Source: an uncultured Pseudomonadota bacterium
GTDB taxonomy: Bacteria; BMS3Abin14
Length of the DNA: 64,000 bases
Reading direction: 5' to 3'
Assembly: GCA_964454175.1 (NCBI GenBank)
Contig: CAYVSA010000001.1
Span: 1-64,000 of the forward strand
Part shown: positions 1 to 64,000 of the stretch, one piece after another
Layout: each line of letters begins with the position of its first letter
Position numbering within the stretch: the first letter of the stretch is position 1
Translations under genes and position numbers: made by a program
The notes under the pieces: generated by a model
Told to the model about the DNA's origin: nothing
The model's input: the letters and a program-made list of their open reading frames with translations, nothing else
Database searches by the model: none

Positions 1-72
1 GGTCAAACCTCACTTTCTTACCTTTTATGTGTTTATACCGACTGCTATATTAATCACATTCTAACACTCACA

Positions 73-910
73 AACGACTACCGCTTTACTGGCAAGGCCT
101 GGGATGCGGAACCTGGGTTCTTTTACTTCAACGCCCGGTGGCCTGCCTCGCCGAAGTCATGTAAGCCATGACGAAGACGGGTATGATCCTGATATCGGTC
201 GATTCATCTCAGAAGATCCTTTATGGGGGAAAATACTTGATCCGCAGTCGCTGAACAGGTTTGCTTATGGGAGAAATAATCCGTTTAGGTTTATTGACCC
301 GACGGGGATGTTTAACATCGATGAGGAGGTTAAAGAGGGTAACTTTGGACTTGAAGGACCTGGATTTGAGGGAGGATCATGGACGGATGATTTTGGTTTG
401 GATACATCCTCTAATGGAGATAGTTTATTTGGAGAAAATGAAGGTCCTATAAGCTCCGGAAATCAGGTTTCACCATACGGAGCATTAAATCCTGGTTTGA
501 AAGATTTTACAGTAGATATTGGTACCTTATATCGAGTAGAGATGTCCGGAGTCGGAGGCGGCTTTGGTGGGTATTTTGAGGGTGGAGTGTTTACCTTTTA
601 TGATGATTTAGCAAAGAAGGGCCACAGCTTTTATTACGTCGCTTTTGGTGGCGGATATGTTCGCGGAGTAAGTGGTCAACCAGAAGTAGGAATCGCAATT
701 GGCTCTAGTAACCCAGATCATTGGACTGGTAGTGGACATGCATTGAATTTTGAAGTGATCTCTCTTGGGCTCTATGGGGCAGGTGGGCAAATTTCATGGT
801 CAGGTGATAACATCATGTACACTACGGGTCCGCATTTAGGTACTCCAGGCGGTTCTGGTGTATATACATCAACTTATACTTGGTACAACGGCGAGGTTCC
901 ATACAAATAA
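73..910 (+). pseudogene. Orphan/disrupted Rhs-repeat-associated core with C-terminal putative toxin domain
   Basis: Frame +1 at 73-141 reads NDYRFTGKAWDAEPGFFYFNARW. After a 40-bp insertion, frame +2 from 182 continues YDPDIGRFISEDP...NRFAYGRNNPFRFIDPTG (Rhs core PxxxxDPxG), then a Gly-rich variable C-terminus. The ATG at 104 in the ORF track is an artefact of the frameshift. Confidence 0.85.
142..181. mobile_element. 40-bp hairpin (REP/MITE-like) insertion splitting the Rhs core
   Basis: cctgcctcgccgaa-gtcatg-taagc-catgac-gaagacggg lies exactly between the W and Y codons of the NARWYDP motif. It has a perfect inner stem gtcatg/catgac and an imperfect outer stem. Confidence 0.7.
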
Positions 911-952
911 AAGTGATATAAAATTTTTCGCTAGGTTTGGTAGGAGAACAGT

Positions 953-1177
953 ATGTATATATTTCAAATTATTTTAGGCATTCTAATTATAATAGTCGGG
1001 CTTTATCATATTTTTAAATATGAAAGTGTTTTAAAATTAATACATACAAGCTATAAAAACACACTGTTTTTTAAAGACGAAGAGCAACTAAAAGCTAGAA
1101 AAATATTTATGGTAATTTTTGGAGTCATATGGATTTTGTTGGGATTCTATTTGATTATGTTTGGATTAATAGGATAA
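953..1177 (+). CDS. Small two-TM membrane protein, putative cognate immunity protein
   Basis: 74 aa with two hydrophobic segments, AGGAG RBS, very AT-rich, directly downstream of the Rhs toxin tip. Confidence 0.65.
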   Translation: MYIFQIILGILIIIVGLYHIFKYESVLKLIHTSYKNTLFFKDEEQLKARKIFMVIFGVIWILLGFYLIMFGLIG

Positions 1178-1256
1178 TTGGGAATTTGGGAGTCAGGCCT
1201 CACTTTCTAGTCAGGCTTTCCCCCTTCGCTTTTCAAGCTTTGGAGAGGGAACGCAG

Positions 1257-1397
1257 GAAACTCACTTCTTCCATGCAGACTACCTCGGATCAGTCAGGCT
1301 TGTTATAGACGTTACTGGTGCTGTAGTCTGGTCTGAGAGGTATAAACCCTTTGGATCAGAAGCTGAACAGTCGGGAAGTGTATTAAACGACTACAAA
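1257..1397 (+). pseudogene. Second Rhs core fragment (no start, truncated)
   Basis: Manual translation ETHFFHADYLGSVRLVIDVTGAVVWSERYKPFGSEAEQSGSVLNDYK matches the Rhs core pattern YYHxDxLGS...VW...YxPFG. Confidence 0.8.
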
Positions 1398-1455
1398 CAT
1401 GGTGTCAGAGCCTTCTGGGATCCACCCTCTGGGGCTTCTTGTCCTGTATTCCTGG

Positions 1456-1483
1456 CTTTCAACTTTCAACTTTGAACCTTCAA
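1456..1483. repeat. Degenerate heptamer tandem array (CTTTCAA)
   Basis: ctttcaa ctttcaa ctttgaa ccttcaa. Confidence 0.7.
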
Positions 1484-1539
1484 CTCTCTTTGGCCCCTTC
1501 ATCCCTGCCAAACAAAGTCTTTTTTCTCTGGCTCCCTCC

Positions 1540-3714
1540 TCACATCAGATGATACGGATCCACCCTGACGTGCACGCGCACGTTCTTGAGCGGTTTTTCC
1601 CTGGTTTTTTTCAGGGCTTTTGACAGCAGCCCGCGGTTTTCGGCAAGAAGGAGCAGGTGCCAGCGGTGGCGGTTGAGGATTCGCGGCAGGGGCGCCGGAG
1701 AGGGGCCAAGGACCCTCAGCCCCGAGAGCCCCGAAAGCCACCCTGATATTGTCGAGCAGGCCTTCTGGACGGCCTCCTGCTTGAGCCCATCTACGATGAT
1801 ACGGCCCATCCGGCCGAAGGGTGGATAACCGAGCTGCCGGCGCATTTCCGATTCTTTTTCGTAAAAGGCCCGGTAGTCACTTTTAAGGGCGAGAGACACG
1901 GCATAGTGGTCCGGAAAATATGACTGGACAATGACTGTCCCTCTTTTTTTGCCTCTGCCCGCCCTTCCCGCCACCTGCGTGATCAGCTGATAAGTCCGTT
2001 CTGCGGACCTGAAATCAGGAAAGTCAAGCGCCTGCTCGGCGTTGAGGATCCCCACCAGGGTAACGTTTGCAAAGTCGTGGCCCTTGGCGATTATCTGCGT
2101 CCCCACCAGGACCTGGATCTTGTTGCCGTCCATCCTGCGATAGATGTCCGCCAGCATGCCGCGCTTTACGACGGTGTCCCGGTCGAGCCTTTCTATTACC
2201 GCGTCGGGAAGGGCCGAAGATATCGCCGCCTCAAGGCGTTGGGTACCGGTCCCCACGGGAGTGAGCCTGCCGCTGCTGCACTGGGGGCATTTTTCGGGTA
2301 CTTTTTCCAGGTGGCCGCAGTAGTGGCACAGCATGCCCCTTGCCCTGTGGTAGGTGAGGGTGACTTCGCAGTTGGGGCACGGCATGGCAAAATTGCAGTC
2401 GCTGCACAGCAGGAAAGGAGAAAAACCTCTGCGGTTCAGAAAAAGCATTGCCTGAGACCCGCCTTGAACCGTCTCGGTAAGGGCCGACATGAGCCTGTCG
2501 GACACAAAGGGGTGATCTGATTTTTTTACGTCCGGGTCGGACATATTCACGACCACAACCTTCGGGTCCTGCGAGGTGCTGACCCTCTCGGGGAGGGTCA
2601 GTAGTGCATATTTCCCGGTCTCGGTGTTTCTGAAGGACTCCAGGGAAGGGGTCGCGGTGCCCAGGATAACCGGAACATTTTCCAGCTGGCCCCTTTTTAC
2701 AGCAACGTCCCTGGCATTGTAGCTGGGAGCCTCCTCCTGCCGGAAGGAGCCATCGTGCTCTTCATCAACAATGATCAGCCCCAACTTCGGTACAGGCGTG
2801 AATACGGCTGAGCGGACACCCACGACCAGACTGGCCTTCCCGCCCTGAACAGCTTCCCACGCCTTTCTTTTTCCCGAGGGCGTCAGGCCGCTGTGGATAA
2901 CAGCGACTCCGCCCGGCACCTGGCTTTCGAGGCGCGATGTGAGGAGGGGAGTGAGGGATATTTCCGGGACCAGAAGCAGCACGGCTCCTCCGGATGAGAG
3001 TACTATTTTCGCTGCGCGAAGATAGACCTCTGTTTTTCCCGACCCGGTCACTCCCATCAGGAGCGTAGTGGAAAATTTACCCCTGTTGATACTGTCGCCG
3101 ATGCCTTTCAGGGCAGCTTCCTGTTCGGAGGTCAGGGTGACGACAGCCTCTTCTTCCCTGGCATATTCAGGTGCCGGTGTGTCTGCCGGAGCCTTGGAAA
3201 TATCAGGCCGGGAGGCCACCTCTTCTATCAATCCTGCTCCGAGGGCCTGCTCAACCTCCTCGGATGAAAAGGACTTTTCAAGATGCACTGACGTTCTTGG
3301 CCCTCTTTTCAGGGAATCGAGTAGACCGAGTTCCCGGTCGGAACCTTCAGGGTCCAGGGCTGATCTGCCTTTTTCAGTGAGCCTGAACTTGATGCCTGCC
3401 GAACCTGCTGACGGCGGCATGGTCATCCTCGCTATCATTCCCGGTGGTGACTGGTAGTAGGAAGATGTCCATCTGACAAGCTCAATGAGGTTTTCGCTTA
3501 AGGGTTCTGATCCGGCAACAGAGAGGATAGGACGTGTCTTCACAGGCGATTCAGGCACGATGTCAACAACAAGGCCGGTAAAACTTTTGCGTCCGAAGGG
3601 TACGGTAACGGTGCAGCCGGGCGCGACCCTGCTCTTGAGATTTTCAGGTATGGAATAGTGGAAGATCTCTTCGACGGGCCGGGGTACCGCAACCCGGGCG
3701 AAGCCCTCTTTCAT
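1540..3714 (-). CDS. priA: Primosomal protein N' (replication restart helicase)
   Basis: GVTGSGKTEVY, LLVPEISLT, DEEH, two Zn-binding Cys clusters, QVAGRAGR, C-terminal VDP. Confidence 0.97.
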   Translation of the reverse strand: MKEGFARVAVPRPVEEIFHYSIPENLKSRVAPGCTVTVPFGRKSFTGLVVDIVPESPVKTRPILSVAGSEPLSENLIELVRWTSSYYQSPPGMIARMTMPPSAGSAGIKFRLTEKGRSALDPEGSDRELGLLDSLKRGPRTSVHLEKSFSSEEVEQALGAGLIEEVASRPDISKAPADTPAPEYAREEEAVVTLTSEQEAALKGIGDSINRGKFSTTLLMGVTGSGKTEVYLRAAKIVLSSGGAVLLLVPEISLTPLLTSRLESQVPGGVAVIHSGLTPSGKRKAWEAVQGGKASLVVGVRSAVFTPVPKLGLIIVDEEHDGSFRQEEAPSYNARDVAVKRGQLENVPVILGTATPSLESFRNTETGKYALLTLPERVSTSQDPKVVVVNMSDPDVKKSDHPFVSDRLMSALTETVQGGSQAMLFLNRRGFSPFLLCSDCNFAMPCPNCEVTLTYHRARGMLCHYCGHLEKVPEKCPQCSSGRLTPVGTGTQRLEAAISSALPDAVIERLDRDTVVKRGMLADIYRRMDGNKIQVLVGTQIIAKGHDFANVTLVGILNAEQALDFPDFRSAERTYQLITQVAGRAGRGKKRGTVIVQSYFPDHYAVSLALKSDYRAFYEKESEMRRQLGYPPFGRMGRIIVDGLKQEAVQKACSTISGWLSGLSGLRVLGPSPAPLPRILNRHRWHLLLLAENRGLLSKALKKTREKPLKNVRVHVRVDPYHLM

Positions 3715-4310
3715 GGTTGGTCGGGTTCTGCGGTGTCCAGGGACAGCCGTTCCACCATGACCAGCTCTGTGTTGCCAAACACCTCAGTCCTGGCGGGGTA
3801 GGGCAGGCGTCTGCCGATATCGGCGATCTCAAGGTAGCGGGACTCGGTCCAGGCTCCAGTCCTGGACCTTATGCCAGCCTTAAGGGGCATGAGATCGGAT
3901 TTGCGCAGCCACAGACGGATCCGCGCCCCCTCTATGTAGTAGCAGATGATGGAATCGATCCGGTCGAGCCGCACCGCTGGGTTTTCGCCCAACAGGTCTG
4001 CGCGCAGGGAGCCGAATAGCTGCTCGGCCTCAACGGTCAGGAGGTGAAAGGGAACATAACCTCCATGGTAAAAGACATCCACCTCCGTTGAGAACTCGGC
4101 CGTTTCGGCCCCTTCCTCGATCCTCAGGGGAAGGACCGTTGACGCTTCGCCTATCTGCTTGCCTCTGTCTGTTTCAAGTACCAAGTTTACTTCCACCGGG
4201 GTTGCGTTCGCCCAGAGACGGGCCATTCTCTCCAGGAGAAGGTCGGCTGGAGGTGTGTAGGCAAAGGAGATGGAAGGCAGGAGCAGCAGCAGCGCAGCGG
4301 CAAGTCTCAT
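3711..4310 (-). CDS. Exported hypothetical protein (possible LolA-like fold)
   Basis: N-terminal signal peptide, 4-bp overlaps with both neighbours; the fold is a guess. Confidence 0.6.
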   Translation of the reverse strand: MRLAAALLLLLPSISFAYTPPADLLLERMARLWANATPVEVNLVLETDRGKQIGEASTVLPLRIEEGAETAEFSTEVDVFYHGGYVPFHLLTVEAEQLFGSLRADLLGENPAVRLDRIDSIICYYIEGARIRLWLRKSDLMPLKAGIRSRTGAWTESRYLEIADIGRRLPYPARTEVFGNTELVMVERLSLDTAEPDQP

Positions 4311-4840
4311 TCCCCTTCCTCCTCTTCCTCTGTGCCCGCCATACGCTCGAGGTACCTGGAGGCTATCTTTTCGGGGTTCGCGAGAGATAAGACGCGTGCA
4401 AACTCCAGGATGAAGCCCCTCAGATAAACCGATGCGGGCAGCTGGTCAAATTTTTCCAACTCGATGTTCTCCAGGTGGGTGGAACGGATCTTTGTCCGCG
4501 AAGAAACCTCCTTGAGCGTAAGACCCAGCCCCTCTCTCGTGTTTCTCAGGTAGTTGCCTATAGAATCGTCCGCGCTGGACATTGTAAATGCCAGGCCCGG
4601 AGTTGAGGGTATCTCCTGTGTCTTTTGCCTGGAATATTCCCTGGTTATCCGCATGTAGGCCTTCTCGATCTTTTCGAGCATCTCCTCTCTCTCCTTGTCT
4701 GAAAGAAGTGAGTATGTGGAGAGGGAACCTTCAGAATAGATCGCCTTCATGCGGTGGTATGAACGGGCTATTTCCTTTTCATCAGCCCCCGGCTTGACTC
4801 CCAGGATAGTGTAATCACTCGCGCTTGAAGAGCTACTCAT
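4307..4840 (-). CDS. DnaJ-like N-domain plus RodZ-type helix-turn-helix protein
   Basis: DYTILGVKPGADEKEIARSY (J-like, no HPD) and IGNYLRNTRE...TKIRSTHLENIE...LPASVYLRGFI (HTH_25-like). Confidence 0.8.
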   Translation of the reverse strand: MSSSSSASDYTILGVKPGADEKEIARSYHRMKAIYSEGSLSTYSLLSDKEREEMLEKIEKAYMRITREYSRQKTQEIPSTPGLAFTMSSADDSIGNYLRNTREGLGLTLKEVSSRTKIRSTHLENIELEKFDQLPASVYLRGFILEFARVLSLANPEKIASRYLERMAGTEEEEEGE

Positions 4841-5777
4841 CCGGAGAACCGCCTTGTCCCAGCAATCTCTTGGAAATTCTTTTTACTGATTTCGTGAAGG
4901 GGGCGGCTGGGAACATGCTCACTACTGATTTCCTCATCCTGATGGCCTTCTTCACGTGGTCGTCGTCTTCGATCTCCCCCAGGAAATTAATCGTGATGCC
5001 GAAGTAATCTCTGCACGCAGTGCAAATGTCCTTCCCCAGATCACTGTCATCCCACCTGCGGATCATGTTGACTATGATGTTAGGGCGAAAATTTTCAGCT
5101 GCCAGCTGCAGGGCTTCCCCTGCTTCCTTGTTGATGGAGTAGACGTTTTCGATAAGGGCTCTGGGAGACTGGATCCCGCGGGCAACCTTTTCCACCATGA
5201 CCTTGTCGATAGCGTCGGTAACCCCCGATCTGTTCGTAGCACGTTTCAGCTTACGATAGAAGGCTGCTTTAATGAAATGGTAGACGTTTTCCACGGATGT
5301 GGGCTCGGGAAGGACGACCAGAATTCCTTCCGTTGCCACCAGGAAGAAGTCCAGGATGTTAAAGCTCGTTCCGGAACCCAGATCCAGAATAACGTAGTCA
5401 GCGTCGAGGGCGGAGATGTGTCTGAGCAGTTTTTCCTTTTGAGTGTACTTGGGATTTGCCATCTCCATGAGAGCACGGGCGCCGCTGATGAGCCTCAGGT
5501 TCGGTATGGGTGTGTCGGCGATGATGTCGTTGAGACTGGAGACTTCTCTCCGCAGGAATGATGACAGGGTGTATTTCGGGTTGCGCATGCCGATCACTGT
5601 GTGGAGGTTTGCCCCACCCAGGTCGGCATCGATAGCGATGCATCGCTTGCCCTGCTGTGCAAGGCTGATCGCCAGGTTGGATGTGATGACGGATTTGCCG
5701 ACACCACCCTTTCCTCCACCGACGGCCCAGATAGCAGGTGTCGATGCGGGGATCTTCTTTTTCTTCGTAACTTTCAT
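4833..5777 (-). CDS. MinD/ParA (FlhG/FleN-like) ATPase
   Basis: GGKGGVGKS deviant Walker A, DADLGGANL, DLGSG, PEPTSVEN. Confidence 0.9.
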   Translation of the reverse strand: MKVTKKKKIPASTPAIWAVGGGKGGVGKSVITSNLAISLAQQGKRCIAIDADLGGANLHTVIGMRNPKYTLSSFLRREVSSLNDIIADTPIPNLRLISGARALMEMANPKYTQKEKLLRHISALDADYVILDLGSGTSFNILDFFLVATEGILVVLPEPTSVENVYHFIKAAFYRKLKRATNRSGVTDAIDKVMVEKVARGIQSPRALIENVYSINKEAGEALQLAAENFRPNIIVNMIRRWDDSDLGKDICTACRDYFGITINFLGEIEDDDHVKKAIRMRKSVVSMFPAAPFTKSVKRISKRLLGQGGSPDE

Positions 5778-7076
5778 TTATTCCTGTCTGTGGTGGAGAT
5801 AGTATACGAGCCCGGTCAGGAGTTTTGGGAAAAAGAAGGTCGACTTCTGGGGCATTCTCTGCCTGTCCCGGGTTACGGCAACGAGATCTTCCATTCCTGT
5901 CGGGTTCATGAGGACCAGGACATTTCCTCCGGAGCGCACCTTCTCCATGGCCTCGACCGAATCCTTGAAGTACTCGAGGTGCTCCTGGTGGCTGATCTGT
6001 TCAGGTGTCAACTTCAGGCAGCGCATCATCAGGAGCCGCTCGGCCAGTGTTACATCCAGTTCCCTCACTGAGACAGGCAAGTCGGGTATCTCGCCTTCGA
6101 GGCTGGCTTCGGGTTTGAGGAACGCCCTGAAAAAACTGTCCGAGGCCGGGTTGTATAGCGTAAAACCTCTCCTGCCTGCCCCCGACGGCGGGAGCCCGGC
6201 CCTAAGGGGAGCTTCTTCTTCGGGCGCAACGGAACTCACCTCGAAGAAATCTTCAAGGCACACAAGCAGCTTCTCAAATGCGAAATCGGAGAATCCGTAC
6301 AAGAGCCGGTGGGTGGGCAGGATGGCAAGCCCGGGGTCCTCCATCCCAACCAGGGCCATCATGACGAAGTTGCTGTCATCGTCTGGGTCGTCAGAGGAGG
6401 TCTCCAGTGAATAGTTCAGGGCTGTCTCGTATCTGTGGTGACCGTCGGCTATGTAGTAGTCCCGGTTGGAAAGCAGCTCAGTGATCCTTTCCACAGCAGA
6501 CTGATCCGCGATGACCCACATCTTCCTTCCGATGCCGTCGGCGTCCTCGAAGTCGGCCGAGGGCTCTGATTCGAACGTGTCAGCCAGAGCCTCTCTCACA
6601 ACGGAGGCATCTCCATCAAAAAGGGCAAAGATCTGGCTGAGGTTACCACCGAAGGAGTGCATGAGCTTTAACCTGTCCTCCTTGGGGCCCAGGTGGGTTC
6701 TTTCGTGAGGGTGTATCCTGCCGGAATCCAGCGGCTCGAGCCTGACGCGGCCGATTATCCCCCAGCGTCGACGGGGAGACTTCTCACCTGGAAGTAAAAA
6801 GGAATCCTCGATGAGGTAGTAGCATGGCGTCTCGTCCCGCATGAGAACACCATCGTTTTCCCACGACATCATCATCCGGGCGCCCTCTTCGTAATCTCCC
6901 TGTTTTCCGGGTTCTGAGCCCAGTATCAGCTTAACGCAGTTGAAATCGTCCCGGGAGAGGAGGTCCGCATGCTGTCCGGGATCGATGACATCGTAGGGGG
7001 GCGAAACTACCATTGAAATATCGCTGATCTTTTCTGTGTTGAACCTTACTCCTCTAAACGGTCTGATTTCCGGCAC
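5778..7076 (-). CDS. DUF1015 family protein
   Basis: IRPFRG, SPPYDVI, PHERT, IADGHHRYETA, MPQKSTFFFPKLLTGL. Confidence 0.9.
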   Translation of the reverse strand: MPEIRPFRGVRFNTEKISDISMVVSPPYDVIDPGQHADLLSRDDFNCVKLILGSEPGKQGDYEEGARMMMSWENDGVLMRDETPCYYLIEDSFLLPGEKSPRRRWGIIGRVRLEPLDSGRIHPHERTHLGPKEDRLKLMHSFGGNLSQIFALFDGDASVVREALADTFESEPSADFEDADGIGRKMWVIADQSAVERITELLSNRDYYIADGHHRYETALNYSLETSSDDPDDDSNFVMMALVGMEDPGLAILPTHRLLYGFSDFAFEKLLVCLEDFFEVSSVAPEEEAPLRAGLPPSGAGRRGFTLYNPASDSFFRAFLKPEASLEGEIPDLPVSVRELDVTLAERLLMMRCLKLTPEQISHQEHLEYFKDSVEAMEKVRSGGNVLVLMNPTGMEDLVAVTRDRQRMPQKSTFFFPKLLTGLVYYLHHRQE

Positions 7077-7140
7077 TTGTCCACCTCCAGTCTCCTTCAG
7101 AGAATATCATTCTCTTAATCGACGGGCAAGAAGGGTGTGG

Positions 7141-7182
7141 AGTGAATAGTTGAAAGTTGAAAATTTGATGTTGAAAGTTTAA
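7141..7182. repeat. Degenerate heptamer tandem array (AGTTGAA)
   Basis: agtgaat agttgaa agttgaa aatttga tgttgaa agtttaa; reverse complement of the unit at 1456. Confidence 0.7.
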
Positions 7183-7242
7183 TGTAGCCGGAAAACAGAA
7201 ATTGCCCATGGATCCGGATCAAGATCATTACGGAGGTAAATA

Positions 7243-7566
7243 ATGAGATATTCCCTGCCGGAAAAGATCAAGGAGAACCCTGAGATAAGCATACCAATCG
7301 AGGGCATCAGGGGATGGAAAGTCGGGGGCGCCGAAGGGTTGGTGGTCTTTTTCGAGATCCAGCCGGGTACTGTCCTGCCAGACCACTCACACTGCTTCCA
7401 GTGGGGGTTTGTTATTGATGGTGCCATTGAGCTGACGATCGGCAACGAGACGAGGGTCTACGAAGGGGGCCAGCAGTATACCGTGCCCGAGGGCATACCC
7501 CACTCCGGCCGAATACCCGCTGGAGCGCTTGCCATGGATTACTTCGCTGACCCAGAAAGATATTGA
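7243..7566 (+). CDS. Cupin domain protein
   Basis: PDHSH...QWG...G and PEGIPHSG cupin motifs; GGAGG RBS. Confidence 0.85.
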   Translation: MRYSLPEKIKENPEISIPIEGIRGWKVGGAEGLVVFFEIQPGTVLPDHSHCFQWGFVIDGAIELTIGNETRVYEGGQQYTVPEGIPHSGRIPAGALAMDYFADPERY

Positions 7567-7597
7567 CCGGGGACTGTTCCCAACGGGTGCCCGAAGC

Positions 7598-7981
7598 TCA
7601 TCGCCCCGATCTGATGCACGTCATCGCCCACAGAAAGGGCACCACCATGAGGGCGTCTATCACGGCAAAGGGCTTCCACATGCTTGGTACTCCTGTTGTG
7701 GCCCAGTACCAGAAAACGAGTCCGCTGTAGGAGACTTTGAGGCCCACGCCGTATGGTATGAAGCCCCTGTGGCGTTCCGGGTCTGAAGCGATCTGGACGA
7801 ACATTAACGTGAAGAGTATCAGGAGAAGTGCCGGGAACTTGACGTATCCAACATGGTTGGGAGGCGTTACCTCGAACCACCTGAATACGGCCATGGGGCG
7901 GATGAAAAATAATACTCCAATAACCCCCTCATAAAGGGCCGCGACACCGAACACCAGTGATATTGCCTTTTTATGCCTCAT
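7598..7981 (-). CDS. Hypothetical four-TM membrane protein
   Basis: Four hydrophobic segments, 19 bp downstream of the radical SAM gene. Confidence 0.7.
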   Translation of the reverse strand: MRHKKAISLVFGVAALYEGVIGVLFFIRPMAVFRWFEVTPPNHVGYVKFPALLLILFTLMFVQIASDPERHRGFIPYGVGLKVSYSGLVFWYWATTGVPSMWKPFAVIDALMVVPFLWAMTCIRSGR

Positions 7982-8000
7982 TTTCCCTTTCCTCGGCCCC

Positions 8001-9323
8001 TTAGTTCCTGCGGTTCTTAAGGAGCTGTTTTTTGAAGTGCTTTTGCCTCTGGGTTGTGAATTTATCGCTGTAAAGCCTCGCCCCCAGTTCTCTGAATCCC
8101 TCCCGCAGTTCGGACTCCTCCATGTCGGACGGCCTGAAATTAAGGTCGAACAGGGTGCACTTTTCCCAACCTTCGGGTTCTAACATCCTGCCTTCTGCGA
8201 CCAGCCTGTCGTAAAGCGGGGTTCCGGGAAAAGCAGTCTGTATCGTTATCTGGACTTCGTGGAGCCCGGAGCCCCTGACGAAATCATATACCTGGTCGAA
8301 AATCTCAGGGCCATGGCCGTCAAGACCTATGATGAAGCAACCGTTGACGCTTATACCGTGGGACTGTATCCTGTCTATGGCCTCACGGTATTCTTTCAGT
8401 CGCCCGCGCTTCCAGTCACTTTTCGTCTCCACCCCTGACAGGCTATCTTCAGTTGGACTTTCCAGCCCAATGAGGACCTGTGCACACCCGGCTTTGCGCG
8501 CGAGGGTAAGCATTGCCGGGTCGTCAGCCATGGAGATGTCCGTCTCTGTGAACCAGCGTATTTTTCTTTTCGCTATCTCCGGCAGAAGTTCCTTCCAGAA
8601 GCGCCGATCGATGAAGGTGTTGTCATCTGCCAGTTCGATGAAGGGGTGTTCCCAGACTCCGAGAATGGCGTCAATTTCCGCTAGGATCTTCTCGGCTGGT
8701 TTCTGCTTGTACCTGTCGGAGAGGAGGGTGGAACTGGCACAGAACTCACACTTGTGAGGACAGCCGCGGCTAGTCTGGATGGTCAGGCGGTTGTACCTGT
8801 CGATGTCAAGAAGCTCAAATGCCGGAAGGGGCGCCTCGGCCAGGTCAAAACTTCCTGTACGCGAACCGTAAGCAGGTTTTATACTGCCCTTTTCCAGGTC
8901 TTCCAGGAGTTTTAGCCAGCTCAGTTCTCCCTCTCCCACGACGATCGAGTCACAGTGTTTCCCTGCCTCATCGGGAAGGGCGGAAACGTGCAGGCCGCCC
9001 ATAACCACCCTGGCACCGTCTCTCCGGCAGTAGTCGGCAAGATTATAGGCTTCATGTATCTGGGCTGTGTAGCTTGAGATAGCTACAAGATCATAACCTG
9101 CAGCAGGTGCAGCTGACGTATTCCCATCCCTGAAGTCCTCTATTTCGATGTAGTCCACCTCGAAGTGCGGCGGAGTCATGCCGGCAAGGGTCAGCAGGCC
9201 GAGGCTGGGAAGGGAAGCTATGATCTTGCTTCGCTCCACGAAGCCAGGGAGGGTCAGACCCATATTCAGCAGTTCCTCGTCGCAAACCCTGATGCCGCTC
9301 ATAGCCACCAGCGCGATTTTCAT
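8001..9323 (-). CDS. B12-binding domain radical SAM protein
   Basis: PSLGLLTLAG...VVMGGLHVS...GEGE cobalamin-binding region; SRGCPHKCEFC CxxxCxxC; PGTPLY. Confidence 0.92.
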   Translation of the reverse strand: MKIALVAMSGIRVCDEELLNMGLTLPGFVERSKIIASLPSLGLLTLAGMTPPHFEVDYIEIEDFRDGNTSAAPAAGYDLVAISSYTAQIHEAYNLADYCRRDGARVVMGGLHVSALPDEAGKHCDSIVVGEGELSWLKLLEDLEKGSIKPAYGSRTGSFDLAEAPLPAFELLDIDRYNRLTIQTSRGCPHKCEFCASSTLLSDRYKQKPAEKILAEIDAILGVWEHPFIELADDNTFIDRRFWKELLPEIAKRKIRWFTETDISMADDPAMLTLARKAGCAQVLIGLESPTEDSLSGVETKSDWKRGRLKEYREAIDRIQSHGISVNGCFIIGLDGHGPEIFDQVYDFVRGSGLHEVQITIQTAFPGTPLYDRLVAEGRMLEPEGWEKCTLFDLNFRPSDMEESELREGFRELGARLYSDKFTTQRQKHFKKQLLKNRRN

Positions 9324-9697
9324 CTAAACAGCTCCAGGAATATAAATGCTCCTGCCCCGATGATGAGAGAACCGGCCGGGATGAAGAAAAGATGCCTGAA
9401 AGCTTTTTTGCAGGCCGAAAGGTAGCACACGGCCGGCATGGATACAGCTCCCGTCAGGAACAGGATGGAAGGAATATGGCTGGGATTGGTAATGTTCAGG
9501 TATGAAATACTGAAGGAATATCCAAGATTGATGAATCCTATTCCCAGAAAGGATATGTGGCCAAGACGCACCATGCGCCGGGGCCAGCTGCTGTAACCGC
9601 CCCGCCACTGCTCAGAGTGGAAAAACAGGCCTTCAAGCGCTCCGGCCAGAAAACCCATCAAGATACCGATCCAGGCTGCGTAAAAATTTATTAACAC
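9320..9697 (-). CDS. Hypothetical membrane protein
   Basis: GTG start, four hydrophobic segments, RRMVRLGH motif, overlaps the radical SAM start. Confidence 0.7.
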   Translation of the reverse strand: MLINFYAAWIGILMGFLAGALEGLFFHSEQWRGGYSSWPRRMVRLGHISFLGIGFINLGYSFSISYLNITNPSHIPSILFLTGAVSMPAVCYLSACKKAFRHLFFIPAGSLIIGAGAFIFLELFR

Positions 9698-9855
9698 TTG
9701 ACCCCCCGATGGCCAGTCCAGCGTCTTTGACTTTGCACGCCAAAAACCTGTAAAAGTCTATCACGGATGTTTGAAAAATAGAATCTGGGCCTTTTTGCCA
9801 AACAACAGCACTCCGGCACATACACCGGAAGACAACCTGCCCGGATCTGGAGATT

Positions 9856-10512
9856 ATGAAAATATTCCACAAGGCACCGCATGAGAGAGGCTTTACCCTC
9901 ATCGAGGTAATGGTAGCAATGACCATTCTGGCTATAATCGCCGGTATTGCCTTCACTGTCGTATTCGGAGCGAGCAAGAGGTCCAGGGTCCTTGCCAGGG
10001 AGATAGAGCTTCGCAGGGTGGCAGCTGCGGTCATGGAACTTGTCGTCGAAGACATCAACGGTGCCTTTATCCGAGAGGGGGTGCTCCCGTTTTTCGTTGG
10101 TACTGATGACTTTAACCAGGACGACCCCTCAGACAGGGTAGCCTTCATTACTACTTCCTCGCTGCCGGTTGATCCCATGTCTTTTTCAGGGGACCTGGCC
10201 GAGGTGGAGTACTCCATTTTTGTTGACGGCGACGGAAAGAGAGCGCTCTTCAGGCGGGAGCAGTCTCCTCCCCAGACGCCTGACGAGGAAGGCGGGCCTA
10301 GCCAGGAAGTGACAGCCCTGATCCGGTCCCTGAACATACGCTACTGGGACGGTTCCGGCTGGTTAGATGAGTGGGACAGCCTTGACAGTACGAGCAAGAG
10401 TGCCTACGGACGGCTTCCCAGTCGTGTTGAGGTCGAGATGACCTTTATGGCCGGCGGATCCGAGGTTACTTTCAAGACGGGGGTGGCACCGCCAATGGCG
10501 GCTGTTGAGTAA
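9856..10512 (+). CDS. Type II secretion minor pseudopilin GspJ-like
   Basis: RG|FTLIEVMVAMTIL prepilin cleavage/methylation motif; C-terminal W..W....LP..VEV pattern. Confidence 0.85.
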   Translation: MKIFHKAPHERGFTLIEVMVAMTILAIIAGIAFTVVFGASKRSRVLAREIELRRVAAAVMELVVEDINGAFIREGVLPFFVGTDDFNQDDPSDRVAFITTSSLPVDPMSFSGDLAEVEYSIFVDGDGKRALFRREQSPPQTPDEEGGPSQEVTALIRSLNIRYWDGSGWLDEWDSLDSTSKSAYGRLPSRVEVEMTFMAGGSEVTFKTGVAPPMAAVE

Positions 10513-10573
10513 GATCAGCTCAATGTCCCAATCTCTTCTTGTTACCATAGGTGCCTTCCGCTAAACTTCAAAC

Positions 10574-11692
10574 ATGCCATCTTCCGACCTTCCGTTATTC
10601 CACTTCGCTCAGAGCTACAAAGACTCAAATCAGTTCTATCTGACACAGTTCCTGTGCCCCGACCCCTTTGCTGTTCTTGAGCTGCCAGGGGGAAGGGCAG
10701 TCGCGGCTGTCTCAGCCATGGAGCACGGCAGGGCTGAAAGGGAGTCAACCTGCGAGGCCGTCGAGGTTCTCACCCGCAGGAAGGGAGGGCCTCCGGAGTC
10801 GGCCCTGACGGCTTTTCTGAAAAAGCACCGGGCAGATCGCATCCGTGTCCTGCCTTCTTTCCCGGTTGGCCTGGCAAGGTTCCTTGAGTCTGAGGGTTTT
10901 TCCCTCGAAATTGATGGTACTTCCGTATCCGGCCGACGCCGGAGAAAGTCCGCCAGGGAGATAGAGCTGATCCAGAACGCCCAGAGATCCACTGAAAGAG
11001 CAATGGAAACGGCAAGGCTGGTCCTTGCCGGATGCACCGTGAAAAAGAGCACCCTCGAGCACGATGGTCAAGTCCTGACAGCACAGCGGCTGAGGAGTAT
11101 CGTAGAAGTCTTTTTGCTGGATGAAGGTTTTGAATCCATGGATACTATTACTGCGCCGGGGAAGTGCGGTGCCGATCCTCACGAAAAAGGGATCGGGCCC
11201 ATACGCGCCGGGGTGCCTATAGTAATAGACCTTTTTCCCAGGGACAAGGTCAGCAGGTATCATTCCGACATGTCCCGGACTTTCGTCGTTGGCAAGGCTT
11301 CCGGTGCGGCAAGGGAGATGCATGCGGCAGTAGCAGAAGCACAGGATGCCGCAATTGACCGTCTGAAACCTGGAGTTTCACTCGCCAGTGTACACGATGC
11401 GGTATGTGACGTTTTCAGGGCCAGGGGATATCCTGTTCCGGGGAAGCCTGGCAAGGTTTTGAAAAGAGGCTTTCTCCACAGCACCGGTCACGGGCTCGGG
11501 CTCGATGTGCACGAAGCTCCGTCGGTATCTTCTGAAGGGGATGAGTTAAAGGCGGGGGACGTCATTACGATCGAACCCGGGCTTTACGACCGCAGGGTAG
11601 GCGGCATCCGGATAGAGGATGTGATCGCAGTCATGCCGGACGGCAGCGTGAGAAACCTGACCCGATTTGACAGGGAGCTGGAGATACTTTGA
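10574..11692 (+). CDS. M24 family Xaa-Pro peptidase
   Basis: DPHE, IVIDLFP, SDMSRTF, HSTGHGLGLDVHE, TIEPGLY, GIRIED. Confidence 0.93.
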   Translation: MPSSDLPLFHFAQSYKDSNQFYLTQFLCPDPFAVLELPGGRAVAAVSAMEHGRAERESTCEAVEVLTRRKGGPPESALTAFLKKHRADRIRVLPSFPVGLARFLESEGFSLEIDGTSVSGRRRRKSAREIELIQNAQRSTERAMETARLVLAGCTVKKSTLEHDGQVLTAQRLRSIVEVFLLDEGFESMDTITAPGKCGADPHEKGIGPIRAGVPIVIDLFPRDKVSRYHSDMSRTFVVGKASGAAREMHAAVAEAQDAAIDRLKPGVSLASVHDAVCDVFRARGYPVPGKPGKVLKRGFLHSTGHGLGLDVHEAPSVSSEGDELKAGDVITIEPGLYDRRVGGIRIEDVIAVMPDGSVRNLTRFDRELEIL

Positions 11693-12834
11693 CTCTCCCC
11701 GTTTCCCTGGTCCGATGTAAAAGTTACGACCCCGATGAAGTCAGATCAGCGGTCCGCGAGTCCCTCGAACCCCTGGGCGGCATGGCGTCCTTTGTCAGAT
11801 CCGGCCAGAATGTGCTCCTTAAGCCAAACCTTCTCACACCCCAGCAATCCGACAAGGCTGTAACAACCCACCCTGAGTTCATACGCGCAGTTGCCATGGA
11901 GGCTCAGGAGGCTGGGGGACACCTGTTCCTGGGAGACAGCCCAGCGTTCGGCACGATGGGGGCAGTTTTGTCAAGGAGTGGGGTAGGACGCATTGTAAAA
12001 GAACTTGGAATTACCGTCGTCCCCTTCAAGAACCCTGTCACCCTTGCTGTGCCTGACGGCATTTATTTTAAAACCCTGGAGATAGCAGAAGAGTCCCAGA
12101 AGTTCGATGTTCTGATAAATCTCCCCAAGTTGAAGACCCACACGCTGATGCTCCTGACCCTGGCGGTCAAGAACCTCTTCGGCACGGTGGTGGGCGTTTC
12201 GAAAACAGGCTGGCACCTCAGGGCGAAAGACGACTGGCGCTTTGCCGACCTGCTTCTTGACGTCGCGAGGCTGGCAGGACCGGACTTGAACATCCTGGAC
12301 GGGATACTGGGCATGGAGGGCAACGGACCCAACTCCGGCGATCCTGCGTGGACCAGTATAGTGGCCGCCTCCCCGTCAGCAATAGCCCTTGACCAGGTCG
12401 TTGCCTCTGCCCTGGGGGCTGGTCCGGAAAAATTCATGGTCCTGGCTCGCGCTCAGAAGCAGGGCCTTGAGGGCTCTATGCCGGAGCAGGTCAAGGTCAT
12501 CGGGCTTCCGGCCGGGGAGGCAGTTGCGGCTGACTTCAGACTTCCCGATACCGCCAGGAGTGTGGATTTTATGATCCCGTCCTTTATCCGGGGAAGGATG
12601 AGGCAGTCCCTGTCATCCTATCCCATGCTGGATCCCGGCAGATGCACATCCTGCGGCGCCTGCAGGGACACCTGTCCGGTGAGCGCTATCAGTCTGCACG
12701 ATGGCGGGGGTGGCGATGTGGATCGGAGCCTGTGCATAAGCTGTTTCTGCTGTCAGGAGATCTGCCCGGAATGGGCCATCGATCCTGTGGACGGCAAGAT
12801 GTTGAAGATAATGAAGAAGATGGGGATCGCGTAA
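11689..12834 (+). CDS. DUF362 domain protein with C-terminal 2x[4Fe-4S] ferredoxin domain
   Basis: LLKPNLL...TTHP, NLPKLKTH, GMEGNGP; CTSCGACRDTCP and CISCFCCQEICP. Confidence 0.9.
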   Translation: MTLPVSLVRCKSYDPDEVRSAVRESLEPLGGMASFVRSGQNVLLKPNLLTPQQSDKAVTTHPEFIRAVAMEAQEAGGHLFLGDSPAFGTMGAVLSRSGVGRIVKELGITVVPFKNPVTLAVPDGIYFKTLEIAEESQKFDVLINLPKLKTHTLMLLTLAVKNLFGTVVGVSKTGWHLRAKDDWRFADLLLDVARLAGPDLNILDGILGMEGNGPNSGDPAWTSIVAASPSAIALDQVVASALGAGPEKFMVLARAQKQGLEGSMPEQVKVIGLPAGEAVAADFRLPDTARSVDFMIPSFIRGRMRQSLSSYPMLDPGRCTSCGACRDTCPVSAISLHDGGGGDVDRSLCISCFCCQEICPEWAIDPVDGKMLKIMKKMGIA

Positions 12835-12930
12835 TTTGACAGTTGAAAGTAAAAAATGGCTGACGTTTAACTTTTTAACCTTCAACCTCCGGCACGACTT
12901 AATTCCTAATGCTAGAATTTCCAATTTCCA
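12834..12930. repeat. Inverted heptamer arrays between convergent genes
   Basis: atttgac agttgaa agtaaaa ... tttttaac cttcaac forms an imperfect inverted repeat, followed by taattcc taatgct agaattt ccaattt. Confidence 0.55.
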
Positions 12931-12948
12931 AGGCTGAAGCTGGCGGCT

Positions 12949-13965
12949 TCAGCCCCCAATATGGCTCATTGTCCTGGAACAGGGCGGCGCGAAACCAGCG
13001 CCGTTGATGTGATGCCCTTCCGGTTTGGTTACAAGGGCGGTCTTGATGGCACTTAGCACCGCCTGGTCGCTGCAGCCCTCTCTCATCAGGGAAAGAAGAT
13101 CGGTTTCGGCGTCCGAAAAAAGGCAGGTCCTCAAAAAACCGTCTGAAGTGAGCCTCACCCGGTTACACTGCACGCAGAACTCAGATGATATGGGAGTTAT
13201 GAATCCCAGAGTTCCCAGATGTCCGGGTACCTGGTACCTCTGGGCAGGTCCGGCCCCCCGGCCCTTCCCCAGGGAGATCAGGTCGTATTCCGTTTTGATC
13301 CTGGCTGCAGCCTCTTTAGCGGTAAATACCCTGTCCGCAGACCAGAACCCGTTTGCCCCCAGGGGCATGAACTCAATGAAACGAACTTCGTACTCCTCGT
13401 CGCGAGTCATGGCAACAAAGTCCATGAGTTCATCGTCGTTAAAGCCCCTCATCAGCACCACGTTGATCTTCACAGGGGTAAGGCCGGCCTCAGAGGCTGT
13501 TCGAATGCCCTCAAGGACCCGTGAGAGTCTTATGGCGGTTCCTGGGTCGTTCCTGTGGGTAATCCACCCGAATCTGTCATCTTTGAGGGTGTCCAGGCTA
13601 ACATTTACCCTGGATAGGCCAGCTGCCTTGAGGGATAAAGCTCTCTGGGCGAGGAGGGTGCCGTTTGTGGTGAGGCTGAGATCTGATATCCCCGGTAATT
13701 TTGCCAGTGACCCAACGAGGCGCTCCAGGTGTTTTCTCACTAGAGGCTCACCGCCGGTAATGCGGACGCTGGAAACCCCTCGTTCACCCAGGACCGCTAC
13801 TATTCGTTCGATCTCCTCGTAGGTCATTATCTGCCCGTGGGCCAGATCTACGAAGTTATCCGGCGGGATGCAGTAAAGGCATCTCAGGTTGCACCGGTCT
13901 GTCACCGATACCCTGACGTACTTTATTGGTCTGTTAAAACTGTCTAGCAATCGTTCACTGGTCAT
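12949..13965 (-). CDS. moaA: GTP 3',8-cyclase (Moco biosynthesis)
   Basis: RVSVTDRCNLRCLYC, TGGEPL, FCVQCNRVRLTSDG...CL, C-terminal IGG. Start placed at MTSERLLDSF because the upstream extension is riboswitch sequence. Confidence 0.96.
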   Translation of the reverse strand: MTSERLLDSFNRPIKYVRVSVTDRCNLRCLYCIPPDNFVDLAHGQIMTYEEIERIVAVLGERGVSSVRITGGEPLVRKHLERLVGSLAKLPGISDLSLTTNGTLLAQRALSLKAAGLSRVNVSLDTLKDDRFGWITHRNDPGTAIRLSRVLEGIRTASEAGLTPVKINVVLMRGFNDDELMDFVAMTRDEEYEVRFIEFMPLGANGFWSADRVFTAKEAAARIKTEYDLISLGKGRGAGPAQRYQVPGHLGTLGFITPISSEFCVQCNRVRLTSDGFLRTCLFSDAETDLLSLMREGCSDQAVLSAIKTALVTKPEGHHINGAGFAPPCSRTMSHIGG

Positions 13966-13971
13966 AGAATA

Positions 13972-13996
13972 CAAAAAGGCTCGCTTCTGGCGAGCC
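13972..13996 (-). terminator. Intrinsic terminator of the Moco riboswitch expression platform
   Basis: Minus strand ggctcgc-cagaa-gcgagcc-tttttgt, immediately before the moaA ATG. Confidence 0.8.
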
Positions 13997-14009
13997 CGGC
14001 CGCATAAGG

Positions 14010-14106
14010 ACCTCTCCTTTCCAAAAACGGGAGGCCCATCCGTTTCCAGATGAACCCGTCGGCCGCTGACCGTAGGCTTGTCCGTTAGGCGCGCGGCTCG
14101 GAGAGC
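14010..14106 (-). ncRNA. Moco (molybdenum/tungsten cofactor) riboswitch
   Basis: Minus strand ctctccgagcc...cctaa...tacgg...catctGGAAACggatg...gcctcccg...GGAAAGGAGag carries the characteristic elements of the Moco RNA motif and sits directly 5' of moaA. Confidence 0.88.
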
Positions 14107-14130
14107 ATGCATGAACTTAACAGAAATACC

Positions 14131-15165
14131 CTACAGCATCAATATCTTGCTTTTCAGGATGAGTATCTCGAAGGCGATAGAGGCCTTTCGCATTATCCGG
14201 ACAAGAAACTCCAGGTCATCTTCTCCGGGTTCGTTTTTCCAGGAGAAACCTACGATCGCAGCCACCGTGCGTTTCCTGAGAACGAGGGGGCAGACTGTTA
14301 TCTCCGCAGGCGGGGAGGAGGACAGGTTGGCCAGCCACGGGTTGGTGCTGTACAGGTCCTTGCCACTCCCCCTGAAAACACTCCTTGATTCCTGAATAAG
14401 GCTCAGGATGTTATGGGGCTCCAGATCGATCTTCCATGAACCGAAATCTCCTCCAGGCTTCACCTTGCCTCCGGACATCCAGCCCTGCGCCTGATTCCCC
14501 TTTAAAAGAAACATGAACACGTCGTCAAGGACCTGCAGGCTGCCGCTCACTACCGTGTGAGCCACATCGTTCCTGTTAGATATCTCCATGAATGACCTGG
14601 TGATATCCTCCAGCATCGCGGCATCTTCTTCAAGGATATCGTGAGCTTCAAGATCGTGGATCTCTTCAGGTTCATCCCCGGTTTTTTTCACGCGTTTTGG
14701 CGTGTGTGATGGAACCGCGATATAACGGGCTTCACTTTTTATGTTGTAGTACCTGTCCAGTGCCTGTGTGATCCGCAGTTCGCTCGCCACCGCCGATTTG
14801 ATCACACAGTCGGTCCTGAAAGAGACCTCGTCGACTACGTCCAGCCTGGTCGGGTCTCGCATGGCCAGGACGATACGTTTTCCTTCTTTTTTTAGAGGAA
14901 TTATCCGGTGCTGTTCGATAAGATCCCTGGGGACGCAATCCAGTATGTTCTGGGTGATGTTTTCAAAGTGGTGTGCTTCTGCAAAGGGGACGTTGTGCTG
15001 CGAGGCAAGCTCTTTGAGGAGGGTTTCCTCATCCACGGCACCCATCTCCAGGAGATTTGTTCCAAGCCTCCCCCCAAAGATCACCTGTCTTTGAAGTGCC
15101 TCTTCCAGAATGTCCATGGTGATGATGCCATGGTCCAGAAGCAGACTACCCAGGTTCTTCTTCAT
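14131..15165 (-). CDS. MshEN / T2SSE N-terminal domain protein without ATPase domain (possible c-di-GMP receptor)
   Basis: NLGSLLLDHGII...LEEALQRQ and RLGTNLLEMGAV...LASQ tandem MshEN-type motifs; IIPL...LAMRDP T2SSE_N; no Walker A. Start placed at MKKNLG. Confidence 0.82.
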   Translation of the reverse strand: MKKNLGSLLLDHGIITMDILEEALQRQVIFGGRLGTNLLEMGAVDEETLLKELASQHNVPFAEAHHFENITQNILDCVPRDLIEQHRIIPLKKEGKRIVLAMRDPTRLDVVDEVSFRTDCVIKSAVASELRITQALDRYYNIKSEARYIAVPSHTPKRVKKTGDEPEEIHDLEAHDILEEDAAMLEDITRSFMEISNRNDVAHTVVSGSLQVLDDVFMFLLKGNQAQGWMSGGKVKPGGDFGSWKIDLEPHNILSLIQESRSVFRGSGKDLYSTNPWLANLSSSPPAEITVCPLVLRKRTVAAIVGFSWKNEPGEDDLEFLVRIMRKASIAFEILILKSKILML

Positions 15166-15913
15166 CAGGTGTGTCCTCACCTTCATCGACAAGAGGTTTG
15201 CGGCCGAAAACTTTGGCCACCTGCACGCTCACCTCGAAAAGGATGAGCAGCGGACCTGCCATCATCATTTGCGTTGCGATATCCGGCGGCGTCAAGGCCG
15301 CGGACAAAACAAATACGATGACGATGGCATAGCGCCTGTTTTTTGCCAGTGATTCATATGATAATAGACCGATCCTGGAAAAGAAATAGGATATAAGGGG
15401 CAGCTCAAACACCAGCCCGAAGGCAATAAGCAGCTTTGTGGCAAAGGTGAAATACTCCCTGACCGATGGAAAGGGGCGTATCCCCTCGTTGGCAAATCCC
15501 ATGAAGAATTTGAAACCGAAAGGAAATACAACGAAGTAACCGAACATGGATCCTGTTACGAAAAAGATCGTGGAGAAAATTACGAAGGGAATAACGACAG
15601 TTTTTTCTTTCTTGTACAGGCCCGGTGCTACAAAAGCCCAGAACTGGTAGAATATCACCGGCAGTGCGAGGAATATCCCGGCCAGCAGCGACACCTTCAG
15701 GTAGGTAAAAAACGCCTCGGCAACACCGGTAAAGATCATCCACGAGTTCTTCTCCGGCAGACTGGCCAGCAGGGGGATCGCTATTAACTCGAAGATACGG
15801 TCCTTGAAGGCGTAGCAGCCGAGAAACCCGACCCCGACCGCAATGACGCAGATAATGAGGCGCCGCCGCAGCTCTTCCAGATGGGAGGAGAAGGGAAGCC
15901 GTTGTTCAGACAT
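15146..15913 (-). CDS. tatC: Twin-arginine translocase subunit C
   Basis: HLEELRRRL, YQFWAFVAPGLY..E, FELP, LTPPD. Confidence 0.97.
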   Translation of the reverse strand: MSEQRLPFSSHLEELRRRLIICVIAVGVGFLGCYAFKDRIFELIAIPLLASLPEKNSWMIFTGVAEAFFTYLKVSLLAGIFLALPVIFYQFWAFVAPGLYKKEKTVVIPFVIFSTIFFVTGSMFGYFVVFPFGFKFFMGFANEGIRPFPSVREYFTFATKLLIAFGLVFELPLISYFFSRIGLLSYESLAKNRRYAIVIVFVLSAALTPPDIATQMMMAGPLLILFEVSVQVAKVFGRKPLVDEGEDTPDEEEPG

Positions 15914-16280
15914 CCCTGTCTTCGTCATCCGCTATGCCGCCCTCGATCTCTTCGGGTGAGTATGTGAGCTCAGGTTCTGTGTCAGGGTCGCTGGGAACGT
16001 CCCCGGCTGGCTTCAGGTCCGTCTGTTCGGTGGTAGTGTCGGAACCCTCCTGGTCCTGCTCGCCATCCGGGATGAGATGAGGGTATTTTTCGGCCAGATC
16101 CTTGCGGTGCTCCTTTTCAAGGTCTACCCTGACTGAATCCTGAAAGTCGTCCGTGGCCTTTTTAAACTCGGCAAGTCCTTTACCGAGATGCCTGGCAAGC
16201 TCGGGAAGGCGTTTGGGACCGATCACAATGAGAGCGACCACCAGGATAACCAGTATTTCGGGCATACCTATGCCGAACAT
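15906..16280 (-). CDS. tatB: Twin-arginine translocase TatB/TatA subunit
   Basis: MFGIGMPEILVILVVALIVIGPKRLPELAR followed by an acidic tail. Confidence 0.88.
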   Translation of the reverse strand: MFGIGMPEILVILVVALIVIGPKRLPELARHLGKGLAEFKKATDDFQDSVRVDLEKEHRKDLAEKYPHLIPDGEQDQEGSDTTTEQTDLKPAGDVPSDPDTEPELTYSPEEIEGGIADDEDRDV

Positions 16281-16329
16281 TCTATCTCTCCGTTGGGAAA
16301 AATCTCCTAAACCTCTTTGATGTAAAGGA

Positions 16330-16358
16330 TTTATATGTTATTTAGAAAACCCTGTCAA
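16330..16358 (-). promoter_or_regulatory. Sigma70-type promoter for tatBC
   Basis: Minus strand TTGACA-N17-TATAAA. Confidence 0.65.
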
Positions 16359-16428
16359 CGAAAGGTGCCAGGGATCGGTTGATGGCTGGGCGGGACATCC
16401 TGCGAGCCGGAAGCGTTGGCGATAACTT

Positions 16429-17364
16429 GTGAGGAAGCTTGAGATGCATGACGAAAAAACAAAGGCGAGGATCAGGGAACTCCTGAAGGAACGAAATGCT
16501 GTAATGCTGGCGCACAATTATCAGCGGGATGATATCCAGGAGATTGCAGACCATACAGGTGATTCTCTCGGGCTTTCACAGCTGGCCGCCAAGTCAGATG
16601 CCGAGGTGATAGTCTTTTGCGGCGTCCACTTCATGGCCGAGTCAGCCGCAATACTTGCTCCAGACCGAACGGTGCTCTTGCCGCGCCACGAAGCAGGGTG
16701 CCCCATGGCCGACATGATCGACCCGGAAGGCGTCCGATCCATGCGCCAGCGTTATCCCGGGGGAACTGTCATTGCCTACGTGAACACATCTGCTGCTGTG
16801 AAGGCTGAAAGTGACATATGCTGCACCTCGGCCAATGCTGTAAGGGTGGCCGAATCCCTTCCCGTGGAAGGTGCCCCCCTGATCATGGTCCCTGACATGA
16901 ACCTGGCACAGTACATCGCATCTCAGGTTGATAGAGAGGTGGTCTGGTGGGAGGGTTACTGCCCCATTCACAATGCCTACGGTGCGGAGGATGTGCTCAA
17001 AGTAAAAGAACGTCACCCTGACGCGGTGTTTGCGGCCCATCCGGAGTGCAGGCCAGAGGTTCTTGAGCTGGCGGACCACATAACGAGTACTTCGGGAATG
17101 TACAGGTTTGCCAGGGAAACTTCTGCAGAGGAGATCATTGTTGGCACAGAAAAGGGCGTCCTGTACCGTATGAGACTGGAAAGCCCGGGAAAAACCTTTA
17201 TTCCCCTTTCCGAGAACATGATCTGCCCCAACATGAAGCTGACAACCCTGAAAGATGTAATGGATGCTCTGGAAACCATGGCTCCGGTCGTCACGGTCCA
17301 GGAAGACATACGGCTCAAAGCCGTCATGGCCCTTGAAAGGATGCTGGCAGTGCCGAGGGACTGA
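16429..17364 (+). CDS. nadA: Quinolinate synthase
   Basis: [47 protein letters not shown]. Confidence 0.97.
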
Positions 17365-17431
17365 ATTGCAGTGAGGGTCCCATGGCCCAGGTCCCACGCC
17401 CCACGAAAAAAATCTATCAGAAAAAAATCAG

Positions 17432-17470
17432 AAAAATGCCTGCCGTAGAAAAACCTCCGGCAGGCATTTT
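17432..17470. terminator. Bidirectional intrinsic terminator between nadA and moaC
   Basis: aaaaatgcctgccg...cggcaggcatttt stem with A/T tracts on both sides. Confidence 0.85.
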
Positions 17471-17519
17471 ATTGGAGTATTGAAAATTAAATTTTGGATA
17501 TTGGACATTTGATATTTCT
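17470..17519. repeat. Degenerate heptamer tandem array (TATTGGA)
   Basis: tattgga g tattgaa aattaaa ttttgga tattgga catttga tatttct. Confidence 0.65.
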
Positions 17520-17530
17520 GCCCTGGTGTT

Positions 17531-18010
17531 CTATTTAGCCCTGTACACTCCGCTCTTGCCGCCATCCTTGAAAGTCAGCCTGACGTTCTGAATCCGCATG
17601 CCCTTGTCAACCGACTTCAGCATGTCGTAGATCGTGAGAGCAGAGACAGCTACTGCGGTGAGGGCCTCCATCTCCACGCCGGTCCTCCCTGTAGTGGATG
17701 CGGCTGCTTCTATCCTGATGCCGGGAAGAGATTCGTCCGGTTCAAGCTCAACCCTGAGTGAGTTCAACGGTATGGGGTGGGTAAGGGGTATCAGGTCAGA
17801 TGTTTTTTTCCCGCCAGAAATTCCCGCGATACGGGCAGCAGCAAAGACATCTCCCTTCGGTACCTGACCGTCAAGGACCGACCTGAGAGTCTCGGGCAGG
17901 GTCACAACCTCACCACGGGCAATTGCAGTACGTCTTGTCTCGTCCTTGCCGCCGACATCCACCATTCGGGCCTGTCCAGAACCGTCCAGATGGGTGAGTT
18001 TGCGGCTCAA
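17531..18010 (-). CDS. moaC: Cyclic pyranopterin monophosphate synthase
   Basis: LTHLD...ARMVDV, KGDV...[31 protein letters not shown]. Confidence 0.97.
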
Positions 18011-18011
18011 T

Positions 18012-18356
18012 TTACTCTTCCTCAGAGAGAAACTCTGTTATGATGAGAAGGTCTTCATCGGCGACCTGATCGAATCGAATGCCGAGCCCGAAGTGACCGT
18101 TTTCGAGCTCTCTCTGGTGAATTATTGCCCCGCGTGCCTTGATTATATTATCCTGAATTCCAAGGGTAAGCTCGACTTCTCTGGCGGTGGAGGGGAGAGG
18201 GTTGGGGATCTCCAGCATGATGCCTCCCTCTGAGAGGTCGAGGGTCCGGCCGGCTGTTTCGAGGTCAACGTGCCCTTCCGGAGCGTAGTGTGAAAACGAT
18301 ACCAGGTTGACGGTCTCGAGACGCTTTAGCCTTGGTTTGAGCTCCTTTTTGGTCAC
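18012..18356 (-). CDS. Stand-alone PilZ domain protein
   Basis: DLSEGG (DxSxxG), GLGIRF; RxxxR motif degenerate; GTG start after GGAGG (ORF track start 18380). Confidence 0.8.
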
Positions 18357-18427
18357 TAACGAACCTCCTTGGTGAGCCAACCGTTAGCATATTTCCTTAA
18401 CTATTGCAATTGGTTTGCCGGTTATCT

Positions 18428-18457
18428 TTGACATTTCATCTGACCTTATTCTATATT
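18428..18457 (+). promoter_or_regulatory. Sigma70-type promoter
   Basis: TTGACA-N18-TATATT upstream of the YjbQ-family gene. Confidence 0.55.
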
Positions 18458-18520
18458 CAGATGATTTACCGGCAAAGTTGCGTAATACAGGAAACTTTCT
18501 TCGATGCGGTGACCCGTTAT

Positions 18521-18916
18521 ATGGATGAGTTCAAGATAGTTACGAGAAAAAGGGAAGAGCTCATCGACATCACCGCCAGTGTTGCCGACATCCTCTCCTC
18601 CGCCGGCGTATCTTCTGGAATTTGTGTCCTGTACTGTCCCCACACTACTGCGGCCATTACGATAAACGAAGGAGCGGATCCGGATGTTGCGTCGGATATT
18701 ATCATCGGCCTGGCCCGGCTGGTTCCGTCCACCTGGCCATTTGCACATCTGGAGGGCAACTCTGACGCACACTTGAAAGCGAGCCTGGTGGGCCCCTCCC
18801 AGACAGTGATGATCAGAGAAAACGAACCTGTCCTTGGTACATGGCAGAGGATTTTTTTCTGTGAGTTCGACGGTCCCCGCACCAGGTCCGTCCTGGTTAA
18901 AATAGTAGAGGGCTGA
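18521..18916 (+). CDS. yjbQ: YjbQ/UPF0047 family protein
   Basis: HTTAAITINE.ADPDV, HLEGNSDAHLKASL, LGTWQRIFFCEFDGPR. Confidence 0.9.
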   Translation: MDEFKIVTRKREELIDITASVADILSSAGVSSGICVLYCPHTTAAITINEGADPDVASDIIIGLARLVPSTWPFAHLEGNSDAHLKASLVGPSQTVMIRENEPVLGTWQRIFFCEFDGPRTRSVLVKIVEG

Positions 18917-18918
18917 GA

Positions 18919-20862
18919 GTGCAGGGGACGAAGGATGAAGGTTTGAGCATCGAAGGCTATCGCGAGTGCCACCTGTGTTCAGTCCAGAACAAGACAAAAG
19001 CACGAAGGTGCAGGATGTGCACAGGACTTCTGAGCATGCGCGACCTTCTCTACCTGGAGATAGAGCGGGCACGGCGAAAGAAGATAGCCCCCTGGCTGTC
19101 CGCCATTGTGCCAGGCCTCGGGCACTGGTTCACCGGCAGAAGGTATATCGGGACTTTCTATTTCGCACTGTCACCCCTGGCCCTGGGCCTTGTTCTGTCT
19201 ACCTACCGCGGCTGGAACTGGGGCTACACCATTCTCTCCCTAGGTTTCTTCCTGATATGGGTCATGGCTATTGTGGACGCTGGCAGGGGCCCTGGTGAAT
19301 TTCACGCGCCGTGCCAGCTGGCGTGTCCTGGAAAGGTTCCGTGTTCCCACTACGTTCACCTTGCTGCCGAGGGAAAAGACCTTCAATCTCTGGAAATAGT
19401 AGAGCTTGTGTGTCCTTTCCCCGGGACTATCGGAAGGATATGCCACCATCCATGCGAAAGGGACTGCAACAGGGGCAAGGATGGAGAGCCCATAGCCATC
19501 TGTGTTATCAAGCGATTTGTAGATGATCAGGTCAAAAGGCCCTACAACATCTACCGTCGGGAGATCCAGGATCATCCCGCCGCAATCGACAAGAGCATTG
19601 CTGTCGTCGGTTCCGGCCCCGCAGGTCTAACAGCTGCACTATTCCTCAGGATACTGGGTTTTTCAGTCACCATCTTTGAGGAACGGGATACTGCGGGAGG
19701 GACACCGGACATATACTCTCCTCATTTCCGGCTTCCGCGTGATGTTTACAAAAGAGAGGTCGACAGGATCCTCGACCTGGATGTAGAGACAAAATTCGGA
19801 CAGTCACTGGGTAGAGATTTTTCCCTGGCGGACCTTAAAGCCCAGGGTTTTGCCGGTGCTTTTCTCGCGATCGGGTCCATGAGACCCGTCCAGCTCCCCC
19901 ACACGGGAAAAGCAGAAGAAGGGTTCCTGGACGGCAGGGACCTTCTGGTCAGAGCTGCAGCGGGTGATGTCCATCCTCTTTCCGGAAATGTGATCGTAAT
20001 TGGCGGGGGGAACGTCTCGATGGATGTTGCCAGGACCGCTCTGAGGATCGGCGCTGAGAAAGTAACTGTGGTCTGTCTGGAAAAAAGGCCTGAACAGCGG
20101 GAAAAGATGTTCAGGCACATAGGGGCAGAGTGGACGGAGATAAAATACGAGGATCATGGCGAGTTCATGCCGGCTAACCTCTGGGATATTCAGGATGCGG
20201 TGGACGAAGGAGTTGAGATCATGGACAGTTCGGCTACCATCTCCTTCGATACCGATAGCGGCAGCCTGTCGAGGGCTTTTTGTCAGAAAGTGTCACATAT
20301 TGAAAGTTCCGAGCATGGACGGCTGGTTCCGGTTTTCAAAGAGGGAACGGGTTTCTGGCTCGACGCGCAATGGGTGATCACCGCCGTGGGATCTGTTCCC
20401 GACTACTCTTTCCATGGGGGAAAGCCCGACATGAACCCCCTGCTTGCGGAAGTGCCGTTAGCCGAGGTTTCGGCCTTGTCAGATGAATCATTCATCGTTC
20501 TTGCGGGTGGGGACAACGTACACGGGCCAGCTTCGATCATTGAAGCTATCGCTGCCGGCAGAGAGGCTGCCAAGCACTTTTACAGTAGTGTCGTTGGCAA
20601 AACACCTGTCAGCATAAGGTACACGAGCCGTCGGATCAAGCCTCCATGGGCCAACTACCTGGACAGCTACGATATGAGGCGCCGCAGGCAGGAAGTCTCT
20701 CTGGCGCCCGGAGCAAGAGTGACTGATTTTGCCGAGGTACACAAAGGTTTCCCCAAAAGGGTGGCAATGGAGGAAGCCGACCGCTGCATGCGCTGCGACT
20801 GGACACTCACAAGGCAGTCCAAGGTGGATAAATATCTTGCTAAACTGAAAAAAGAGGAATAG
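18919..20862 (+). CDS. GltD/SudA-like Fe-S flavoprotein with N-terminal zinc ribbon and membrane domain
   Basis: CHLC..CRMC; hydrophobic block with PGLGH; APCQLACP, IGRICHHPCERDC; GSGPAG; GGGNVSMDVAR; EADRCMRC. Confidence 0.85.
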   Translation: MQGTKDEGLSIEGYRECHLCSVQNKTKARRCRMCTGLLSMRDLLYLEIERARRKKIAPWLSAIVPGLGHWFTGRRYIGTFYFALSPLALGLVLSTYRGWNWGYTILSLGFFLIWVMAIVDAGRGPGEFHAPCQLACPGKVPCSHYVHLAAEGKDLQSLEIVELVCPFPGTIGRICHHPCERDCNRGKDGEPIAICVIKRFVDDQVKRPYNIYRREIQDHPAAIDKSIAVVGSGPAGLTAALFLRILGFSVTIFEERDTAGGTPDIYSPHFRLPRDVYKREVDRILDLDVETKFGQSLGRDFSLADLKAQGFAGAFLAIGSMRPVQLPHTGKAEEGFLDGRDLLVRAAAGDVHPLSGNVIVIGGGNVSMDVARTALRIGAEKVTVVCLEKRPEQREKMFRHIGAEWTEIKYEDHGEFMPANLWDIQDAVDEGVEIMDSSATISFDTDSGSLSRAFCQKVSHIESSEHGRLVPVFKEGTGFWLDAQWVITAVGSVPDYSFHGGKPDMNPLLAEVPLAEVSALSDESFIVLAGGDNVHGPASIIEAIAAGREAAKHFYSSVVGKTPVSIRYTSRRIKPPWANYLDSYDMRRRRQEVSLAPGARVTDFAEVHKGFPKRVAMEEADRCMRCDWTLTRQSKVDKYLAKLKKEE

Positions 20863-20909
20863 CGGGATTTTGTTCGCTGATGTGGGTAAACCTGGTCCAG
20901 GACCCAAAA

Positions 20910-20953
20910 TCTAATGGCTAATGTTCTAATATCCAATGTTCTAATTTCTATCT
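20910..20953. repeat. Degenerate heptamer tandem array (TCTAATG/TCCAATA)
   Basis: tctaatg gctaatg t tctaata tccaatg t tctaatt; reverse-complement family of the 17470 array. Confidence 0.65.
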
Positions 20954-21242
20954 AATAGATTTCTTCCTCGATCTTCTCGCTGGAAATAACGGTGTAGCAG
21001 GACTGTCCCTTTGCAGGGGTCGCGGGTATCTCTTCGACCCTGATGATAACTTTTTCCCGGGGGTATCGTATAGCTATCTCGTCTCCAACCCTGACGCTCT
21101 TACCCGGGGGCGCCAGCCTGCCGTTAAGTGTTACCCAGCCATTTCCGCATAGCTTGGAGGCGAGGGACCGTCTTTTGACGAGACGGGCGCGTTTCAAAAA
21201 CAGGTCCACCCTGAGCTTTTCCAGCCCGAACCTATCCCTCAT
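20952..21242 (-). CDS. S4 RNA-binding domain protein (Hsp15/RqcP-like)
   Basis: LRVDLFLKRARLVKRRSLA...GWVTLNG...VRVGDEI; exact start uncertain. Confidence 0.85.
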   Translation of the reverse strand: MRDRFGLEKLRVDLFLKRARLVKRRSLASKLCGNGWVTLNGRLAPPGKSVRVGDEIAIRYPREKVIIRVEEIPATPAKGQSCYTVISSEKIEEEIY

Positions 21243-22146
21243 CCGTAAAGATCTCTATGTAGGTCTTCTCCTTCAGGTCTTTTATCCATAGGCCACGCTG
21301 GGTGCCTTCCTTTTCAGACCTGATCTGGTCGATGATCTTTTCCCTGACCTTTTCAAGTGGCTGGCGAAGTGAACTTCGTCCCGTGAGGTAAAGCAGGTGA
21401 ACTCCGAGGTCTGATCGAATCGGTCCCGCTATTTCTCCCTCCCGCAGTTCAAGGGCAGCCTTTTCAAGGGCAGGCAAAAGCTCTCCCCTGGCAAAAGTAC
21501 CCAGGTTCCCTCCCAGTGAGGCTGTTCCCTGGTCCTCGGAGTATTCACTGGCCGCTGCGGCGAAGGAAAGACCGTTGTGGATCTTTTCCAGAAGATCGTC
21601 AGCTTGAATCAATGCAGCCTCTTCATCCTGAGGCGGGGCATCGGTAGGCAGCCTGAACAGTATGTGGCTCAAGGACAGCATTGGCCTGGGAGGGTAATCC
21701 CTGTCGTACGCCACCCTGATCTCATCTTCTGAGATCTGTACTCTTGTCGCCAGGGCAGCGGATACGGCTCTGCCAATGACCACCTGCTCACGGACTCGCT
21801 GCCTGTACGTTTTAAAATCCTGACCTCTGGCAATGAGCGCGCTTTCCAGTTCCTCTCTCGTGGTTTTGTTTTTTTCCATAACGGACACAACGATCTTGTC
21901 AAGCTCCTTGTCCGTAACTCGGACCTCGTTCTGCCCTGCCCACTGCAGGACCAGGCTTCGCTCTATGAGCAGGTCAAGTGCCTGCAGGTAGGAAAGTTTG
22001 CCAGACTCTTCCAGAACCATAAGGACTTCCCTGTTAGTGATGGGCTCATGACCCACCGCCGCTACAACAAAGTCAGAGGCGGAGGCGGGGATAGCTGATA
22101 TCATAAGCACTGATGATATTAATATTGTCAGAAGATATCTTTTCAA
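21232..22146 (-). CDS. SurA-like parvulin peptidyl-prolyl isomerase
   Basis: Signal peptide, SurA N-domain, LSHIL...FAAAASEYSED...GGNLG...GVHL. Confidence 0.85.
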   Translation of the reverse strand: MKRYLLTILISSVLMISAIPASASDFVVAAVGHEPITNREVLMVLEESGKLSYLQALDLLIERSLVLQWAGQNEVRVTDKELDKIVVSVMEKNKTTREELESALIARGQDFKTYRQRVREQVVIGRAVSAALATRVQISEDEIRVAYDRDYPPRPMLSLSHILFRLPTDAPPQDEEAALIQADDLLEKIHNGLSFAAAASEYSEDQGTASLGGNLGTFARGELLPALEKAALELREGEIAGPIRSDLGVHLLYLTGRSSLRQPLEKVREKIIDQIRSEKEGTQRGLWIKDLKEKTYIEIFTDEG

Positions 22147-22217
22147 GCTTCTATCTCATGTCTGGTTTTTGTTTCCATAATAATGACTCTGGACATTGGA
22201 CTTTTGGGCTTGTCTGC

Positions 22218-23183
22218 TTACTCTTTATTTTCAAGATTCTCCAGATAGAGAGTGATCTGGGCCTGGTCTTTCAGGTGCCCGAGCCATTCATTGAAAAACG
22301 ATTCCTGTCTTGCCTGAAAGATCTTCTGCCTTATCTGCTCGCTCACCTCGTCCAGGGTCTGGGTCCGTGGCCTTATGCGGTGCTCTACCTTGAATATGTG
22401 AAACCCGTAGGGTGATTTCACGACGCGACTGACTGAGCCAACACGATATCGGAACACTACTTTATCGAATTCCTCCGGCATCTGTCCCTTGGCAAACTTC
22501 CCAAGGTCCCCGCCCTGCTCCGAATCGGGACTCAGAGAAAAACGTTTTGCCATATCAGCGAAATCCGCGCCTTTTAGTATCTTCGACCTTATAGAGCGCG
22601 CTTCTTCCTCAGTAGCCACAACTATCTGCCTGGCTCGCACCATAAGGGGCTGCTGAAACTCTTTTTTATTTGCCTTATAGTACTCTTCCACGTCCTGGTC
22701 GCTCACGTGTATGATGCTGTCGATCTCCTGCTCTATCAGTTTGTCGATAAGCAGCTTTTCGACCCTGTCCTTCTTCCATTCCTCCAGCTGCACGCCGATC
22801 CTTTCCAGGGCCTCACTGAGGGTGTCCTTGGGATAATCCTCCTTCAGGAGGTTGATCTCGTGGTTAAGTTCCTCATCCGAAACAGTCAGCATGCGCAGAT
22901 CCGCCTCCTGCTTGAGCAGCTCGGTCTCGATTATTTTGTTCAAGAAGCTAACCTTGAGTTCTCTTATTGCCTCCGGGCTGCTTCCCGGCAGGTGGATCCG
23001 TTTGGTGAAGCGATCATATTTCGCCTGGAAGATCTCCCGGGTAATGGGTTTACCGTTCACTTCCGCGACAATACCTTCTGTCGGGATCGGCTTTTTTTCT
23101 CCAGTGGGTTGCTCCAGGCCGTTGACCCAGATAAAAACGGCGACGGCGATTGCGAATATGATTACTGCAGCTAATTTTTTCAT
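22218..23183 (-). CDS. PrsA/PpiC-type peptidyl-prolyl isomerase
   Basis: N-terminal anchor, VAEVNGKPIT, ARQIVV...DFADMAKRFS...GGDLG...SPYGFHIFKV. Confidence 0.9.
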   Translation of the reverse strand: MKKLAAVIIFAIAVAVFIWVNGLEQPTGEKKPIPTEGIVAEVNGKPITREIFQAKYDRFTKRIHLPGSSPEAIRELKVSFLNKIIETELLKQEADLRMLTVSDEELNHEINLLKEDYPKDTLSEALERIGVQLEEWKKDRVEKLLIDKLIEQEIDSIIHVSDQDVEEYYKANKKEFQQPLMVRARQIVVATEEEARSIRSKILKGADFADMAKRFSLSPDSEQGGDLGKFAKGQMPEEFDKVVFRYRVGSVSRVVKSPYGFHIFKVEHRIRPRTQTLDEVSEQIRQKIFQARQESFFNEWLGHLKDQAQITLYLENLENKE

Positions 23184-23193
23184 GGCAGGATAT

Positions 23194-26100
23194 TTAAGTA
23201 ACAGATGATTGGAGGGAGCGCAAGATTTCCTTTAGGAATACGACTCTGTCATCAGGAGAGCCCAGATTGGATACGTCGATCCGTAAGGTCGTCGGAGGAA
23301 TAAAACTGACCCTTCTATCATTAGACAGCATGTTTACCAGCGCGTCAGGAGACACCCTGGCCTCAGGATGAAGCACGATAATGTAATATGGTTCGGCCAT
23401 GTCGATGTGCTCCACAAGAAGCTGTCTTGCAAGCACTGTTACTTCAGCCTGCTTGAAAAGGGCTCTCACCTCAGGGGTAAACCGGCCGAATCGGTCCAGG
23501 ACCTCTTCCCTCATGGCATCGAGTTCCTCGTCGGAAGAGGATCTGGCAAGTCGTTTGTAGAGAGTCAGCCGCTCTCCCGCGTCGGGAAGATATTCCTGAG
23601 TGAGTAAGGCTGGGAGACCGAGATTCACGGAAGGCTCCACAGCGGGCATGGGCTCATCGCCTGAGGCTTCACGAACGGCCTGCTCCAGGAGCTGCGAAAA
23701 CAGGTCAAGCCCCACGGATGCGATCTGGCCTGACTGCTCCTCCCCAAGGAGGTTCCCGGCCCCCCTTATTTCCATGTCATAGGAGGCCAGCTTGAAGCCT
23801 GAACCCAGTTCCGCCAGATCTTTAAGAACCGAGAGCCTTTCCCGGGCTTTTTTTGTCAGGCTTCCTTCCTGGGGTATCATGAGATAGCAGTAGGCTCGCA
23901 GGCTGGACCGCCCCACCCTTCCCCTGAGCTGGTAAAGCTGAGCCAGGCCGAACCGGTCAGCTCTGTTCACAATGAGGGTGTTCACGTTTGGAATATCAAG
24001 ACCTGATTCGATGATCGCTGTGGTCACGAGAACATCGAATTCGCCCTTTAAAAACAGTACCATTATTTCTTCCAGTTCCTTTTCGGCCATCTGGCCATGG
24101 GCCACCGCGACCCTGGCCTCGGGTACAGTTTTTTTGACCAGATCAGAAAAAGCGTGGATGCTCAGGACCCTGTTGTGCACCACGTATACTTGTCCTTCGC
24201 GACCCATTTCTCTGAGGATGGCGTCCCGCATCAGTTCCTCGTCGAAATACCTGATCTCAGTATGGACGGCTTTTCTGTCCACAGGAGGTGTGTGGATTAA
24301 GGAAAGGTCCCGAAGTCCTGAAAAAGCCTGATAAAGAGTCCTGGGTATAGGTGTTGCCGAGAGGGTCAGGACATCTACCGTCTTCTTGATCTTTTTAAGC
24401 CTTTCCTTGTGGCGGACCCCGAATCTGTGTTCTTCGTCGATGACGAGCAGGCCGAGCTCACTGAACCTGACGTCCTCAGACAGGAGCCTGTGTGTTCCGA
24501 TCACGATATCCACAGTACCCGCGGCGAGTCCCTCCAGTGTTTTTTTCGTTTCGTTTCCCGAAACGAACCTGCTCATCACGGCTACCCTCACGGGAAAGCG
24601 TTCCAGCCTCTCGGTAAAGTTCTGAAAATGCTGCTGAGCAAGTACGGTAGTGGGCACCAGGACAGCGGCCTGTTTGCCTCCCAGCACGGCCATGAATGAA
24701 GCCCGCAGGGCTACCTCGGTTTTGCCGTATCCGACATCTCCACAGACGAGCCTGTCCATGGGCCTTGGCGACATCATATCTGTGAGGACTTCCGAAATAC
24801 ATTTTTCCTGGTCTGGTGTTTCAGTCCAGGGAAAGGACGCTTCAAACTCCCTGAAGATGGAATCCGGAGGGTCGAATTTATGCCCCGGCCTGCTTTTTCT
24901 GGCTGCGGACAGGCTGATGAGTTCGGTGGCCATGTTTTTCAGAGTTCTTCGTGCGCGTTCTTTGACTTTTCCCCAAGCTCCGGAGCCGAGCTTGCTGAGG
25001 GGCGGCGGTTTTTCTGCGGCGCTTCGATAGCGCTGTACCCTGTTCATGTCCTGCACAGGAACATACAGGGTGTCGCCTCCGGAAAAGGCCAGGTGAAGGT
25101 ATTCACCGAACTGTGCGGCCACGTCCATCTGTTTGAGCCCGTCGAAGCGGCAGATCCCGTGCTCAATGTGAACGACCGTATCACCGGAAGTCAGCGATCC
25201 GACCGGAAGGTCCCATTCAGGAGAAGCTGATCTGCCGATCCTCGCCTTTTTGGGTTGCCCGAAAATATCTGAATCGCTGAGGATGGCGAGCTTGTCATCC
25301 TGAAGGACAAAACCGCCGGACAGTTGACCGGGTACAATGCCGAACCCTGTTTTTGGAGGCGCAGCCGAAAAACTCTCATATCCGGGCGCGTCAATGCCCT
25401 GGTCCGTGAGCAGCATGGTGATGCGCTGGGCAGAGGACTTTGATCTTGCGGCGATCAGGGCCCCAAAACCGTGTTTTTTTCTGATCATGCGCATAAAATC
25501 AAGAACACCCTCAAGCCGTCCGGGACGGGAACCAGGAGCCAGTGGAGGACTGCACCGAACGTGGGTGGATCCCCTGGTGCCGGCGAGGCCGGCAAGAATA
25601 TGCCGCCTGGAGACCAGGTGTGAATAGATCTGGTCTGGGTCTTTGTAGACCTTGCCGAGGTCCGGAAGGCCTTCCCCTGCTCTTTCGGCGGCAAAAGTGT
25701 AGAAATTTTTCATGGCAGAGATGATCTCACCAGGTTCAACCAGCAGCAGCGTGGAATTTTCATTCAAATAGTCCGCTGGAGAACTGTGTTTTCCATAGAT
25801 CGCTGGTAAAAAAAGGTTGATCCCCGGAAAGCCTGATCCGTTATCCCATCCCTCAAGGAAACGCTCCCTTTCTCTGGATGTTACTTGTACGGCAGACAGG
25901 GCCGCAGAAAGTCTTGCCCTCCCTTCAGCCCTCACGTCTGCATTACGGACGATTTCGGAGACTGGAAGAATCTGGAATTCGATGAGCGTCCCGGTGCTCC
26001 TTTGGAGGTCGGGGTCAAAAGCCCTCAGGGAATGGACCTTGTCCTCCCAGAGTTCGATCCGGCACGGGAGCTCGTGGGCAGGGGAAAAAATATCCAGGAT

Positions 26101-26595
26101 GCCGCCCCTGACTGCAACCTCCCCTGCCTGTGTTGTCACAGGTACCCTTCTGTATCCCCAGGCAAGGAGAGTCCTCAGAAGTTCGTCCCTGTCCAGCACA
26201 CTGGCCGCACGAACAGTTACGATGGCTGATGTCAGAGTCTCTGGGGGAGGGGCTGGCTGCAGTAGTGCCAAAGCGGGGATCACGACTGGTCCTGTACCGC
26301 GAGAAATGGCCAGAAACGCGCGCATTCTTGCAGAAGCCGTTTCCATGTCCGGCAGCATTCGCTCCATGGGATTGTTCTCAGTTGCGGGGAGGATCACTAC
26401 CTCGTGCCCGGACAGGAAAAAGGAAATATCCCCTGCGAGGGCCGCTGCTGAGGCGGCATCGGGGGCAACTGCGACGAGCTTGTCAGGTTCGGGTAGTTTT
26501 GATACCAGGTAGGCCGCGGCTGATGGGGGCAGGCCTGAAAGACTCACATGCCCAGCTCTGTCCAGGTCCGTTGCGACCTGTACTGAGAGGGTCAT
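23194..26595 (-). CDS. mfd: Transcription-repair coupling factor
   Basis: GEVAVRGGILD, VVHIEHG, ETPDQ, GDVGYGKTEVA, DEEHRFG, QLRGRVGR, DMEIRGAGNLLG; start placed at MTLSVQ. Confidence 0.97.
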   Translation of the reverse strand: MTLSVQVATDLDRAGHVSLSGLPPSAAAYLVSKLPEPDKLVAVAPDAASAAALAGDISFFLSGHEVVILPATENNPMERMLPDMETASARMRAFLAISRGTGPVVIPALALLQPAPPPETLTSAIVTVRAASVLDRDELLRTLLAWGYRRVPVTTQAGEVAVRGGILDIFSPAHELPCRIELWEDKVHSLRAFDPDLQRSTGTLIEFQILPVSEIVRNADVRAEGRARLSAALSAVQVTSRERERFLEGWDNGSGFPGINLFLPAIYGKHSSPADYLNENSTLLLVEPGEIISAMKNFYTFAAERAGEGLPDLGKVYKDPDQIYSHLVSRRHILAGLAGTRGSTHVRCSPPLAPGSRPGRLEGVLDFMRMIRKKHGFGALIAARSKSSAQRITMLLTDQGIDAPGYESFSAAPPKTGFGIVPGQLSGGFVLQDDKLAILSDSDIFGQPKKARIGRSASPEWDLPVGSLTSGDTVVHIEHGICRFDGLKQMDVAAQFGEYLHLAFSGGDTLYVPVQDMNRVQRYRSAAEKPPPLSKLGSGAWGKVKERARRTLKNMATELISLSAARKSRPGHKFDPPDSIFREFEASFPWTETPDQEKCISEVLTDMMSPRPMDRLVCGDVGYGKTEVALRASFMAVLGGKQAAVLVPTTVLAQQHFQNFTERLERFPVRVAVMSRFVSGNETKKTLEGLAAGTVDIVIGTHRLLSEDVRFSELGLLVIDEEHRFGVRHKERLKKIKKTVDVLTLSATPIPRTLYQAFSGLRDLSLIHTPPVDRKAVHTEIRYFDEELMRDAILREMGREGQVYVVHNRVLSIHAFSDLVKKTVPEARVAVAHGQMAEKELEEIMVLFLKGEFDVLVTTAIIESGLDIPNVNTLIVNRADRFGLAQLYQLRGRVGRSSLRAYCYLMIPQEGSLTKKARERLSVLKDLAELGSGFKLASYDMEIRGAGNLLGEEQSGQIASVGLDLFSQLLEQAVREASGDEPMPAVEPSVNLGLPALLTQEYLPDAGERLTLYKRLARSSSDEELDAMREEVLDRFGRFTPEVRALFKQAEVTVLARQLLVEHIDMAEPYYIIVLHPEARVSPDALVNMLSNDRRVSFIPPTTLRIDVSNLGSPDDRVVFLKEILRSLQSSVT

Positions 26596-26596
26596 T

Positions 26597-27079
26597 TTAA
26601 CTGCTGGATCCTGTGATCCTGTCGATGATGCTGGAGGTGGATTCTCCCAGCCGGAAGGGAAGGGCGAGCACTTGGCCTCCGTTTCCCTTAACGAAATCTC
26701 CCCCGACGATCTCATCCACTGGCCAGTCTCCGCCCTTGACCAGAATGTGGGGTTTGACTGCCTGGATCAGAGCAATCGGTGTTTGTTCCGCAAAGGGCAC
26801 GACGGCGTCTACCCACCTTAACGAGAGAAGGATCTCGACCCTGGCGGCCTGGTTGAGAACAGGCCTTCCGGGGCCTTTCAGTTCCCTTACAGAATCATCA
26901 GAATTCAAGCCAACCACGAGAATATCACCCAGTGCTTTTGCCTGTTTCAGATAGCTGGTGTGGCCGGGATGGATCAGGTCAAAGCATCCGTTAGTAAAGA
27001 CCACGGTCAAATCGTTGGCACGCCAGTGCGCTGCCCTTTCCTTTATGGATTCATGTGTATATTCGGATGGTTCAACCAT
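26597..27079 (-). CDS. rfaE2: D-glycero-beta-D-manno-heptose 1-phosphate adenylyltransferase (HldC/RfaE2)
   Basis: VFTNGCFDLIHPGH, GLNSDDSVRELKGPGRP, VKGGDW, STSSII. Confidence 0.93.
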   Translation of the reverse strand: MVEPSEYTHESIKERAAHWRANDLTVVFTNGCFDLIHPGHTSYLKQAKALGDILVVGLNSDDSVRELKGPGRPVLNQAARVEILLSLRWVDAVVPFAEQTPIALIQAVKPHILVKGGDWPVDEIVGGDFVKGNGGQVLALPFRLGESTSSIIDRITGSSS

Positions 27080-28044
27080 CAGGGCATCTGTTCCTTGACC
27101 AGAGCCAGCAGTAGGGGGAGGAGGATCTCATGATGGCCCGTGAGGGCAAAACTGCGCCCGCCGTAGGCAGTGGGCCGACCCAGTACGTTCACGCGGGGTC
27201 TGTAATGCTGGATGAAATCCATATTCACGGTAGTAAGGCCCTTGACCGGATGTCCGAGGTTCCGTGCAAGCGAGAGGGCCTTGAGGAACACCTCAGGCAT
27301 AATGACAGCCGACCCGAGATTTATGTATACACCATTATCCAGGGCAGCGACCTGACTTGCGAAAAGTAAAAAATCGGTCATGGATGCCGCGCCGGTGGCT
27401 GCTCCGTCACAACTTGGATGCATGTGGATTATGTCCGTGCCGATGGCTACGTGGACCGTAGCTGGTACAGGGGTTCTGGCAGCCGCAGCAAAAACACTGA
27501 GCCCGGAATGCTTCAGCCCGCCCCCTTCTATCATGCTTCCGACCGCATGCCCGATCCCTGTTCCTTCAGCAGCGGCCTGCGAAATAGCACTGTTGAGCGA
27601 CACTGCTGTCTGCTCTGCCATCCCGAACTGACCGGACTCAAGACCTGCGCCCACATCCTCGGAAGTTTTTCCTGAGGCTGCAAGCTCATAGTCGTGAATG
27701 ATCGCTGCACCGTTGGTGGCAATCCCGGTGAGTATGCCGGTTTCGATTGCATCTGCCAGGAGCGGGCCGAGTCCGACCTTGATCGGGTGGGCTCCCATGC
27801 CGAGAAGGACTCCGCAGCCATTTTTCCTGGCGACTGCTATTGCCTCGGCCGTTTCTTTCAGGTCACTGGATGCAAGGATATCCGGCAAGCTGTCAGTAAA
27901 TTGGGATAATGTTGAGCCGCCCACGAGGGGTTTGCCCAGATCCTCAGCGCTGACTTTGCTTTGCCGTGAGTGAAGGGAGCAGGTTTTTACCTCACCCGGG
28001 ATTATGCCTCTTGTCGGGGTGTTGGGATACTTTTTATCAATCAT
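27079..28044 (-). CDS. Conserved protein with deoxyhypusine-synthase-like fold, function unknown
   Basis: GAHPIKVG, NGAAIIHDYE, TSEDV...FGMA, VHVAIGTDIIHMH, NLGSAVIMPEVFLKA, GHHE. Confidence 0.7.
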   Translation of the reverse strand: MIDKKYPNTPTRGIIPGEVKTCSLHSRQSKVSAEDLGKPLVGGSTLSQFTDSLPDILASSDLKETAEAIAVARKNGCGVLLGMGAHPIKVGLGPLLADAIETGILTGIATNGAAIIHDYELAASGKTSEDVGAGLESGQFGMAEQTAVSLNSAISQAAAEGTGIGHAVGSMIEGGGLKHSGLSVFAAAARTPVPATVHVAIGTDIIHMHPSCDGAATGAASMTDFLLFASQVAALDNGVYINLGSAVIMPEVFLKALSLARNLGHPVKGLTTVNMDFIQHYRPRVNVLGRPTAYGGRSFALTGHHEILLPLLLALVKEQMP

Positions 28045-28627
28045 TTTTTCCTGCAAAGACAAGTATCTCAAGGAGTTCGGCCATGATGTGGAGGACCAGG
28101 TGATGGATTTCCTGCACTCTGGGCGTGCTGATCTCGCCGGGTGCCAGATAATAGTCGCACAAATCGGCCATAGGGCCTTCCTCGGGACCGCTCATGCCCA
28201 CTGTCATCAGGGACTGCCTGTTTGCCGCTTCCAGAGCTCTCAGGATGTTGGGCGAGGTCCCGCTTGTGGATATGGCGATCAGTGCGTCTCCCTCTTTTCC
28301 CACTGCTTCGATCTGCTTGCTGAAGATCAGGTCGTAGGAGTAATCGTTTGAGATGGAGGTTATGACCGAGGTGTCTGTCGCAAGAGAGATGCAGGGAAGG
28401 GGCCGCCGCTCCATGAGAAACCTGTTTACAAGTTCCCCTGCGAAATGCTGTGCGTCAGCCGCGCTGCCGCCGTTGCCCGCAACAAGGATCTTTCCTCCGC
28501 TACCTACTGCTCTTGCCAGGCTTCTGGCAGCCTGCAGGATCTGCTCCGAGGCCCGGTGGCAGTATACTTCCTGGGCCCGGGCGCTCTCGGCGCCCCTCTG
28601 TACAATTATTTCTTCCAGTTTTTTCAT
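28037..28627 (-). CDS. gmhA: Sedoheptulose-7-phosphate isomerase
   Basis: GNGGSAADAQHFAGEL, ISNDY, ISTSGTSPN, RVQEIH. Confidence 0.95.
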   Translation of the reverse strand: MKKLEEIIVQRGAESARAQEVYCHRASEQILQAARSLARAVGSGGKILVAGNGGSAADAQHFAGELVNRFLMERRPLPCISLATDTSVITSISNDYSYDLIFSKQIEAVGKEGDALIAISTSGTSPNILRALEAANRQSLMTVGMSGPEEGPMADLCDYYLAPGEISTPRVQEIHHLVLHIMAELLEILVFAGKND

Positions 28628-28669
28628 GGCATGCCGTTTTTATATTATAAAGGGTCCACCCGCGGTAAA

Positions 28670-29314
28670 CTACTCGTTTGCAAGCTGGAATGCCAGACCC
28701 TCCAGGTCGATGGCAAAATCAACATTTCTCAGTATCGTTCCTGGCGGTACCTTGAGGGTAGCCGGAGTAAAGTTAAGTATGCCTTTTATGCCTGCATCAA
28801 CAAGTTGATGGGCAACCTGGAAGGCGTTTTCCGGGTTTACCGCGATTATTCCTATCCTGATGCCCAACTCTTCCACAACGCGCCTCATCTTGTCCATGGA
28901 AAAGAGGGGGATATCCTTGAATGAACCCATCTCAACGAGTATGGGATCCTGCTCGAATATCGCCGCAATTTCAAATCCTCTCTTGGCCAGGGAATCGGTT
29001 CCGAGGAGTGCGAATCCCAGGTTTCCTGCTCCCACCAGAGCACAGCTCCAGGATCTGTCTATGCCGAGGGCCCTCTTGATATCCTCCTGAAGGTTCTCCA
29101 CGTAGTACCCTACACCCCTGACCCCGAACTCGCCGAAATATGCAAAATCCTTCCTGATCTGAGCCGGGTTGGTCCCGCATTTTCGGGCAATGTCAGAGGA
29201 GGAAATGATCCTCTGTCCCGACTTCTGAACCTCCTCAAGGCACCTGTCGTAAAGGGAGAGGCGCCTTATAGTCGCTTCCGGGATCTTAACCCTGCTGACT
29301 TTTCTAAATACCAT
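28670..29314 (-). CDS. rex: Redox-sensing transcriptional repressor Rex
   Basis: IPEATIRRLSLY, QIRKDFAYFGEFGVRGVGY, GAGNLG, GILNFTP. Confidence 0.96.
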   Translation of the reverse strand: MVFRKVSRVKIPEATIRRLSLYDRCLEEVQKSGQRIISSSDIARKCGTNPAQIRKDFAYFGEFGVRGVGYYVENLQEDIKRALGIDRSWSCALVGAGNLGFALLGTDSLAKRGFEIAAIFEQDPILVEMGSFKDIPLFSMDKMRRVVEELGIRIGIIAVNPENAFQVAHQLVDAGIKGILNFTPATLKVPPGTILRNVDFAIDLEGLAFQLANE

Positions 29315-30668
29315 TTCTCACCTGCCTTGTAAGTTGCATAGCATTATCCAGGTCACTGCTGACTTTTTCCAGCACTTTCATAGTATAGCTGTAATTGTGG
29401 ACCGGCACTCCGGCTTCGACAAAGGAGAGGTCGTTCCTGCTTTCAGACAGAAGCCTGCTGGCTTCATCCTTTCGATCTGATTGCGCCATGGAGGAGATGC
29501 CGGTATCGGCACTGCGAATCCTGGCCCGCACCGCGGCTATGGTTCTTGCCAGTTCATCACTCCAGGAAAGGAGCAGGTCCCCGCGACCAGTCTCATGGCA
29601 AAGTTCGCACCTTTTGCCGTCGGCCCTCATGCCGGGTTTGGCGGAATCGGTGCCGGACCCCTCCCTGGCGGCAGGTCCGTGACATGCCACGCATTCTACT
29701 CCAGCGAGATACATTGGGGATGGTTCGGGCTCTACACCGGATATCCCTTCTCCGCCGTATAGCGACATGATGGCCCTGTGCCCGCCGCCATGACAGAGGA
29801 CGCAGCCGTTTTCAAGAACGACTCTCTGCTCCGGAAGCTGATGGCGTATAACGCTGTGGCATTCGCTGCACTCTACCTTGTGATCGGTTACGTGGCGTCT
29901 GTGAATGGTCTCGACGGATTCAGATGCTGTGACTTTGCCTGTCCTGCTGTGGCAGTCGGCGCAGTTCTCGTACAGGACATCGCCGCTTCCCTGGACAATG
30001 TCCAGGTGGCAGTAGCGGCAGTCTACTGATCTTTCCATAAAATCGGTGTGATCCAGCTTTCCGCCGGCATATTCCACAGGGTTTTCCGGCGGAGTGTGGC
30101 AAAGGGTACACGTGGCGGTGGGGGGATTGTTCTCGAACCCTTTGAAATGGCAAATAAAGCAGGCGCTTTCAGCAACGGTCATGTGATCTCCCATGGCGAT
30201 ATGGGAGTGACACGTGGTACAGCGCAGTATCTTGCCACGGCTTAATTTCTGCATGTGGGGTTTGTGATCGAAAATAACGCCTTCCTTGTAAACGACCTGA
30301 CCCTCCAGCAGCCTGCCGGAATGGCATTCTGTCTGCAGGCAGTTAGCGTCCAGGACCTCTGCCCTGGTTCTTTCGCCATATGTGCGGGTGAAATAGCTGC
30401 CGAGCTGCATAAAAGCGCGGAACCTGGGCATCAGGTGGCCGTCCTCATCAGGCCGGGTGTGGCACTGGACGCAGGGTACATTGTTGTGAGTCGATCCCTT
30501 CCAGTCTTGGTAATAGTGCTTCATGACGTGGCAGGTGTTGCCGCAAAATACCGCGGTTTCAGTCACCTTCAGAGTTGCCCACGTTGAGAAGAACAGCAGC
30601 GCCAGGACAATGAGAAGAACTTCATAGAAGCGAAGCTTCCCGAGAAATTTAACTCCCCTCTCTTTCAT
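29304..30668 (-). CDS. Membrane-anchored multiheme cytochrome c (NapC/NirT-like N-terminus)
   Basis: N-terminal TM helix; 10 CxxCH plus atypical CGNTCH and CLQTECH. Confidence 0.9.
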   Translation of the reverse strand: MKERGVKFLGKLRFYEVLLIVLALLFFSTWATLKVTETAVFCGNTCHVMKHYYQDWKGSTHNNVPCVQCHTRPDEDGHLMPRFRAFMQLGSYFTRTYGERTRAEVLDANCLQTECHSGRLLEGQVVYKEGVIFDHKPHMQKLSRGKILRCTTCHSHIAMGDHMTVAESACFICHFKGFENNPPTATCTLCHTPPENPVEYAGGKLDHTDFMERSVDCRYCHLDIVQGSGDVLYENCADCHSRTGKVTASESVETIHRRHVTDHKVECSECHSVIRHQLPEQRVVLENGCVLCHGGGHRAIMSLYGGEGISGVEPEPSPMYLAGVECVACHGPAAREGSGTDSAKPGMRADGKRCELCHETGRGDLLLSWSDELARTIAAVRARIRSADTGISSMAQSDRKDEASRLLSESRNDLSFVEAGVPVHNYSYTMKVLEKVSSDLDNAMQLTRQVRNGI

Positions 30669-30760
30669 GACTGCCCTCTGACCGGGTCTTTACAGGCTGG
30701 AATCTCGCTGTATAACAGGCCCGGTAAAGTCGAGATTGTGAATAACCCGACAGTTTGAGA

Positions 30761-30789
30761 AGATTAGCACAGGTCACCTTTGGTGTCAA
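30761..30789 (-). promoter_or_regulatory. Sigma70-type promoter for the cytochrome-rex unit
   Basis: Minus strand TTGACA-N17-TAATCT with TG extension. Confidence 0.6.
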
Positions 30790-30872
30790 TTAACATGCGG
30801 GTTTCACTAACATCGTGCCAGCAATATTAACCCCATACAGGCAAAGTTTAAGATACATCTGGGTACAAGTCC

Positions 30873-31742
30873 TCATCGGATCTCCATGAGGGCAGAGTAG
30901 ATGATAAAGAGGACCATGGTCAGCCCGAGACCATAGGCCGCAAAACCTGCGATCCGTGACCAGATAACGGTGGTTCGGGTTGGCGGATCTGTTGTCAGAT
31001 CTTCCAGTTTGCCCGCTTCAACAAGCCTTCTGTACTCTGCGGGTCTTTCGTGGACCAGTTCTTCCTCGGTTATCCTGCCCGTGAAGATGACATTGTCCAG
31101 GGGGAACTTCTCGGGGCGAAGGTGGGTATTGAAAAAATGTACCGTGAATATGAAGCCTGCCGCCAGCAGTGCCTCATCGGAATGCAATATAATAGAGACG
31201 TTAAAAGCCCAGCCAGGAAGGAACTTTGAGAAGAACTCCGGGAACCATAGAGTCAGCCCTGAAAAACCGATTATCCCGACACCCCAGAAGACAGCGAGGT
31301 AGTCAAATTTCTCCCAGTATGTGAACCTGTCAAAATCAGGCCTGCTGCCCTTGCCGAGGAACCACCTGAAATGCCCGATGATATCTTCAAGATCTTTTTT
31401 CCAGGGCATCATGGAATTAGGCCCTGTCAGGAAGGCAAAGAAGGGCTCCTCCCGAAGGCAGACAATATAATAGGCTGCCCATGCGAGGTGCAGCGTGAAG
31501 TAAACGAATGTAATGAAGCCGCAGACGCGGTGGATATAACCTGCAGTCTGGATGCCGCCCAGAAAAAGCGCAAAGGTCCTGGCCCAGGCAGCCTCACTGT
31601 ACTTTAAGGGCATGCCGGTCAGGACCAGACCCATGAAACTGATGATTATCAGGGCGTGCAGAAATCGGTGGTAGTATTGGAACCGGAGGTAGTAAATGGG
31701 GTTTTTCTCCCCGTTCCGGAGGTCGTTTGCATAATTTATCAT
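30873..31742 (-). CDS. Diheme cytochrome b membrane subunit (FdnI/HydC-like, CbcL C-terminal type)
   Basis: HRFLH, LTGMPLK, IHR, RFTYWEKFDYLAVFWG, HSDEALLA...HFFNTH. Confidence 0.88.
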   Translation of the reverse strand: MINYANDLRNGEKNPIYYLRFQYYHRFLHALIIISFMGLVLTGMPLKYSEAAWARTFALFLGGIQTAGYIHRVCGFITFVYFTLHLAWAAYYIVCLREEPFFAFLTGPNSMMPWKKDLEDIIGHFRWFLGKGSRPDFDRFTYWEKFDYLAVFWGVGIIGFSGLTLWFPEFFSKFLPGWAFNVSIILHSDEALLAAGFIFTVHFFNTHLRPEKFPLDNVIFTGRITEEELVHERPAEYRRLVEAGKLEDLTTDPPTRTTVIWSRIAGFAAYGLGLTMVLFIIYSALMEIR

Positions 31743-31762
31743 TTCGTCCTCCCGCCTGTATT

Positions 31763-32959
31763 TCAGTTCAAATTATCTTTTTTCCTCTCTTCGATGTGCC
31801 CCCTCACCAGCCACAGTGCTGTGTGGATACCGAAGAATATGAATACCCCGGAGAGCAGGAGCACCATTGCCAGGTAGAGGTAATAGAGTCCGGGATAATT
31901 TTCCTTGTCGTGGTAATCGGCATGCGGAAGGTATTTGACGAAGTTGGCGTTGGCCCCAGGGTGGCAAACCCCGCAGGTTTTGACCAGGTTGCCGGGATGG
32001 ACCATTGATTCATTGTCATCCCTTGGCAGGATGTTGTGAGCTCCGTGGCAGTCTGGACATTGGGCGGCTTTCGAATACCCCATGCCCGTCACCTGCCCGT
32101 GGTAGGTGTTCTTGAAGGTGTCACTCTCCTTTTCGTGACAGCCTGAGCACCGCCTGGTCACTGTAAGCATAAAATCCTTGTCCATGGCACGGTCTACCTT
32201 GTGAGCACCGTGACAGGAGATACAGGTTGGTGCCTCCTGGCTGCCCTCGGTGAACGCACTGCCATGGACACTGGAATTGTAAACGTTCACTATGCCGGCG
32301 TGGCACGAACTGCAGGTGGTATTGATCCTGTTTCTGTGGGTCATTGCCCTCTCATCGTCTGCGGAATAGATGTTGTGGCTGCCGTGGCAGTCATTGCATA
32401 CGGCCGAAAAGATCATGCCGCTCCTGAAAAGAACGATGCCGTGCATGCCCTCCTCGAAATCGGAGCACACGTCAGATCTGAGAGCAGGATGTCTTTCGAG
32501 GATCTCAGGGCTGTCGTGACAGGTGCAGCATGTTGCCGGCAAGTTCAGCTCATAGGCTCTGGATTGGACGTTGCTGGTTGGCAAAATGTCGTGCTTGCCG
32601 TGGCAGCTGGAGCAGACCGGCAGGTCCGTCCGGGTCCGCGCATTCCCTGGCGAGTGGTCGCTTACCCTGAATTTGGCGACCATGTCGTCATGGCAGCGGC
32701 CGCAGTCTACAGCTTCCACTTCCTCATCGTGTTCATCTTCAGCGTCTTCCAGTTGAACATGACAGTCTGTACAGTCCAGGTCCCCGTGTATCGATCGGGA
32801 GAAGACATCCTCATCTATAAACAGAGAAAGCTCCTCCCCATCTACTTCTTTTGTGAGTGTGTCATCAGAATGACAGTCGAAGCAATCTGAGGTGGTCAGG
32901 GCCTGGGCCGGAGCGTAAAGAAGAAGTATGGCCACCGACAGAATAAACGCATATCTCAT
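31763..32959 (-). CDS. Periplasmic multiheme cytochrome c with C-terminal TM anchor
   Basis: Signal peptide, 11 CxxCH motifs, C-terminal helix ending FFGIHTALW. Confidence 0.92.
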   Translation of the reverse strand: MRYAFILSVAILLLYAPAQALTTSDCFDCHSDDTLTKEVDGEELSLFIDEDVFSRSIHGDLDCTDCHVQLEDAEDEHDEEVEAVDCGRCHDDMVAKFRVSDHSPGNARTRTDLPVCSSCHGKHDILPTSNVQSRAYELNLPATCCTCHDSPEILERHPALRSDVCSDFEEGMHGIVLFRSGMIFSAVCNDCHGSHNIYSADDERAMTHRNRINTTCSSCHAGIVNVYNSSVHGSAFTEGSQEAPTCISCHGAHKVDRAMDKDFMLTVTRRCSGCHEKESDTFKNTYHGQVTGMGYSKAAQCPDCHGAHNILPRDDNESMVHPGNLVKTCGVCHPGANANFVKYLPHADYHDKENYPGLYYLYLAMVLLLSGVFIFFGIHTALWLVRGHIEERKKDNLN

Positions 32960-33039
32960 TTTGCCCCCCTTCAGAACTTGATCGCGCTGGGCGCCGGATC
33001 GCTTGATAAAGTGTTAACTTTCACAAGTTCAAGCGAAAC

Positions 33040-33069
33040 AAAAGGGGAGGGTGTTGTGCTCCTCCCCTT
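33040..33069 (-). terminator. Intrinsic terminator after atpE
   Basis: Minus strand aaggggagg...cctccccttttgttt. Confidence 0.8.
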
Positions 33070-33074
33070 GGGGT

Positions 33075-33419
33075 CTACAGTTTAAACAGGAGCATCAGGG
33101 AAATAACCAGAGAGTAGATAACCAGTGACTCGATGAGAGCCAGACCGATGATCATGGTCGTCATAATCTTTCCTGAAGCACCGGGGTTCCTGGCAATACC
33201 CTCCATGGCTCCCCTGATAGCGATGCCCTGACCAATACCGCCGCCTAAAGCAGCGATGCTGACACAAAGAGCAGAGCCAAGCGCTAAGGCGAAGCCAATA
33301 TTTCCGGGTTGAACGTCAACTCCAGCTGCCTGCGCTCCTTCCTCAGCTGCAAGGGCGAGCGGCGCCAAAGCTAGCACAACGATGGCCGCCAGAAGTGATA
33401 TGGCGATCTTCTTCTTCAT
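33075..33419 (-). CDS. atpE: ATP synthase F0 subunit c
   Basis: GGGIGQG, IARNP, LIESLVIY; N-terminal leader-like extension; start at MKKKIA after GGAGG. Confidence 0.95.
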   Translation of the reverse strand: MKKKIAISLLAAIVVLALAPLALAAEEGAQAAGVDVQPGNIGFALALGSALCVSIAALGGGIGQGIAIRGAMEGIARNPGASGKIMTTMIIGLALIESLVIYSLVISLMLLFKL

Positions 33420-33480
33420 GGATGCACTCCTCCTTTCCAAGATTCTATTCATATATATCAATCAGCATAAAAAGGCCAGC

Positions 33481-34194
33481 TTAATGAGCCTCCTCCAGTG
33501 CTCCAGTGATGTAAATGATAGAGAGAAGAGTAAATACGAAAGCCTGGATAAGGGCAACGAATATGCCTAGACCCATAAAAATTACGGGTATGAAAAGAGG
33601 CACAAGGCTGACAAAGATAGCAAGGAGCAGATGGTCTCCGAACATGTTGCCGAAAAGGCGGAATGAAAGGCTCACGATCCTTGCAAAATGTCCGATGAGC
33701 TCAACGATTATCATGAGAGGGGCCAGCCACAGGACCGGGCCCATAAAGTGCTTAATGTAGCTTGCCCCGTGGGTTTTAATTCCCACATAGTGGGTGGATA
33801 AAAAGATCACCAGAGCACAGGCAATGTTGGTATTCAGGTTGCTGGTGGGCGGTTCGAAGCCCGGGATGGTTCCCAGTAGATTTGAAAAGAGGATGAAAAA
33901 GGCTGTTGTCCCGATGAGGGGCAGGAAACGTCTTGCGTTTTCACCCATGAGTTGTTCCATGAAATCAAGGAGCAGCTTGACCCCCAGTTCCAGGAGGTTC
34001 GGTATGCTGAAGGTGCGGCCCTCAGGCATTACCCTGCCGCTTTTAAGTGAGCGATTAATTAGAATTGCTGCTCCTATGAGCAACAGGGAGACCAGGGCTG
34101 CGTGCATCACGGGCGCGGCATCAAGGCCCTCGATCTTCTCCAGGGCGTGTGCAATGGGTGTGTGTTCCAGATATATGAAAGATTCAGCTACCAT
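33481..34194 (-). CDS. atpB: ATP synthase F0 subunit a
   Basis: NLLGTIPG, PTSNLN, SLSFRLFGNM, IQAFVFTLLS. Confidence 0.96.
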   Translation of the reverse strand: MVAESFIYLEHTPIAHALEKIEGLDAAPVMHAALVSLLLIGAAILINRSLKSGRVMPEGRTFSIPNLLELGVKLLLDFMEQLMGENARRFLPLIGTTAFFILFSNLLGTIPGFEPPTSNLNTNIACALVIFLSTHYVGIKTHGASYIKHFMGPVLWLAPLMIIVELIGHFARIVSLSFRLFGNMFGDHLLLAIFVSLVPLFIPVIFMGLGIFVALIQAFVFTLLSIIYITGALEEAH

Positions 34195-34582
34195 CAGTGC
34201 TCCCGTTTTTCTTTTTGTTCCCCGGGAAGATCAGAAAGTCAGCAATCAGGCCTGCCGGCAGGACCAGAAGTCCGATTACCAGACCCAGGTATGAACCAAT
34301 TTTCCAGTGCATGAATCCAGCTATAATACCTGCAGTAAGGGCAAGTTTGGTTAGGTAGATCAACCCGTAAACCGCTCTTGCCAGAACCCCACCGGTAAAA
34401 AATGAGCCTACGACCTTCTCTGTGCCAAGAAGGTTCAAGATGATCAGGAAACCGCCCGCCATGACACCCTTGGTATATGGCGGTTTTCCCAGTATGAGAA
34501 AAAACAGTGCGGCTCCAAGCGTCAGTACCACGACCCAGAACTTGAGCCGCCTGAGCCTTCCACCGTCAGGGTGGGAATTCAA
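34184..34582 (-). CDS. atpI: ATP synthase protein I (four TM)
   Basis: Hydrophobic 132-aa protein directly upstream of atpB. Confidence 0.75.
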   Translation of the reverse strand: MNSHPDGGRLRRLKFWVVVLTLGAALFFLILGKPPYTKGVMAGGFLIILNLLGTEKVVGSFFTGGVLARAVYGLIYLTKLALTAGIIAGFMHWKIGSYLGLVIGLLVLPAGLIADFLIFPGNKKKNGSTDGS

Positions 34583-34812
34583 TCTTTCGCTTCTTCCTCT
34601 TCTTCGAACACTGAGCCGCGAACGGCTTTTATGAGAGCCCGCCCCGCGGCAACGAAACCTAAGATCATGAAGAGCAGAGTCAGCCAGGGATCAGTGCCCA
34701 GCTTACGGTCCAGAAACATTCCAATAAGGAGGCCTATAACGACTGCCGCCCCCATTTCCAGACCCAGGCTGCTGTACTTTAAAAGATCGTAGAACGCCCG
34801 ACCCTTGGCCAT
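34579..34812 (-). CDS. AtpZ/AtpI family protein
   Basis: SSLGLEMG...G.FLDRKLGTDPW...GFVAA; start at MAKGR after GGAG. Confidence 0.85.
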   Translation of the reverse strand: MAKGRAFYDLLKYSSLGLEMGAAVVIGLLIGMFLDRKLGTDPWLTLLFMILGFVAAGRALIKAVRGSVFEEEEEAKD

Positions 34813-34866
34813 TCGCTCTTCTCCTGCCGGGTCCGGATAATAAACCCTCCCGGGAACACCGCCGAA

Positions 34867-34895
34867 AAGATACAGAGTGACCAAGTGATTGTCAA
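34867..34895 (-). promoter_or_regulatory. Sigma70-type promoter for the atp F0 operon
   Basis: Minus strand TTGACA-N17-TATCTT. Confidence 0.65.
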
Positions 34896-34989
34896 GCAAT
34901 ATGGGGTTACTGACGACCATTTGCAGAGCTTAAACACTCTGGAATCAGCGTGTTTTCAAACGATATAAATTAACGGTCCAGATCACTGA

Positions 34990-36273
34990 TTATAGCATGA
35001 CCTTTTCAATAGCCTTTTCATGCGCTTCTGCAGTTCTCGCAATATCCTCTTCAGTATGCGCCAGGGACACGAAGGCCGCCTCGAACTGTGACGGGGCAAG
35101 ATAAACACCCTCAGAGATCATCGCCATGAAATAGGATCCAAATATCCGGGTATCAGATGCCTTTGCGCCCGCGAAATCTGTAACGGGTCCCGGGTTGAAA
35201 AACGTTGTGAACATGGATCCAACCCTGTTGAAGGCGAGCTTGGCCCCGAGCTTTTTGTTGACGGCGGCCAAGGCCATGGCCAGATCAGATGCCATTTTCT
35301 CCAGGGATTCGTAAGTGCCGGGCCGTTCGAGAATCTCCAGGGTGGCTACTCCTGCTGCCATGGCAAGAGGGTTCCCGGAAAGGGTGCCGGCCTGGTAAAT
35401 GGGCCCTTCCGGTGCCATTTGCGACATGAACCTGGCTTTGCCGCCATAGGCTCCAACGGGAAGGCCTCCCCCAATGATCTTGCCCAGAGTGGTGAGGTCC
35501 GGATCGATGCCGTAAAGCTCCTGGACGCCCCCAAGGGCGACCCTGAACCCGGTCATTACCTCGTCGAAGATGAGCAGGGCCCCCTCGCGGCTGGTTATCT
35601 CCCGAAGACCTTCCAGAAAACCTTTTCCGGGAACCATCACGCCCATGTTGCCGGGTACGGGTTCAACGATCACCGCAGCTATCTGTTCGGGGTTCTGTTC
35701 GAAAAGAGCCTCTACCGATCCCAGGTCGTTGTACTCTGCTATGAGTGTGTTCTTTGCGTAATCTTCGGGTACGCCCGGGCTGTCGGGTACGCCGAGGGTG
35801 AGGGCGCCGGAGCCGGCCCTGACCAGGAGGCCGTCTGCGTGGCCGTGGTAGCATCCGTTGAACTTGATTATTCTGTCCCTGCCTGTTGCCCCCCTTGCAA
35901 GCCTTATAGCGCTCATAGTGGCCTCGGTGCCGGAGTTGACCATCCTGACCATCTCCATGGAAGGAACCGCGGCTATGACTTTACCGGCAAGGGTCAGCTC
36001 CATCTCGGTCGGGGCGCCGTAGCTCGTTCCCCTCCCTGCGGCTTCAATCACTGCGGAGATGACCTCCCCATTGGCATGTCCCACTATCATTGGTCCCCAG
36101 GACCCCACGTAGTCGATATAGGTGTTGCCGTCAACATCCTCGATCTTTGATCCATGCGCCCTGGCAATGAACAGAGGATTGCCCCCTACAGAGCGAAAAG
36201 CCCTGACAGGACTGTTCACTCCACCGGGAATGAGTTTGATGGATTTAGAAAAAAGGTCTGATGATCTGGTCAT
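34990..36273 (-). CDS. hemL: Glutamate-1-semialdehyde 2,1-aminomutase
   Basis: [53 protein letters not shown]. Confidence 0.98.
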
Positions 36274-36319
36274 GAAGCGGCTCCTTTAATAAAAAAACCC
36301 TTTAAAATTAATGGTTTTC

Positions 36320-36348
36320 CATCTAGCATAGAGCAGTTTGACTGTCAA
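36320..36348 (-). promoter_or_regulatory. Sigma70-type promoter for hemL
   Basis: Minus strand TTGACA-N17-TAGATG with TG extension. Confidence 0.5.
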
Positions 36349-36405
36349 GTACCAAGTGTTATTTGCTCCCGGGTACGCAATATTGGTGAAGAAATTCTCT
36401 TTTCA

Positions 36406-36435
36406 TTGACATGTCAGGTGATTTTCGTGTATAGA
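36406..36435 (+). promoter_or_regulatory. Sigma70-type promoter for the nuo operon
   Basis: TTGACA-N18-TATAGA. Confidence 0.5.
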
Positions 36436-36575
36436 CTTGCATCTGAATAAGTACTGCCTGCATACATTATACTGAATACATTAGAGTTTTTGAGTAGCCT
36501 GGCTGTACAGTCCGGTTGAACTGGGGGGGCGGCATCCATGGTTGACGCGGCCTCCACGAGGGATTGGCTCGAGCG

Positions 36576-36950
36576 ATGCAAGAAGATCTAATTCTTGGTT
36601 ACCTGCCCATATTCATTTTCCTGATAATTGTCGCGGGCATGGGGTCCATGATGATCATGGTCTCGGCGATAATTGGAAGGAAAAACCCCTCAAAAGAAAA
36701 GCTATCCACCTACGAATGCGGAATGACTCCGACTAAGGACGCTCGCAGAAGACTGGACATCCGCTTTTACCTGATCGCCATGCTATTTATCCTTTTCGAT
36801 ATCGAGGTAGTCTTCCTATATCCATGGGCTATCCTCTTTGACCGATTTGACCCCATCGTCTTCGGGTTCATCGAGATGGTAATGTTTATCATCGTCCTGC
36901 TCTTCGGGTACATCTATGTGTGGAGGAAGGGTGCGCTTAACTGGTCATGA
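36576..36950 (+). CDS. nuoA: NADH-quinone oxidoreductase subunit A
   Basis: [36 protein letters not shown]. Confidence 0.96.
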
Positions 36951-37498
36951 AGAAGAATCGCAGCAGTTTTTCCAGAGGTCCGTTACCCACAGAAGATAAT
37001 ATCCTCCTGACTACAGTCAGCGCGGTGATGAACTGGGCTCAGCGCTCGTCCGTCTGGCCGCTTCAGTTCGGCCTGGCTTGCTGTGCCATCGAGATGATAG
37101 CCGTGGGATGCGCAAGATACGATATTGCAAGGTTCGGCGCAGAGGTTTTCAGGGCCTCCCCCAGGCAGGCCGACCTGATGATAGTTGCCGGCACTGTAAC
37201 CAACAAGATGGCGCCCGTTGTAAAAAAGCTCTACGATCAGATGTCCGAGCCCAAGTGGGTGCTGGCCATGGGAAGCTGCGCTACCTGCGGTGGTATCTTT
37301 CAGACCTACAGCGTGGTACCCGGTGTTAACCGTATCATACCGGTAGACGTTTACGTTCCTGGGTGCCCCCCAAGGCCCGAGGCCCTGCTCCACGGCCTTA
37401 TGACCCTTCAGAACAAGATCGACAGCCAGGTCCATTTCCGCGCTGCGCCGCTGGATCTCAAGCCGGGTTTCAGGGGCCCCGGAATAAAGGATGACTGA
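36947..37498 (+). CDS. nuoB: NADH-quinone oxidoreductase subunit B
   Basis: [32 protein letters not shown]. Confidence 0.97.
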
Positions 37499-37501
37499 GA
37501 G

Positions 37502-38008
37502 ATGACTGTAGGTTGGAATAGACAGAATTTCTCAGGGGACAGCCCCGGAGAACACCCCGCTGTAAAGGCCATCGAAGAGAATTTCCCCGCGGCATTCATT
37601 GAGTCCGGATCCTTCAGGGGTGAAGTGTGGGCGGTAGTAAAACCTGAAAAATGCAGAGCTGTCCTGCACTTCCTGGCAGAGGAGCCATCGCTCTCCTTTA
37701 ATTACCTGTCCGACCTGACGGCCGTACACGAACCCCGCAAAGACGAACAATTCGAAATAGTATACCAGGTGTATTCCCTGTCAAGGCACTCCCGCTTCAG
37801 GGTCAAAACAAGGCTCGAAGAGGGCATGGAGGCCGACAGCGTTGTCTCCATCTGGCAGGGCGCTAACTGGCTCGAGAGGGAAGTTTACGATAATTTCGGT
37901 GTAGTTTTTTCCGGTCATCCCGACCTGAGGAGGATCATGAATCCTGAAGGTTTCGACGGCCACCCTCTGAGGAAAGATTTTCCCGTCGGCGGACGGGTGA
38001 AATGGTGA
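37502..38008 (+). CDS. nuoC: NADH-quinone oxidoreductase subunit C
   Basis: ANWLEREVYDNFG...GHPDLRRI...GHPLRKDFP. Confidence 0.96.
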   Translation: MTVGWNRQNFSGDSPGEHPAVKAIEENFPAAFIESGSFRGEVWAVVKPEKCRAVLHFLAEEPSLSFNYLSDLTAVHEPRKDEQFEIVYQVYSLSRHSRFRVKTRLEEGMEADSVVSIWQGANWLEREVYDNFGVVFSGHPDLRRIMNPEGFDGHPLRKDFPVGGRVKW

Positions 38009-38017
38009 GGTAGGATC

Positions 38018-39190
38018 TTGGCAAGACAGGAGATAATGACCATTAATATGGGTCCCCACCACCCCTCGACCCACGGGGTGCTCAGGGTGATCCTTGAGCT
38101 GGACGGTGAGACGGTGATAAATGCCGTGCCGGATATCGGCTATCTCCACCGGGGCATAGAAAAACTCGCCGAGCACAAGAAATACATCCAGGTCCTGCCG
38201 CTCACCGACAGGCTGGATTACCTCGCTTCTGGTACGAACAACCTCGCCTATATCCTGGCAGTGGAAAAGCTGCTGGGTCTCGAAGCCCCCAGACGGGCCA
38301 GGTACATCAGAACCATATTCGCCGAGCTGACGAGGATCGGGAGCCATCTTCTCTGGCTGGGTACTCACGCCGCCGACATCGGAGCCATGACTGTGCTCCT
38401 TTACGGCATGAGAGAGCGGGAGGACGTCCTGGACATCATCGAGGAAACAGCGGGTACACGCCTCATGATGACGTACTTCAGGCCAGGCGGAGTCGTGAGG
38501 GATCTCCCTCCCGGCTTTGACAAGAAGATAAAGAGCTTCCTGAAAACATTCCCCGCAAGGATCGACGAATATGAAAGGCTTCTGACGAAGAACAGGATAT
38601 GGCTCCAGAGGACTGTGGGCATCGGTACGATAAGCCGGGATGAAGCCGTATCCCTGGGGCTTTCGGGTCCGGCTCTGCGCGGTTCGGGAGTGGACTGGGA
38701 TATCAGGCGTGACGAGCCTTACGAGGCCTATGATGAGATCGAGTTCGACGTCCCCGTTTATGAGGGCGGCGATGTCTATTCCAGGTATCTGGCCAGAATA
38801 GGTGAACTCAGGCAGAGCGTGCGAATGCTTCTTCAACTCGTGGAAGGCCTGCCCGAAGGGCCATATATCGAAAGGACCGCCAAGTACGTACTCCCTGCCA
38901 AAGAAAGGCTGGACAGCTCCATGGAGGCCATGATCCACCACTTCAAGCTCGTTGTTGAGGGTATGACCCCCCCTGTGGGCGAAGTGTACTCCACAATAGA
39001 ATCTCCCAAGGGTGAGATCGGGTTCTACATCGTGAGCGATGGCAAGCCGCATCCGTACAGGCTCAGGATCAGGCCGCCGTCTTTCGTAAACCTCCAGTCC
39101 CTGTTAACCATGGCAAAGGGGAACATGATTGCTGATGTTGTAGCAATTATCGGAAGTCTTGACATAGTTCTTGGGGAAATTGATCGGTAG
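38018..39190 (+). CDS. nuoD: NADH-quinone oxidoreductase subunit D
   Basis: NMGPHHPSTHGVLR, GYLHRGIEK, DRLDY, DIVLGEIDR; no NiFe CxxC motifs. Confidence 0.97.
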   Translation: MARQEIMTINMGPHHPSTHGVLRVILELDGETVINAVPDIGYLHRGIEKLAEHKKYIQVLPLTDRLDYLASGTNNLAYILAVEKLLGLEAPRRARYIRTIFAELTRIGSHLLWLGTHAADIGAMTVLLYGMREREDVLDIIEETAGTRLMMTYFRPGGVVRDLPPGFDKKIKSFLKTFPARIDEYERLLTKNRIWLQRTVGIGTISRDEAVSLGLSGPALRGSGVDWDIRRDEPYEAYDEIEFDVPVYEGGDVYSRYLARIGELRQSVRMLLQLVEGLPEGPYIERTAKYVLPAKERLDSSMEAMIHHFKLVVEGMTPPVGEVYSTIESPKGEIGFYIVSDGKPHPYRLRIRPPSFVNLQSLLTMAKGNMIADVVAIIGSLDIVLGEIDR

Positions 39191-39192
39191 CG

Positions 39193-39675
39193 ATGATGAA
39201 ACTGTTCGATTCGGAAGAAACAAAAGAGATGGAGGGCATAGCATTACGCTATGCGGCTCCTGCATCCGCGATAATGCCGCTCCTGCACTTTGTACAGGAA
39301 AGGAAGGGCTATCTGGCCGAGGAGTACCTGGTCTTTATCGCCGATTTTCTGGAGATCCCCCACGTCAGGGCCTTCGAGGTGGCAACCTACTACACCATGT
39401 ACTTCACTAAACCCGTAGGCAGGCACCTCATTCAAGTCTGCAGAAATCTGAGCTGCTCTGTAAACGGTGCGCCCGAAGTTATTGCATCTCTCAGGGAGAC
39501 CCTGGGTGTTGGCATCGGTGAGACCACTTCCGACGGCATGTTCACGATCGTGGAAGTTGAGTGCATCGGCGCCTGCGACAAGGCGCCAGCCATGATGGTC
39601 GACGACAAACTCTTCGAGATGGTCAGCCCTGAAACCCTGGGGATGATACTGGATTCATACAGGAAGACCGCGTGA
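39193..39675 (+). CDS. nuoE: NADH-quinone oxidoreductase subunit E (module 1)
   Basis: CRNLSC...CIGAC [2Fe-2S] ligands. Confidence 0.95.
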   Translation: MMKLFDSEETKEMEGIALRYAAPASAIMPLLHFVQERKGYLAEEYLVFIADFLEIPHVRAFEVATYYTMYFTKPVGRHLIQVCRNLSCSVNGAPEVIASLRETLGVGIGETTSDGMFTIVEVECIGACDKAPAMMVDDKLFEMVSPETLGMILDSYRKTA

Positions 39676-39676
39676 A

Positions 39677-40972
39677 ATGACTAAGATCCTGACCCGAAAC
39701 ATAGACCGGCCCAACCCGGCGAATATTGACTCGTACCTCTACAACGAGGGTTACCAGGCGCTTCCCATGGCACTGAATGATATGATGCCTGAAGATGTGA
39801 TCGATGAGGTAAAGGCCTCCCGCATCAGGGGCCGCGGCGGTGCCGGGTTCCCGGCAGGCATGAAGTGGGATTTTGCCTCCAGGGACCCAAGGGGGCCCAA
39901 GAACATTATTGCCAACGCCGATGAGGGTGAGCCCGGGACGTTCAAGGACAGGGTGCTCATCGAAAAAGATCCCCACGCTCTCCTGGAGGGCATGGCCATA
40001 GCGGGCTACGCTGTCGGCGCTGAGTTGGGATTTGTCTACATACGGGGGGAATACCCGGAAGGCGCCAGAATACTTGAAAAGGCCATCGCTGATGCAGAGG
40101 CCAGGTCGTTCCTTGGCAAAAACATCCTGAACTCGGGGTTCGATTTCACCATAACAGTTCACAGGGGTGCAGGTGCCTACATCTGTGGGGAGGAAACCGC
40201 CCTTATCGAGTCACTGGAGGGCAAGAGAGGCCAATCAAGGATCCGGCCGCCTTTCCCGGTGAACGTCGGCTACATGAATCTGCCAACAGTAGTTAACAAC
40301 GTTGAGACCCTTGCTAATATCCCTCAGATCATTCTCAGGGGCGGTGAGTGGTATGCCGGGTTCGGAACCCGGGAGTGTACAGGCACCAAGCTCTACTCGA
40401 TAAGCGGTAAGGTGGCCAGGCCCGGGGTATACGAATTGCCCATGGGGACCACACTCAGAGATCTGATATTCGAGCACTGCGGCGGGATGAAGGACGGCAG
40501 GAGCTTCAAGGCCGCATTCCCGGGCGGTGCTTCCAGCGCCTGTCTTGACGAGACCGGGCTCGATGTCCAGCTGGACTTCAACTCCCTCGCGGCAGCTGGC
40601 AGTATGCTGGGTTCAGGGGCCGTCATGGTCCTCGATGATTCGGACGATATGGTCAAGGCTGTTCATGTCCTCATCAAGTTTTTCGAGCACGAGTCGTGCG
40701 GTAAATGCACTCCCTGCAGGGAGGGGCTGTTCTGGATAAGGCAGATATTGGACAGGATCCTCGCAGGGGGAGGGACCGAGAGCGACCTGGAACTTCTTCT
40801 GAACATAAGCGAAAATATTGCGTCCACTTCATTTTGCGGCCTTGGAGAAGCTTCGGTAAGCGCTCTGGTCAGCACTATTAAAAAGTTCAGGAGCGAATTT
40901 CTGGCTTACATAAACTCTCCTGAGGAAAAAGCCGAAGAAACATCGGCATCGGGGCAGGAGCAGGCATCGTGA
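39677..40972 (+). CDS. nuoF: NADH-quinone oxidoreductase subunit F (module 1, canonical)
   Basis: GRGGAGFP, NADEGEPGTFKDR, GAYICGEETAL, ESCGKCTPCREG...C. Confidence 0.96.
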   Translation: MTKILTRNIDRPNPANIDSYLYNEGYQALPMALNDMMPEDVIDEVKASRIRGRGGAGFPAGMKWDFASRDPRGPKNIIANADEGEPGTFKDRVLIEKDPHALLEGMAIAGYAVGAELGFVYIRGEYPEGARILEKAIADAEARSFLGKNILNSGFDFTITVHRGAGAYICGEETALIESLEGKRGQSRIRPPFPVNVGYMNLPTVVNNVETLANIPQIILRGGEWYAGFGTRECTGTKLYSISGKVARPGVYELPMGTTLRDLIFEHCGGMKDGRSFKAAFPGGASSACLDETGLDVQLDFNSLAAAGSMLGSGAVMVLDDSDDMVKAVHVLIKFFEHESCGKCTPCREGLFWIRQILDRILAGGGTESDLELLLNISENIASTSFCGLGEASVSALVSTIKKFRSEFLAYINSPEEKAEETSASGQEQAS

Positions 40973-43644
40973 TGGTCAAGATCGAAATTGACGGCCGTCA
41001 AGTTACTGTTAACGGCCACATCACCGTGCTGGAGGCTGCGAGCAAGCTCGGTATCTACATACCGACCTTCTGCCACCATCCAAGGCTCTCGGAGCTCGGC
41101 GCCTGCAGGATGTGCCTCGTGGAAGTGGAGGGCATGGGTAAACTGCAGACGGCCTGTACGCTTGCAGTTGCAGAGGGAATGGTGATCAGGACCAGCACTG
41201 ACAGGGTGGAAAAATCCCGCCGCGCCATGCTCGAATTCCTGTTGATCAACCATCCACTGGAATGCACTGTGTGCGACGCTTCGGGAGAATGCACCCTCCA
41301 GGACTTCGCTTTCAAGTTCGGCAGCGCCGAGACGAGGTTCACCGAGAAAAAGAGGGTATTGCGCGACCATATCATAAGCCCCCTCATCGACAGGAATCTG
41401 AACAGGTGCATCCAGTGCAAGCGGTGCGTTAGAATTTGTGACGAAGTTCAGGGCGTCACTGCCCTGGGTATGTCCTACCGCGGGGCAAAGACTGTGGTGG
41501 GGCCATTTATGGAAAAATCACTGGACTGCGAATACTGCGGCCACTGCATATGGGCCTGCCCGGTGGGTGCCATCACTTCGCGGGTTATGAGACACAAGAT
41601 CCGCACGTGGGAGATGGACAAGGCTGAGGCTATATGCGCGTTCTGCAGCTGCGGCTGCACGCTCACATACAATCACAGGGACAACAGGGTCTACAAGGTC
41701 ACCCACGCTGACGGCAGGGGTGTTAATCAGGGCAGTCTCTGCTCGAGGGGTTATTTCGGATATGATGTGATAAACAGCCCGGAAAGGCTAACGACACCAC
41801 TTGTCCGAAAAGATGGTGAACTGGTTCAGGCAACATGGGAGGAGGCCCTTGAGACCGTTGCATCCGCGCTGGGCAAAGCTGCCGGTGAGGGCGGTGAAAA
41901 CGCGGTGGGAGGCATCGTATCAGCTCGGCTTACAAACGAGGAACTATATCTGTTTCAGAAGCTGATGAGATCCTGCCTGTCCAGCAACTGTGTTGATGTG
42001 ACCACCGGAGAGTGGAACAGAACAGTCCTTCCAGTACTTGAGGAAAGGCTGGGTGTCTTTGCTGCCACCAACTCCTTAGACGAGGTCACCTATGCTGACT
42101 CCCTCATCATAATCGGCTGCGACATTACGGTGGAAAACCCCATAACTGGTATAAAGGTGAAGTCGGCCATCCACAGAGGGGGGTCGGTTTCCGAGATCAA
42201 CCCCAGGAAAACAGCCCTGTCCCGCATGACAAAGAGGACCATGCTGGTTAGGCCCGGCAACGAACTTACCCTGGTTAAGGGCTTGATCAGGGCGGTCTTT
42301 GACGAGGATCTGATCAGCCAGGAGGACGGGAGCACCTGCAGCAACCTGGATGAACTCAGGCTGTCGGTATTAGACCAGGACCTGAAGTCGATCTCCGATG
42401 AAACAGGAGTGTCTCAGGAAGACATCACAGGCCTTGCCAGGGAGTTCATGGGGGCGCGCAGGGCGTCCATAATATTCGGTGAGTCTGCTGTCATGACTGA
42501 GCAGGGTCCGGCTCTTATCAATGCACTTATCGACCTGCTCATGCTCACCGGGAAATTGGGTCAGGAGGGTTTCGGCCTGTATCCCGTAAACGGTACAGCC
42601 AATTTTCAGGGAGCAGTGGACATGGGGGTCGCGCCGGCTCACCTGCCTGGCCACGCCCCCCTTGCTGTAAAGGGCTCGGCTAAAATGCTGGCCGACGCAT
42701 GGAAGTCCTCTATCCCGGAAGGCCAGGGTCTTTCGGCTCCACAGATGCTTAAGGCTGCAGTGGAAGGTTCCCTGAAAACGCTCTATGTAGTGGGTGTAGA
42801 CATAACCGGTTCTTTCCCCGACAGTTCGATCGCAGAAAAGGCCCTGTCTAACCTGGATTTCCTTGTTGTGCAGGACCTTTTCCTCACGGATACAGCAAGG
42901 GCGGCAGATGTTGTTCTGCCCGCTGGCAGCCTGGCTGAAAAAAACGGCACCCTTACCAACGTGGAAAGGCGAATCCAGAGAACACGCAGGGCCATCGACG
43001 GGCTGGGGAAGTCCATGCCTGACTGGAGGATCTTTTCTGAACTCGGCGTAGCCCTGGGCCATATGGAAATGAAATATGTGAATGCTGCAGAGGTGCTGGA
43101 CGAGATCGCGCAGACCGTGCCCTACTACTCCGGCATCAACCATCGAATACTGGCAGATAATGGGCTCCAGTGGCCCTTCACCCAGGATGACGCCAGGGAA
43201 GTTTACCATGAAGGTTATCTCGGGACCCGCCACCTCCTTTCAGGAGGAGTCGCTGACAGTCTCAGGTCATTTGCAGCCGTGAAATCCTGGGGCAAAGTGC
43301 CAGCGAACGCCGATTATCCCTATACCCTGGTCACAGGAGATCTCCTGTCCCATTCGGGCACCTTCACGCGCTACTCTGAATCGTTGAACAAGATAGACTC
43401 TGAAGGTGCTGTCGTTATGAATCCGGAAACCGGGGCCAGCCTGGGCATAGATGATGGAGGAAAAGCCAGGGTTGTTTCGGCCCATGGTGAACTAACTGTA
43501 AAGACCATTTATTCAGAAGACCTCATGGAGGATATTTTCTTCCTTCCGAAACATTTTGCCGACGTACCTGCAGGCAGGTTGATGAGTGCGTCGGGAAACG
43601 GCAGCGAGACTGCTGTTGTGCAGGTACGCGTGGAAAGAGCGTGA
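40969..43644 (+). CDS. nuoG: NADH-quinone oxidoreductase subunit G (long, FdhF-like, module 1)
   Basis: [2Fe-2S] CRMC, HPLECTVC...C, CIQCKRCVRIC, CEYCGHCIWACP, CAFCSCGC...C; molybdopterin-oxidoreductase body without the Cys/Sec-His ligand. Confidence 0.9.
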   Translation: MMVKIEIDGRQVTVNGHITVLEAASKLGIYIPTFCHHPRLSELGACRMCLVEVEGMGKLQTACTLAVAEGMVIRTSTDRVEKSRRAMLEFLLINHPLECTVCDASGECTLQDFAFKFGSAETRFTEKKRVLRDHIISPLIDRNLNRCIQCKRCVRICDEVQGVTALGMSYRGAKTVVGPFMEKSLDCEYCGHCIWACPVGAITSRVMRHKIRTWEMDKAEAICAFCSCGCTLTYNHRDNRVYKVTHADGRGVNQGSLCSRGYFGYDVINSPERLTTPLVRKDGELVQATWEEALETVASALGKAAGEGGENAVGGIVSARLTNEELYLFQKLMRSCLSSNCVDVTTGEWNRTVLPVLEERLGVFAATNSLDEVTYADSLIIIGCDITVENPITGIKVKSAIHRGGSVSEINPRKTALSRMTKRTMLVRPGNELTLVKGLIRAVFDEDLISQEDGSTCSNLDELRLSVLDQDLKSISDETGVSQEDITGLAREFMGARRASIIFGESAVMTEQGPALINALIDLLMLTGKLGQEGFGLYPVNGTANFQGAVDMGVAPAHLPGHAPLAVKGSAKMLADAWKSSIPEGQGLSAPQMLKAAVEGSLKTLYVVGVDITGSFPDSSIAEKALSNLDFLVVQDLFLTDTARAADVVLPAGSLAEKNGTLTNVERRIQRTRRAIDGLGKSMPDWRIFSELGVALGHMEMKYVNAAEVLDEIAQTVPYYSGINHRILADNGLQWPFTQDDAREVYHEGYLGTRHLLSGGVADSLRSFAAVKSWGKVPANADYPYTLVTGDLLSHSGTFTRYSESLNKIDSEGAVVMNPETGASLGIDDGGKARVVSAHGELTVKTIYSEDLMEDIFFLPKHFADVPAGRLMSASGNGSETAVVQVRVERA

Positions 43645-43657
43645 GGAGGTATAGACG

Positions 43658-44125
43658 ATGATCGATATCAGCCAGCTCAAGGCAATATCCTCCCTTGAAG
43701 GAGTGTCAGAGGACGCACTGTCGGAATTGGCCAGGGTAATGCAGAAGAGGGTCTACAAAGACTCTGACCCTATTTTTAACGAGAACACCGAAGGCGGTGA
43801 CCTTTATCTCGTGGGCGAGGGATCCGTGAAGTTGGAGAAAAGGGCAAAAGAGGGAGAGGCCCAGAGCCTGTCAGTGGTTCGTGCCGGCGATTTCCTCGGG
43901 ATAATGACCTTCCTTGTGGGCGGCAAGCACTCTGCAAGCGCCGTGGCCCATGACGACTGCACACTTTACGTCCTGGACAAGGCCTCTTTTGATGCTTTCG
44001 TTGAAAAGTTCCCGGCCGATGCCAACAGCATCTTCATGATATTTATAGAACGGCTCATCGAATCAGTCAGAAGCATGTATGAGCGGTACATCGATATGGT
44101 CAACTACATGTGGAGGTGGCGGTGA
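43658..44125 (+). CDS. Stand-alone cyclic-nucleotide-binding (Crp-type effector) domain protein
   Basis: IFNENTEGGDLYLVGEGSV...GDFLG...HSASAVA cNMP beta-roll pattern; no HTH; GGAGG RBS. Confidence 0.85.
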   Translation: MIDISQLKAISSLEGVSEDALSELARVMQKRVYKDSDPIFNENTEGGDLYLVGEGSVKLEKRAKEGEAQSLSVVRAGDFLGIMTFLVGGKHSASAVAHDDCTLYVLDKASFDAFVEKFPADANSIFMIFIERLIESVRSMYERYIDMVNYMWRWR

Positions 44126-44643
44126 ACCCTGAGGAAATTGAGGGATACGAGGAAGAAGAAGAGCTCGATCTTTCTCCCGTCAATGACATACTGAGTGACC
44201 TGGGCGACGCGAAGGGGATGCTGATCCCGCTTCTGCAGGAAGTCCAGAAGGTTTTCGGGTATGTACCTGAAGACGCCGCCAATATGGTTGCCGATGGGCT
44301 GGGCCTTTACCGCAGCCAGGTCTATGGTGTTCTGACATTTTATACGCAGTTCCACCTGAGCCCCAGGGGACGGCATATCATACGCGCATGTTCCGGGACT
44401 GCCTGCCACGTCAGGGGCGGTAAGAGCGTTATTGCCAGGCTGGAGAATCTCCTGGAGATCGAACATGGAGAGACCACAGAAGACGGGCTTGCTTCCTTTG
44501 AAAAAGTTGCCTGCCTCGGGGCGTGCGGTCTCGCCCCGGTGATCATGATAGACAACGATGCCTTCGGACAGGTGGATCCAACAAAGACCGAGCGGATAAT
44601 CGAGAACCTGCGCGAGGTGTCCGGCACACAGAAAAGTGATTGA
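44122..44643 (+). CDS. Second NuoE/HydC-like [2Fe-2S] subunit
   Basis: LIPLLQEVQ..FGY, YGVLTFY, CSGTACHVRG...CLGACGLAP; GTG start overlapping the upstream TGA. Confidence 0.92.
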   Translation: MNPEEIEGYEEEEELDLSPVNDILSDLGDAKGMLIPLLQEVQKVFGYVPEDAANMVADGLGLYRSQVYGVLTFYTQFHLSPRGRHIIRACSGTACHVRGGKSVIARLENLLEIEHGETTEDGLASFEKVACLGACGLAPVIMIDNDAFGQVDPTKTERIIENLREVSGTQKSD

Positions 44644-44673
44644 TCGGCCGTAACAGGGAGGGCCGAAAGAGAT

Positions 44674-47600
44674 ATGTCTAAAAGTTCAAACGATAAACTG
44701 ATCGTACTGGGAATGGGCACATGCGGCCTGGCTTCCGGCGCGCGTGGAGTCCTCTCCCAGGTTGAAGAGGAACTTACCAGCCTCAAGCTGGATGTGCCTA
44801 TCCTTAAGACCGGCTGCATAGGGATGTGCTACCAGGAGGTTCTCCTGGACGTGTCACTCCCTGGCCGTACCAGGGTCACCTACGCCAAAGTTCAGCCCGA
44901 GATGGTCTCAAAGATCATTGAAAGCCATGTCGTAAAGGGAAAACCCGTAAACGATTACGCCATCGGGCAGATACAGCAGAACGGTGAAAAGGCGTATAAG
45001 GGCATCCCGACTTACGACGAGATGGATTTCTTCGCGAAGCAAAAGCGGATCGTTCTTCGGCGCTGTGGATTCATCGACCCTGACAAGATCGAGGATTACC
45101 TTGACACAGATGGTTACAAGGCCGCGGAAAAGGCCCTGACAACGCTATCGCCGACCGTGATCAGGGAGATCGTCAAGAAGGCTGGCCTGAGGGGCCGCGG
45201 CGGAGGCGGATTCCCCACCGGTCTCAAGTGGGAGTTCTGCGCCACGGCGGCAGGGGAACCGAAGTACCTCATCTGTAACGCGGATGAGGGTGATCCGGGC
45301 GCCTTTATGGACAGGAGCGTTCTGGAAGGTGACCCGCACGCGCTGCTGGAGGGAATGATCATTGCGGCCTATGCTATCGGCGCAGAATACGGCTATATTT
45401 ACTGCCGCGCAGAGTATCCCCTGGCGATCGAGAGACTGGGAACCGCTATTGCCCGGGCCGAGGAAAAAGGATTCCTGGGAAAGAATATATTCGGTACTGA
45501 CTTTTCCTTTACCCTCAGGATCAAGGAGGGCGCCGGAGCTTTCGTCTGCGGCGAGGAAACTGCTCTCATGGCGTCCATCGAGGGTAAACGGGGCATGCCC
45601 CGATCGAGACCGCCTTTCCCTGCTCATAAAGGTCTCTGGGGTAAACCTTCCAACATCAACAACGTCGAGACTTTTGCCTGTGTCGCCCCCATCATCCTTG
45701 GAGGCGCTGACAGTTATTCCTCGATCGGGACCGAAGGCACCAAGGGCACGAAAGTTTTCGCCCTTACCGGAAAGATCAATAACACGGGGCTGATCGAGGT
45801 CCCCGCCGGTACCCAGCTAAAGGAGATAATTTACGATATCGGGGGCGGTATTGTTGGTGGAGGCAAGTTCAAAGCCGCCCAGCTCGGGGGCCCTTCAGGA
45901 GGCTGCCTGCCCGCCGAGATCGTTGAAACACCCATCGATTACGATTCACTGATCGAAGCCGGAGCCATGATGGGTTCGGGCGGCGTAGTTATAATGGACG
46001 AGCGGACTTGCATGGTGGACGTTGCCAGGTTCTTTTTGAACTTCACAACTTCCGAGTCCTGCGGGAAATGTGTGCCCTGCCGCCTTGGGACCAAGACAAT
46101 GCTCAGCATCCTGGAGCGTATCACCGCTGGCAAAGGTACCATGCAGGACCTTGTCAACCTGGAGGAGATGGGTGCACAGATAAAGACTACTTCCCTGTGC
46201 GGTCTGGGACAGACTGCCCCGAACCCGGTACTTTCCACCATCAGGTACTTCAGACACGAGTACGAGGCCCACATATTAAACAAGAGATGCCCCGCGGTAG
46301 TTTGCAAGGAGGTCATCTCATCACCGTGCCAGCATGTATGCCCTATCGAGACGGATGTTCCAGCATATGTAACCCTTATCGGGCAGGGGAAATTCACGGC
46401 CGCTCTTGATCTCATCCGCATGACCAATCCCCTCCCGGCTGTCTGCGGCAGGGTCTGCCATCATCCGTGCGAAAGCAAGTGCAGACGCGGAGAACTGGAC
46501 AGGCCTATCAGCATCAGAAACCTCAAGAGGGTAGCCTCCGATAACGCTGCCGCCGATGCTGCCACCGGAAAGTACCAGATCAAGTCAAAGAAGATCTCCG
46601 GCAAGGGAAAGAAGGTCGCTATCATCGGGGGCGGGCCTTCCGGTCTCACGGCAGCCCACTTCCTCGCACTCAAGGATTTTTCCCCTGTCATTTTCGAAAA
46701 ACAGAGGGTAGCGGGCGGCATGCTTATGCTGGGAATACCTGAGTACCGCCTGCCGAGACAGACACTGAACCATGAGATCAGGGCAATCGAAGATATGGGT
46801 GTCCAGATCCATTACAGCACCCCGGTGGGCGAGGCTGTCTCCTTCGATCAGCTCAGGATGGATCATGAAGCTGTATTTATTGCATCCGGTGCCCACGTCG
46901 ATCTCAAGATGGGCATACCAGGTGAGGATTCCGAAGGGGTGTATGAAAGCCTCAGCTTCCTCAGAAGGGTTAACCTGGGAGAAGAAGTGGCACTGGGAAA
47001 CAAGGTTGCAGTCGTTGGTGGAGGCAATACCGCCATTGACGCATCGAGGATCGCCAGGCGCCTGGGTGCTGACGTGACGATCCTCTACAGGAGAACGCAA
47101 AATGAAATGCCCGCTGATGACATGGAGATCCATGAGGCTCTCCTGGAGGGTATAGAGCTGGAAACGCTCGTGGCCCCGGTGAAGGTACTTTCGTCCGGCG
47201 GGAAAATGACTGGCGCCACCTGTATCAGGATGGAACTTGGCGAGCCTGATTCTTCCGGAAGACGAAGGCCGGTTCCCATAGAGGGGTCCGAGTTTGACAT
47301 TCACCTCGACAACCTGATCGTTGCAGTTTCAGGCAAGCCCGACCTTTCATACCTCACCGACAAACACGGGATAGGACTTTCCAGGTGGGATACGGTGGAT
47401 GTTCACCCCTACACGCAGATGACCAACGTGGAAGGCGTGTTTGCCGGGGGCGACGTGGTTACAGGCCCATGGATGGTCATAGATGCAATTGCAGCCGGCA
47501 AGAGGGCGGCAGCACACATGGAGCTGTTCTTAAACGGGGAGGAAGTTGCCCCATTGTACGATGTCACAAAACCCAATATCTCGGGAATAGAGGCAATTGA

Positions 47601-47757
47601 GCTTACGGATGAGGACATGACCCTTACGAGGCCTGACATGCCCACACTCGAAGTTGTCAAGAGGTTAAAGGACTTCGCTGAGGTTGAACTGGGTTTTTCC
47701 AAAGAAGAGGCTATGAAAGAGGCCAGGCGCTGCCTGCGCTGTGACATTTCTGATTAA
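44674..47757 (+). CDS. HydB-type NuoF fused to a GltD/NfnB-like FAD-NAD(P) oxidoreductase
   Basis: N-terminal GTCG...GCIGMC domain; NADEGDPGAFMDR; GAFVCGEETAL; GGPSGG; SCGKCVPCR; H..CPAVVC; then SPCQHVCP, CGRVCHHPCE, GGGPSG, GGGNTAID..R..YRR, RCLRC. Confidence 0.92.
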   Translation: MSKSSNDKLIVLGMGTCGLASGARGVLSQVEEELTSLKLDVPILKTGCIGMCYQEVLLDVSLPGRTRVTYAKVQPEMVSKIIESHVVKGKPVNDYAIGQIQQNGEKAYKGIPTYDEMDFFAKQKRIVLRRCGFIDPDKIEDYLDTDGYKAAEKALTTLSPTVIREIVKKAGLRGRGGGGFPTGLKWEFCATAAGEPKYLICNADEGDPGAFMDRSVLEGDPHALLEGMIIAAYAIGAEYGYIYCRAEYPLAIERLGTAIARAEEKGFLGKNIFGTDFSFTLRIKEGAGAFVCGEETALMASIEGKRGMPRSRPPFPAHKGLWGKPSNINNVETFACVAPIILGGADSYSSIGTEGTKGTKVFALTGKINNTGLIEVPAGTQLKEIIYDIGGGIVGGGKFKAAQLGGPSGGCLPAEIVETPIDYDSLIEAGAMMGSGGVVIMDERTCMVDVARFFLNFTTSESCGKCVPCRLGTKTMLSILERITAGKGTMQDLVNLEEMGAQIKTTSLCGLGQTAPNPVLSTIRYFRHEYEAHILNKRCPAVVCKEVISSPCQHVCPIETDVPAYVTLIGQGKFTAALDLIRMTNPLPAVCGRVCHHPCESKCRRGELDRPISIRNLKRVASDNAAADAATGKYQIKSKKISGKGKKVAIIGGGPSGLTAAHFLALKDFSPVIFEKQRVAGGMLMLGIPEYRLPRQTLNHEIRAIEDMGVQIHYSTPVGEAVSFDQLRMDHEAVFIASGAHVDLKMGIPGEDSEGVYESLSFLRRVNLGEEVALGNKVAVVGGGNTAIDASRIARRLGADVTILYRRTQNEMPADDMEIHEALLEGIELETLVAPVKVLSSGGKMTGATCIRMELGEPDSSGRRRPVPIEGSEFDIHLDNLIVAVSGKPDLSYLTDKHGIGLSRWDTVDVHPYTQMTNVEGVFAGGDVVTGPWMVIDAIAAGKRAAAHMELFLNGEEVAPLYDVTKPNISGIEAIELTDEDMTLTRPDMPTLEVVKRLKDFAEVELGFSKEEAMKEARRCLRCDISD

Positions 47758-47805
47758 CGGGAGCAGCCTGCGTTAAAGCAGTTAATGAGGAGTAGGGAAA
47801 AGAGC

Positions 47806-50589
47806 ATGTTCAACGTCATCGTAGACGGCAGACCGGTAAGCGTACCCAGGGGCTCAACGATCCTGGAGGCAGCCAGGAAACTGGAAATCGAAATTCCGAC
47901 TTTCTGCGACCACAAGCACCTGTTCCCATACGGATCGTGCCGTATGTGTGTTGTTGAGCTTGAGGGCTCAGACAGGCTGTTTGCCTCCTGTGTTACGCCG
48001 GTTACCGACAAGATGGAGATATATACTGACACTGCCAGGGTCAAGGCGGCAAGAGAGACTGTGCTTGAGCTTCTCCTGACCTATCATCCCCTGGAGTGTC
48101 CCGTGTGCCCTCAGTCGGGCCGCTGCATGCTGCAGGACATGACCTTTGAGCACGGGAAGGACAGCGGCAGGTTCGGCTCGGTGGGCGTTGACAAGAGAAT
48201 TGACTACCTCTCGCCTCTAATAGAGATGAACCAGAACAGGTGCATTCTCTGCGGAAGATGCGTGAGAATATGCGATGAGGTTCAGGGCGAGGGGGAGCTG
48301 GATTTTGTGAATCGCGGGTTCCCCACTGTGGTTGAACCGTCCTTTGAAAGGCCGATGGATTGTGAATTCTGCGGCCAGTGTGTACAGGCCTGCCCCGTGG
48401 GCTCGCTGTACAGCAGAATCTACAAGCACACGGCCCCATCGTGGGAACTGACTCCGGTAAGGACTACATGCCCCTTCTGCGGCGTAGGCTGCACCCTCAA
48501 TCTTGAGGTCAAGGGGGATCATATCTATCACGTACTGGGAGTGGATGACGAGGGCTCCAATAACGATGGGAACCTGTGCTGTAAAGGCAGGTTCGGATAC
48601 GAATACGTCCATAGCCCAGAGAGAATAATGCAGCCAATGGTGCGCAAGGGCGAAGACCTCGAACCCGCAACGTGGGAAGAGGCCTACGATCGCATCAAAG
48701 AGGGCTTCGGCCGGATTCGTGACGAGCACGGACCGGATGCCCTTGGCGGTATAGCATCCGCAAGGTGCACTAACGAAGAAAATTATCTCTTCCAGAAGTT
48801 CATGAGAGCCGCGATAGGAACAAATAACATTGACTCTGTTGCCAGATTTGGCCACTTCCCCGGGATGGAGGCACTGCTAAAAGCTTTCGGCGTCGGGGCA
48901 CCCACCAACTCCCTGGCAGACCTGGCACACACTGATCTGATTTTTGCCATCGATTCCAACATCACTGAAGACGACCATGTGGCGGGGTTGAAGGTTCTCA
49001 AACGGGTTCGCTACGGTGGGGCTCAGCTTATTGTTGCCAATAGCCGCAAGATCAAACTTACAAAATTTTCAGATGCCTGGATGAGGCACAGGCCCGGTTC
49101 CAGTGTGGCACTGTTAAATTCGATGGCGTGGGTTGTTCTGGAGGAGGGGCTGGAAGATGAGGAGTTCTGCCGCAAGAGGGTTGGCGGAATAGATGATCTG
49201 AGAGCTTTTCTCAAAGACTACGCGCCTGAAAAGACGGCCGCCATTACTGGTGTGGCCGCAGAAGCAGTGCGGGAAGCCGCCAGGGCCATCGCTTCCTCCG
49301 CGAACGTCACCATACTGCTCACCCTCGGCGGTGCGAGCCCATACACCGGGGAAGACACCGTTGCAGCAGCAGCCAACCTCGCTCTCATTACCGGCAACGT
49401 TGGCCGCCAGGGCGCGGGGATAATTCCCTTGTCCGAGTACAACAATGTTCAGGGCTCCATGGATGTGGGGGCCCTCGCCCAGTTCCTGCCCGGTTACCAG
49501 AGCGTTACAGATAGCGGAATAAGATCCTGGTTCGAGGAGACCTGGGGAGTTGACCTGCCCGGGAAGCCTGGGCTTGAAGCTATGGAGATGTTTGCCGCGG
49601 CGAAAGAGGGAAAACTCCGCGGGCTGTACATAATGGGGGAGAACCCGCTCTCTGCATTCCCGGACAGGGAGTCGGTGATCGACGGTCTTTCAAGCCTGGA
49701 CTTTCTTGTGGTTCAGGACATGTTCCTGACGCAGACAGCCCTCTTTGCCGACGTGGTATTGCCCACCTCTGGCGGGCCGGAAAAGAACGGTACCTTCACC
49801 AACACCGATCGCAGGGTCCAGAGGGTGCGAAAGGCGATCAAGTCGCCGGGAGATACCAGGGACGACTGGAGGATCCTTACCGATCTCTCCGCGGCGATGG
49901 GGTATCCTGCCGAATATGCCGATGTTATGGAGATCACGGAAGAGATTGCAAGCGTGGTTCCTTTCTACGCCGGGATAACGCCTGAAAGGCTTGAGGGAAA
50001 CGGCCTGCACTGGCCCTGTCCCAGGGAGGATCACCCCGGGACGGATTTTCTTCATGAGAACAGATTCCCTTCAGGGCTTGGCCGCACTCGCGCAATTGAC
50101 GGCAGGCTCCAGAAGAAATCCTCTGCGAACTACCCTTTCCTGCTGGTGCCGGGCCTTCTCCTGTACCACTCCGGGACGACCACCACGAGAGCTAAAGGTC
50201 TCAACGAAGTTGCTCCTATCGCCCTTGCGGAGATAAACCCCGAAGACGCCCGGAAGCTGGACGTAAAATCCGGAGACTGGGTAAAGCTCACCAGTCTGAG
50301 AGGTATGGTGGACATAAAAGTTCTCGTCACGGATAAGACTATGGAAGGGACGATCTTCGCACCCACTCACTACCACGGCACACCTGTCAATGCCCTGCTG
50401 ACTTACGACCACGTGAACGAGAATGCCGTCACAAGCGTCTCCGTGGAGAGGATCGAGAAGAGATTAGAAGATGAGAGAACAGAGCCGGTGGAAGGACAGG
50501 TAACCAGGCTGAAGAAGATCGTTAAGGATATACAGAAGAAGAGGCAAAGAGCCCACCATGGACAGGGCTCCGACGCCTCGGGAGGATGA
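47806..50589 (+). CDS. Second NuoG/FdhF-like (SfrA-like) Fe-S subunit lacking the Mo/W ligand
   Basis: Five Fe-S motifs (CRMC; HPLECPVC; CILCGRCVRIC; CEFCGQCVQACP; CPFCGVGC). NNIDSVARFGH has Gly in place of Cys/Sec and PLSEYNNVQG lacks the FDH Arg. Start at MFNVIV. Confidence 0.9.
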   Translation: MFNVIVDGRPVSVPRGSTILEAARKLEIEIPTFCDHKHLFPYGSCRMCVVELEGSDRLFASCVTPVTDKMEIYTDTARVKAARETVLELLLTYHPLECPVCPQSGRCMLQDMTFEHGKDSGRFGSVGVDKRIDYLSPLIEMNQNRCILCGRCVRICDEVQGEGELDFVNRGFPTVVEPSFERPMDCEFCGQCVQACPVGSLYSRIYKHTAPSWELTPVRTTCPFCGVGCTLNLEVKGDHIYHVLGVDDEGSNNDGNLCCKGRFGYEYVHSPERIMQPMVRKGEDLEPATWEEAYDRIKEGFGRIRDEHGPDALGGIASARCTNEENYLFQKFMRAAIGTNNIDSVARFGHFPGMEALLKAFGVGAPTNSLADLAHTDLIFAIDSNITEDDHVAGLKVLKRVRYGGAQLIVANSRKIKLTKFSDAWMRHRPGSSVALLNSMAWVVLEEGLEDEEFCRKRVGGIDDLRAFLKDYAPEKTAAITGVAAEAVREAARAIASSANVTILLTLGGASPYTGEDTVAAAANLALITGNVGRQGAGIIPLSEYNNVQGSMDVGALAQFLPGYQSVTDSGIRSWFEETWGVDLPGKPGLEAMEMFAAAKEGKLRGLYIMGENPLSAFPDRESVIDGLSSLDFLVVQDMFLTQTALFADVVLPTSGGPEKNGTFTNTDRRVQRVRKAIKSPGDTRDDWRILTDLSAAMGYPAEYADVMEITEEIASVVPFYAGITPERLEGNGLHWPCPREDHPGTDFLHENRFPSGLGRTRAIDGRLQKKSSANYPFLLVPGLLLYHSGTTTTRAKGLNEVAPIALAEINPEDARKLDVKSGDWVKLTSLRGMVDIKVLVTDKTMEGTIFAPTHYHGTPVNALLTYDHVNENAVTSVSVERIEKRLEDERTEPVEGQVTRLKKIVKDIQKKRQRAHHGQGSDASGG

Positions 50590-50593
50590 TGAG

Positions 50594-51592
50594 ATGATCT
50601 GCCCGGAATGCAATCTGCTCATACCGGAGGACAGCCGGTTCTGCAAGGAGTGCGGCTATAAACTGGAGGCCAGTGTGGAGGAGCGTGATGCTCTCTCCAA
50701 CCAGGAAAAGGCGGAGAAGCTTTACCGGGAGGGTATCGTCCAGTACCACCAGGGTCAGTTTGACGAGGCTATTTCACTTTGGGACGAGGCGGTTGGTCTT
50801 ATTCCGGACTTTCAAATGACGAACTACTACCGGGGAGTGGCGTACTACGACAAGGGCATGCTGTCTGTTGCCATGGAGTGCTTTAAAAAATCTGAGGCTT
50901 CGCATCCCACCTCCTCTGCTGTCCACTACCGTCTTGGTCTGACTTATTATGCATTGGGGCTTTTAAGCGAATCTGAATACCACTTCAAGAAAGTGGAGGC
51001 ACTGATACCCAATACCGCCCAGATCCACTACAGGCTGGGCCTTCTGTACCAGAAAAACGCGGCCCTGGACGAGGCCGTTTCAGAACTGCTGAAATCACTG
51101 GAATTTTCACCTGACTTTGCCAGAGCTTACTTCACACTCGGAGTGACTTATTTCCAGAAGGGAATGCTTGCCGAAGCAGCCGAGGCGCTGCGCAAAGTTG
51201 TGGATATTTCACCGAGATATGTCATGGCCTACTATCACCTGGGCATTGTGCTGTTTCACAAGGGCAACCTTCCCGAAGCCATCAAGGCATTTGACGAGGC
51301 GGTTCTGCTGTCCCCGAACTTCACGGCGGCCTACTACCACCTGGGAGTGTCCCACGCCAGGAAGGGTGCCCACGAAGATGCAGTGTCAAGCTTCATCAAG
51401 GTGAACGGTCTGGACCCCATGGATTCCTCAGCTCTCTACCACCTTGGGAACAGTTATGTGCATCTGGGGATGCTGGACAAGGCTGAAGATACACTGCAGG
51501 AGGCACTGAGGCTTAACCCCGACAACTCCGAGGCCTACTTCCTCCTTGAAAAGGTTGGAGAGATCAAGCGCTCCGGGGCGTTGGAGTACTAG
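50594..51592 (+). CDS. Zinc-ribbon plus TPR-repeat protein
   Basis: CPEC...FCKECG followed by many 34-aa TPR units (AYYHLG...A...P); GGAGG RBS before ATG 50594. Confidence 0.9.
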   Translation: MICPECNLLIPEDSRFCKECGYKLEASVEERDALSNQEKAEKLYREGIVQYHQGQFDEAISLWDEAVGLIPDFQMTNYYRGVAYYDKGMLSVAMECFKKSEASHPTSSAVHYRLGLTYYALGLLSESEYHFKKVEALIPNTAQIHYRLGLLYQKNAALDEAVSELLKSLEFSPDFARAYFTLGVTYFQKGMLAEAAEALRKVVDISPRYVMAYYHLGIVLFHKGNLPEAIKAFDEAVLLSPNFTAAYYHLGVSHARKGAHEDAVSSFIKVNGLDPMDSSALYHLGNSYVHLGMLDKAEDTLQEALRLNPDNSEAYFLLEKVGEIKRSGALEY

Positions 51593-51604
51593 GGGCAAAA
51601 AAAT

Positions 51605-52624
51605 ATGGATAACACAACCATGTACATACTTCTTTCTCTTTTCAAGATCGTTCTGGTCCTTGCCATAACGCTGACTTCGGTCCCGATAATGGTCTGGGTG
51701 GAGAGGAAGGTGTCCGGCCACATCCAGAACAGGCACGGACCGCTCTACGTTGGGCCCTTCGGGCTGCTGCAGCCCTTTGCCGACGTTGCCAAGCTGCTCC
51801 TTAAGGAAGACATTATACCCACCGAGGCGGACAAGGTGCTTTACGTTCTGTCGCCGCTCATGTCCTTTGTACCGGCGCTTCTGACTTTTGCGGTCATACC
51901 CATCGGGCCGCACCTGAACATAACAGACATCAACATCGGCATAGTCTACGTTCTGTCCGTTTCATCGCTGGGTGTATACGGGCTTGTTATGGCAGGGTGG
52001 TCGTCCAACAATAAATACGCCCTCCTGGGCGGTCTCAGGTCAGCGGCGCAGATGATAAGCTACGAGATAACCCTGGGGCTGTCCATTATAGGCGTTCTTA
52101 TGTACTCCAGGTCACTTTCAATGGTCAGGATCGTGGAGATGCAGGCAGACACGTGGTTCGTCCTGCCCCAGTTCCTGGGATTCATTCTGTTTCTCGTGGC
52201 ATCTTTTGCAGAGACCAACAGGCTGCCCTTTGACCTTCCGGAGGCGGAACAGGAGCTCATAGCGGGCTACCACGTCGAGTATTCCAGCCTCAAGTTCGCC
52301 CTGTTCTTCCTTGCCGAGTACGTTGCCATGCTCTCGGCTTCGTGTCTTATCGTCACCCTTTTCTGGGGGGGCTGGCTGCCGATCCCTTACATCGGACCGC
52401 TGGTGGAGGGCCTCCTGCCGCAGGTTGTAGTAATGTACGTAATGCCTATCCTGTGGTTCCTGGTTAAGGTTGCTTTCTTCATGTTCTTCTTCGTGTGGGT
52501 TCGCTGGACCTTCCCCAGGCTGCGTTACGACCAGCTGATGTCACTCGGCTGGAAAGTGCTGCTTCCCCTGGCGGTATTAAACGTTTTCATCTCTGGCGTC
52601 ATCAGGATGTCGGGAGTTATGTAG
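51605..52624 (+). CDS. nuoH: NADH-quinone oxidoreductase subunit H
   Basis: ERKVSGHIQNRHGP, GLLQPFAD..KLLLKE, ETNRLPFDLPEAEQEL, PRLRYDQL. Confidence 0.97.
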   Translation: MDNTTMYILLSLFKIVLVLAITLTSVPIMVWVERKVSGHIQNRHGPLYVGPFGLLQPFADVAKLLLKEDIIPTEADKVLYVLSPLMSFVPALLTFAVIPIGPHLNITDINIGIVYVLSVSSLGVYGLVMAGWSSNNKYALLGGLRSAAQMISYEITLGLSIIGVLMYSRSLSMVRIVEMQADTWFVLPQFLGFILFLVASFAETNRLPFDLPEAEQELIAGYHVEYSSLKFALFFLAEYVAMLSASCLIVTLFWGGWLPIPYIGPLVEGLLPQVVVMYVMPILWFLVKVAFFMFFFVWVRWTFPRLRYDQLMSLGWKVLLPLAVLNVFISGVIRMSGVM

Positions 52625-52635
52625 GAGACTGACTA

Positions 52636-53082
52636 TTGGGTTTGATCACGAATATATTCCAGACTGACCTTTTAAAAGGTCTTTCACTGACACTCAAGAA
52701 CTTCTTCGTTCGGCCTGTCACCCTGAGGTACCCGGAAGAGAAGTGGGAGATGCCCGAACGGTTCAGGGGCGCCCAGGTGCTCAAGAGGCACGAAGATGGA
52801 AAAGAACGATGTGTGGGCTGCGGCCTGTGTGGGGAGATCTGTCCTTCCAGCGCTATTACTATTGTCACCTCGGAGGGAGTTGACCACGCAAAGAAGATAG
52901 ACTTCTACCAGGTCGATCTTGGCCTTTGCATCTACTGTGGTTTCTGCGAGGAGGTTTGCCCGGTCAACGCAGTTTTCATGGGTAAGGATTACGAGCTGTC
53001 TGTGACCGATCCCGGCAGGCTCAAAGTTTCCAAAGAACAGATGCTCGAGAAGGGGGACTCCCCCCGATACGATAAACTCTAG
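52636..53082 (+). CDS. nuoI: NADH-quinone oxidoreductase subunit I
   Basis: TLRYPEE...RFRG, CVGCGLCGEICP, CIYCGFCEEVCP. Confidence 0.96.
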   Translation: MGLITNIFQTDLLKGLSLTLKNFFVRPVTLRYPEEKWEMPERFRGAQVLKRHEDGKERCVGCGLCGEICPSSAITIVTSEGVDHAKKIDFYQVDLGLCIYCGFCEEVCPVNAVFMGKDYELSVTDPGRLKVSKEQMLEKGDSPRYDKL

Positions 53083-53089
53083 GGAGTTA

Positions 53090-53605
53090 GTGATGGGCCT
53101 TCAGGACATATTTTTCTACTATTTTGCCATCGTATCCGTTGTTACTGCTCTGCTGGCGGTCTCTCGATACAATCCTGTCCACTCGGTGCTGTTCCTGGTT
53201 CCCTGCTTTTTCCACATAGCGGGGCTGTTCGTGCTGCTGGGGGCAGAGTTCCTGGCTGCCATCCAGATACTGATCTACACAGGTGCCATCATGGTCCTGT
53301 ATCTGTTTGTCATCGCCCTGCTTAACCTCTCAGGCATCAGGGGACGCAAGATCACTCACCGGCAGAGTTTCCTCGCGGCCATCGCCGTGCTGGTCCTTGT
53401 TGTCCAGCTCGTAGTGCTGGCTATCACAGCGACCTTCCCCGGGCCTTTCGAGAAATTCGCGTCGGCGTCGTTTCTGGGTAACACAGAGGCGGTGGGGTCG
53501 GTGATGTATACAACCTTCCTGTTCCCCTTCGAACTGGCTTCCCTGGTTCTGCTCGTCGCTATTTTCGGGGCGGTTGTCCTTGCCAAGAGGGAGGCGGGTG
53601 AATGA
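53090..53605 (+). CDS. nuoJ: NADH-quinone oxidoreductase subunit J
   Basis: [31 protein letters not shown]. Confidence 0.95.
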
Positions 53606-53904
53606 TCACACTGACCCACTATCTGGTGCTGGCCGCTATTATTTTCCTGATCGGAGTTCTCGGTGTGCTCATGAGGCGCAACATCATCATAATTCTCCTG
53701 TCAATTGAACTGATGCTCAACGCCGTCAATATCAACCTTGTGGCCTTCTCACATTACTTTCACAACATGGCTGGCCAGGTTTTCGTGTTTTTCGTTCTTA
53801 CCGTTGCCGCTGCAGAAGCTGCGGTGGGATTGGCTATTGTCGTCGCACTCTTCCGCAACCGCGAGACGGTCAACGTGGATGAGATCAACCTGATGAAGGG
53901 CTAG
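53602..53904 (+). CDS. nuoK: NADH-quinone oxidoreductase subunit K
   Basis: RRNII...[17 protein letters not shown]. Confidence 0.97.
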
Positions 53905-53915
53905 GAGATCAAACG

Positions 53916-55850
53916 ATGTTAGAAGCTGTAGCCCTGGTTCCTCTTTTTCCGCTGTTGGCGGTGCTGACAAACCTCCTGCTTGGCAGAAGGCTGTCGAGGG
54001 CTGCCGTGGGTGTTCTGGCCTGCGGAGCGCTCGCAGCGTCATTCCTGGCTTCGGTAGTTGCAGTGTTCGGCCTGGCTACGGCAGAGCATGGGGCCAGGTC
54101 TTTTACCTACACGCTCTACGAGTGGATCGGCTCCGGGAGCTTCACCCTGGACCTGGGATTGTTACTGGACCCACTCTCGGCGGTGATGATCCTGGTGGTG
54201 ACCGGCGTTGGGTTCTTGATCCACGTCTACAGCATCGGCTACATGCACCACGACGAGGGTGTAAGGAGATATTTCCTCTACCTCAACCTCTTCGTTTTTG
54301 CCATGCTCCTGCTCGTGCTCGGAGACAGCTACCTGCTCATGTTTGTCGGCTGGGAGGGAGTTGGCCTTTGCTCCTACCTGCTCATCGGGTTCTGGTTTAA
54401 AAAAGAGAGTGCAAGCTCAGCCGGCCGCAAGGCCTTCGTGGTTAACAGGGTGGGGGACTTCGGTTTCATCCTTGGCATGCTTCTCATCACCGTCAAATTC
54501 GGTACCCTGTCTTACAATGAGATCTTCGCCAATGCCGGGCACCTGTTCGCCAAGGGTGATCCCACGGTGACAATAATAACGCTCCTGCTCTTTGTGGGGG
54601 CCACAGGGAAGTCCGCCCAGCTTCCCCTGCACGTCTGGCTTCCAGACGCAATGGAGGGCCCGACCCCGGTTTCGGCCCTCATCCATGCTGCAACAATGGT
54701 TACTGCCGGCGTCTACATGATCTGCCGGAGCCATGTTCTTTACGAACTCGCACCACTGTCCATGACGGTGGTTGCTGTCATAGGTGTCACCACTGCCTTC
54801 TTTGCCGGGACTATCGCCCTTGTACAGAACGACATCAAGAGGGTGCTTGCCTATTCCACGGTGAGCCAGCTCGGATATATGTTCCTTGCTGCAGGCGTGG
54901 GCGCCTACACTGCCGCTATCTTTCACCTCATGACCCACGCTTTTTTCAAAGCCCTTCTCTTTATGGGTTCGGGCAGCGTTATACACGGCCTGGACGGAGA
55001 ACAGGACATTCGTAAAATGGGCGGCTTAAAGGACATTATGCCCGTCACACACAAGACGTTCCTCATTGCTTCCCTCGCCATATCGGGGATCCCGCCGCTT
55101 GCCGGGTTCATGTCAAAGGATGAGATACTCTACTCGGCATTTAACTCCAGTCATGGCGGCGGAGCAGGGTTTATATTGTGGCTGGTGGGAATAATCACAG
55201 CGCTCATGACCGCTTTTTACATGTTCAGGCTTGTTTACAGGACTTTTTACGGTGAATCGAGGCTGGATCCTGAAGTCGCCAAACACGCTCACGAATCACC
55301 TCCAGTAATGACAGTGCCGCTTTCGATACTGGCTTTCCTTTCCATAGTGGGTGGTTTCGCGGGTGTACCCATATTCAAAAAGTTAAACATCATGCACAAC
55401 TGGCTGGGCCCGTTGTTCGAGGCAGTAGCGGAACACGGGGCAGATGCAGCCGAGACAGCACACCACCTTTCTACCGAGCTGGGCCTCATGGGACTGTCGG
55501 TCCTGGTGGCGGCAGGGGGCATAGGTCTTGCGTTCCTCATCATCCTGCGCAAGCCGGAAGTGTCCGAGGAGCTGAGAAACGATTACAGTTTCCTCTACGA
55601 CCTGTTCCTTAACAAGTGGTGGGTCGACGAACTGTACGACACGGTAATCATAAAACCCCTCAGGGCAGTATCCCGTTTCTTCTGGACGGATTTCGACGTC
55701 AAGCGGATAGACGGGGTTCTTCACGGGACTGCCGAGGCCGCACAGCGTTCCGGCGGGTTCCTGGCAAGCCTGCAGACGGGTTTTGTGCAGAACTACGCAC
55801 TGGTGATGACTGTCGGCGTAGCCCTGATGCTTGTGCTGGCCTTCTTTTAG
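53916..55850 (+). CDS. nuoL: NADH-quinone oxidoreductase subunit L
   Basis: GWEGVG, NRVGD, GKSAQLPLHVWLPDAMEGPTPVSALIHAATMV, HAFFKALLF. Confidence 0.97.
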   Translation: MLEAVALVPLFPLLAVLTNLLLGRRLSRAAVGVLACGALAASFLASVVAVFGLATAEHGARSFTYTLYEWIGSGSFTLDLGLLLDPLSAVMILVVTGVGFLIHVYSIGYMHHDEGVRRYFLYLNLFVFAMLLLVLGDSYLLMFVGWEGVGLCSYLLIGFWFKKESASSAGRKAFVVNRVGDFGFILGMLLITVKFGTLSYNEIFANAGHLFAKGDPTVTIITLLLFVGATGKSAQLPLHVWLPDAMEGPTPVSALIHAATMVTAGVYMICRSHVLYELAPLSMTVVAVIGVTTAFFAGTIALVQNDIKRVLAYSTVSQLGYMFLAAGVGAYTAAIFHLMTHAFFKALLFMGSGSVIHGLDGEQDIRKMGGLKDIMPVTHKTFLIASLAISGIPPLAGFMSKDEILYSAFNSSHGGGAGFILWLVGIITALMTAFYMFRLVYRTFYGESRLDPEVAKHAHESPPVMTVPLSILAFLSIVGGFAGVPIFKKLNIMHNWLGPLFEAVAEHGADAAETAHHLSTELGLMGLSVLVAAGGIGLAFLIILRKPEVSEELRNDYSFLYDLFLNKWWVDELYDTVIIKPLRAVSRFFWTDFDVKRIDGVLHGTAEAAQRSGGFLASLQTGFVQNYALVMTVGVALMLVLAFF

Positions 55851-55949
55851 GTAATATTTTTGAGGTCAGGTAATGACGGCTTTGACGAAAACATGACGGC
55901 CGGAAAATAACAGACGCACTTAAACGAAAAAAGGACTGAGAAGGAATAA

Positions 55950-57542
55950 ATGGAAACACTTAACATGCCAATCTTATCGGCGATCGTCTACCTTCCAGCT
56001 GTTGGTGCGCTCCTGCTGGCCCTCTTTGTGCCGGGCCGTAAAACAGGGCTGGTGAAGAAGGTCGCCCTGGGTGTTGCTCTGGCTGATTTCGTACTGTCTC
56101 TTCTGCTCCTCGCAAGGTTCAACGTCGGGTCCGGCGACTTTCAGCTAGTTGAAAGAGTGAACTGGATTTCCGGGATTGGGATCCAGTACCTGATGGGTGT
56201 TGACGGAATAAGCCTGCTCCTGGTCCTGCTCACAACAATGCTGGGGGCTCTGGCAATACTCTCGTCTTTCACGGCCATCACCGACAGGGTGAAGGAGTAC
56301 ATGGTATGCCTGCTCCTTCTGCAGACCGGTATGCTGGGTGTGTTTTTCGCCCTTGATATAGTGCTCTTTTACGTGTTCTGGGAAGTTATGCTAATTCCCA
56401 TGGCGCTGCTCATCGGTATATGGGGAGGCCCGAGGCGGGTCTATGCTGCGGTTAAGTTCTTCCTGTACACGCTCGTCGGGTCCCTTTTCATGCTCATCGG
56501 CTTCCTGGTCATCTATTTTTCCTATCATTCAGCCACCGGGATCTACACTTTTGACCTGACGCGGCTGATGGCGGCCGATTTCCCGTCAAACGTGCAGACA
56601 TGGGCCTTCTGGGCGCTGTTTCTTGGCTTTGCCATCAAGGTGCCGCTCTTCCCGTTCCACACATGGCTCCCTGATGCTCACGTTGAGGCACCCACTGCGG
56701 GCTCTGTGATCCTGGCAGGCGTACTGCTCAAAATGGGAACCTACGGATTCATACGTTTTTCAATTCCCGTCCTTCCGGAGGCCTCCATTAAAGCGGTTCC
56801 GGCCATCGCTACCCTCTCAATAATCGGCATCATTTACGGGGCCCTCGTTGCCTGGGTGCAGCATGATGTGAAGAAACTGGTAGCTTACTCTTCGGTGAGT
56901 CACCTTGGATTCGTGATGATCGGGCTGTTCACCTTCACTATCCAGGGCATTCAGGGCAGTGTCCTTCAGATGATCAACCACGGCATTTCAACCGGTGCAC
57001 TGTTCCTCCTGGTCGGAGTACTATACGAGCGGCGCCATACAAGGATGATGGACGATTTCGGTGGTCTTGCTGCACAGCTGCCGCTTTTTGCCGCTGTCTT
57101 CGGGATAGTCACATTCTCTTCAATCGGTCTGCCGGGACTGAACGGATTTATCGGGGAGTTCCTGATACTCCTTGGCACCTTCAAGGCAGGCATGTACGGG
57201 TTTGGAGCGCTCGCTGCCACGGGGATCATCCTTGGAGCTGTGTACATGCTGCACATGTACAAGAACGTCATGTTCGGCGAGATCGTACACGATGAAAACA
57301 AAAAGATATCAGATTTCAATTTCAGGGAGATCATAACACTGGCCCCCCTGGTAGTACTCATTTTCTGGGTTGGCCTTTATCCCAAGCCGTTTCTGAATAT
57401 CCTGGAGCCCTCGGTAACCAGGGTCGTGGTAAGAATGGACACGGCAAGGAGCGGGATGGAGCAACTTAAAAACGACAAGACCGGCGAAGTTCAAGTGGCT
57501 GGGACCGAAGACCTGCACATCGCTGTCGATAATAGGGAGTAG
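55950..57542 (+). CDS. nuoM: NADH-quinone oxidoreductase subunit M
   Basis: FYVFWE, KVPLFPFHTWLPDAHVEAPT, LLKMG, AYSSVSH, LPGLNGFIGE. Confidence 0.97.
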   Translation: METLNMPILSAIVYLPAVGALLLALFVPGRKTGLVKKVALGVALADFVLSLLLLARFNVGSGDFQLVERVNWISGIGIQYLMGVDGISLLLVLLTTMLGALAILSSFTAITDRVKEYMVCLLLLQTGMLGVFFALDIVLFYVFWEVMLIPMALLIGIWGGPRRVYAAVKFFLYTLVGSLFMLIGFLVIYFSYHSATGIYTFDLTRLMAADFPSNVQTWAFWALFLGFAIKVPLFPFHTWLPDAHVEAPTAGSVILAGVLLKMGTYGFIRFSIPVLPEASIKAVPAIATLSIIGIIYGALVAWVQHDVKKLVAYSSVSHLGFVMIGLFTFTIQGIQGSVLQMINHGISTGALFLLVGVLYERRHTRMMDDFGGLAAQLPLFAAVFGIVTFSSIGLPGLNGFIGEFLILLGTFKAGMYGFGALAATGIILGAVYMLHMYKNVMFGEIVHDENKKISDFNFREIITLAPLVVLIFWVGLYPKPFLNILEPSVTRVVVRMDTARSGMEQLKNDKTGEVQVAGTEDLHIAVDNRE

Positions 57543-57557
57543 GGGAGAGCAAGGCTG

Positions 57558-59027
57558 ATGCTGACGATACTTCTTCCGGATTTCAGGGTTATCGCACCGG
57601 AGCTGATACTGACTGGCACTGCTTTTGCGGTGATACTGTGGGAGCTTATCACCCGCGTAAAGGACCATACAGTTTCAGCCATGATCTCAGCTGCAGGCGT
57701 TCTGGCTGCCCTGGCTGTTGCGGTAAAGTACTCAAGCCTGGTTATCTCAACATTTTCTGGAACCATCGTTCTCGACCCCTATGCGTCATTTTTCAAAGTA
57801 ATTTTCCTCTTCGGGCTGATCCTCACGATCACGATTTCTCTGCGGTATATAAAGGATGGCGGCACAGCTGACCACGCCGAGTACTATGCTCTTTTACTCC
57901 TTGCCACAGTGGGTATGATGGTGATGGCCATCGGACGCGAGCTGGTAACCATCTTTCTGGGTCTTGAACTTCTGTCCATGTCCCTTTACATTCTTGCCGG
58001 GTTTTTCAGGGATGACGGCAGATCGAACGAAGCGGCGGTCAAATACTTTATCCTGGGATCCTTTGCCACCGGTTTCATGCTCTTCGGGATGTCATATGTC
58101 TACGGCGTTGCTGGCAGTACCCACCTGAAATCTATCGCTTCCATTCTTTCACAACACCCCGGGGCATTAAAATCCAATGCACTGCTCCTGGGGATGTTCA
58201 TGATCATAATGGGGTTCGGGTTCAAGGTGTCTGTTGTGCCTTTCCACCAGTGGACACCTGATGTTTATGAAGGTGCCCCAACGCCGGTGACCGCTTTCAT
58301 GTCTGCCGGGCCGAAAGCTGCCGGGCTGGCCGCACTTATCAGGATTCTAATGGAAGCCATGCCCCAGCTGATGGGGAAATGGGAACTCCTGTTGACGATC
58401 CTGGCCATCCTGACCATGACGCTGGGCAACCTCGGTGCCCTGGCACAGAAGAACATTAAACGCATGCTGGCTTATTCGTCCATCGCCCACGTGGGATACA
58501 TCATGATCGGCATCGTTGCTTCCGTGAATGGGCGTTTTGACAGGGCTCTTTCCTCGGTGTTGTTTTACCTCCTGGCCTATACTTTCATGAACATCGGTGC
58601 TTTCGGGATATTGATATTCATGAAGCGTGAAGGAGTGAAGGGAGATAACCTTGAAGACTTCACGGGCCTTTCACGCAGAGCACCAGGAGTGGCCCTGGCC
58701 ATGCTCGTCTTTTTGTTTTCTTTGGCGGGGATACCTCCAACAGCGGGCTTTGCTGCAAAATTGTCTATATTCTACGCTGCTGTCCAGGGAGGCTACTATA
58801 CGTTAGTCGTGATCGGCATCCTGAACAGCGCGGTCGCAGCTTACTACTACCTGAGAGTGATCGTTGTCATGTATATGCAGGAACCTTCCACCCAGGAAGG
58901 TTTCTCTGGCACCTCGCCGCTCCTGTGGGCGGGAATTTTCATTGCTCTTGCCGGCACGCTGGTCCTGGGAATACTTCCCGGCGGCGTCCTGGAAGCGGCC
59001 CGCCTGTCCGTCATGTCCCTCCTCTAA
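57558..59027 (+). CDS. nuoN: NADH-quinone oxidoreductase subunit N
   Basis: EAAVKYFILG, FKVSVVPFHQWTPDVYEGAPT, KRMLAYSSIAH, GIPPTAGF. Confidence 0.97.
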   Translation: MLTILLPDFRVIAPELILTGTAFAVILWELITRVKDHTVSAMISAAGVLAALAVAVKYSSLVISTFSGTIVLDPYASFFKVIFLFGLILTITISLRYIKDGGTADHAEYYALLLLATVGMMVMAIGRELVTIFLGLELLSMSLYILAGFFRDDGRSNEAAVKYFILGSFATGFMLFGMSYVYGVAGSTHLKSIASILSQHPGALKSNALLLGMFMIIMGFGFKVSVVPFHQWTPDVYEGAPTPVTAFMSAGPKAAGLAALIRILMEAMPQLMGKWELLLTILAILTMTLGNLGALAQKNIKRMLAYSSIAHVGYIMIGIVASVNGRFDRALSSVLFYLLAYTFMNIGAFGILIFMKREGVKGDNLEDFTGLSRRAPGVALAMLVFLFSLAGIPPTAGFAAKLSIFYAAVQGGYYTLVVIGILNSAVAAYYYLRVIVVMYMQEPSTQEGFSGTSPLLWAGIFIALAGTLVLGILPGGVLEAARLSVMSLL

Positions 59028-59213
59028 AAAGTAATTTCTCCTGGTTCATCTTTAGAGCAGCCCCTATCGTACGGTGCGGTGCTACTAAATCGTGTATTCA
59101 GTTTTGAGACCAGAGTCAATCCATCAGAAGGTGTTTTCAAAAAGGTATGCGGTCCACCACCGGCACTTCACGCGCGTGGTGCTTGAGGCGCACTGACTGG
59201 GCCGAGACTGGTT

Positions 59214-59561
59214 TTAACCGGGTTCTTCCAGCGAGAGGCGGCTGTGGACGTATTCGTCAAGCAAATCTGCATCCTGCTGGCTTATATCCTGGAACTGGAT
59301 ACCCATTCCCGGCGGGCCGGCGGCGGTGGCCATATTTCTGCTCCAGGCAACGGAGCCCGTCACATTGAAAGAGTGACCAGCGTCGGGCAGGTAGAAGTTG
59401 ATCTGCAGGAGAGCGCCGGGTTTTAAAGGCGAGAAGGTTTCGATAAAAAGGCCCCCTCTACTGATGTTCAGGATATACTCAGTGACGTCCTCGGCTACTT
59501 CGCCGAAGCTGACTTCAACATATAGGGGTACTCTTGGGTGTCTGCGCTGCTCAGAGTACAT
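59214..59561 (-). CDS. PilZ domain protein
   Basis: Intact RRHPR (RxxxR) and NISRGG; GMGIQF. Confidence 0.9.
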   Translation of the reverse strand: MYSEQRRHPRVPLYVEVSFGEVAEDVTEYILNISRGGLFIETFSPLKPGALLQINFYLPDAGHSFNVTGSVAWSRNMATAAGPPGMGIQFQDISQQDADLLDEYVHSRLSLEEPG

Positions 59562-59858
59562 TTTTCTTTCTCCTGTCAGTTTGATAAGGTGGGGCAGCTT
59601 TGTCTGTTTAGCGGACCTTTATGTAACTTATACATGTTTGGTACTCTTCTTTCACTAATTTTTATCGTTCGGTTTCGCTTTCCCCAAGCTGATAAAATCA
59701 AGTTGGTTGACCTTGAACAGGGTTATTAGTAAAAGATAATTGGAAGGGACAGGATATTGTAGTTACCAGCTATTTTACTCAGGCCGCCTTCTGTACCGGC
59801 AGGTATATCCGTTTTTCCGAAAATTGTTGATAAACGCGTCAGGGTCCCATGGATCGAG

Positions 59859-61499
59859 GTGAAGATGATGTTTAACAGAGCTGCAGCCCTTTTATGCGAT
59901 ATAGCCGGGTATGGCAACATGGCCCTTTCTTCTGATGCTACTGTAGGAGAGATGATTGAAAAGATGTTCGAAAATTCAAAGGGCGCTGTTGTGATCCTGG
60001 GAGAAGGGGACCGTCCAGTCGGTATCCTGACCGAAAGGGATGCTGTCAGGATGCTCTTCGAAGGAGTGGATCTGGAGAAACCTGCCATAGATCACGCAAA
60101 AAAGTCCATCATCTCCGCTCTGGGGGACAGATCCGTTGGACACGCCCTCAATCTGATGCTGGAAAACAATATCCGGAGGCTGGTGGTGGTGGACGAAATG
60201 GACATCTTCCTCGGTCTGGTGACGCAGCAGGACCTGATGATACACCTGGAGGAAGATTTCTACAGGGCCGCTATTAAAGCCAGACATATAAGGGATCAGC
60301 TCAAAAAGCTGGTCAGTTCATCGCCCAGCGAGTCTATCAGTTCGGTTCTTGAAAAAATGGTTCTGGAAAACGTCAGTGCGGTCCCCGTACTCCAGAAGGG
60401 CAAACCGGTGGGCATGGTAACGGAGATGGATTTGCTGGGAATAGTGATGGAGGGTGTGCCCTTCGGTGACAAGATAGGGCTGTACATGTCTGATTCCGTT
60501 GAGTGCGTTGAAATGGACGACAAACTGGTGGACATTGTAAAGGTTCTTAATGCAATGGATGTCCGGCGGGTAGTCCTGTGCGACGAGGAAGGTCTTGCTG
60601 TGTCCGTTATCACGAACAGGGATCTGGCCAGCAACCTGGAGGGGGACTACAGCGAATTTCTGGAAAAGAAGCTGACTTACTCCAAGGAGATCCTGAACCT
60701 GTTGCCGGAGATGATCATGGAGCTCGTGGACACAGGAGAAGACCAGCTTGTGCTGTGGTGTAATGACAAGGTGGCGGGCAGGTTCGGTGAGAATATCATT
60801 GACTCATCCATAACCAGGCTCGTCCCGCCCGAGCGGTGGAACAAGATATGTGGTGTTCTCAGGAGGCAGGGCCGGGTAGAGGACGTAAAGTATAAAAAGG
60901 ACGGAACTGTTTATGAATTTTCAGGGTTTTACCTGCCCCTGGATAAGCCTTCCGAGATGGGACGGATACAGCTCATAGTAAGGGACATTACCGAAGAGGA
61001 GATGCTTGCCACAACGGATCCCCTGACCAGCGTGTACAACAGAAGGTACATGAACGAGTTCCTCGGTAGAGAGATACAGAGGAGCAGCCGCATGGCAAAG
61101 GAGTTTGCGGTTATCCTGGTCGACATTGACGATTTCAAGAAGGTCAATGACACATTCGGCCATGCGTCTGGTGACTACGTGCTGAAAACAATTGTTGGGG
61201 TTATCATGTGCGGCACCAGGGATTATGACGTTGTTGGCAGGTATGGGGGCGAAGAGTTCCTGATAATACTTCCTGAAGTGGACCGCCTGGACGCCAAGCT
61301 GGTGGCTGAAAGGATAAGGAGTGCTATTTCAGAGAAGAAGTTCGAGGTAATTGGCGGCGAGGTAGTAAAACTTACTGCCAGCCTTGGGGGCGCCTGTTAC
61401 GGGGTCGACGGAGCCTCCCAGGATGACCTGCTTACCATGGCTGACAGGAGAATGTACAAGGCAAAAGAAGCAGGGAAGAACAAAGTGGTTTTCGATTAG
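59859..61499 (+). CDS. Diguanylate cyclase with two CBS pairs and a PAS-like linker
   Basis: Four CBS motifs (GILTERD, GLVTQQD, GMVTEMD, VITNRD); DPLT..YNRR; DIDDFK.VND.FGH..GD; RDYD I-site; GGEEF. Confidence 0.93.
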   Translation: MKMMFNRAAALLCDIAGYGNMALSSDATVGEMIEKMFENSKGAVVILGEGDRPVGILTERDAVRMLFEGVDLEKPAIDHAKKSIISALGDRSVGHALNLMLENNIRRLVVVDEMDIFLGLVTQQDLMIHLEEDFYRAAIKARHIRDQLKKLVSSSPSESISSVLEKMVLENVSAVPVLQKGKPVGMVTEMDLLGIVMEGVPFGDKIGLYMSDSVECVEMDDKLVDIVKVLNAMDVRRVVLCDEEGLAVSVITNRDLASNLEGDYSEFLEKKLTYSKEILNLLPEMIMELVDTGEDQLVLWCNDKVAGRFGENIIDSSITRLVPPERWNKICGVLRRQGRVEDVKYKKDGTVYEFSGFYLPLDKPSEMGRIQLIVRDITEEEMLATTDPLTSVYNRRYMNEFLGREIQRSSRMAKEFAVILVDIDDFKKVNDTFGHASGDYVLKTIVGVIMCGTRDYDVVGRYGGEEFLIILPEVDRLDAKLVAERIRSAISEKKFEVIGGEVVKLTASLGGACYGVDGASQDDLLTMADRRMYKAKEAGKNKVVFD

Positions 61500-61695
61500 A
61501 TTTCAGCTGGACTACGCTGAGTAGTATCGCTATGAAATGATATCAAAAAGATAGCTTGTCCTGGATTCTTTGCGACCTTTTGCATATTCCCGGGCAGCCG
61601 GGACTTAGAAGACCTACCGGGTTCTGGCGCCACATGAACTCCAGCCCTGGAACTATTTGTACACGCCTTGTTATCACAGGCTCAGACAGGGTGAA

Positions 61696-62598
61696 TCAGA
61701 CCGACTCAGGTTCAATAAAAATACGCTTTACCTCAGGATGGTTCTCCTTAATGGACCTGTCCAGTTCCATAAGGATCCTTTCCACCTCGCCGGCGGGTAT
61801 TTTGTCGGTAAAGTCCACGGCAAGGTTTGCCAGGATGTAATCAGGGCCCATGTGAAGTGTCAGGACTTCCTTGACAGACTCAATTTCGGGAACGGACTCA
61901 GCAAGGAGGCGAATGCTTTTTACCGTCTCTTTATTCGCGCTCTCTCCGATCAGGAGGCTTTTGGTCTCATAAGCAAGCCAGATCGCTGTTCCGCCGAGGA
62001 TCAGTGAAATGACGATGGAGGCCGAGCTGTCGAAAAAACTATTCCCTGTAATGTGACTCAGTAATACTCCTGCAAATGCGGCAAAGATCCCGAGAATGGC
62101 AGCAGAGTCTTCAAAGAATACAACGAACAGGGAAGGGTTCTTGCCCCTCCTGACGGCCTCGAAATACCCAAGATTGCCTTTGGTTTTTGCGAACTCCCGC
62201 CTGGCGATGTTCCAGGTAATACCCTCAAATATCATTGCCAAAGCAAGAACCATGTAGTTCACGTATGGACTTCCGAGTGTGCCGGGGTGGCGCAGGTTGT
62301 GTATGCCTTCGTAGGCAGACAATCCCGAACCCAGTGAAAATATCAAAATGGCTACGACAAAACTCCAGAAATAAATTTCTTTACCATGTCCAAAGGGAAA
62401 CTCATCATCAGGAGGTTGGGATGCTCTGTTGATGCCGTATAAGAGCAGGACCTGGTTGCCCGTGTCTACGAGCGAGTGTATGCACTCAGCCACCATCGCT
62501 GAGCTGCCGGTGATGGCGGCAGCGCCGAATTTCGTCACTGCTATCAGCAGGTTGCCGGCGAAGGCGGCAAGGATGACTTTTTTTGAACCCGTCGACAT
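61696..62598 (-). CDS. Cation diffusion facilitator family transporter
   Basis: KF.AA.ITGSSAM.AE..HS..D, PFGHGKE, EDSAA, IGESA. Confidence 0.93.
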   Translation of the reverse strand: MSTGSKKVILAAFAGNLLIAVTKFGAAAITGSSAMVAECIHSLVDTGNQVLLLYGINRASQPPDDEFPFGHGKEIYFWSFVVAILIFSLGSGLSAYEGIHNLRHPGTLGSPYVNYMVLALAMIFEGITWNIARREFAKTKGNLGYFEAVRRGKNPSLFVVFFEDSAAILGIFAAFAGVLLSHITGNSFFDSSASIVISLILGGTAIWLAYETKSLLIGESANKETVKSIRLLAESVPEIESVKEVLTLHMGPDYILANLAVDFTDKIPAGEVERILMELDRSIKENHPEVKRIFIEPESV

Positions 62599-62978
62599 CA
62601 GTTCAACTCCGGTCAGCTAGACTTCCATATGGTATTTACCATCTGCCGGCAGAAAGATACAGCAGGCAGGAGATTTGATTCCGTAATCTTTCGGAGTGCG
62701 TTGGCATAATACAGGACATTGAAATGGAGTAAAAGCATCAGGGAACCGGCTGAAACAAGGACTTCATTTTGATGGTAAACATTAAACATCTATTGATATC
62801 ATTTTTATATCACAGACTGATATTCTGTTCATTAAGTTCATATTTGGCTGCGTGGCTGCTGATCCACCGCCAGAAAAATCGCTAACTTATGTTCAGGCGG
62901 GTTATAGATTCCGGTGGGTTGCAATTTCCGGAAATAGACTTATAATCCACGCTTATGCCTTGAAAGGAGGACGTAAAA

Positions 62979-63458
62979 GTGAACGTTAAAAAGGACATGG
63001 TAGTAACTATTGATTACACGCTCCGGGATGAGGACGGGGAAGTGATAGACTCGTCCAGTGATCACGGACCGCTGACATATCTGCATGGTGGCGGGAATAT
63101 CATACAGGGCCTTGAAGATGCCCTGGAAGGAAAGTCGGCAGGTGACACCTTGAATGCTGAGATAGCCCCCGAAGGCGGTTATGGCCTTCGCGACGAAGGC
63201 CTGACTCAGGTTATTCCCAGGGATGTATTCGGTTTTGAAGGGGACCTCGAGGCCGGAATGCAGTTTCAAGCGCCGACAGAAGACGGCGACATCGTGGTAA
63301 CTGTTGTGGAGGCCACAGAGGACAGCGTTACTGTAGACGGCAACCATCCCCTCGCCGGAATGCCTCTTCATTTCGAAGTGACTGTACTTGAACTCAGGAA
63401 GGCAACGGCAGAGGAACTGGAAAGCAGCCACGTACACGGAGCCTCCTGCGAACACTGA
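62979..63458 (+). CDS. slyD: FKBP-type peptidyl-prolyl isomerase SlyD
   Basis: IDYTL, YLHG...I.GLE.ALEG, PE.GYG, VDGNHPLAG..LHF, short His/Cys tail. Confidence 0.93.
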   Translation: MNVKKDMVVTIDYTLRDEDGEVIDSSSDHGPLTYLHGGGNIIQGLEDALEGKSAGDTLNAEIAPEGGYGLRDEGLTQVIPRDVFGFEGDLEAGMQFQAPTEDGDIVVTVVEATEDSVTVDGNHPLAGMPLHFEVTVLELRKATAEELESSHVHGASCEH

Positions 63459-63537
63459 GAAAACATTTACCCTGATTTGCTGGCGGTCGGGGCCCGAGTC
63501 TATTGAACCTGATGCATCTCCCGGAATCTTCATTTCC

Positions 63538-63566
63538 TTGACGCAGGCTTTAGTTGCGTCTAGATT
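63538..63566 (+). promoter_or_regulatory. Sigma70-type promoter
   Basis: TTGACG-N17-TAGATT upstream of the ABC substrate-binding gene. Confidence 0.6.
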
Positions 63567-63666
63567 AATTTAAGTTCATCTGTTTCGGTTTGAGGAGTCC
63601 GAGCCGTCCTGCTCGACAATGATGGGCCGCAAAACAAATGCGTGGTCCGGCCAGAGGAGGTGTGTT

Positions 63667-64000
63667 GTGAAGAAGCTGTTTGTTTCCTGGATAATTGTTG
63701 TAATTGCTGTGAGTATCGGGGCCCCGGCTGGTGCAAGGAGCTACACTGTTTCGGTGAACCAGATAGTGGAACACCCTGCACTTGATGCCGTTCGAAAAGG
63801 GTTTCAGGATACGCTGAAAGAGAAGGGGTACGATGTTAAGTACAATGTTCACATTGCCCAGGGCAACATCTCCACGGCAAACCTTATAGCCAGACAGATC
63901 CTCGGTGAGAAGCCCGACCTGGTGCTCGGCATTGCAACACCAACATCACAGGCATGCGCACAGGTCATCAAAAAGACGCCTATACTGATCACCGCTGTGA
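63667..64000 (+). CDS. ABC transporter substrate-binding protein (ABC_sub_bind type), truncated by window end
   Basis: Not in the ORF track. Manual translation from the GTG after GAGGAGG: MKKLFVSW...QIVEHPALDAVRKGF...IAQGN...IATPTSQA...PILITAV. Confidence 0.9.
   Translation, partial: MKKLFVSWIIVVIAVSIGAPAGARSYTVSVNQIVEHPALDAVRKGFQDTLKEKGYDVKYNVHIAQGNISTANLIARQILGEKPDLVLGIATPTSQACAQVIKKTPILITAV

Follow-up and report, generated by a model that had tools for sequence, protein, structure and literature searches.

A complex I operon with two electron-input modules, the second with a putative NADP(H) domain

Gene content of the nuo operon

Complex I is usually taken to have one N-module per enzyme. 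The nuo operon in our window, the whole 64,000-nucleotide stretch of DNA that was analysed, combines one enzyme body with two NuoEFG-type sets, and we asked what the second set might deliver to that body. The operon is the only nuo operon of the source genome and lies entirely on the + strand, in the order ABCD-E1F1G1-cNMP-E2F2G2-TPR-HIJKLMN. All 14 core genes, nuoA-N, are present in standard order, with five additional genes between G and H (the insert). We refer to E1F1G1 as head 1 and to E2F2G2 as head 2.

36564..39190, + strand: nuoA, nuoB, nuoC and nuoD, the quinone module (Pfam and NCBIfam; NuoB, NuoC and NuoD above curated cut-offs; one genomic copy)
36564-36950, + strand: nuoA, first gene of the operon
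38018-39190, + strand: nuoD, quinone module
39193..39675, + strand: NuoE1, [2Fe-2S] subunit of head 1 (TIGR01958, 161 bits; cut-off 142.4)
39677..40972, + strand: NuoF1, canonical FMN/NADH subunit (TIGR01959, 577.6; cut-off 558.65)
40969..43644, + strand: NuoG1, a long NuoG (TIGR01973, 496.1; cut-off 470.05; motifs)
43658..44125, + strand: stand-alone cNMP-fold protein, 155 aa (PF00027; alignments)
44110..44643, + strand: E2, BfuC/NuoE-like (PF01257; CxxxxC and CxxxC motifs both present)
44674..47757, + strand: F2, BfuB core plus StnC/NfnA-type FAD/NADP(H) domain (PDB matches, ligand conservation, AlphaFold2)
47785..50589, + strand: G2, BfuA-like (TIGR01591, 661.9; just below the cut-off of 666.25)
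50558..51592, + strand: TPR protein with N-terminal zinc-ribbon (Pfam TPR families; CxxC motifs)
51605..59027, + strand: nuoH, I, J, K, L, M and N, connector and membrane arm (family models for H and I; translated ORFs and similarity to one another for J-N; single copy)
51605-52624, + strand: nuoH, first gene after the insert (family model)

A preliminary description of this DNA had claimed the same gene order, with overlaps or gaps below 50 bp, and our re-annotation confirmed it. Intergenic gaps from nuoA to nuoL range from -32 to +30 bp when the longest ORFs are used; with the better-supported starts of G2 (47806, giving 927 aa) and the TPR protein (50594, giving 332 aa) the widest gap is 48 bp, and the start of E2 is ambiguous between 44110, 44116 and 44122. 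The absence of a visible terminator, also claimed, agrees with our finding of just two + strand terminator-like matches in the insert, both weak and both inside coding sequence. A consensus scan of positions 36000-55000 gave 3 promoter-like sites against 10.5 expected by chance and 21 terminator-like sites against an expectation of 16.4 +/- 4.7, and a Rex-box-like pattern had 0 matches within the window. Judged from gene spacing only, the nuo genes and the insert are likely to be co-transcribed.

The same description had counted one membrane arm and one quinone module against two E/F/G sets. Consistent with this count, tblastn of the 98.5% complete genome detected no further nuoA-D, H-K, E, F or full-length G. 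Protein identity is 37% between E1 and E2, 46% between F1 and F2, and just 38% between G1 and G2; the last value rules out an assembly duplicate, and the two sets appear to be old paralogues. The longest DNA repeats are 76-77 nt at 71-74% identity, and third-position GC is 0.61-0.73 over all 19 genes and 0.64-0.67 for the five genes of the insert. Given the divergence of the paralogues, the short low-identity repeats and the uniform third-position GC, we rejected both assembly duplication and a mobile insert.

Make-up of the two heads

All three subunits of head 1 score above their NCBIfam cut-offs. NuoF1 lacks a thioredoxin-like domain at its N-terminus, the B5 ligands and a ferredoxin domain, so that clusters B2-B5 are absent, and in the F tree it falls on the NuoF side (SH-aLRT 100). 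NuoG1 carries sites for N1b, N4 and a His-ligated N5, and its Fdh body is Mo-less; its N5-N4 segment gives a gap-free alignment with the 75-kDa subunits of complex I (31/34 PDB matches). Unlike canonical 14-subunit complex I, NuoG1 also has a complete two-cluster ferredoxin domain and N7. By these features head 1 is a canonical NuoEFG.

Head 2 is of another kind. F2 consists of a BfuB core (aa 1-549; best PDB matches 7T2R_B, 9N5U_B and 8OH5_B) followed by an FAD/NADP(H) tail (aa 550-1025; best matches 9BOV_A, 8OH5_C and 9N5U_A) that is closest to NfnA/StnC. The tail begins ~6 residues past the last B5 ligand, the normal location of the C-terminal B3/B4 ferredoxin-like domain, which is missing from this F2 and has a GltD-like domain in its place. 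The ligands for FMN, B1 and B5 of the BfuB core and for C1 of BfuC are present. Core ligands C463/466/469/509, together with C446/H533/C539/C544, are invariant over 47 aligned rows; the latter four, K618, R692 and R806/R807 are invariant in 18/18 full-length fusions. K618 corresponds to StnC K170 and R692 to StnC R239, and the tail contains GGGNTA and YRR motifs. Its proximal cluster ligand is Lys, unlike the Glu of the NfnAB large subunit, and the operon has no NfnA gene. The thioredoxin-like N-terminal domain of F2 has C17, C48 and C52 but lacks the first Cys of the pair, which is also missing from the aligned T. sibiricus NfnB. An AlphaFold2 model of F2 (pLDDT 85, pTM 0.58) has a low-confidence linker at 547-555 and does not fix the position of the tail; a single-sequence fold (pLDDT 33) was unusable. 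We conclude that head 2 is Bfu-type (HydABC-like), a StnC-like FAD/NADP(H) domain having taken the place of the ferredoxin-binding domain. With the two-cluster ferredoxin domain replaced in this way, the earlier suggestion of a ferredoxin-linked second head does not hold for the window and applies to relatives such as G011, G003 and G005, which have the B3/B4 form.

G2 keeps N1b, N5, the N4 pair and N7, and has an additional C-terminal helix; the His-ligated N5 motif, at the presumptive docking segment, is thus found in both G1 and G2. In a PDB ranking of the G2 N5-N4 segment, complex I came first (108 bits), above HydA (93), FdsA (68) and NfnA (66), although G2 as a whole protein is closest to FdsA; for a true Fdh control HydA ranked first. 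A profile contrast of N5 classed 26/26 family G1 and G2 proteins as complex I-like (+12.7 to +31.4), as it did 11/11 left-out NuoG proteins and 0/43 held-out Fdh-alpha proteins, the Fdh training rows being close kin of these held-out Fdh-alpha proteins. The contrast does give false negatives, namely the only G of G041 (-22.3) and the halves of the fused Gs described below (0.0 to -14.2).

Distribution of the heads and comparison with known systems

If the insert were not conserved inside nuo operons elsewhere, the idea of a two-head complex I would be weakened; the gene-order search proposed in the preliminary description found both heads in 11 of the 16 genomes of the source phylum. Two further genomes have the Bfu head only, and 1-2 have NuoEFG only. 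The tail of F2 in the 11 dual operons is the NADPH (GltD) domain in ten and the ferredoxin domain in one, and all 10 GltD-type operons retain head 1. In G003 (99% complete) and G005 (97%), E2-F2-G2 is the sole head of the same operon and G1 has no match; in G007 (98%), E1F1G1 is the sole head. We also built the trees of both NuoF and NuoG copies that had been proposed, and the sole-head G copies nest within the G2 and G1 clades (support 100). Since relatives run the same operon with either one alone, each head is able to be the sole head. The GltD form was found as an operon's only head in no genome, both sole Bfu heads being of the ferredoxin form. Dual and sole-head G2 share 73% identity in the N5 segment and 59% in the Fdh body.

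In G004 and G011, of the same genus, the F2 cores are sisters (97) and the G2s almost identical but the tails differ, GltD in G004 and ferredoxin in G011, so the tail is swappable on one scaffold. G005 carries E2 and F2-GltD elsewhere in its genome with no G adjoining, and the same BfuB-GltD fusion adjoins a selenocysteine formate dehydrogenase in L136 and L141. In Hydrogenedentota [FeFe]-hydrogenases, sub-type I BfuB resembles F2 in having B3/B4 replaced C-terminally by DPD_II plus an FAD/NAD(P) domain, although its partner is a hydrogenase and there is no NuoG (PMC11406978). That the fusion serves such different partners argues for a general NADP(H)-type head behaviour. The BfuB-GltD fusions do not form a single clade (AU p 3e-6), and the well-supported branches require 4 changes or more. 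A single gain of the GltD tail in the family, hinted at by the F tree, was unsupported by this later analysis.

Both components are already known, as Nuo-Bfu and as BfuB-GltD fusions. Schut et al. (2022, PMC9304861) predicted Nuo-Bfu, a type 3 Bfu complex I, for Geobacter, Deferribacteres, Nitrospirae and Planctomycetes; in it a BfuABC module lies within a nuoA-N operon, and G003 and G005 match this layout exactly, and F2 of the window retains the BfuB core and B5 ligands. There, however, BfuABC substitutes for NuoEFG (14 subunits), whereas the window has both, its F2 has an FAD/NADP(H) domain and no B3/B4, and the cNMP and TPR genes are extra. The preliminary description had left open whether the architecture was already described: the kind of head 2 has been named, and for a two-head nuo operon we found no description in the literature searched, though the 51 Nuo-Bfu entries of Supplementary Table 1 of PMC9304861 may include dual operons. 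Two complex I isoenzymes normally involve duplication of the entire operon, and Syntrophobacter shares one nuoEFG between two bodies (PMC4453560); Heliorestis convoluta has two nuoEFG copies outside the nuo operon (PMC7143216). StnABC/NfnABC (Nfn-Bfu; 8OH5, 9BOV, 9N5U) shares a NuoE-like subunit, the BfuB core, a GltD-like FAD domain with a Lys-ligated cluster and an inactive Fdh body, but there the GltD domain forms an insertion within the G-like subunit (BfuA), where it feeds the His-ligated cluster, and the ferredoxin domain is retained (PMC10482914, PMC12018979). In the window the GltD domain is on F2, displacing the ferredoxin domain, and the genes lie within a nuo operon. F2 scored 463 on NF009454 (cut-off 916), which we take to be the model covering SfrB. 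SfrAB combines GltD-like and NuoG/Fdh-like parts without NuoE/F, and is the proposed oxidiser of TCA-cycle NADPH. Named as a putative NADPH dehydrogenase of Geobacter (PMC2825233, PMC3543383), it is encoded away from the nuo operon, unlike head 2.

Readings of the two-head operon

On this sequence evidence, we think it probable that the operon encodes two interchangeable heads on one pump, with head 2 admitting TCA-cycle NADPH to complex I. The two input modules would compete for the single NuoI/NuoCD site of one NuoABCD-HIJKLMN body, giving two enzyme forms. Head 1 would oxidise NADH by the ordinary route; head 2 would be a Nuo-Bfu head whose low-potential branch ends at the FAD/NADP(H) domain and not at a ferredoxin site. 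Electrons would run from NADPH through FAD, two [4Fe-4S] clusters, the mobile E2 cluster, FMN/B1, G2, N5 and NuoI to quinone, entering alone or merged with NADH electrons, and head 2 in reverse could synthesise NADPH. The gene complement, the cofactor ligands, the relatives with one head and the exchanged domain are observed; the docking of both heads, NADP(H) specificity, electron path and direction are what we infer here. Of the interpretations first proposed, exchangeable heads is the best supported, by the occurrence of either head alone in relatives and by the complex I-type N5 of both Gs, and in the window it loses its ferredoxin link.

Through such a head NADPH could feed the proton pump directly in a cell with monomeric isocitrate dehydrogenase and without PntAB. 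Genome G000 has a monomeric Idh (PF03971), a family that is NADP-dependent, and PntB was found in 0/16 genomes; PF00180 matches, probably LeuB, were left unused. G000 also carries an NfnAB-like pair (contig C21) and RnfCDGE genes, alternative potential handlers of NADPH. For the quinone pathway, MqnA/D was found in 1/16 genomes, with MenB below cut-off in G000. We counted against interchangeable heads these NADPH handlers, the sparse quinone-pathway matches, the unfixed tail in the F2 model, the lack of a GltD-only operon, the N5 false negatives and the tethering of G subunits elsewhere. An NADPH domain on complex I itself would offer Geobacter-like anaerobes a way to respire TCA-cycle NADPH. 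With a small phylum maintaining two N-modules for one body, and relatives as natural single-head controls, N-module exchange on an assembled arm, the reality of the predicted Nuo-Bfu confurcation (PMC9304861) and replacement of ferredoxin by NADPH at the Bfu centre become testable.

The tethering concerns a reading that we regard as possible though unlikely, in which the heads are physically joined via G1-G2, either sharing NuoI by turns on one body or bridging a complex I dimer with unlike heads. We scanned more widely for such operons with two exact cNMP peptide patterns, which will have missed divergent cases. Two other phyla have similar operons with different G subunits. In the second phylum (G022, G044 and G045) the order is E1-F1-[G-G fused]-cNMP-E2-BfuB-cNMP, behind a full nuo set, and the fused proteins, 1676-1788 aa, are almost linker-free; they point to a quaternary structure absent from the solved complexes I searched. 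In the third phylum, G genes stand in tandem, unfused (L043, L133). The extra C-terminal helix of G2, conserved in GltD-clade duals and missing from sole-head G2, would also fit joined heads, as would the oligomerisation of StnC via its FdhF-like and N-terminal domains (PMC10482914). However, the fusion is confined to a single lineage, with 3 clusters of 69-90% identity out of 472 matches, and its halves form clades separate from G1 and G2, the AU test (LG+G4) rejecting G2 with Gb (p 0.0003) and, marginally, G1 with Ga (p 0.042), which weakens the fusion as direct proof for the window. The window genes are unfused, relatives lose each head separately, and the second G of L043 is interrupted by an in-frame TAA. 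A speculative elaboration, which we likewise consider unlikely, is a two-headed complex I that carries its NADH and Bfu heads jointly on one pump or a pump dimer, with a covalent link in the G-G lineage and a non-covalent one in the window; the Bfu head would merge NADH and NADPH electrons at the FMN/Fe-S centre, and ferredoxin and NADPH tails would be exchanged by recombination to retune the donor. If so, complex I would double as an energy-linked transhydrogenase in cells without PntAB.

Interchangeable heads also have to be weighed against an improbable reading in which E2F2G2 works in solution as an NADPH:NAD+ transhydrogenase or diaphorase, like a Stn that has lost the ferredoxin branch, its tail on the N5 of G2 and the NADH made passing to head 1. 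If the F2 tail did feed the His-ligated cluster of G2 as in Stn/NfnABC, NuoI would be blocked, which counts against exchange. E2, F2 and G2 contain all Stn/NfnABC domains but B3/B4, the tail matches StnC at K618 and R692, head 1 is kept in 10/10 GltD-type operons, and the G2 helix follows the GltD clade better than dual status. On the other hand, the N5 segment of G2 is complex I-like and conserved to the same degree as in sole-head G2, G2 is nearly unchanged between G004 and G011, the tail occupies the usual B3/B4 place, and the GltD-type F2 of G005 has no G of its own.

Very improbably, G2 binds a Mo/W-pterin and oxidises formate or another small substrate, making head 2 a substrate dehydrogenase: its near-cut-off Fdh-alpha score, nearest outside relatives (Fdh-alpha, ~45%) and the Fdh-alpha labels of its database orthologues would fit, but the Mo ligand Cys of its Fdh-alpha-like body is Gly356 (Gly in 11/12 orthologous matches, Ser in one, vs Cys in 89/91 Fdh-like matches), Ser replaces the catalytic Arg found in 90/91, and the ligand codon is not TGA, in contrast to the true selenocysteine enzymes L134-L141. 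We therefore rejected both a formate dehydrogenase and a hidden selenoprotein as the identity of G2.

The cNMP and TPR proteins might take part in head choice or assembly. CRP/cNMP sensors have Glu and Arg in the phosphate-binding cassette and a DNA-binding domain; in the cNMP protein His91 is invariant at the expected Arg position, PF00027 is the sole domain match and a C-terminal helix is conserved, so it does not qualify as a CRP-type sensor. Its gene occurs in 11/11 dual operons and 0/3 complete single-head operons of the source phylum, but also after single heads in G041, G042 and L044 and after selenocysteine formate dehydrogenases at 7 loci without nuo genes (L134-L136, L138-L141). We therefore rejected the idea that it specifically marks or bridges dual heads; it is a companion of G/Fdh-alpha genes. 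When G1 (aa 1-845) and the cNMP protein were modelled as a complex, the score was 0.00, counting neither for nor against, and when representatives were searched with a profile from the cNMP alignment, multi-domain cNMP proteins swamped the result. The TPR gene, absent from G003 and G007, is present in G005, which has the Bfu head only, and in those dual operons that are sequenced far enough to include it, and its product is presumed to be an accessory or assembly factor of head 2.

Gene content of the operon

ORF calls bore out the ORFs, gene order and spacing that the preliminary description had read for the nuo operon: nuoABCD, E1F1G1 (head 1), a cNMP-protein gene, E2F2G2 (head 2), a TPR gene and nuoHIJKLMN. 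Models named NuoA–D, two copies each of E, F and G, the cNMP-fold and TPR proteins, NuoH and NuoI. The small gaps claimed earlier hold, with spacing of −32 to +30 bp from nuoA to nuoL. Terminator-like and promoter-like matches in the operon region showed no excess over shuffled sequence, and codon GC is flat along the whole operon. The two E/F/G sets share 37–46% protein identity, and no near-identical DNA repeat was found between them. This is the sole nuo locus of its genome (G000; 2.17 Mb, 98.5% complete), that of an uncultured bacterium whose phylum comprises 16 genomes, all of one family.

Composition and possible docking of the two heads

E1, F1 and G1 pass the curated cut-offs for NuoE, NuoF and NuoG. 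F1 lacks extra domains of the bifurcating type (Bfu) and falls with NuoF in the tree, and 31 of the 34 PDB matches to the G1 N5–N4 segment are gap-free alignments to complex I 75-kDa subunits.

Residues 1–549 of F2 best match BfuB/HydB (7T2R_B, 739 bits; 9N5U_B, 720; 8OH5_B, 718), above canonical Nqo1 (404 bits), and its B5 ligands are C446, H533, C539 and C544. BfuB usually ends in a two-cluster ferredoxin domain; in its place F2 carries a GltD-like domain nearest to NfnA/StnC. In this tail K618 aligns with K170 of StnC, a position that is Glu in bifurcating NfnB; R692 aligns with R239 of StnC. GGGNTA and YRR motifs are near-invariant among 18 full-length fusions; YRR is conventionally read as an NADP(H) signature. 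An AlphaFold2 model of F2 (47-row alignment) has confident domains (pLDDT 85); since pTM is 0.58 and the linker weak, the relative position of the two predicted lobes is not fixed.

NuoI of complex I receives its electrons from N5, the His-ligated cluster. PMC9304861 assumes that electrons leave Nuo-Bfu through the same cluster, there named A3. The first matches to the G2 N5–N4 segment are complex I subunits, and a control segment from a true formate dehydrogenase (Fdh; genome G022) returned HydA first. A profile contrast set 11 NuoGs, taken from the nuo operons of unrelated groups outside the family, against 11 Fdh-alpha. It scored as complex I-like 26/26 family G1/G2 rows, 11/11 left-out NuoGs and 0/43 held-out Fdh, although it fails on some genuine heads (G041, −22.3) and gives intermediate scores to the halves of G-G fused proteins.

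Because each G has one exit and there is one NuoI, alternation is the simplest model, and we consider it rather probable that the two heads are exchangeable on the complex I body. An arrangement with both heads joined is unlikely. That head 2, with its GltD-like tail and complex I-like G2 segment, is a soluble transhydrogenase is more doubtful still. G2 resembles Fdh-alpha overall, but it is very improbable that head 2 is a Mo enzyme: G2 has Gly356 in the metal-ligand place and Ser for the catalytic Arg, positions that are Cys in 89 and Arg in 90 of 91 Fdh-like matches (820–960 aa). G2 retains N1b, N5 with its His ligand, N7 and the two clusters of the ferredoxin domain, and most plausibly acts as an Fe-S wire.

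Distribution of one- and two-head operons

The search for the same gene order in relatives, proposed earlier, found both heads in 11 of the 16 family genomes (G000, G001, G002, G004, G006, G008, G009, G010, G011, G012 and G014); the G002 operon is spread over two scaffold positions, and those of G006, G012 and G014 are interrupted by contig ends. F2 has the GltD tail in ten; its counterpart in G011 is a BfuB of 604 aa bearing the ferredoxin domain. A Bfu head of ferredoxin form is the sole head in G003, which lacks the cNMP and TPR genes, and in G005, which retains TPR and has elsewhere (L021, 9745–13343) a lone E2 and GltD-type F2 with no G gene. NuoEFG is the only head in G007 and probably in G013 (80% complete; contig end within G1); G015 (71% complete) yielded nothing. 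A metagenome scan gave at least 23 loci, 11 of those listed being family-type pieces of the dual operon, one (L053) in ferredoxin form.

Trees of the G copies, also proposed earlier, placed G1 and G2 in separate, fully supported clades, with the sole-head copies inside them. A 111,156-base contig is listed for both the deepest G1 match (P0265) and the deepest G2 match (P0145), a hint that the family has long had the dual state. Two F trees place the family root differently and give no agreed order of GltD and ferredoxin tails; in both, G004 and G011, of one genus, are sisters with unlike tails. We conclude that the two-head operon is a genuine, conserved architecture.

Two peptide patterns from the cNMP protein, run against 185,579 genomes, matched 13 loci: eight in the family, three other dual operons, one single-head operon and one unrelated. 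G022, G044 and G045, from a phylum of six genomes, have nuoA–N followed by E1-F1-[G-G fused]-cNMP-E2-BfuB-cNMP, with BfuB in ferredoxin form; G041, of that phylum, has one head, Bfu. In a 20-genome phylum, G046 has E1-F1-G-G-cNMP-E2-BfuB-cNMP amid nuo genes, with nuoD/I on a separate contig; its second G gene is split by an in-frame TAA (L043, 6335–6337), either an assembly error or real inactivation. G067, of that phylum, also has tandem G genes. The fusion is rare (three clusters among 472 matches), and its halves, Ga and Gb, each share a clade with one of the G046 pair. In a quick 40-row LG+G4 tree, grouping of Gb with G2 was rejected (p 0.0003) and that of Ga with G1 marginally so (p 0.042); thus either the pairing of canonical and Bfu heads arose twice or G subunits were swapped. 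Nuo-linked BfuB cores group weakly (83) in one tree and mix with Fdh-linked cores in a second.

The membrane arm is enlarged at L031 (G022), L087 (G045) and L088 (G044), with about six NuoL/M/N-like genes and a small membrane ORF, and looks similar in G041 and G046. L132 5711–18840 (G066) reads nuoABCD-G-cNMP-E2-BfuB-cNMP-JK, its G of the type standing first in tandem pairs, with nuoI on a different contig.

The cNMP protein has His at the expected phosphate-binding Arg position and a conserved C-terminal helix. Its gene generally follows G genes, including in selenocysteine formate dehydrogenases without nuo genes. Two such enzyme clusters (L136, 2678–8487; L141, 4833–10639) have a BfuB-GltD fusion as F subunit and are candidates for formate dehydrogenases linked to NADP; the ferredoxin form occurs at sister loci. 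The BfuB-GltD fusions do not form one clade. At L024 8282–15623 (G033), E, a BfuB-GltD fusion, a NuoG-like protein with an NfnA-like C-terminal part and an NfnB-like gene follow in that order, so that a Bfu core adjoins NfnAB parts.

Known modules and physiology

Earlier papers report Nuo-Bfu as a substitute for NuoEFG (PMC9304861), a BfuB-DPD_II-FAD fusion from hydrogenases (PMC11406978), details of Stn/NfnABC (PMC10482914, PMC12018979), and duplicated operons, SfrAB-like proteins and two extra-operonic nuoEFG copies (PMC4453560, PMC4758237, PMC3543383, PMC2825233, PMC7143216). We found no description of a two-head nuo operon in the open literature. The operon encodes a variant of complex I assembled from known modules.

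In Geobacter, the TCA cycle produces reduced ferredoxin as well as NADH and NADPH (PMC2825233), and by analogy separate heads per donor would make sense here. G000 encodes a monomeric isocitrate dehydrogenase, an NfnAB-like pair and RnfCDGE (G000:C33:4600-8200; C, D, G and E only); PntB was found in none of the 16 family genomes. MqnA/D of the futalosine pathway occur in one of the 16, MenB is under the cut-off in G000, and the nuo quinone module is intact. With the potentials in Table 1 of PMC9304861 (NADH −280, NADPH −380, ferredoxin −500, menaquinone −74 mV), NADPH gives less added driving force than ferredoxin. The benefit of head 2 may be access to NADPH, not extra pumping.

G000 has 27 ORFs with at least three haem motifs. 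Upstream of hemL and divergent from nuoA, window positions 28670–34920 (−) hold rex, a 10-haem cytochrome, a cytochrome b-like gene, an 11-haem cytochrome and ATP synthase Fo genes. The window also encodes:

18919–20862, +, protein of 647 aa that carries a zinc-ribbon-like stretch at its N-terminus, 2–3 hydrophobic helices and a GltD-like domain

It scores under every NCBIfam cut-off, has matches of similar length throughout the family, and is a possible candidate for a membrane-anchored NAD(P)H oxidoreductase.
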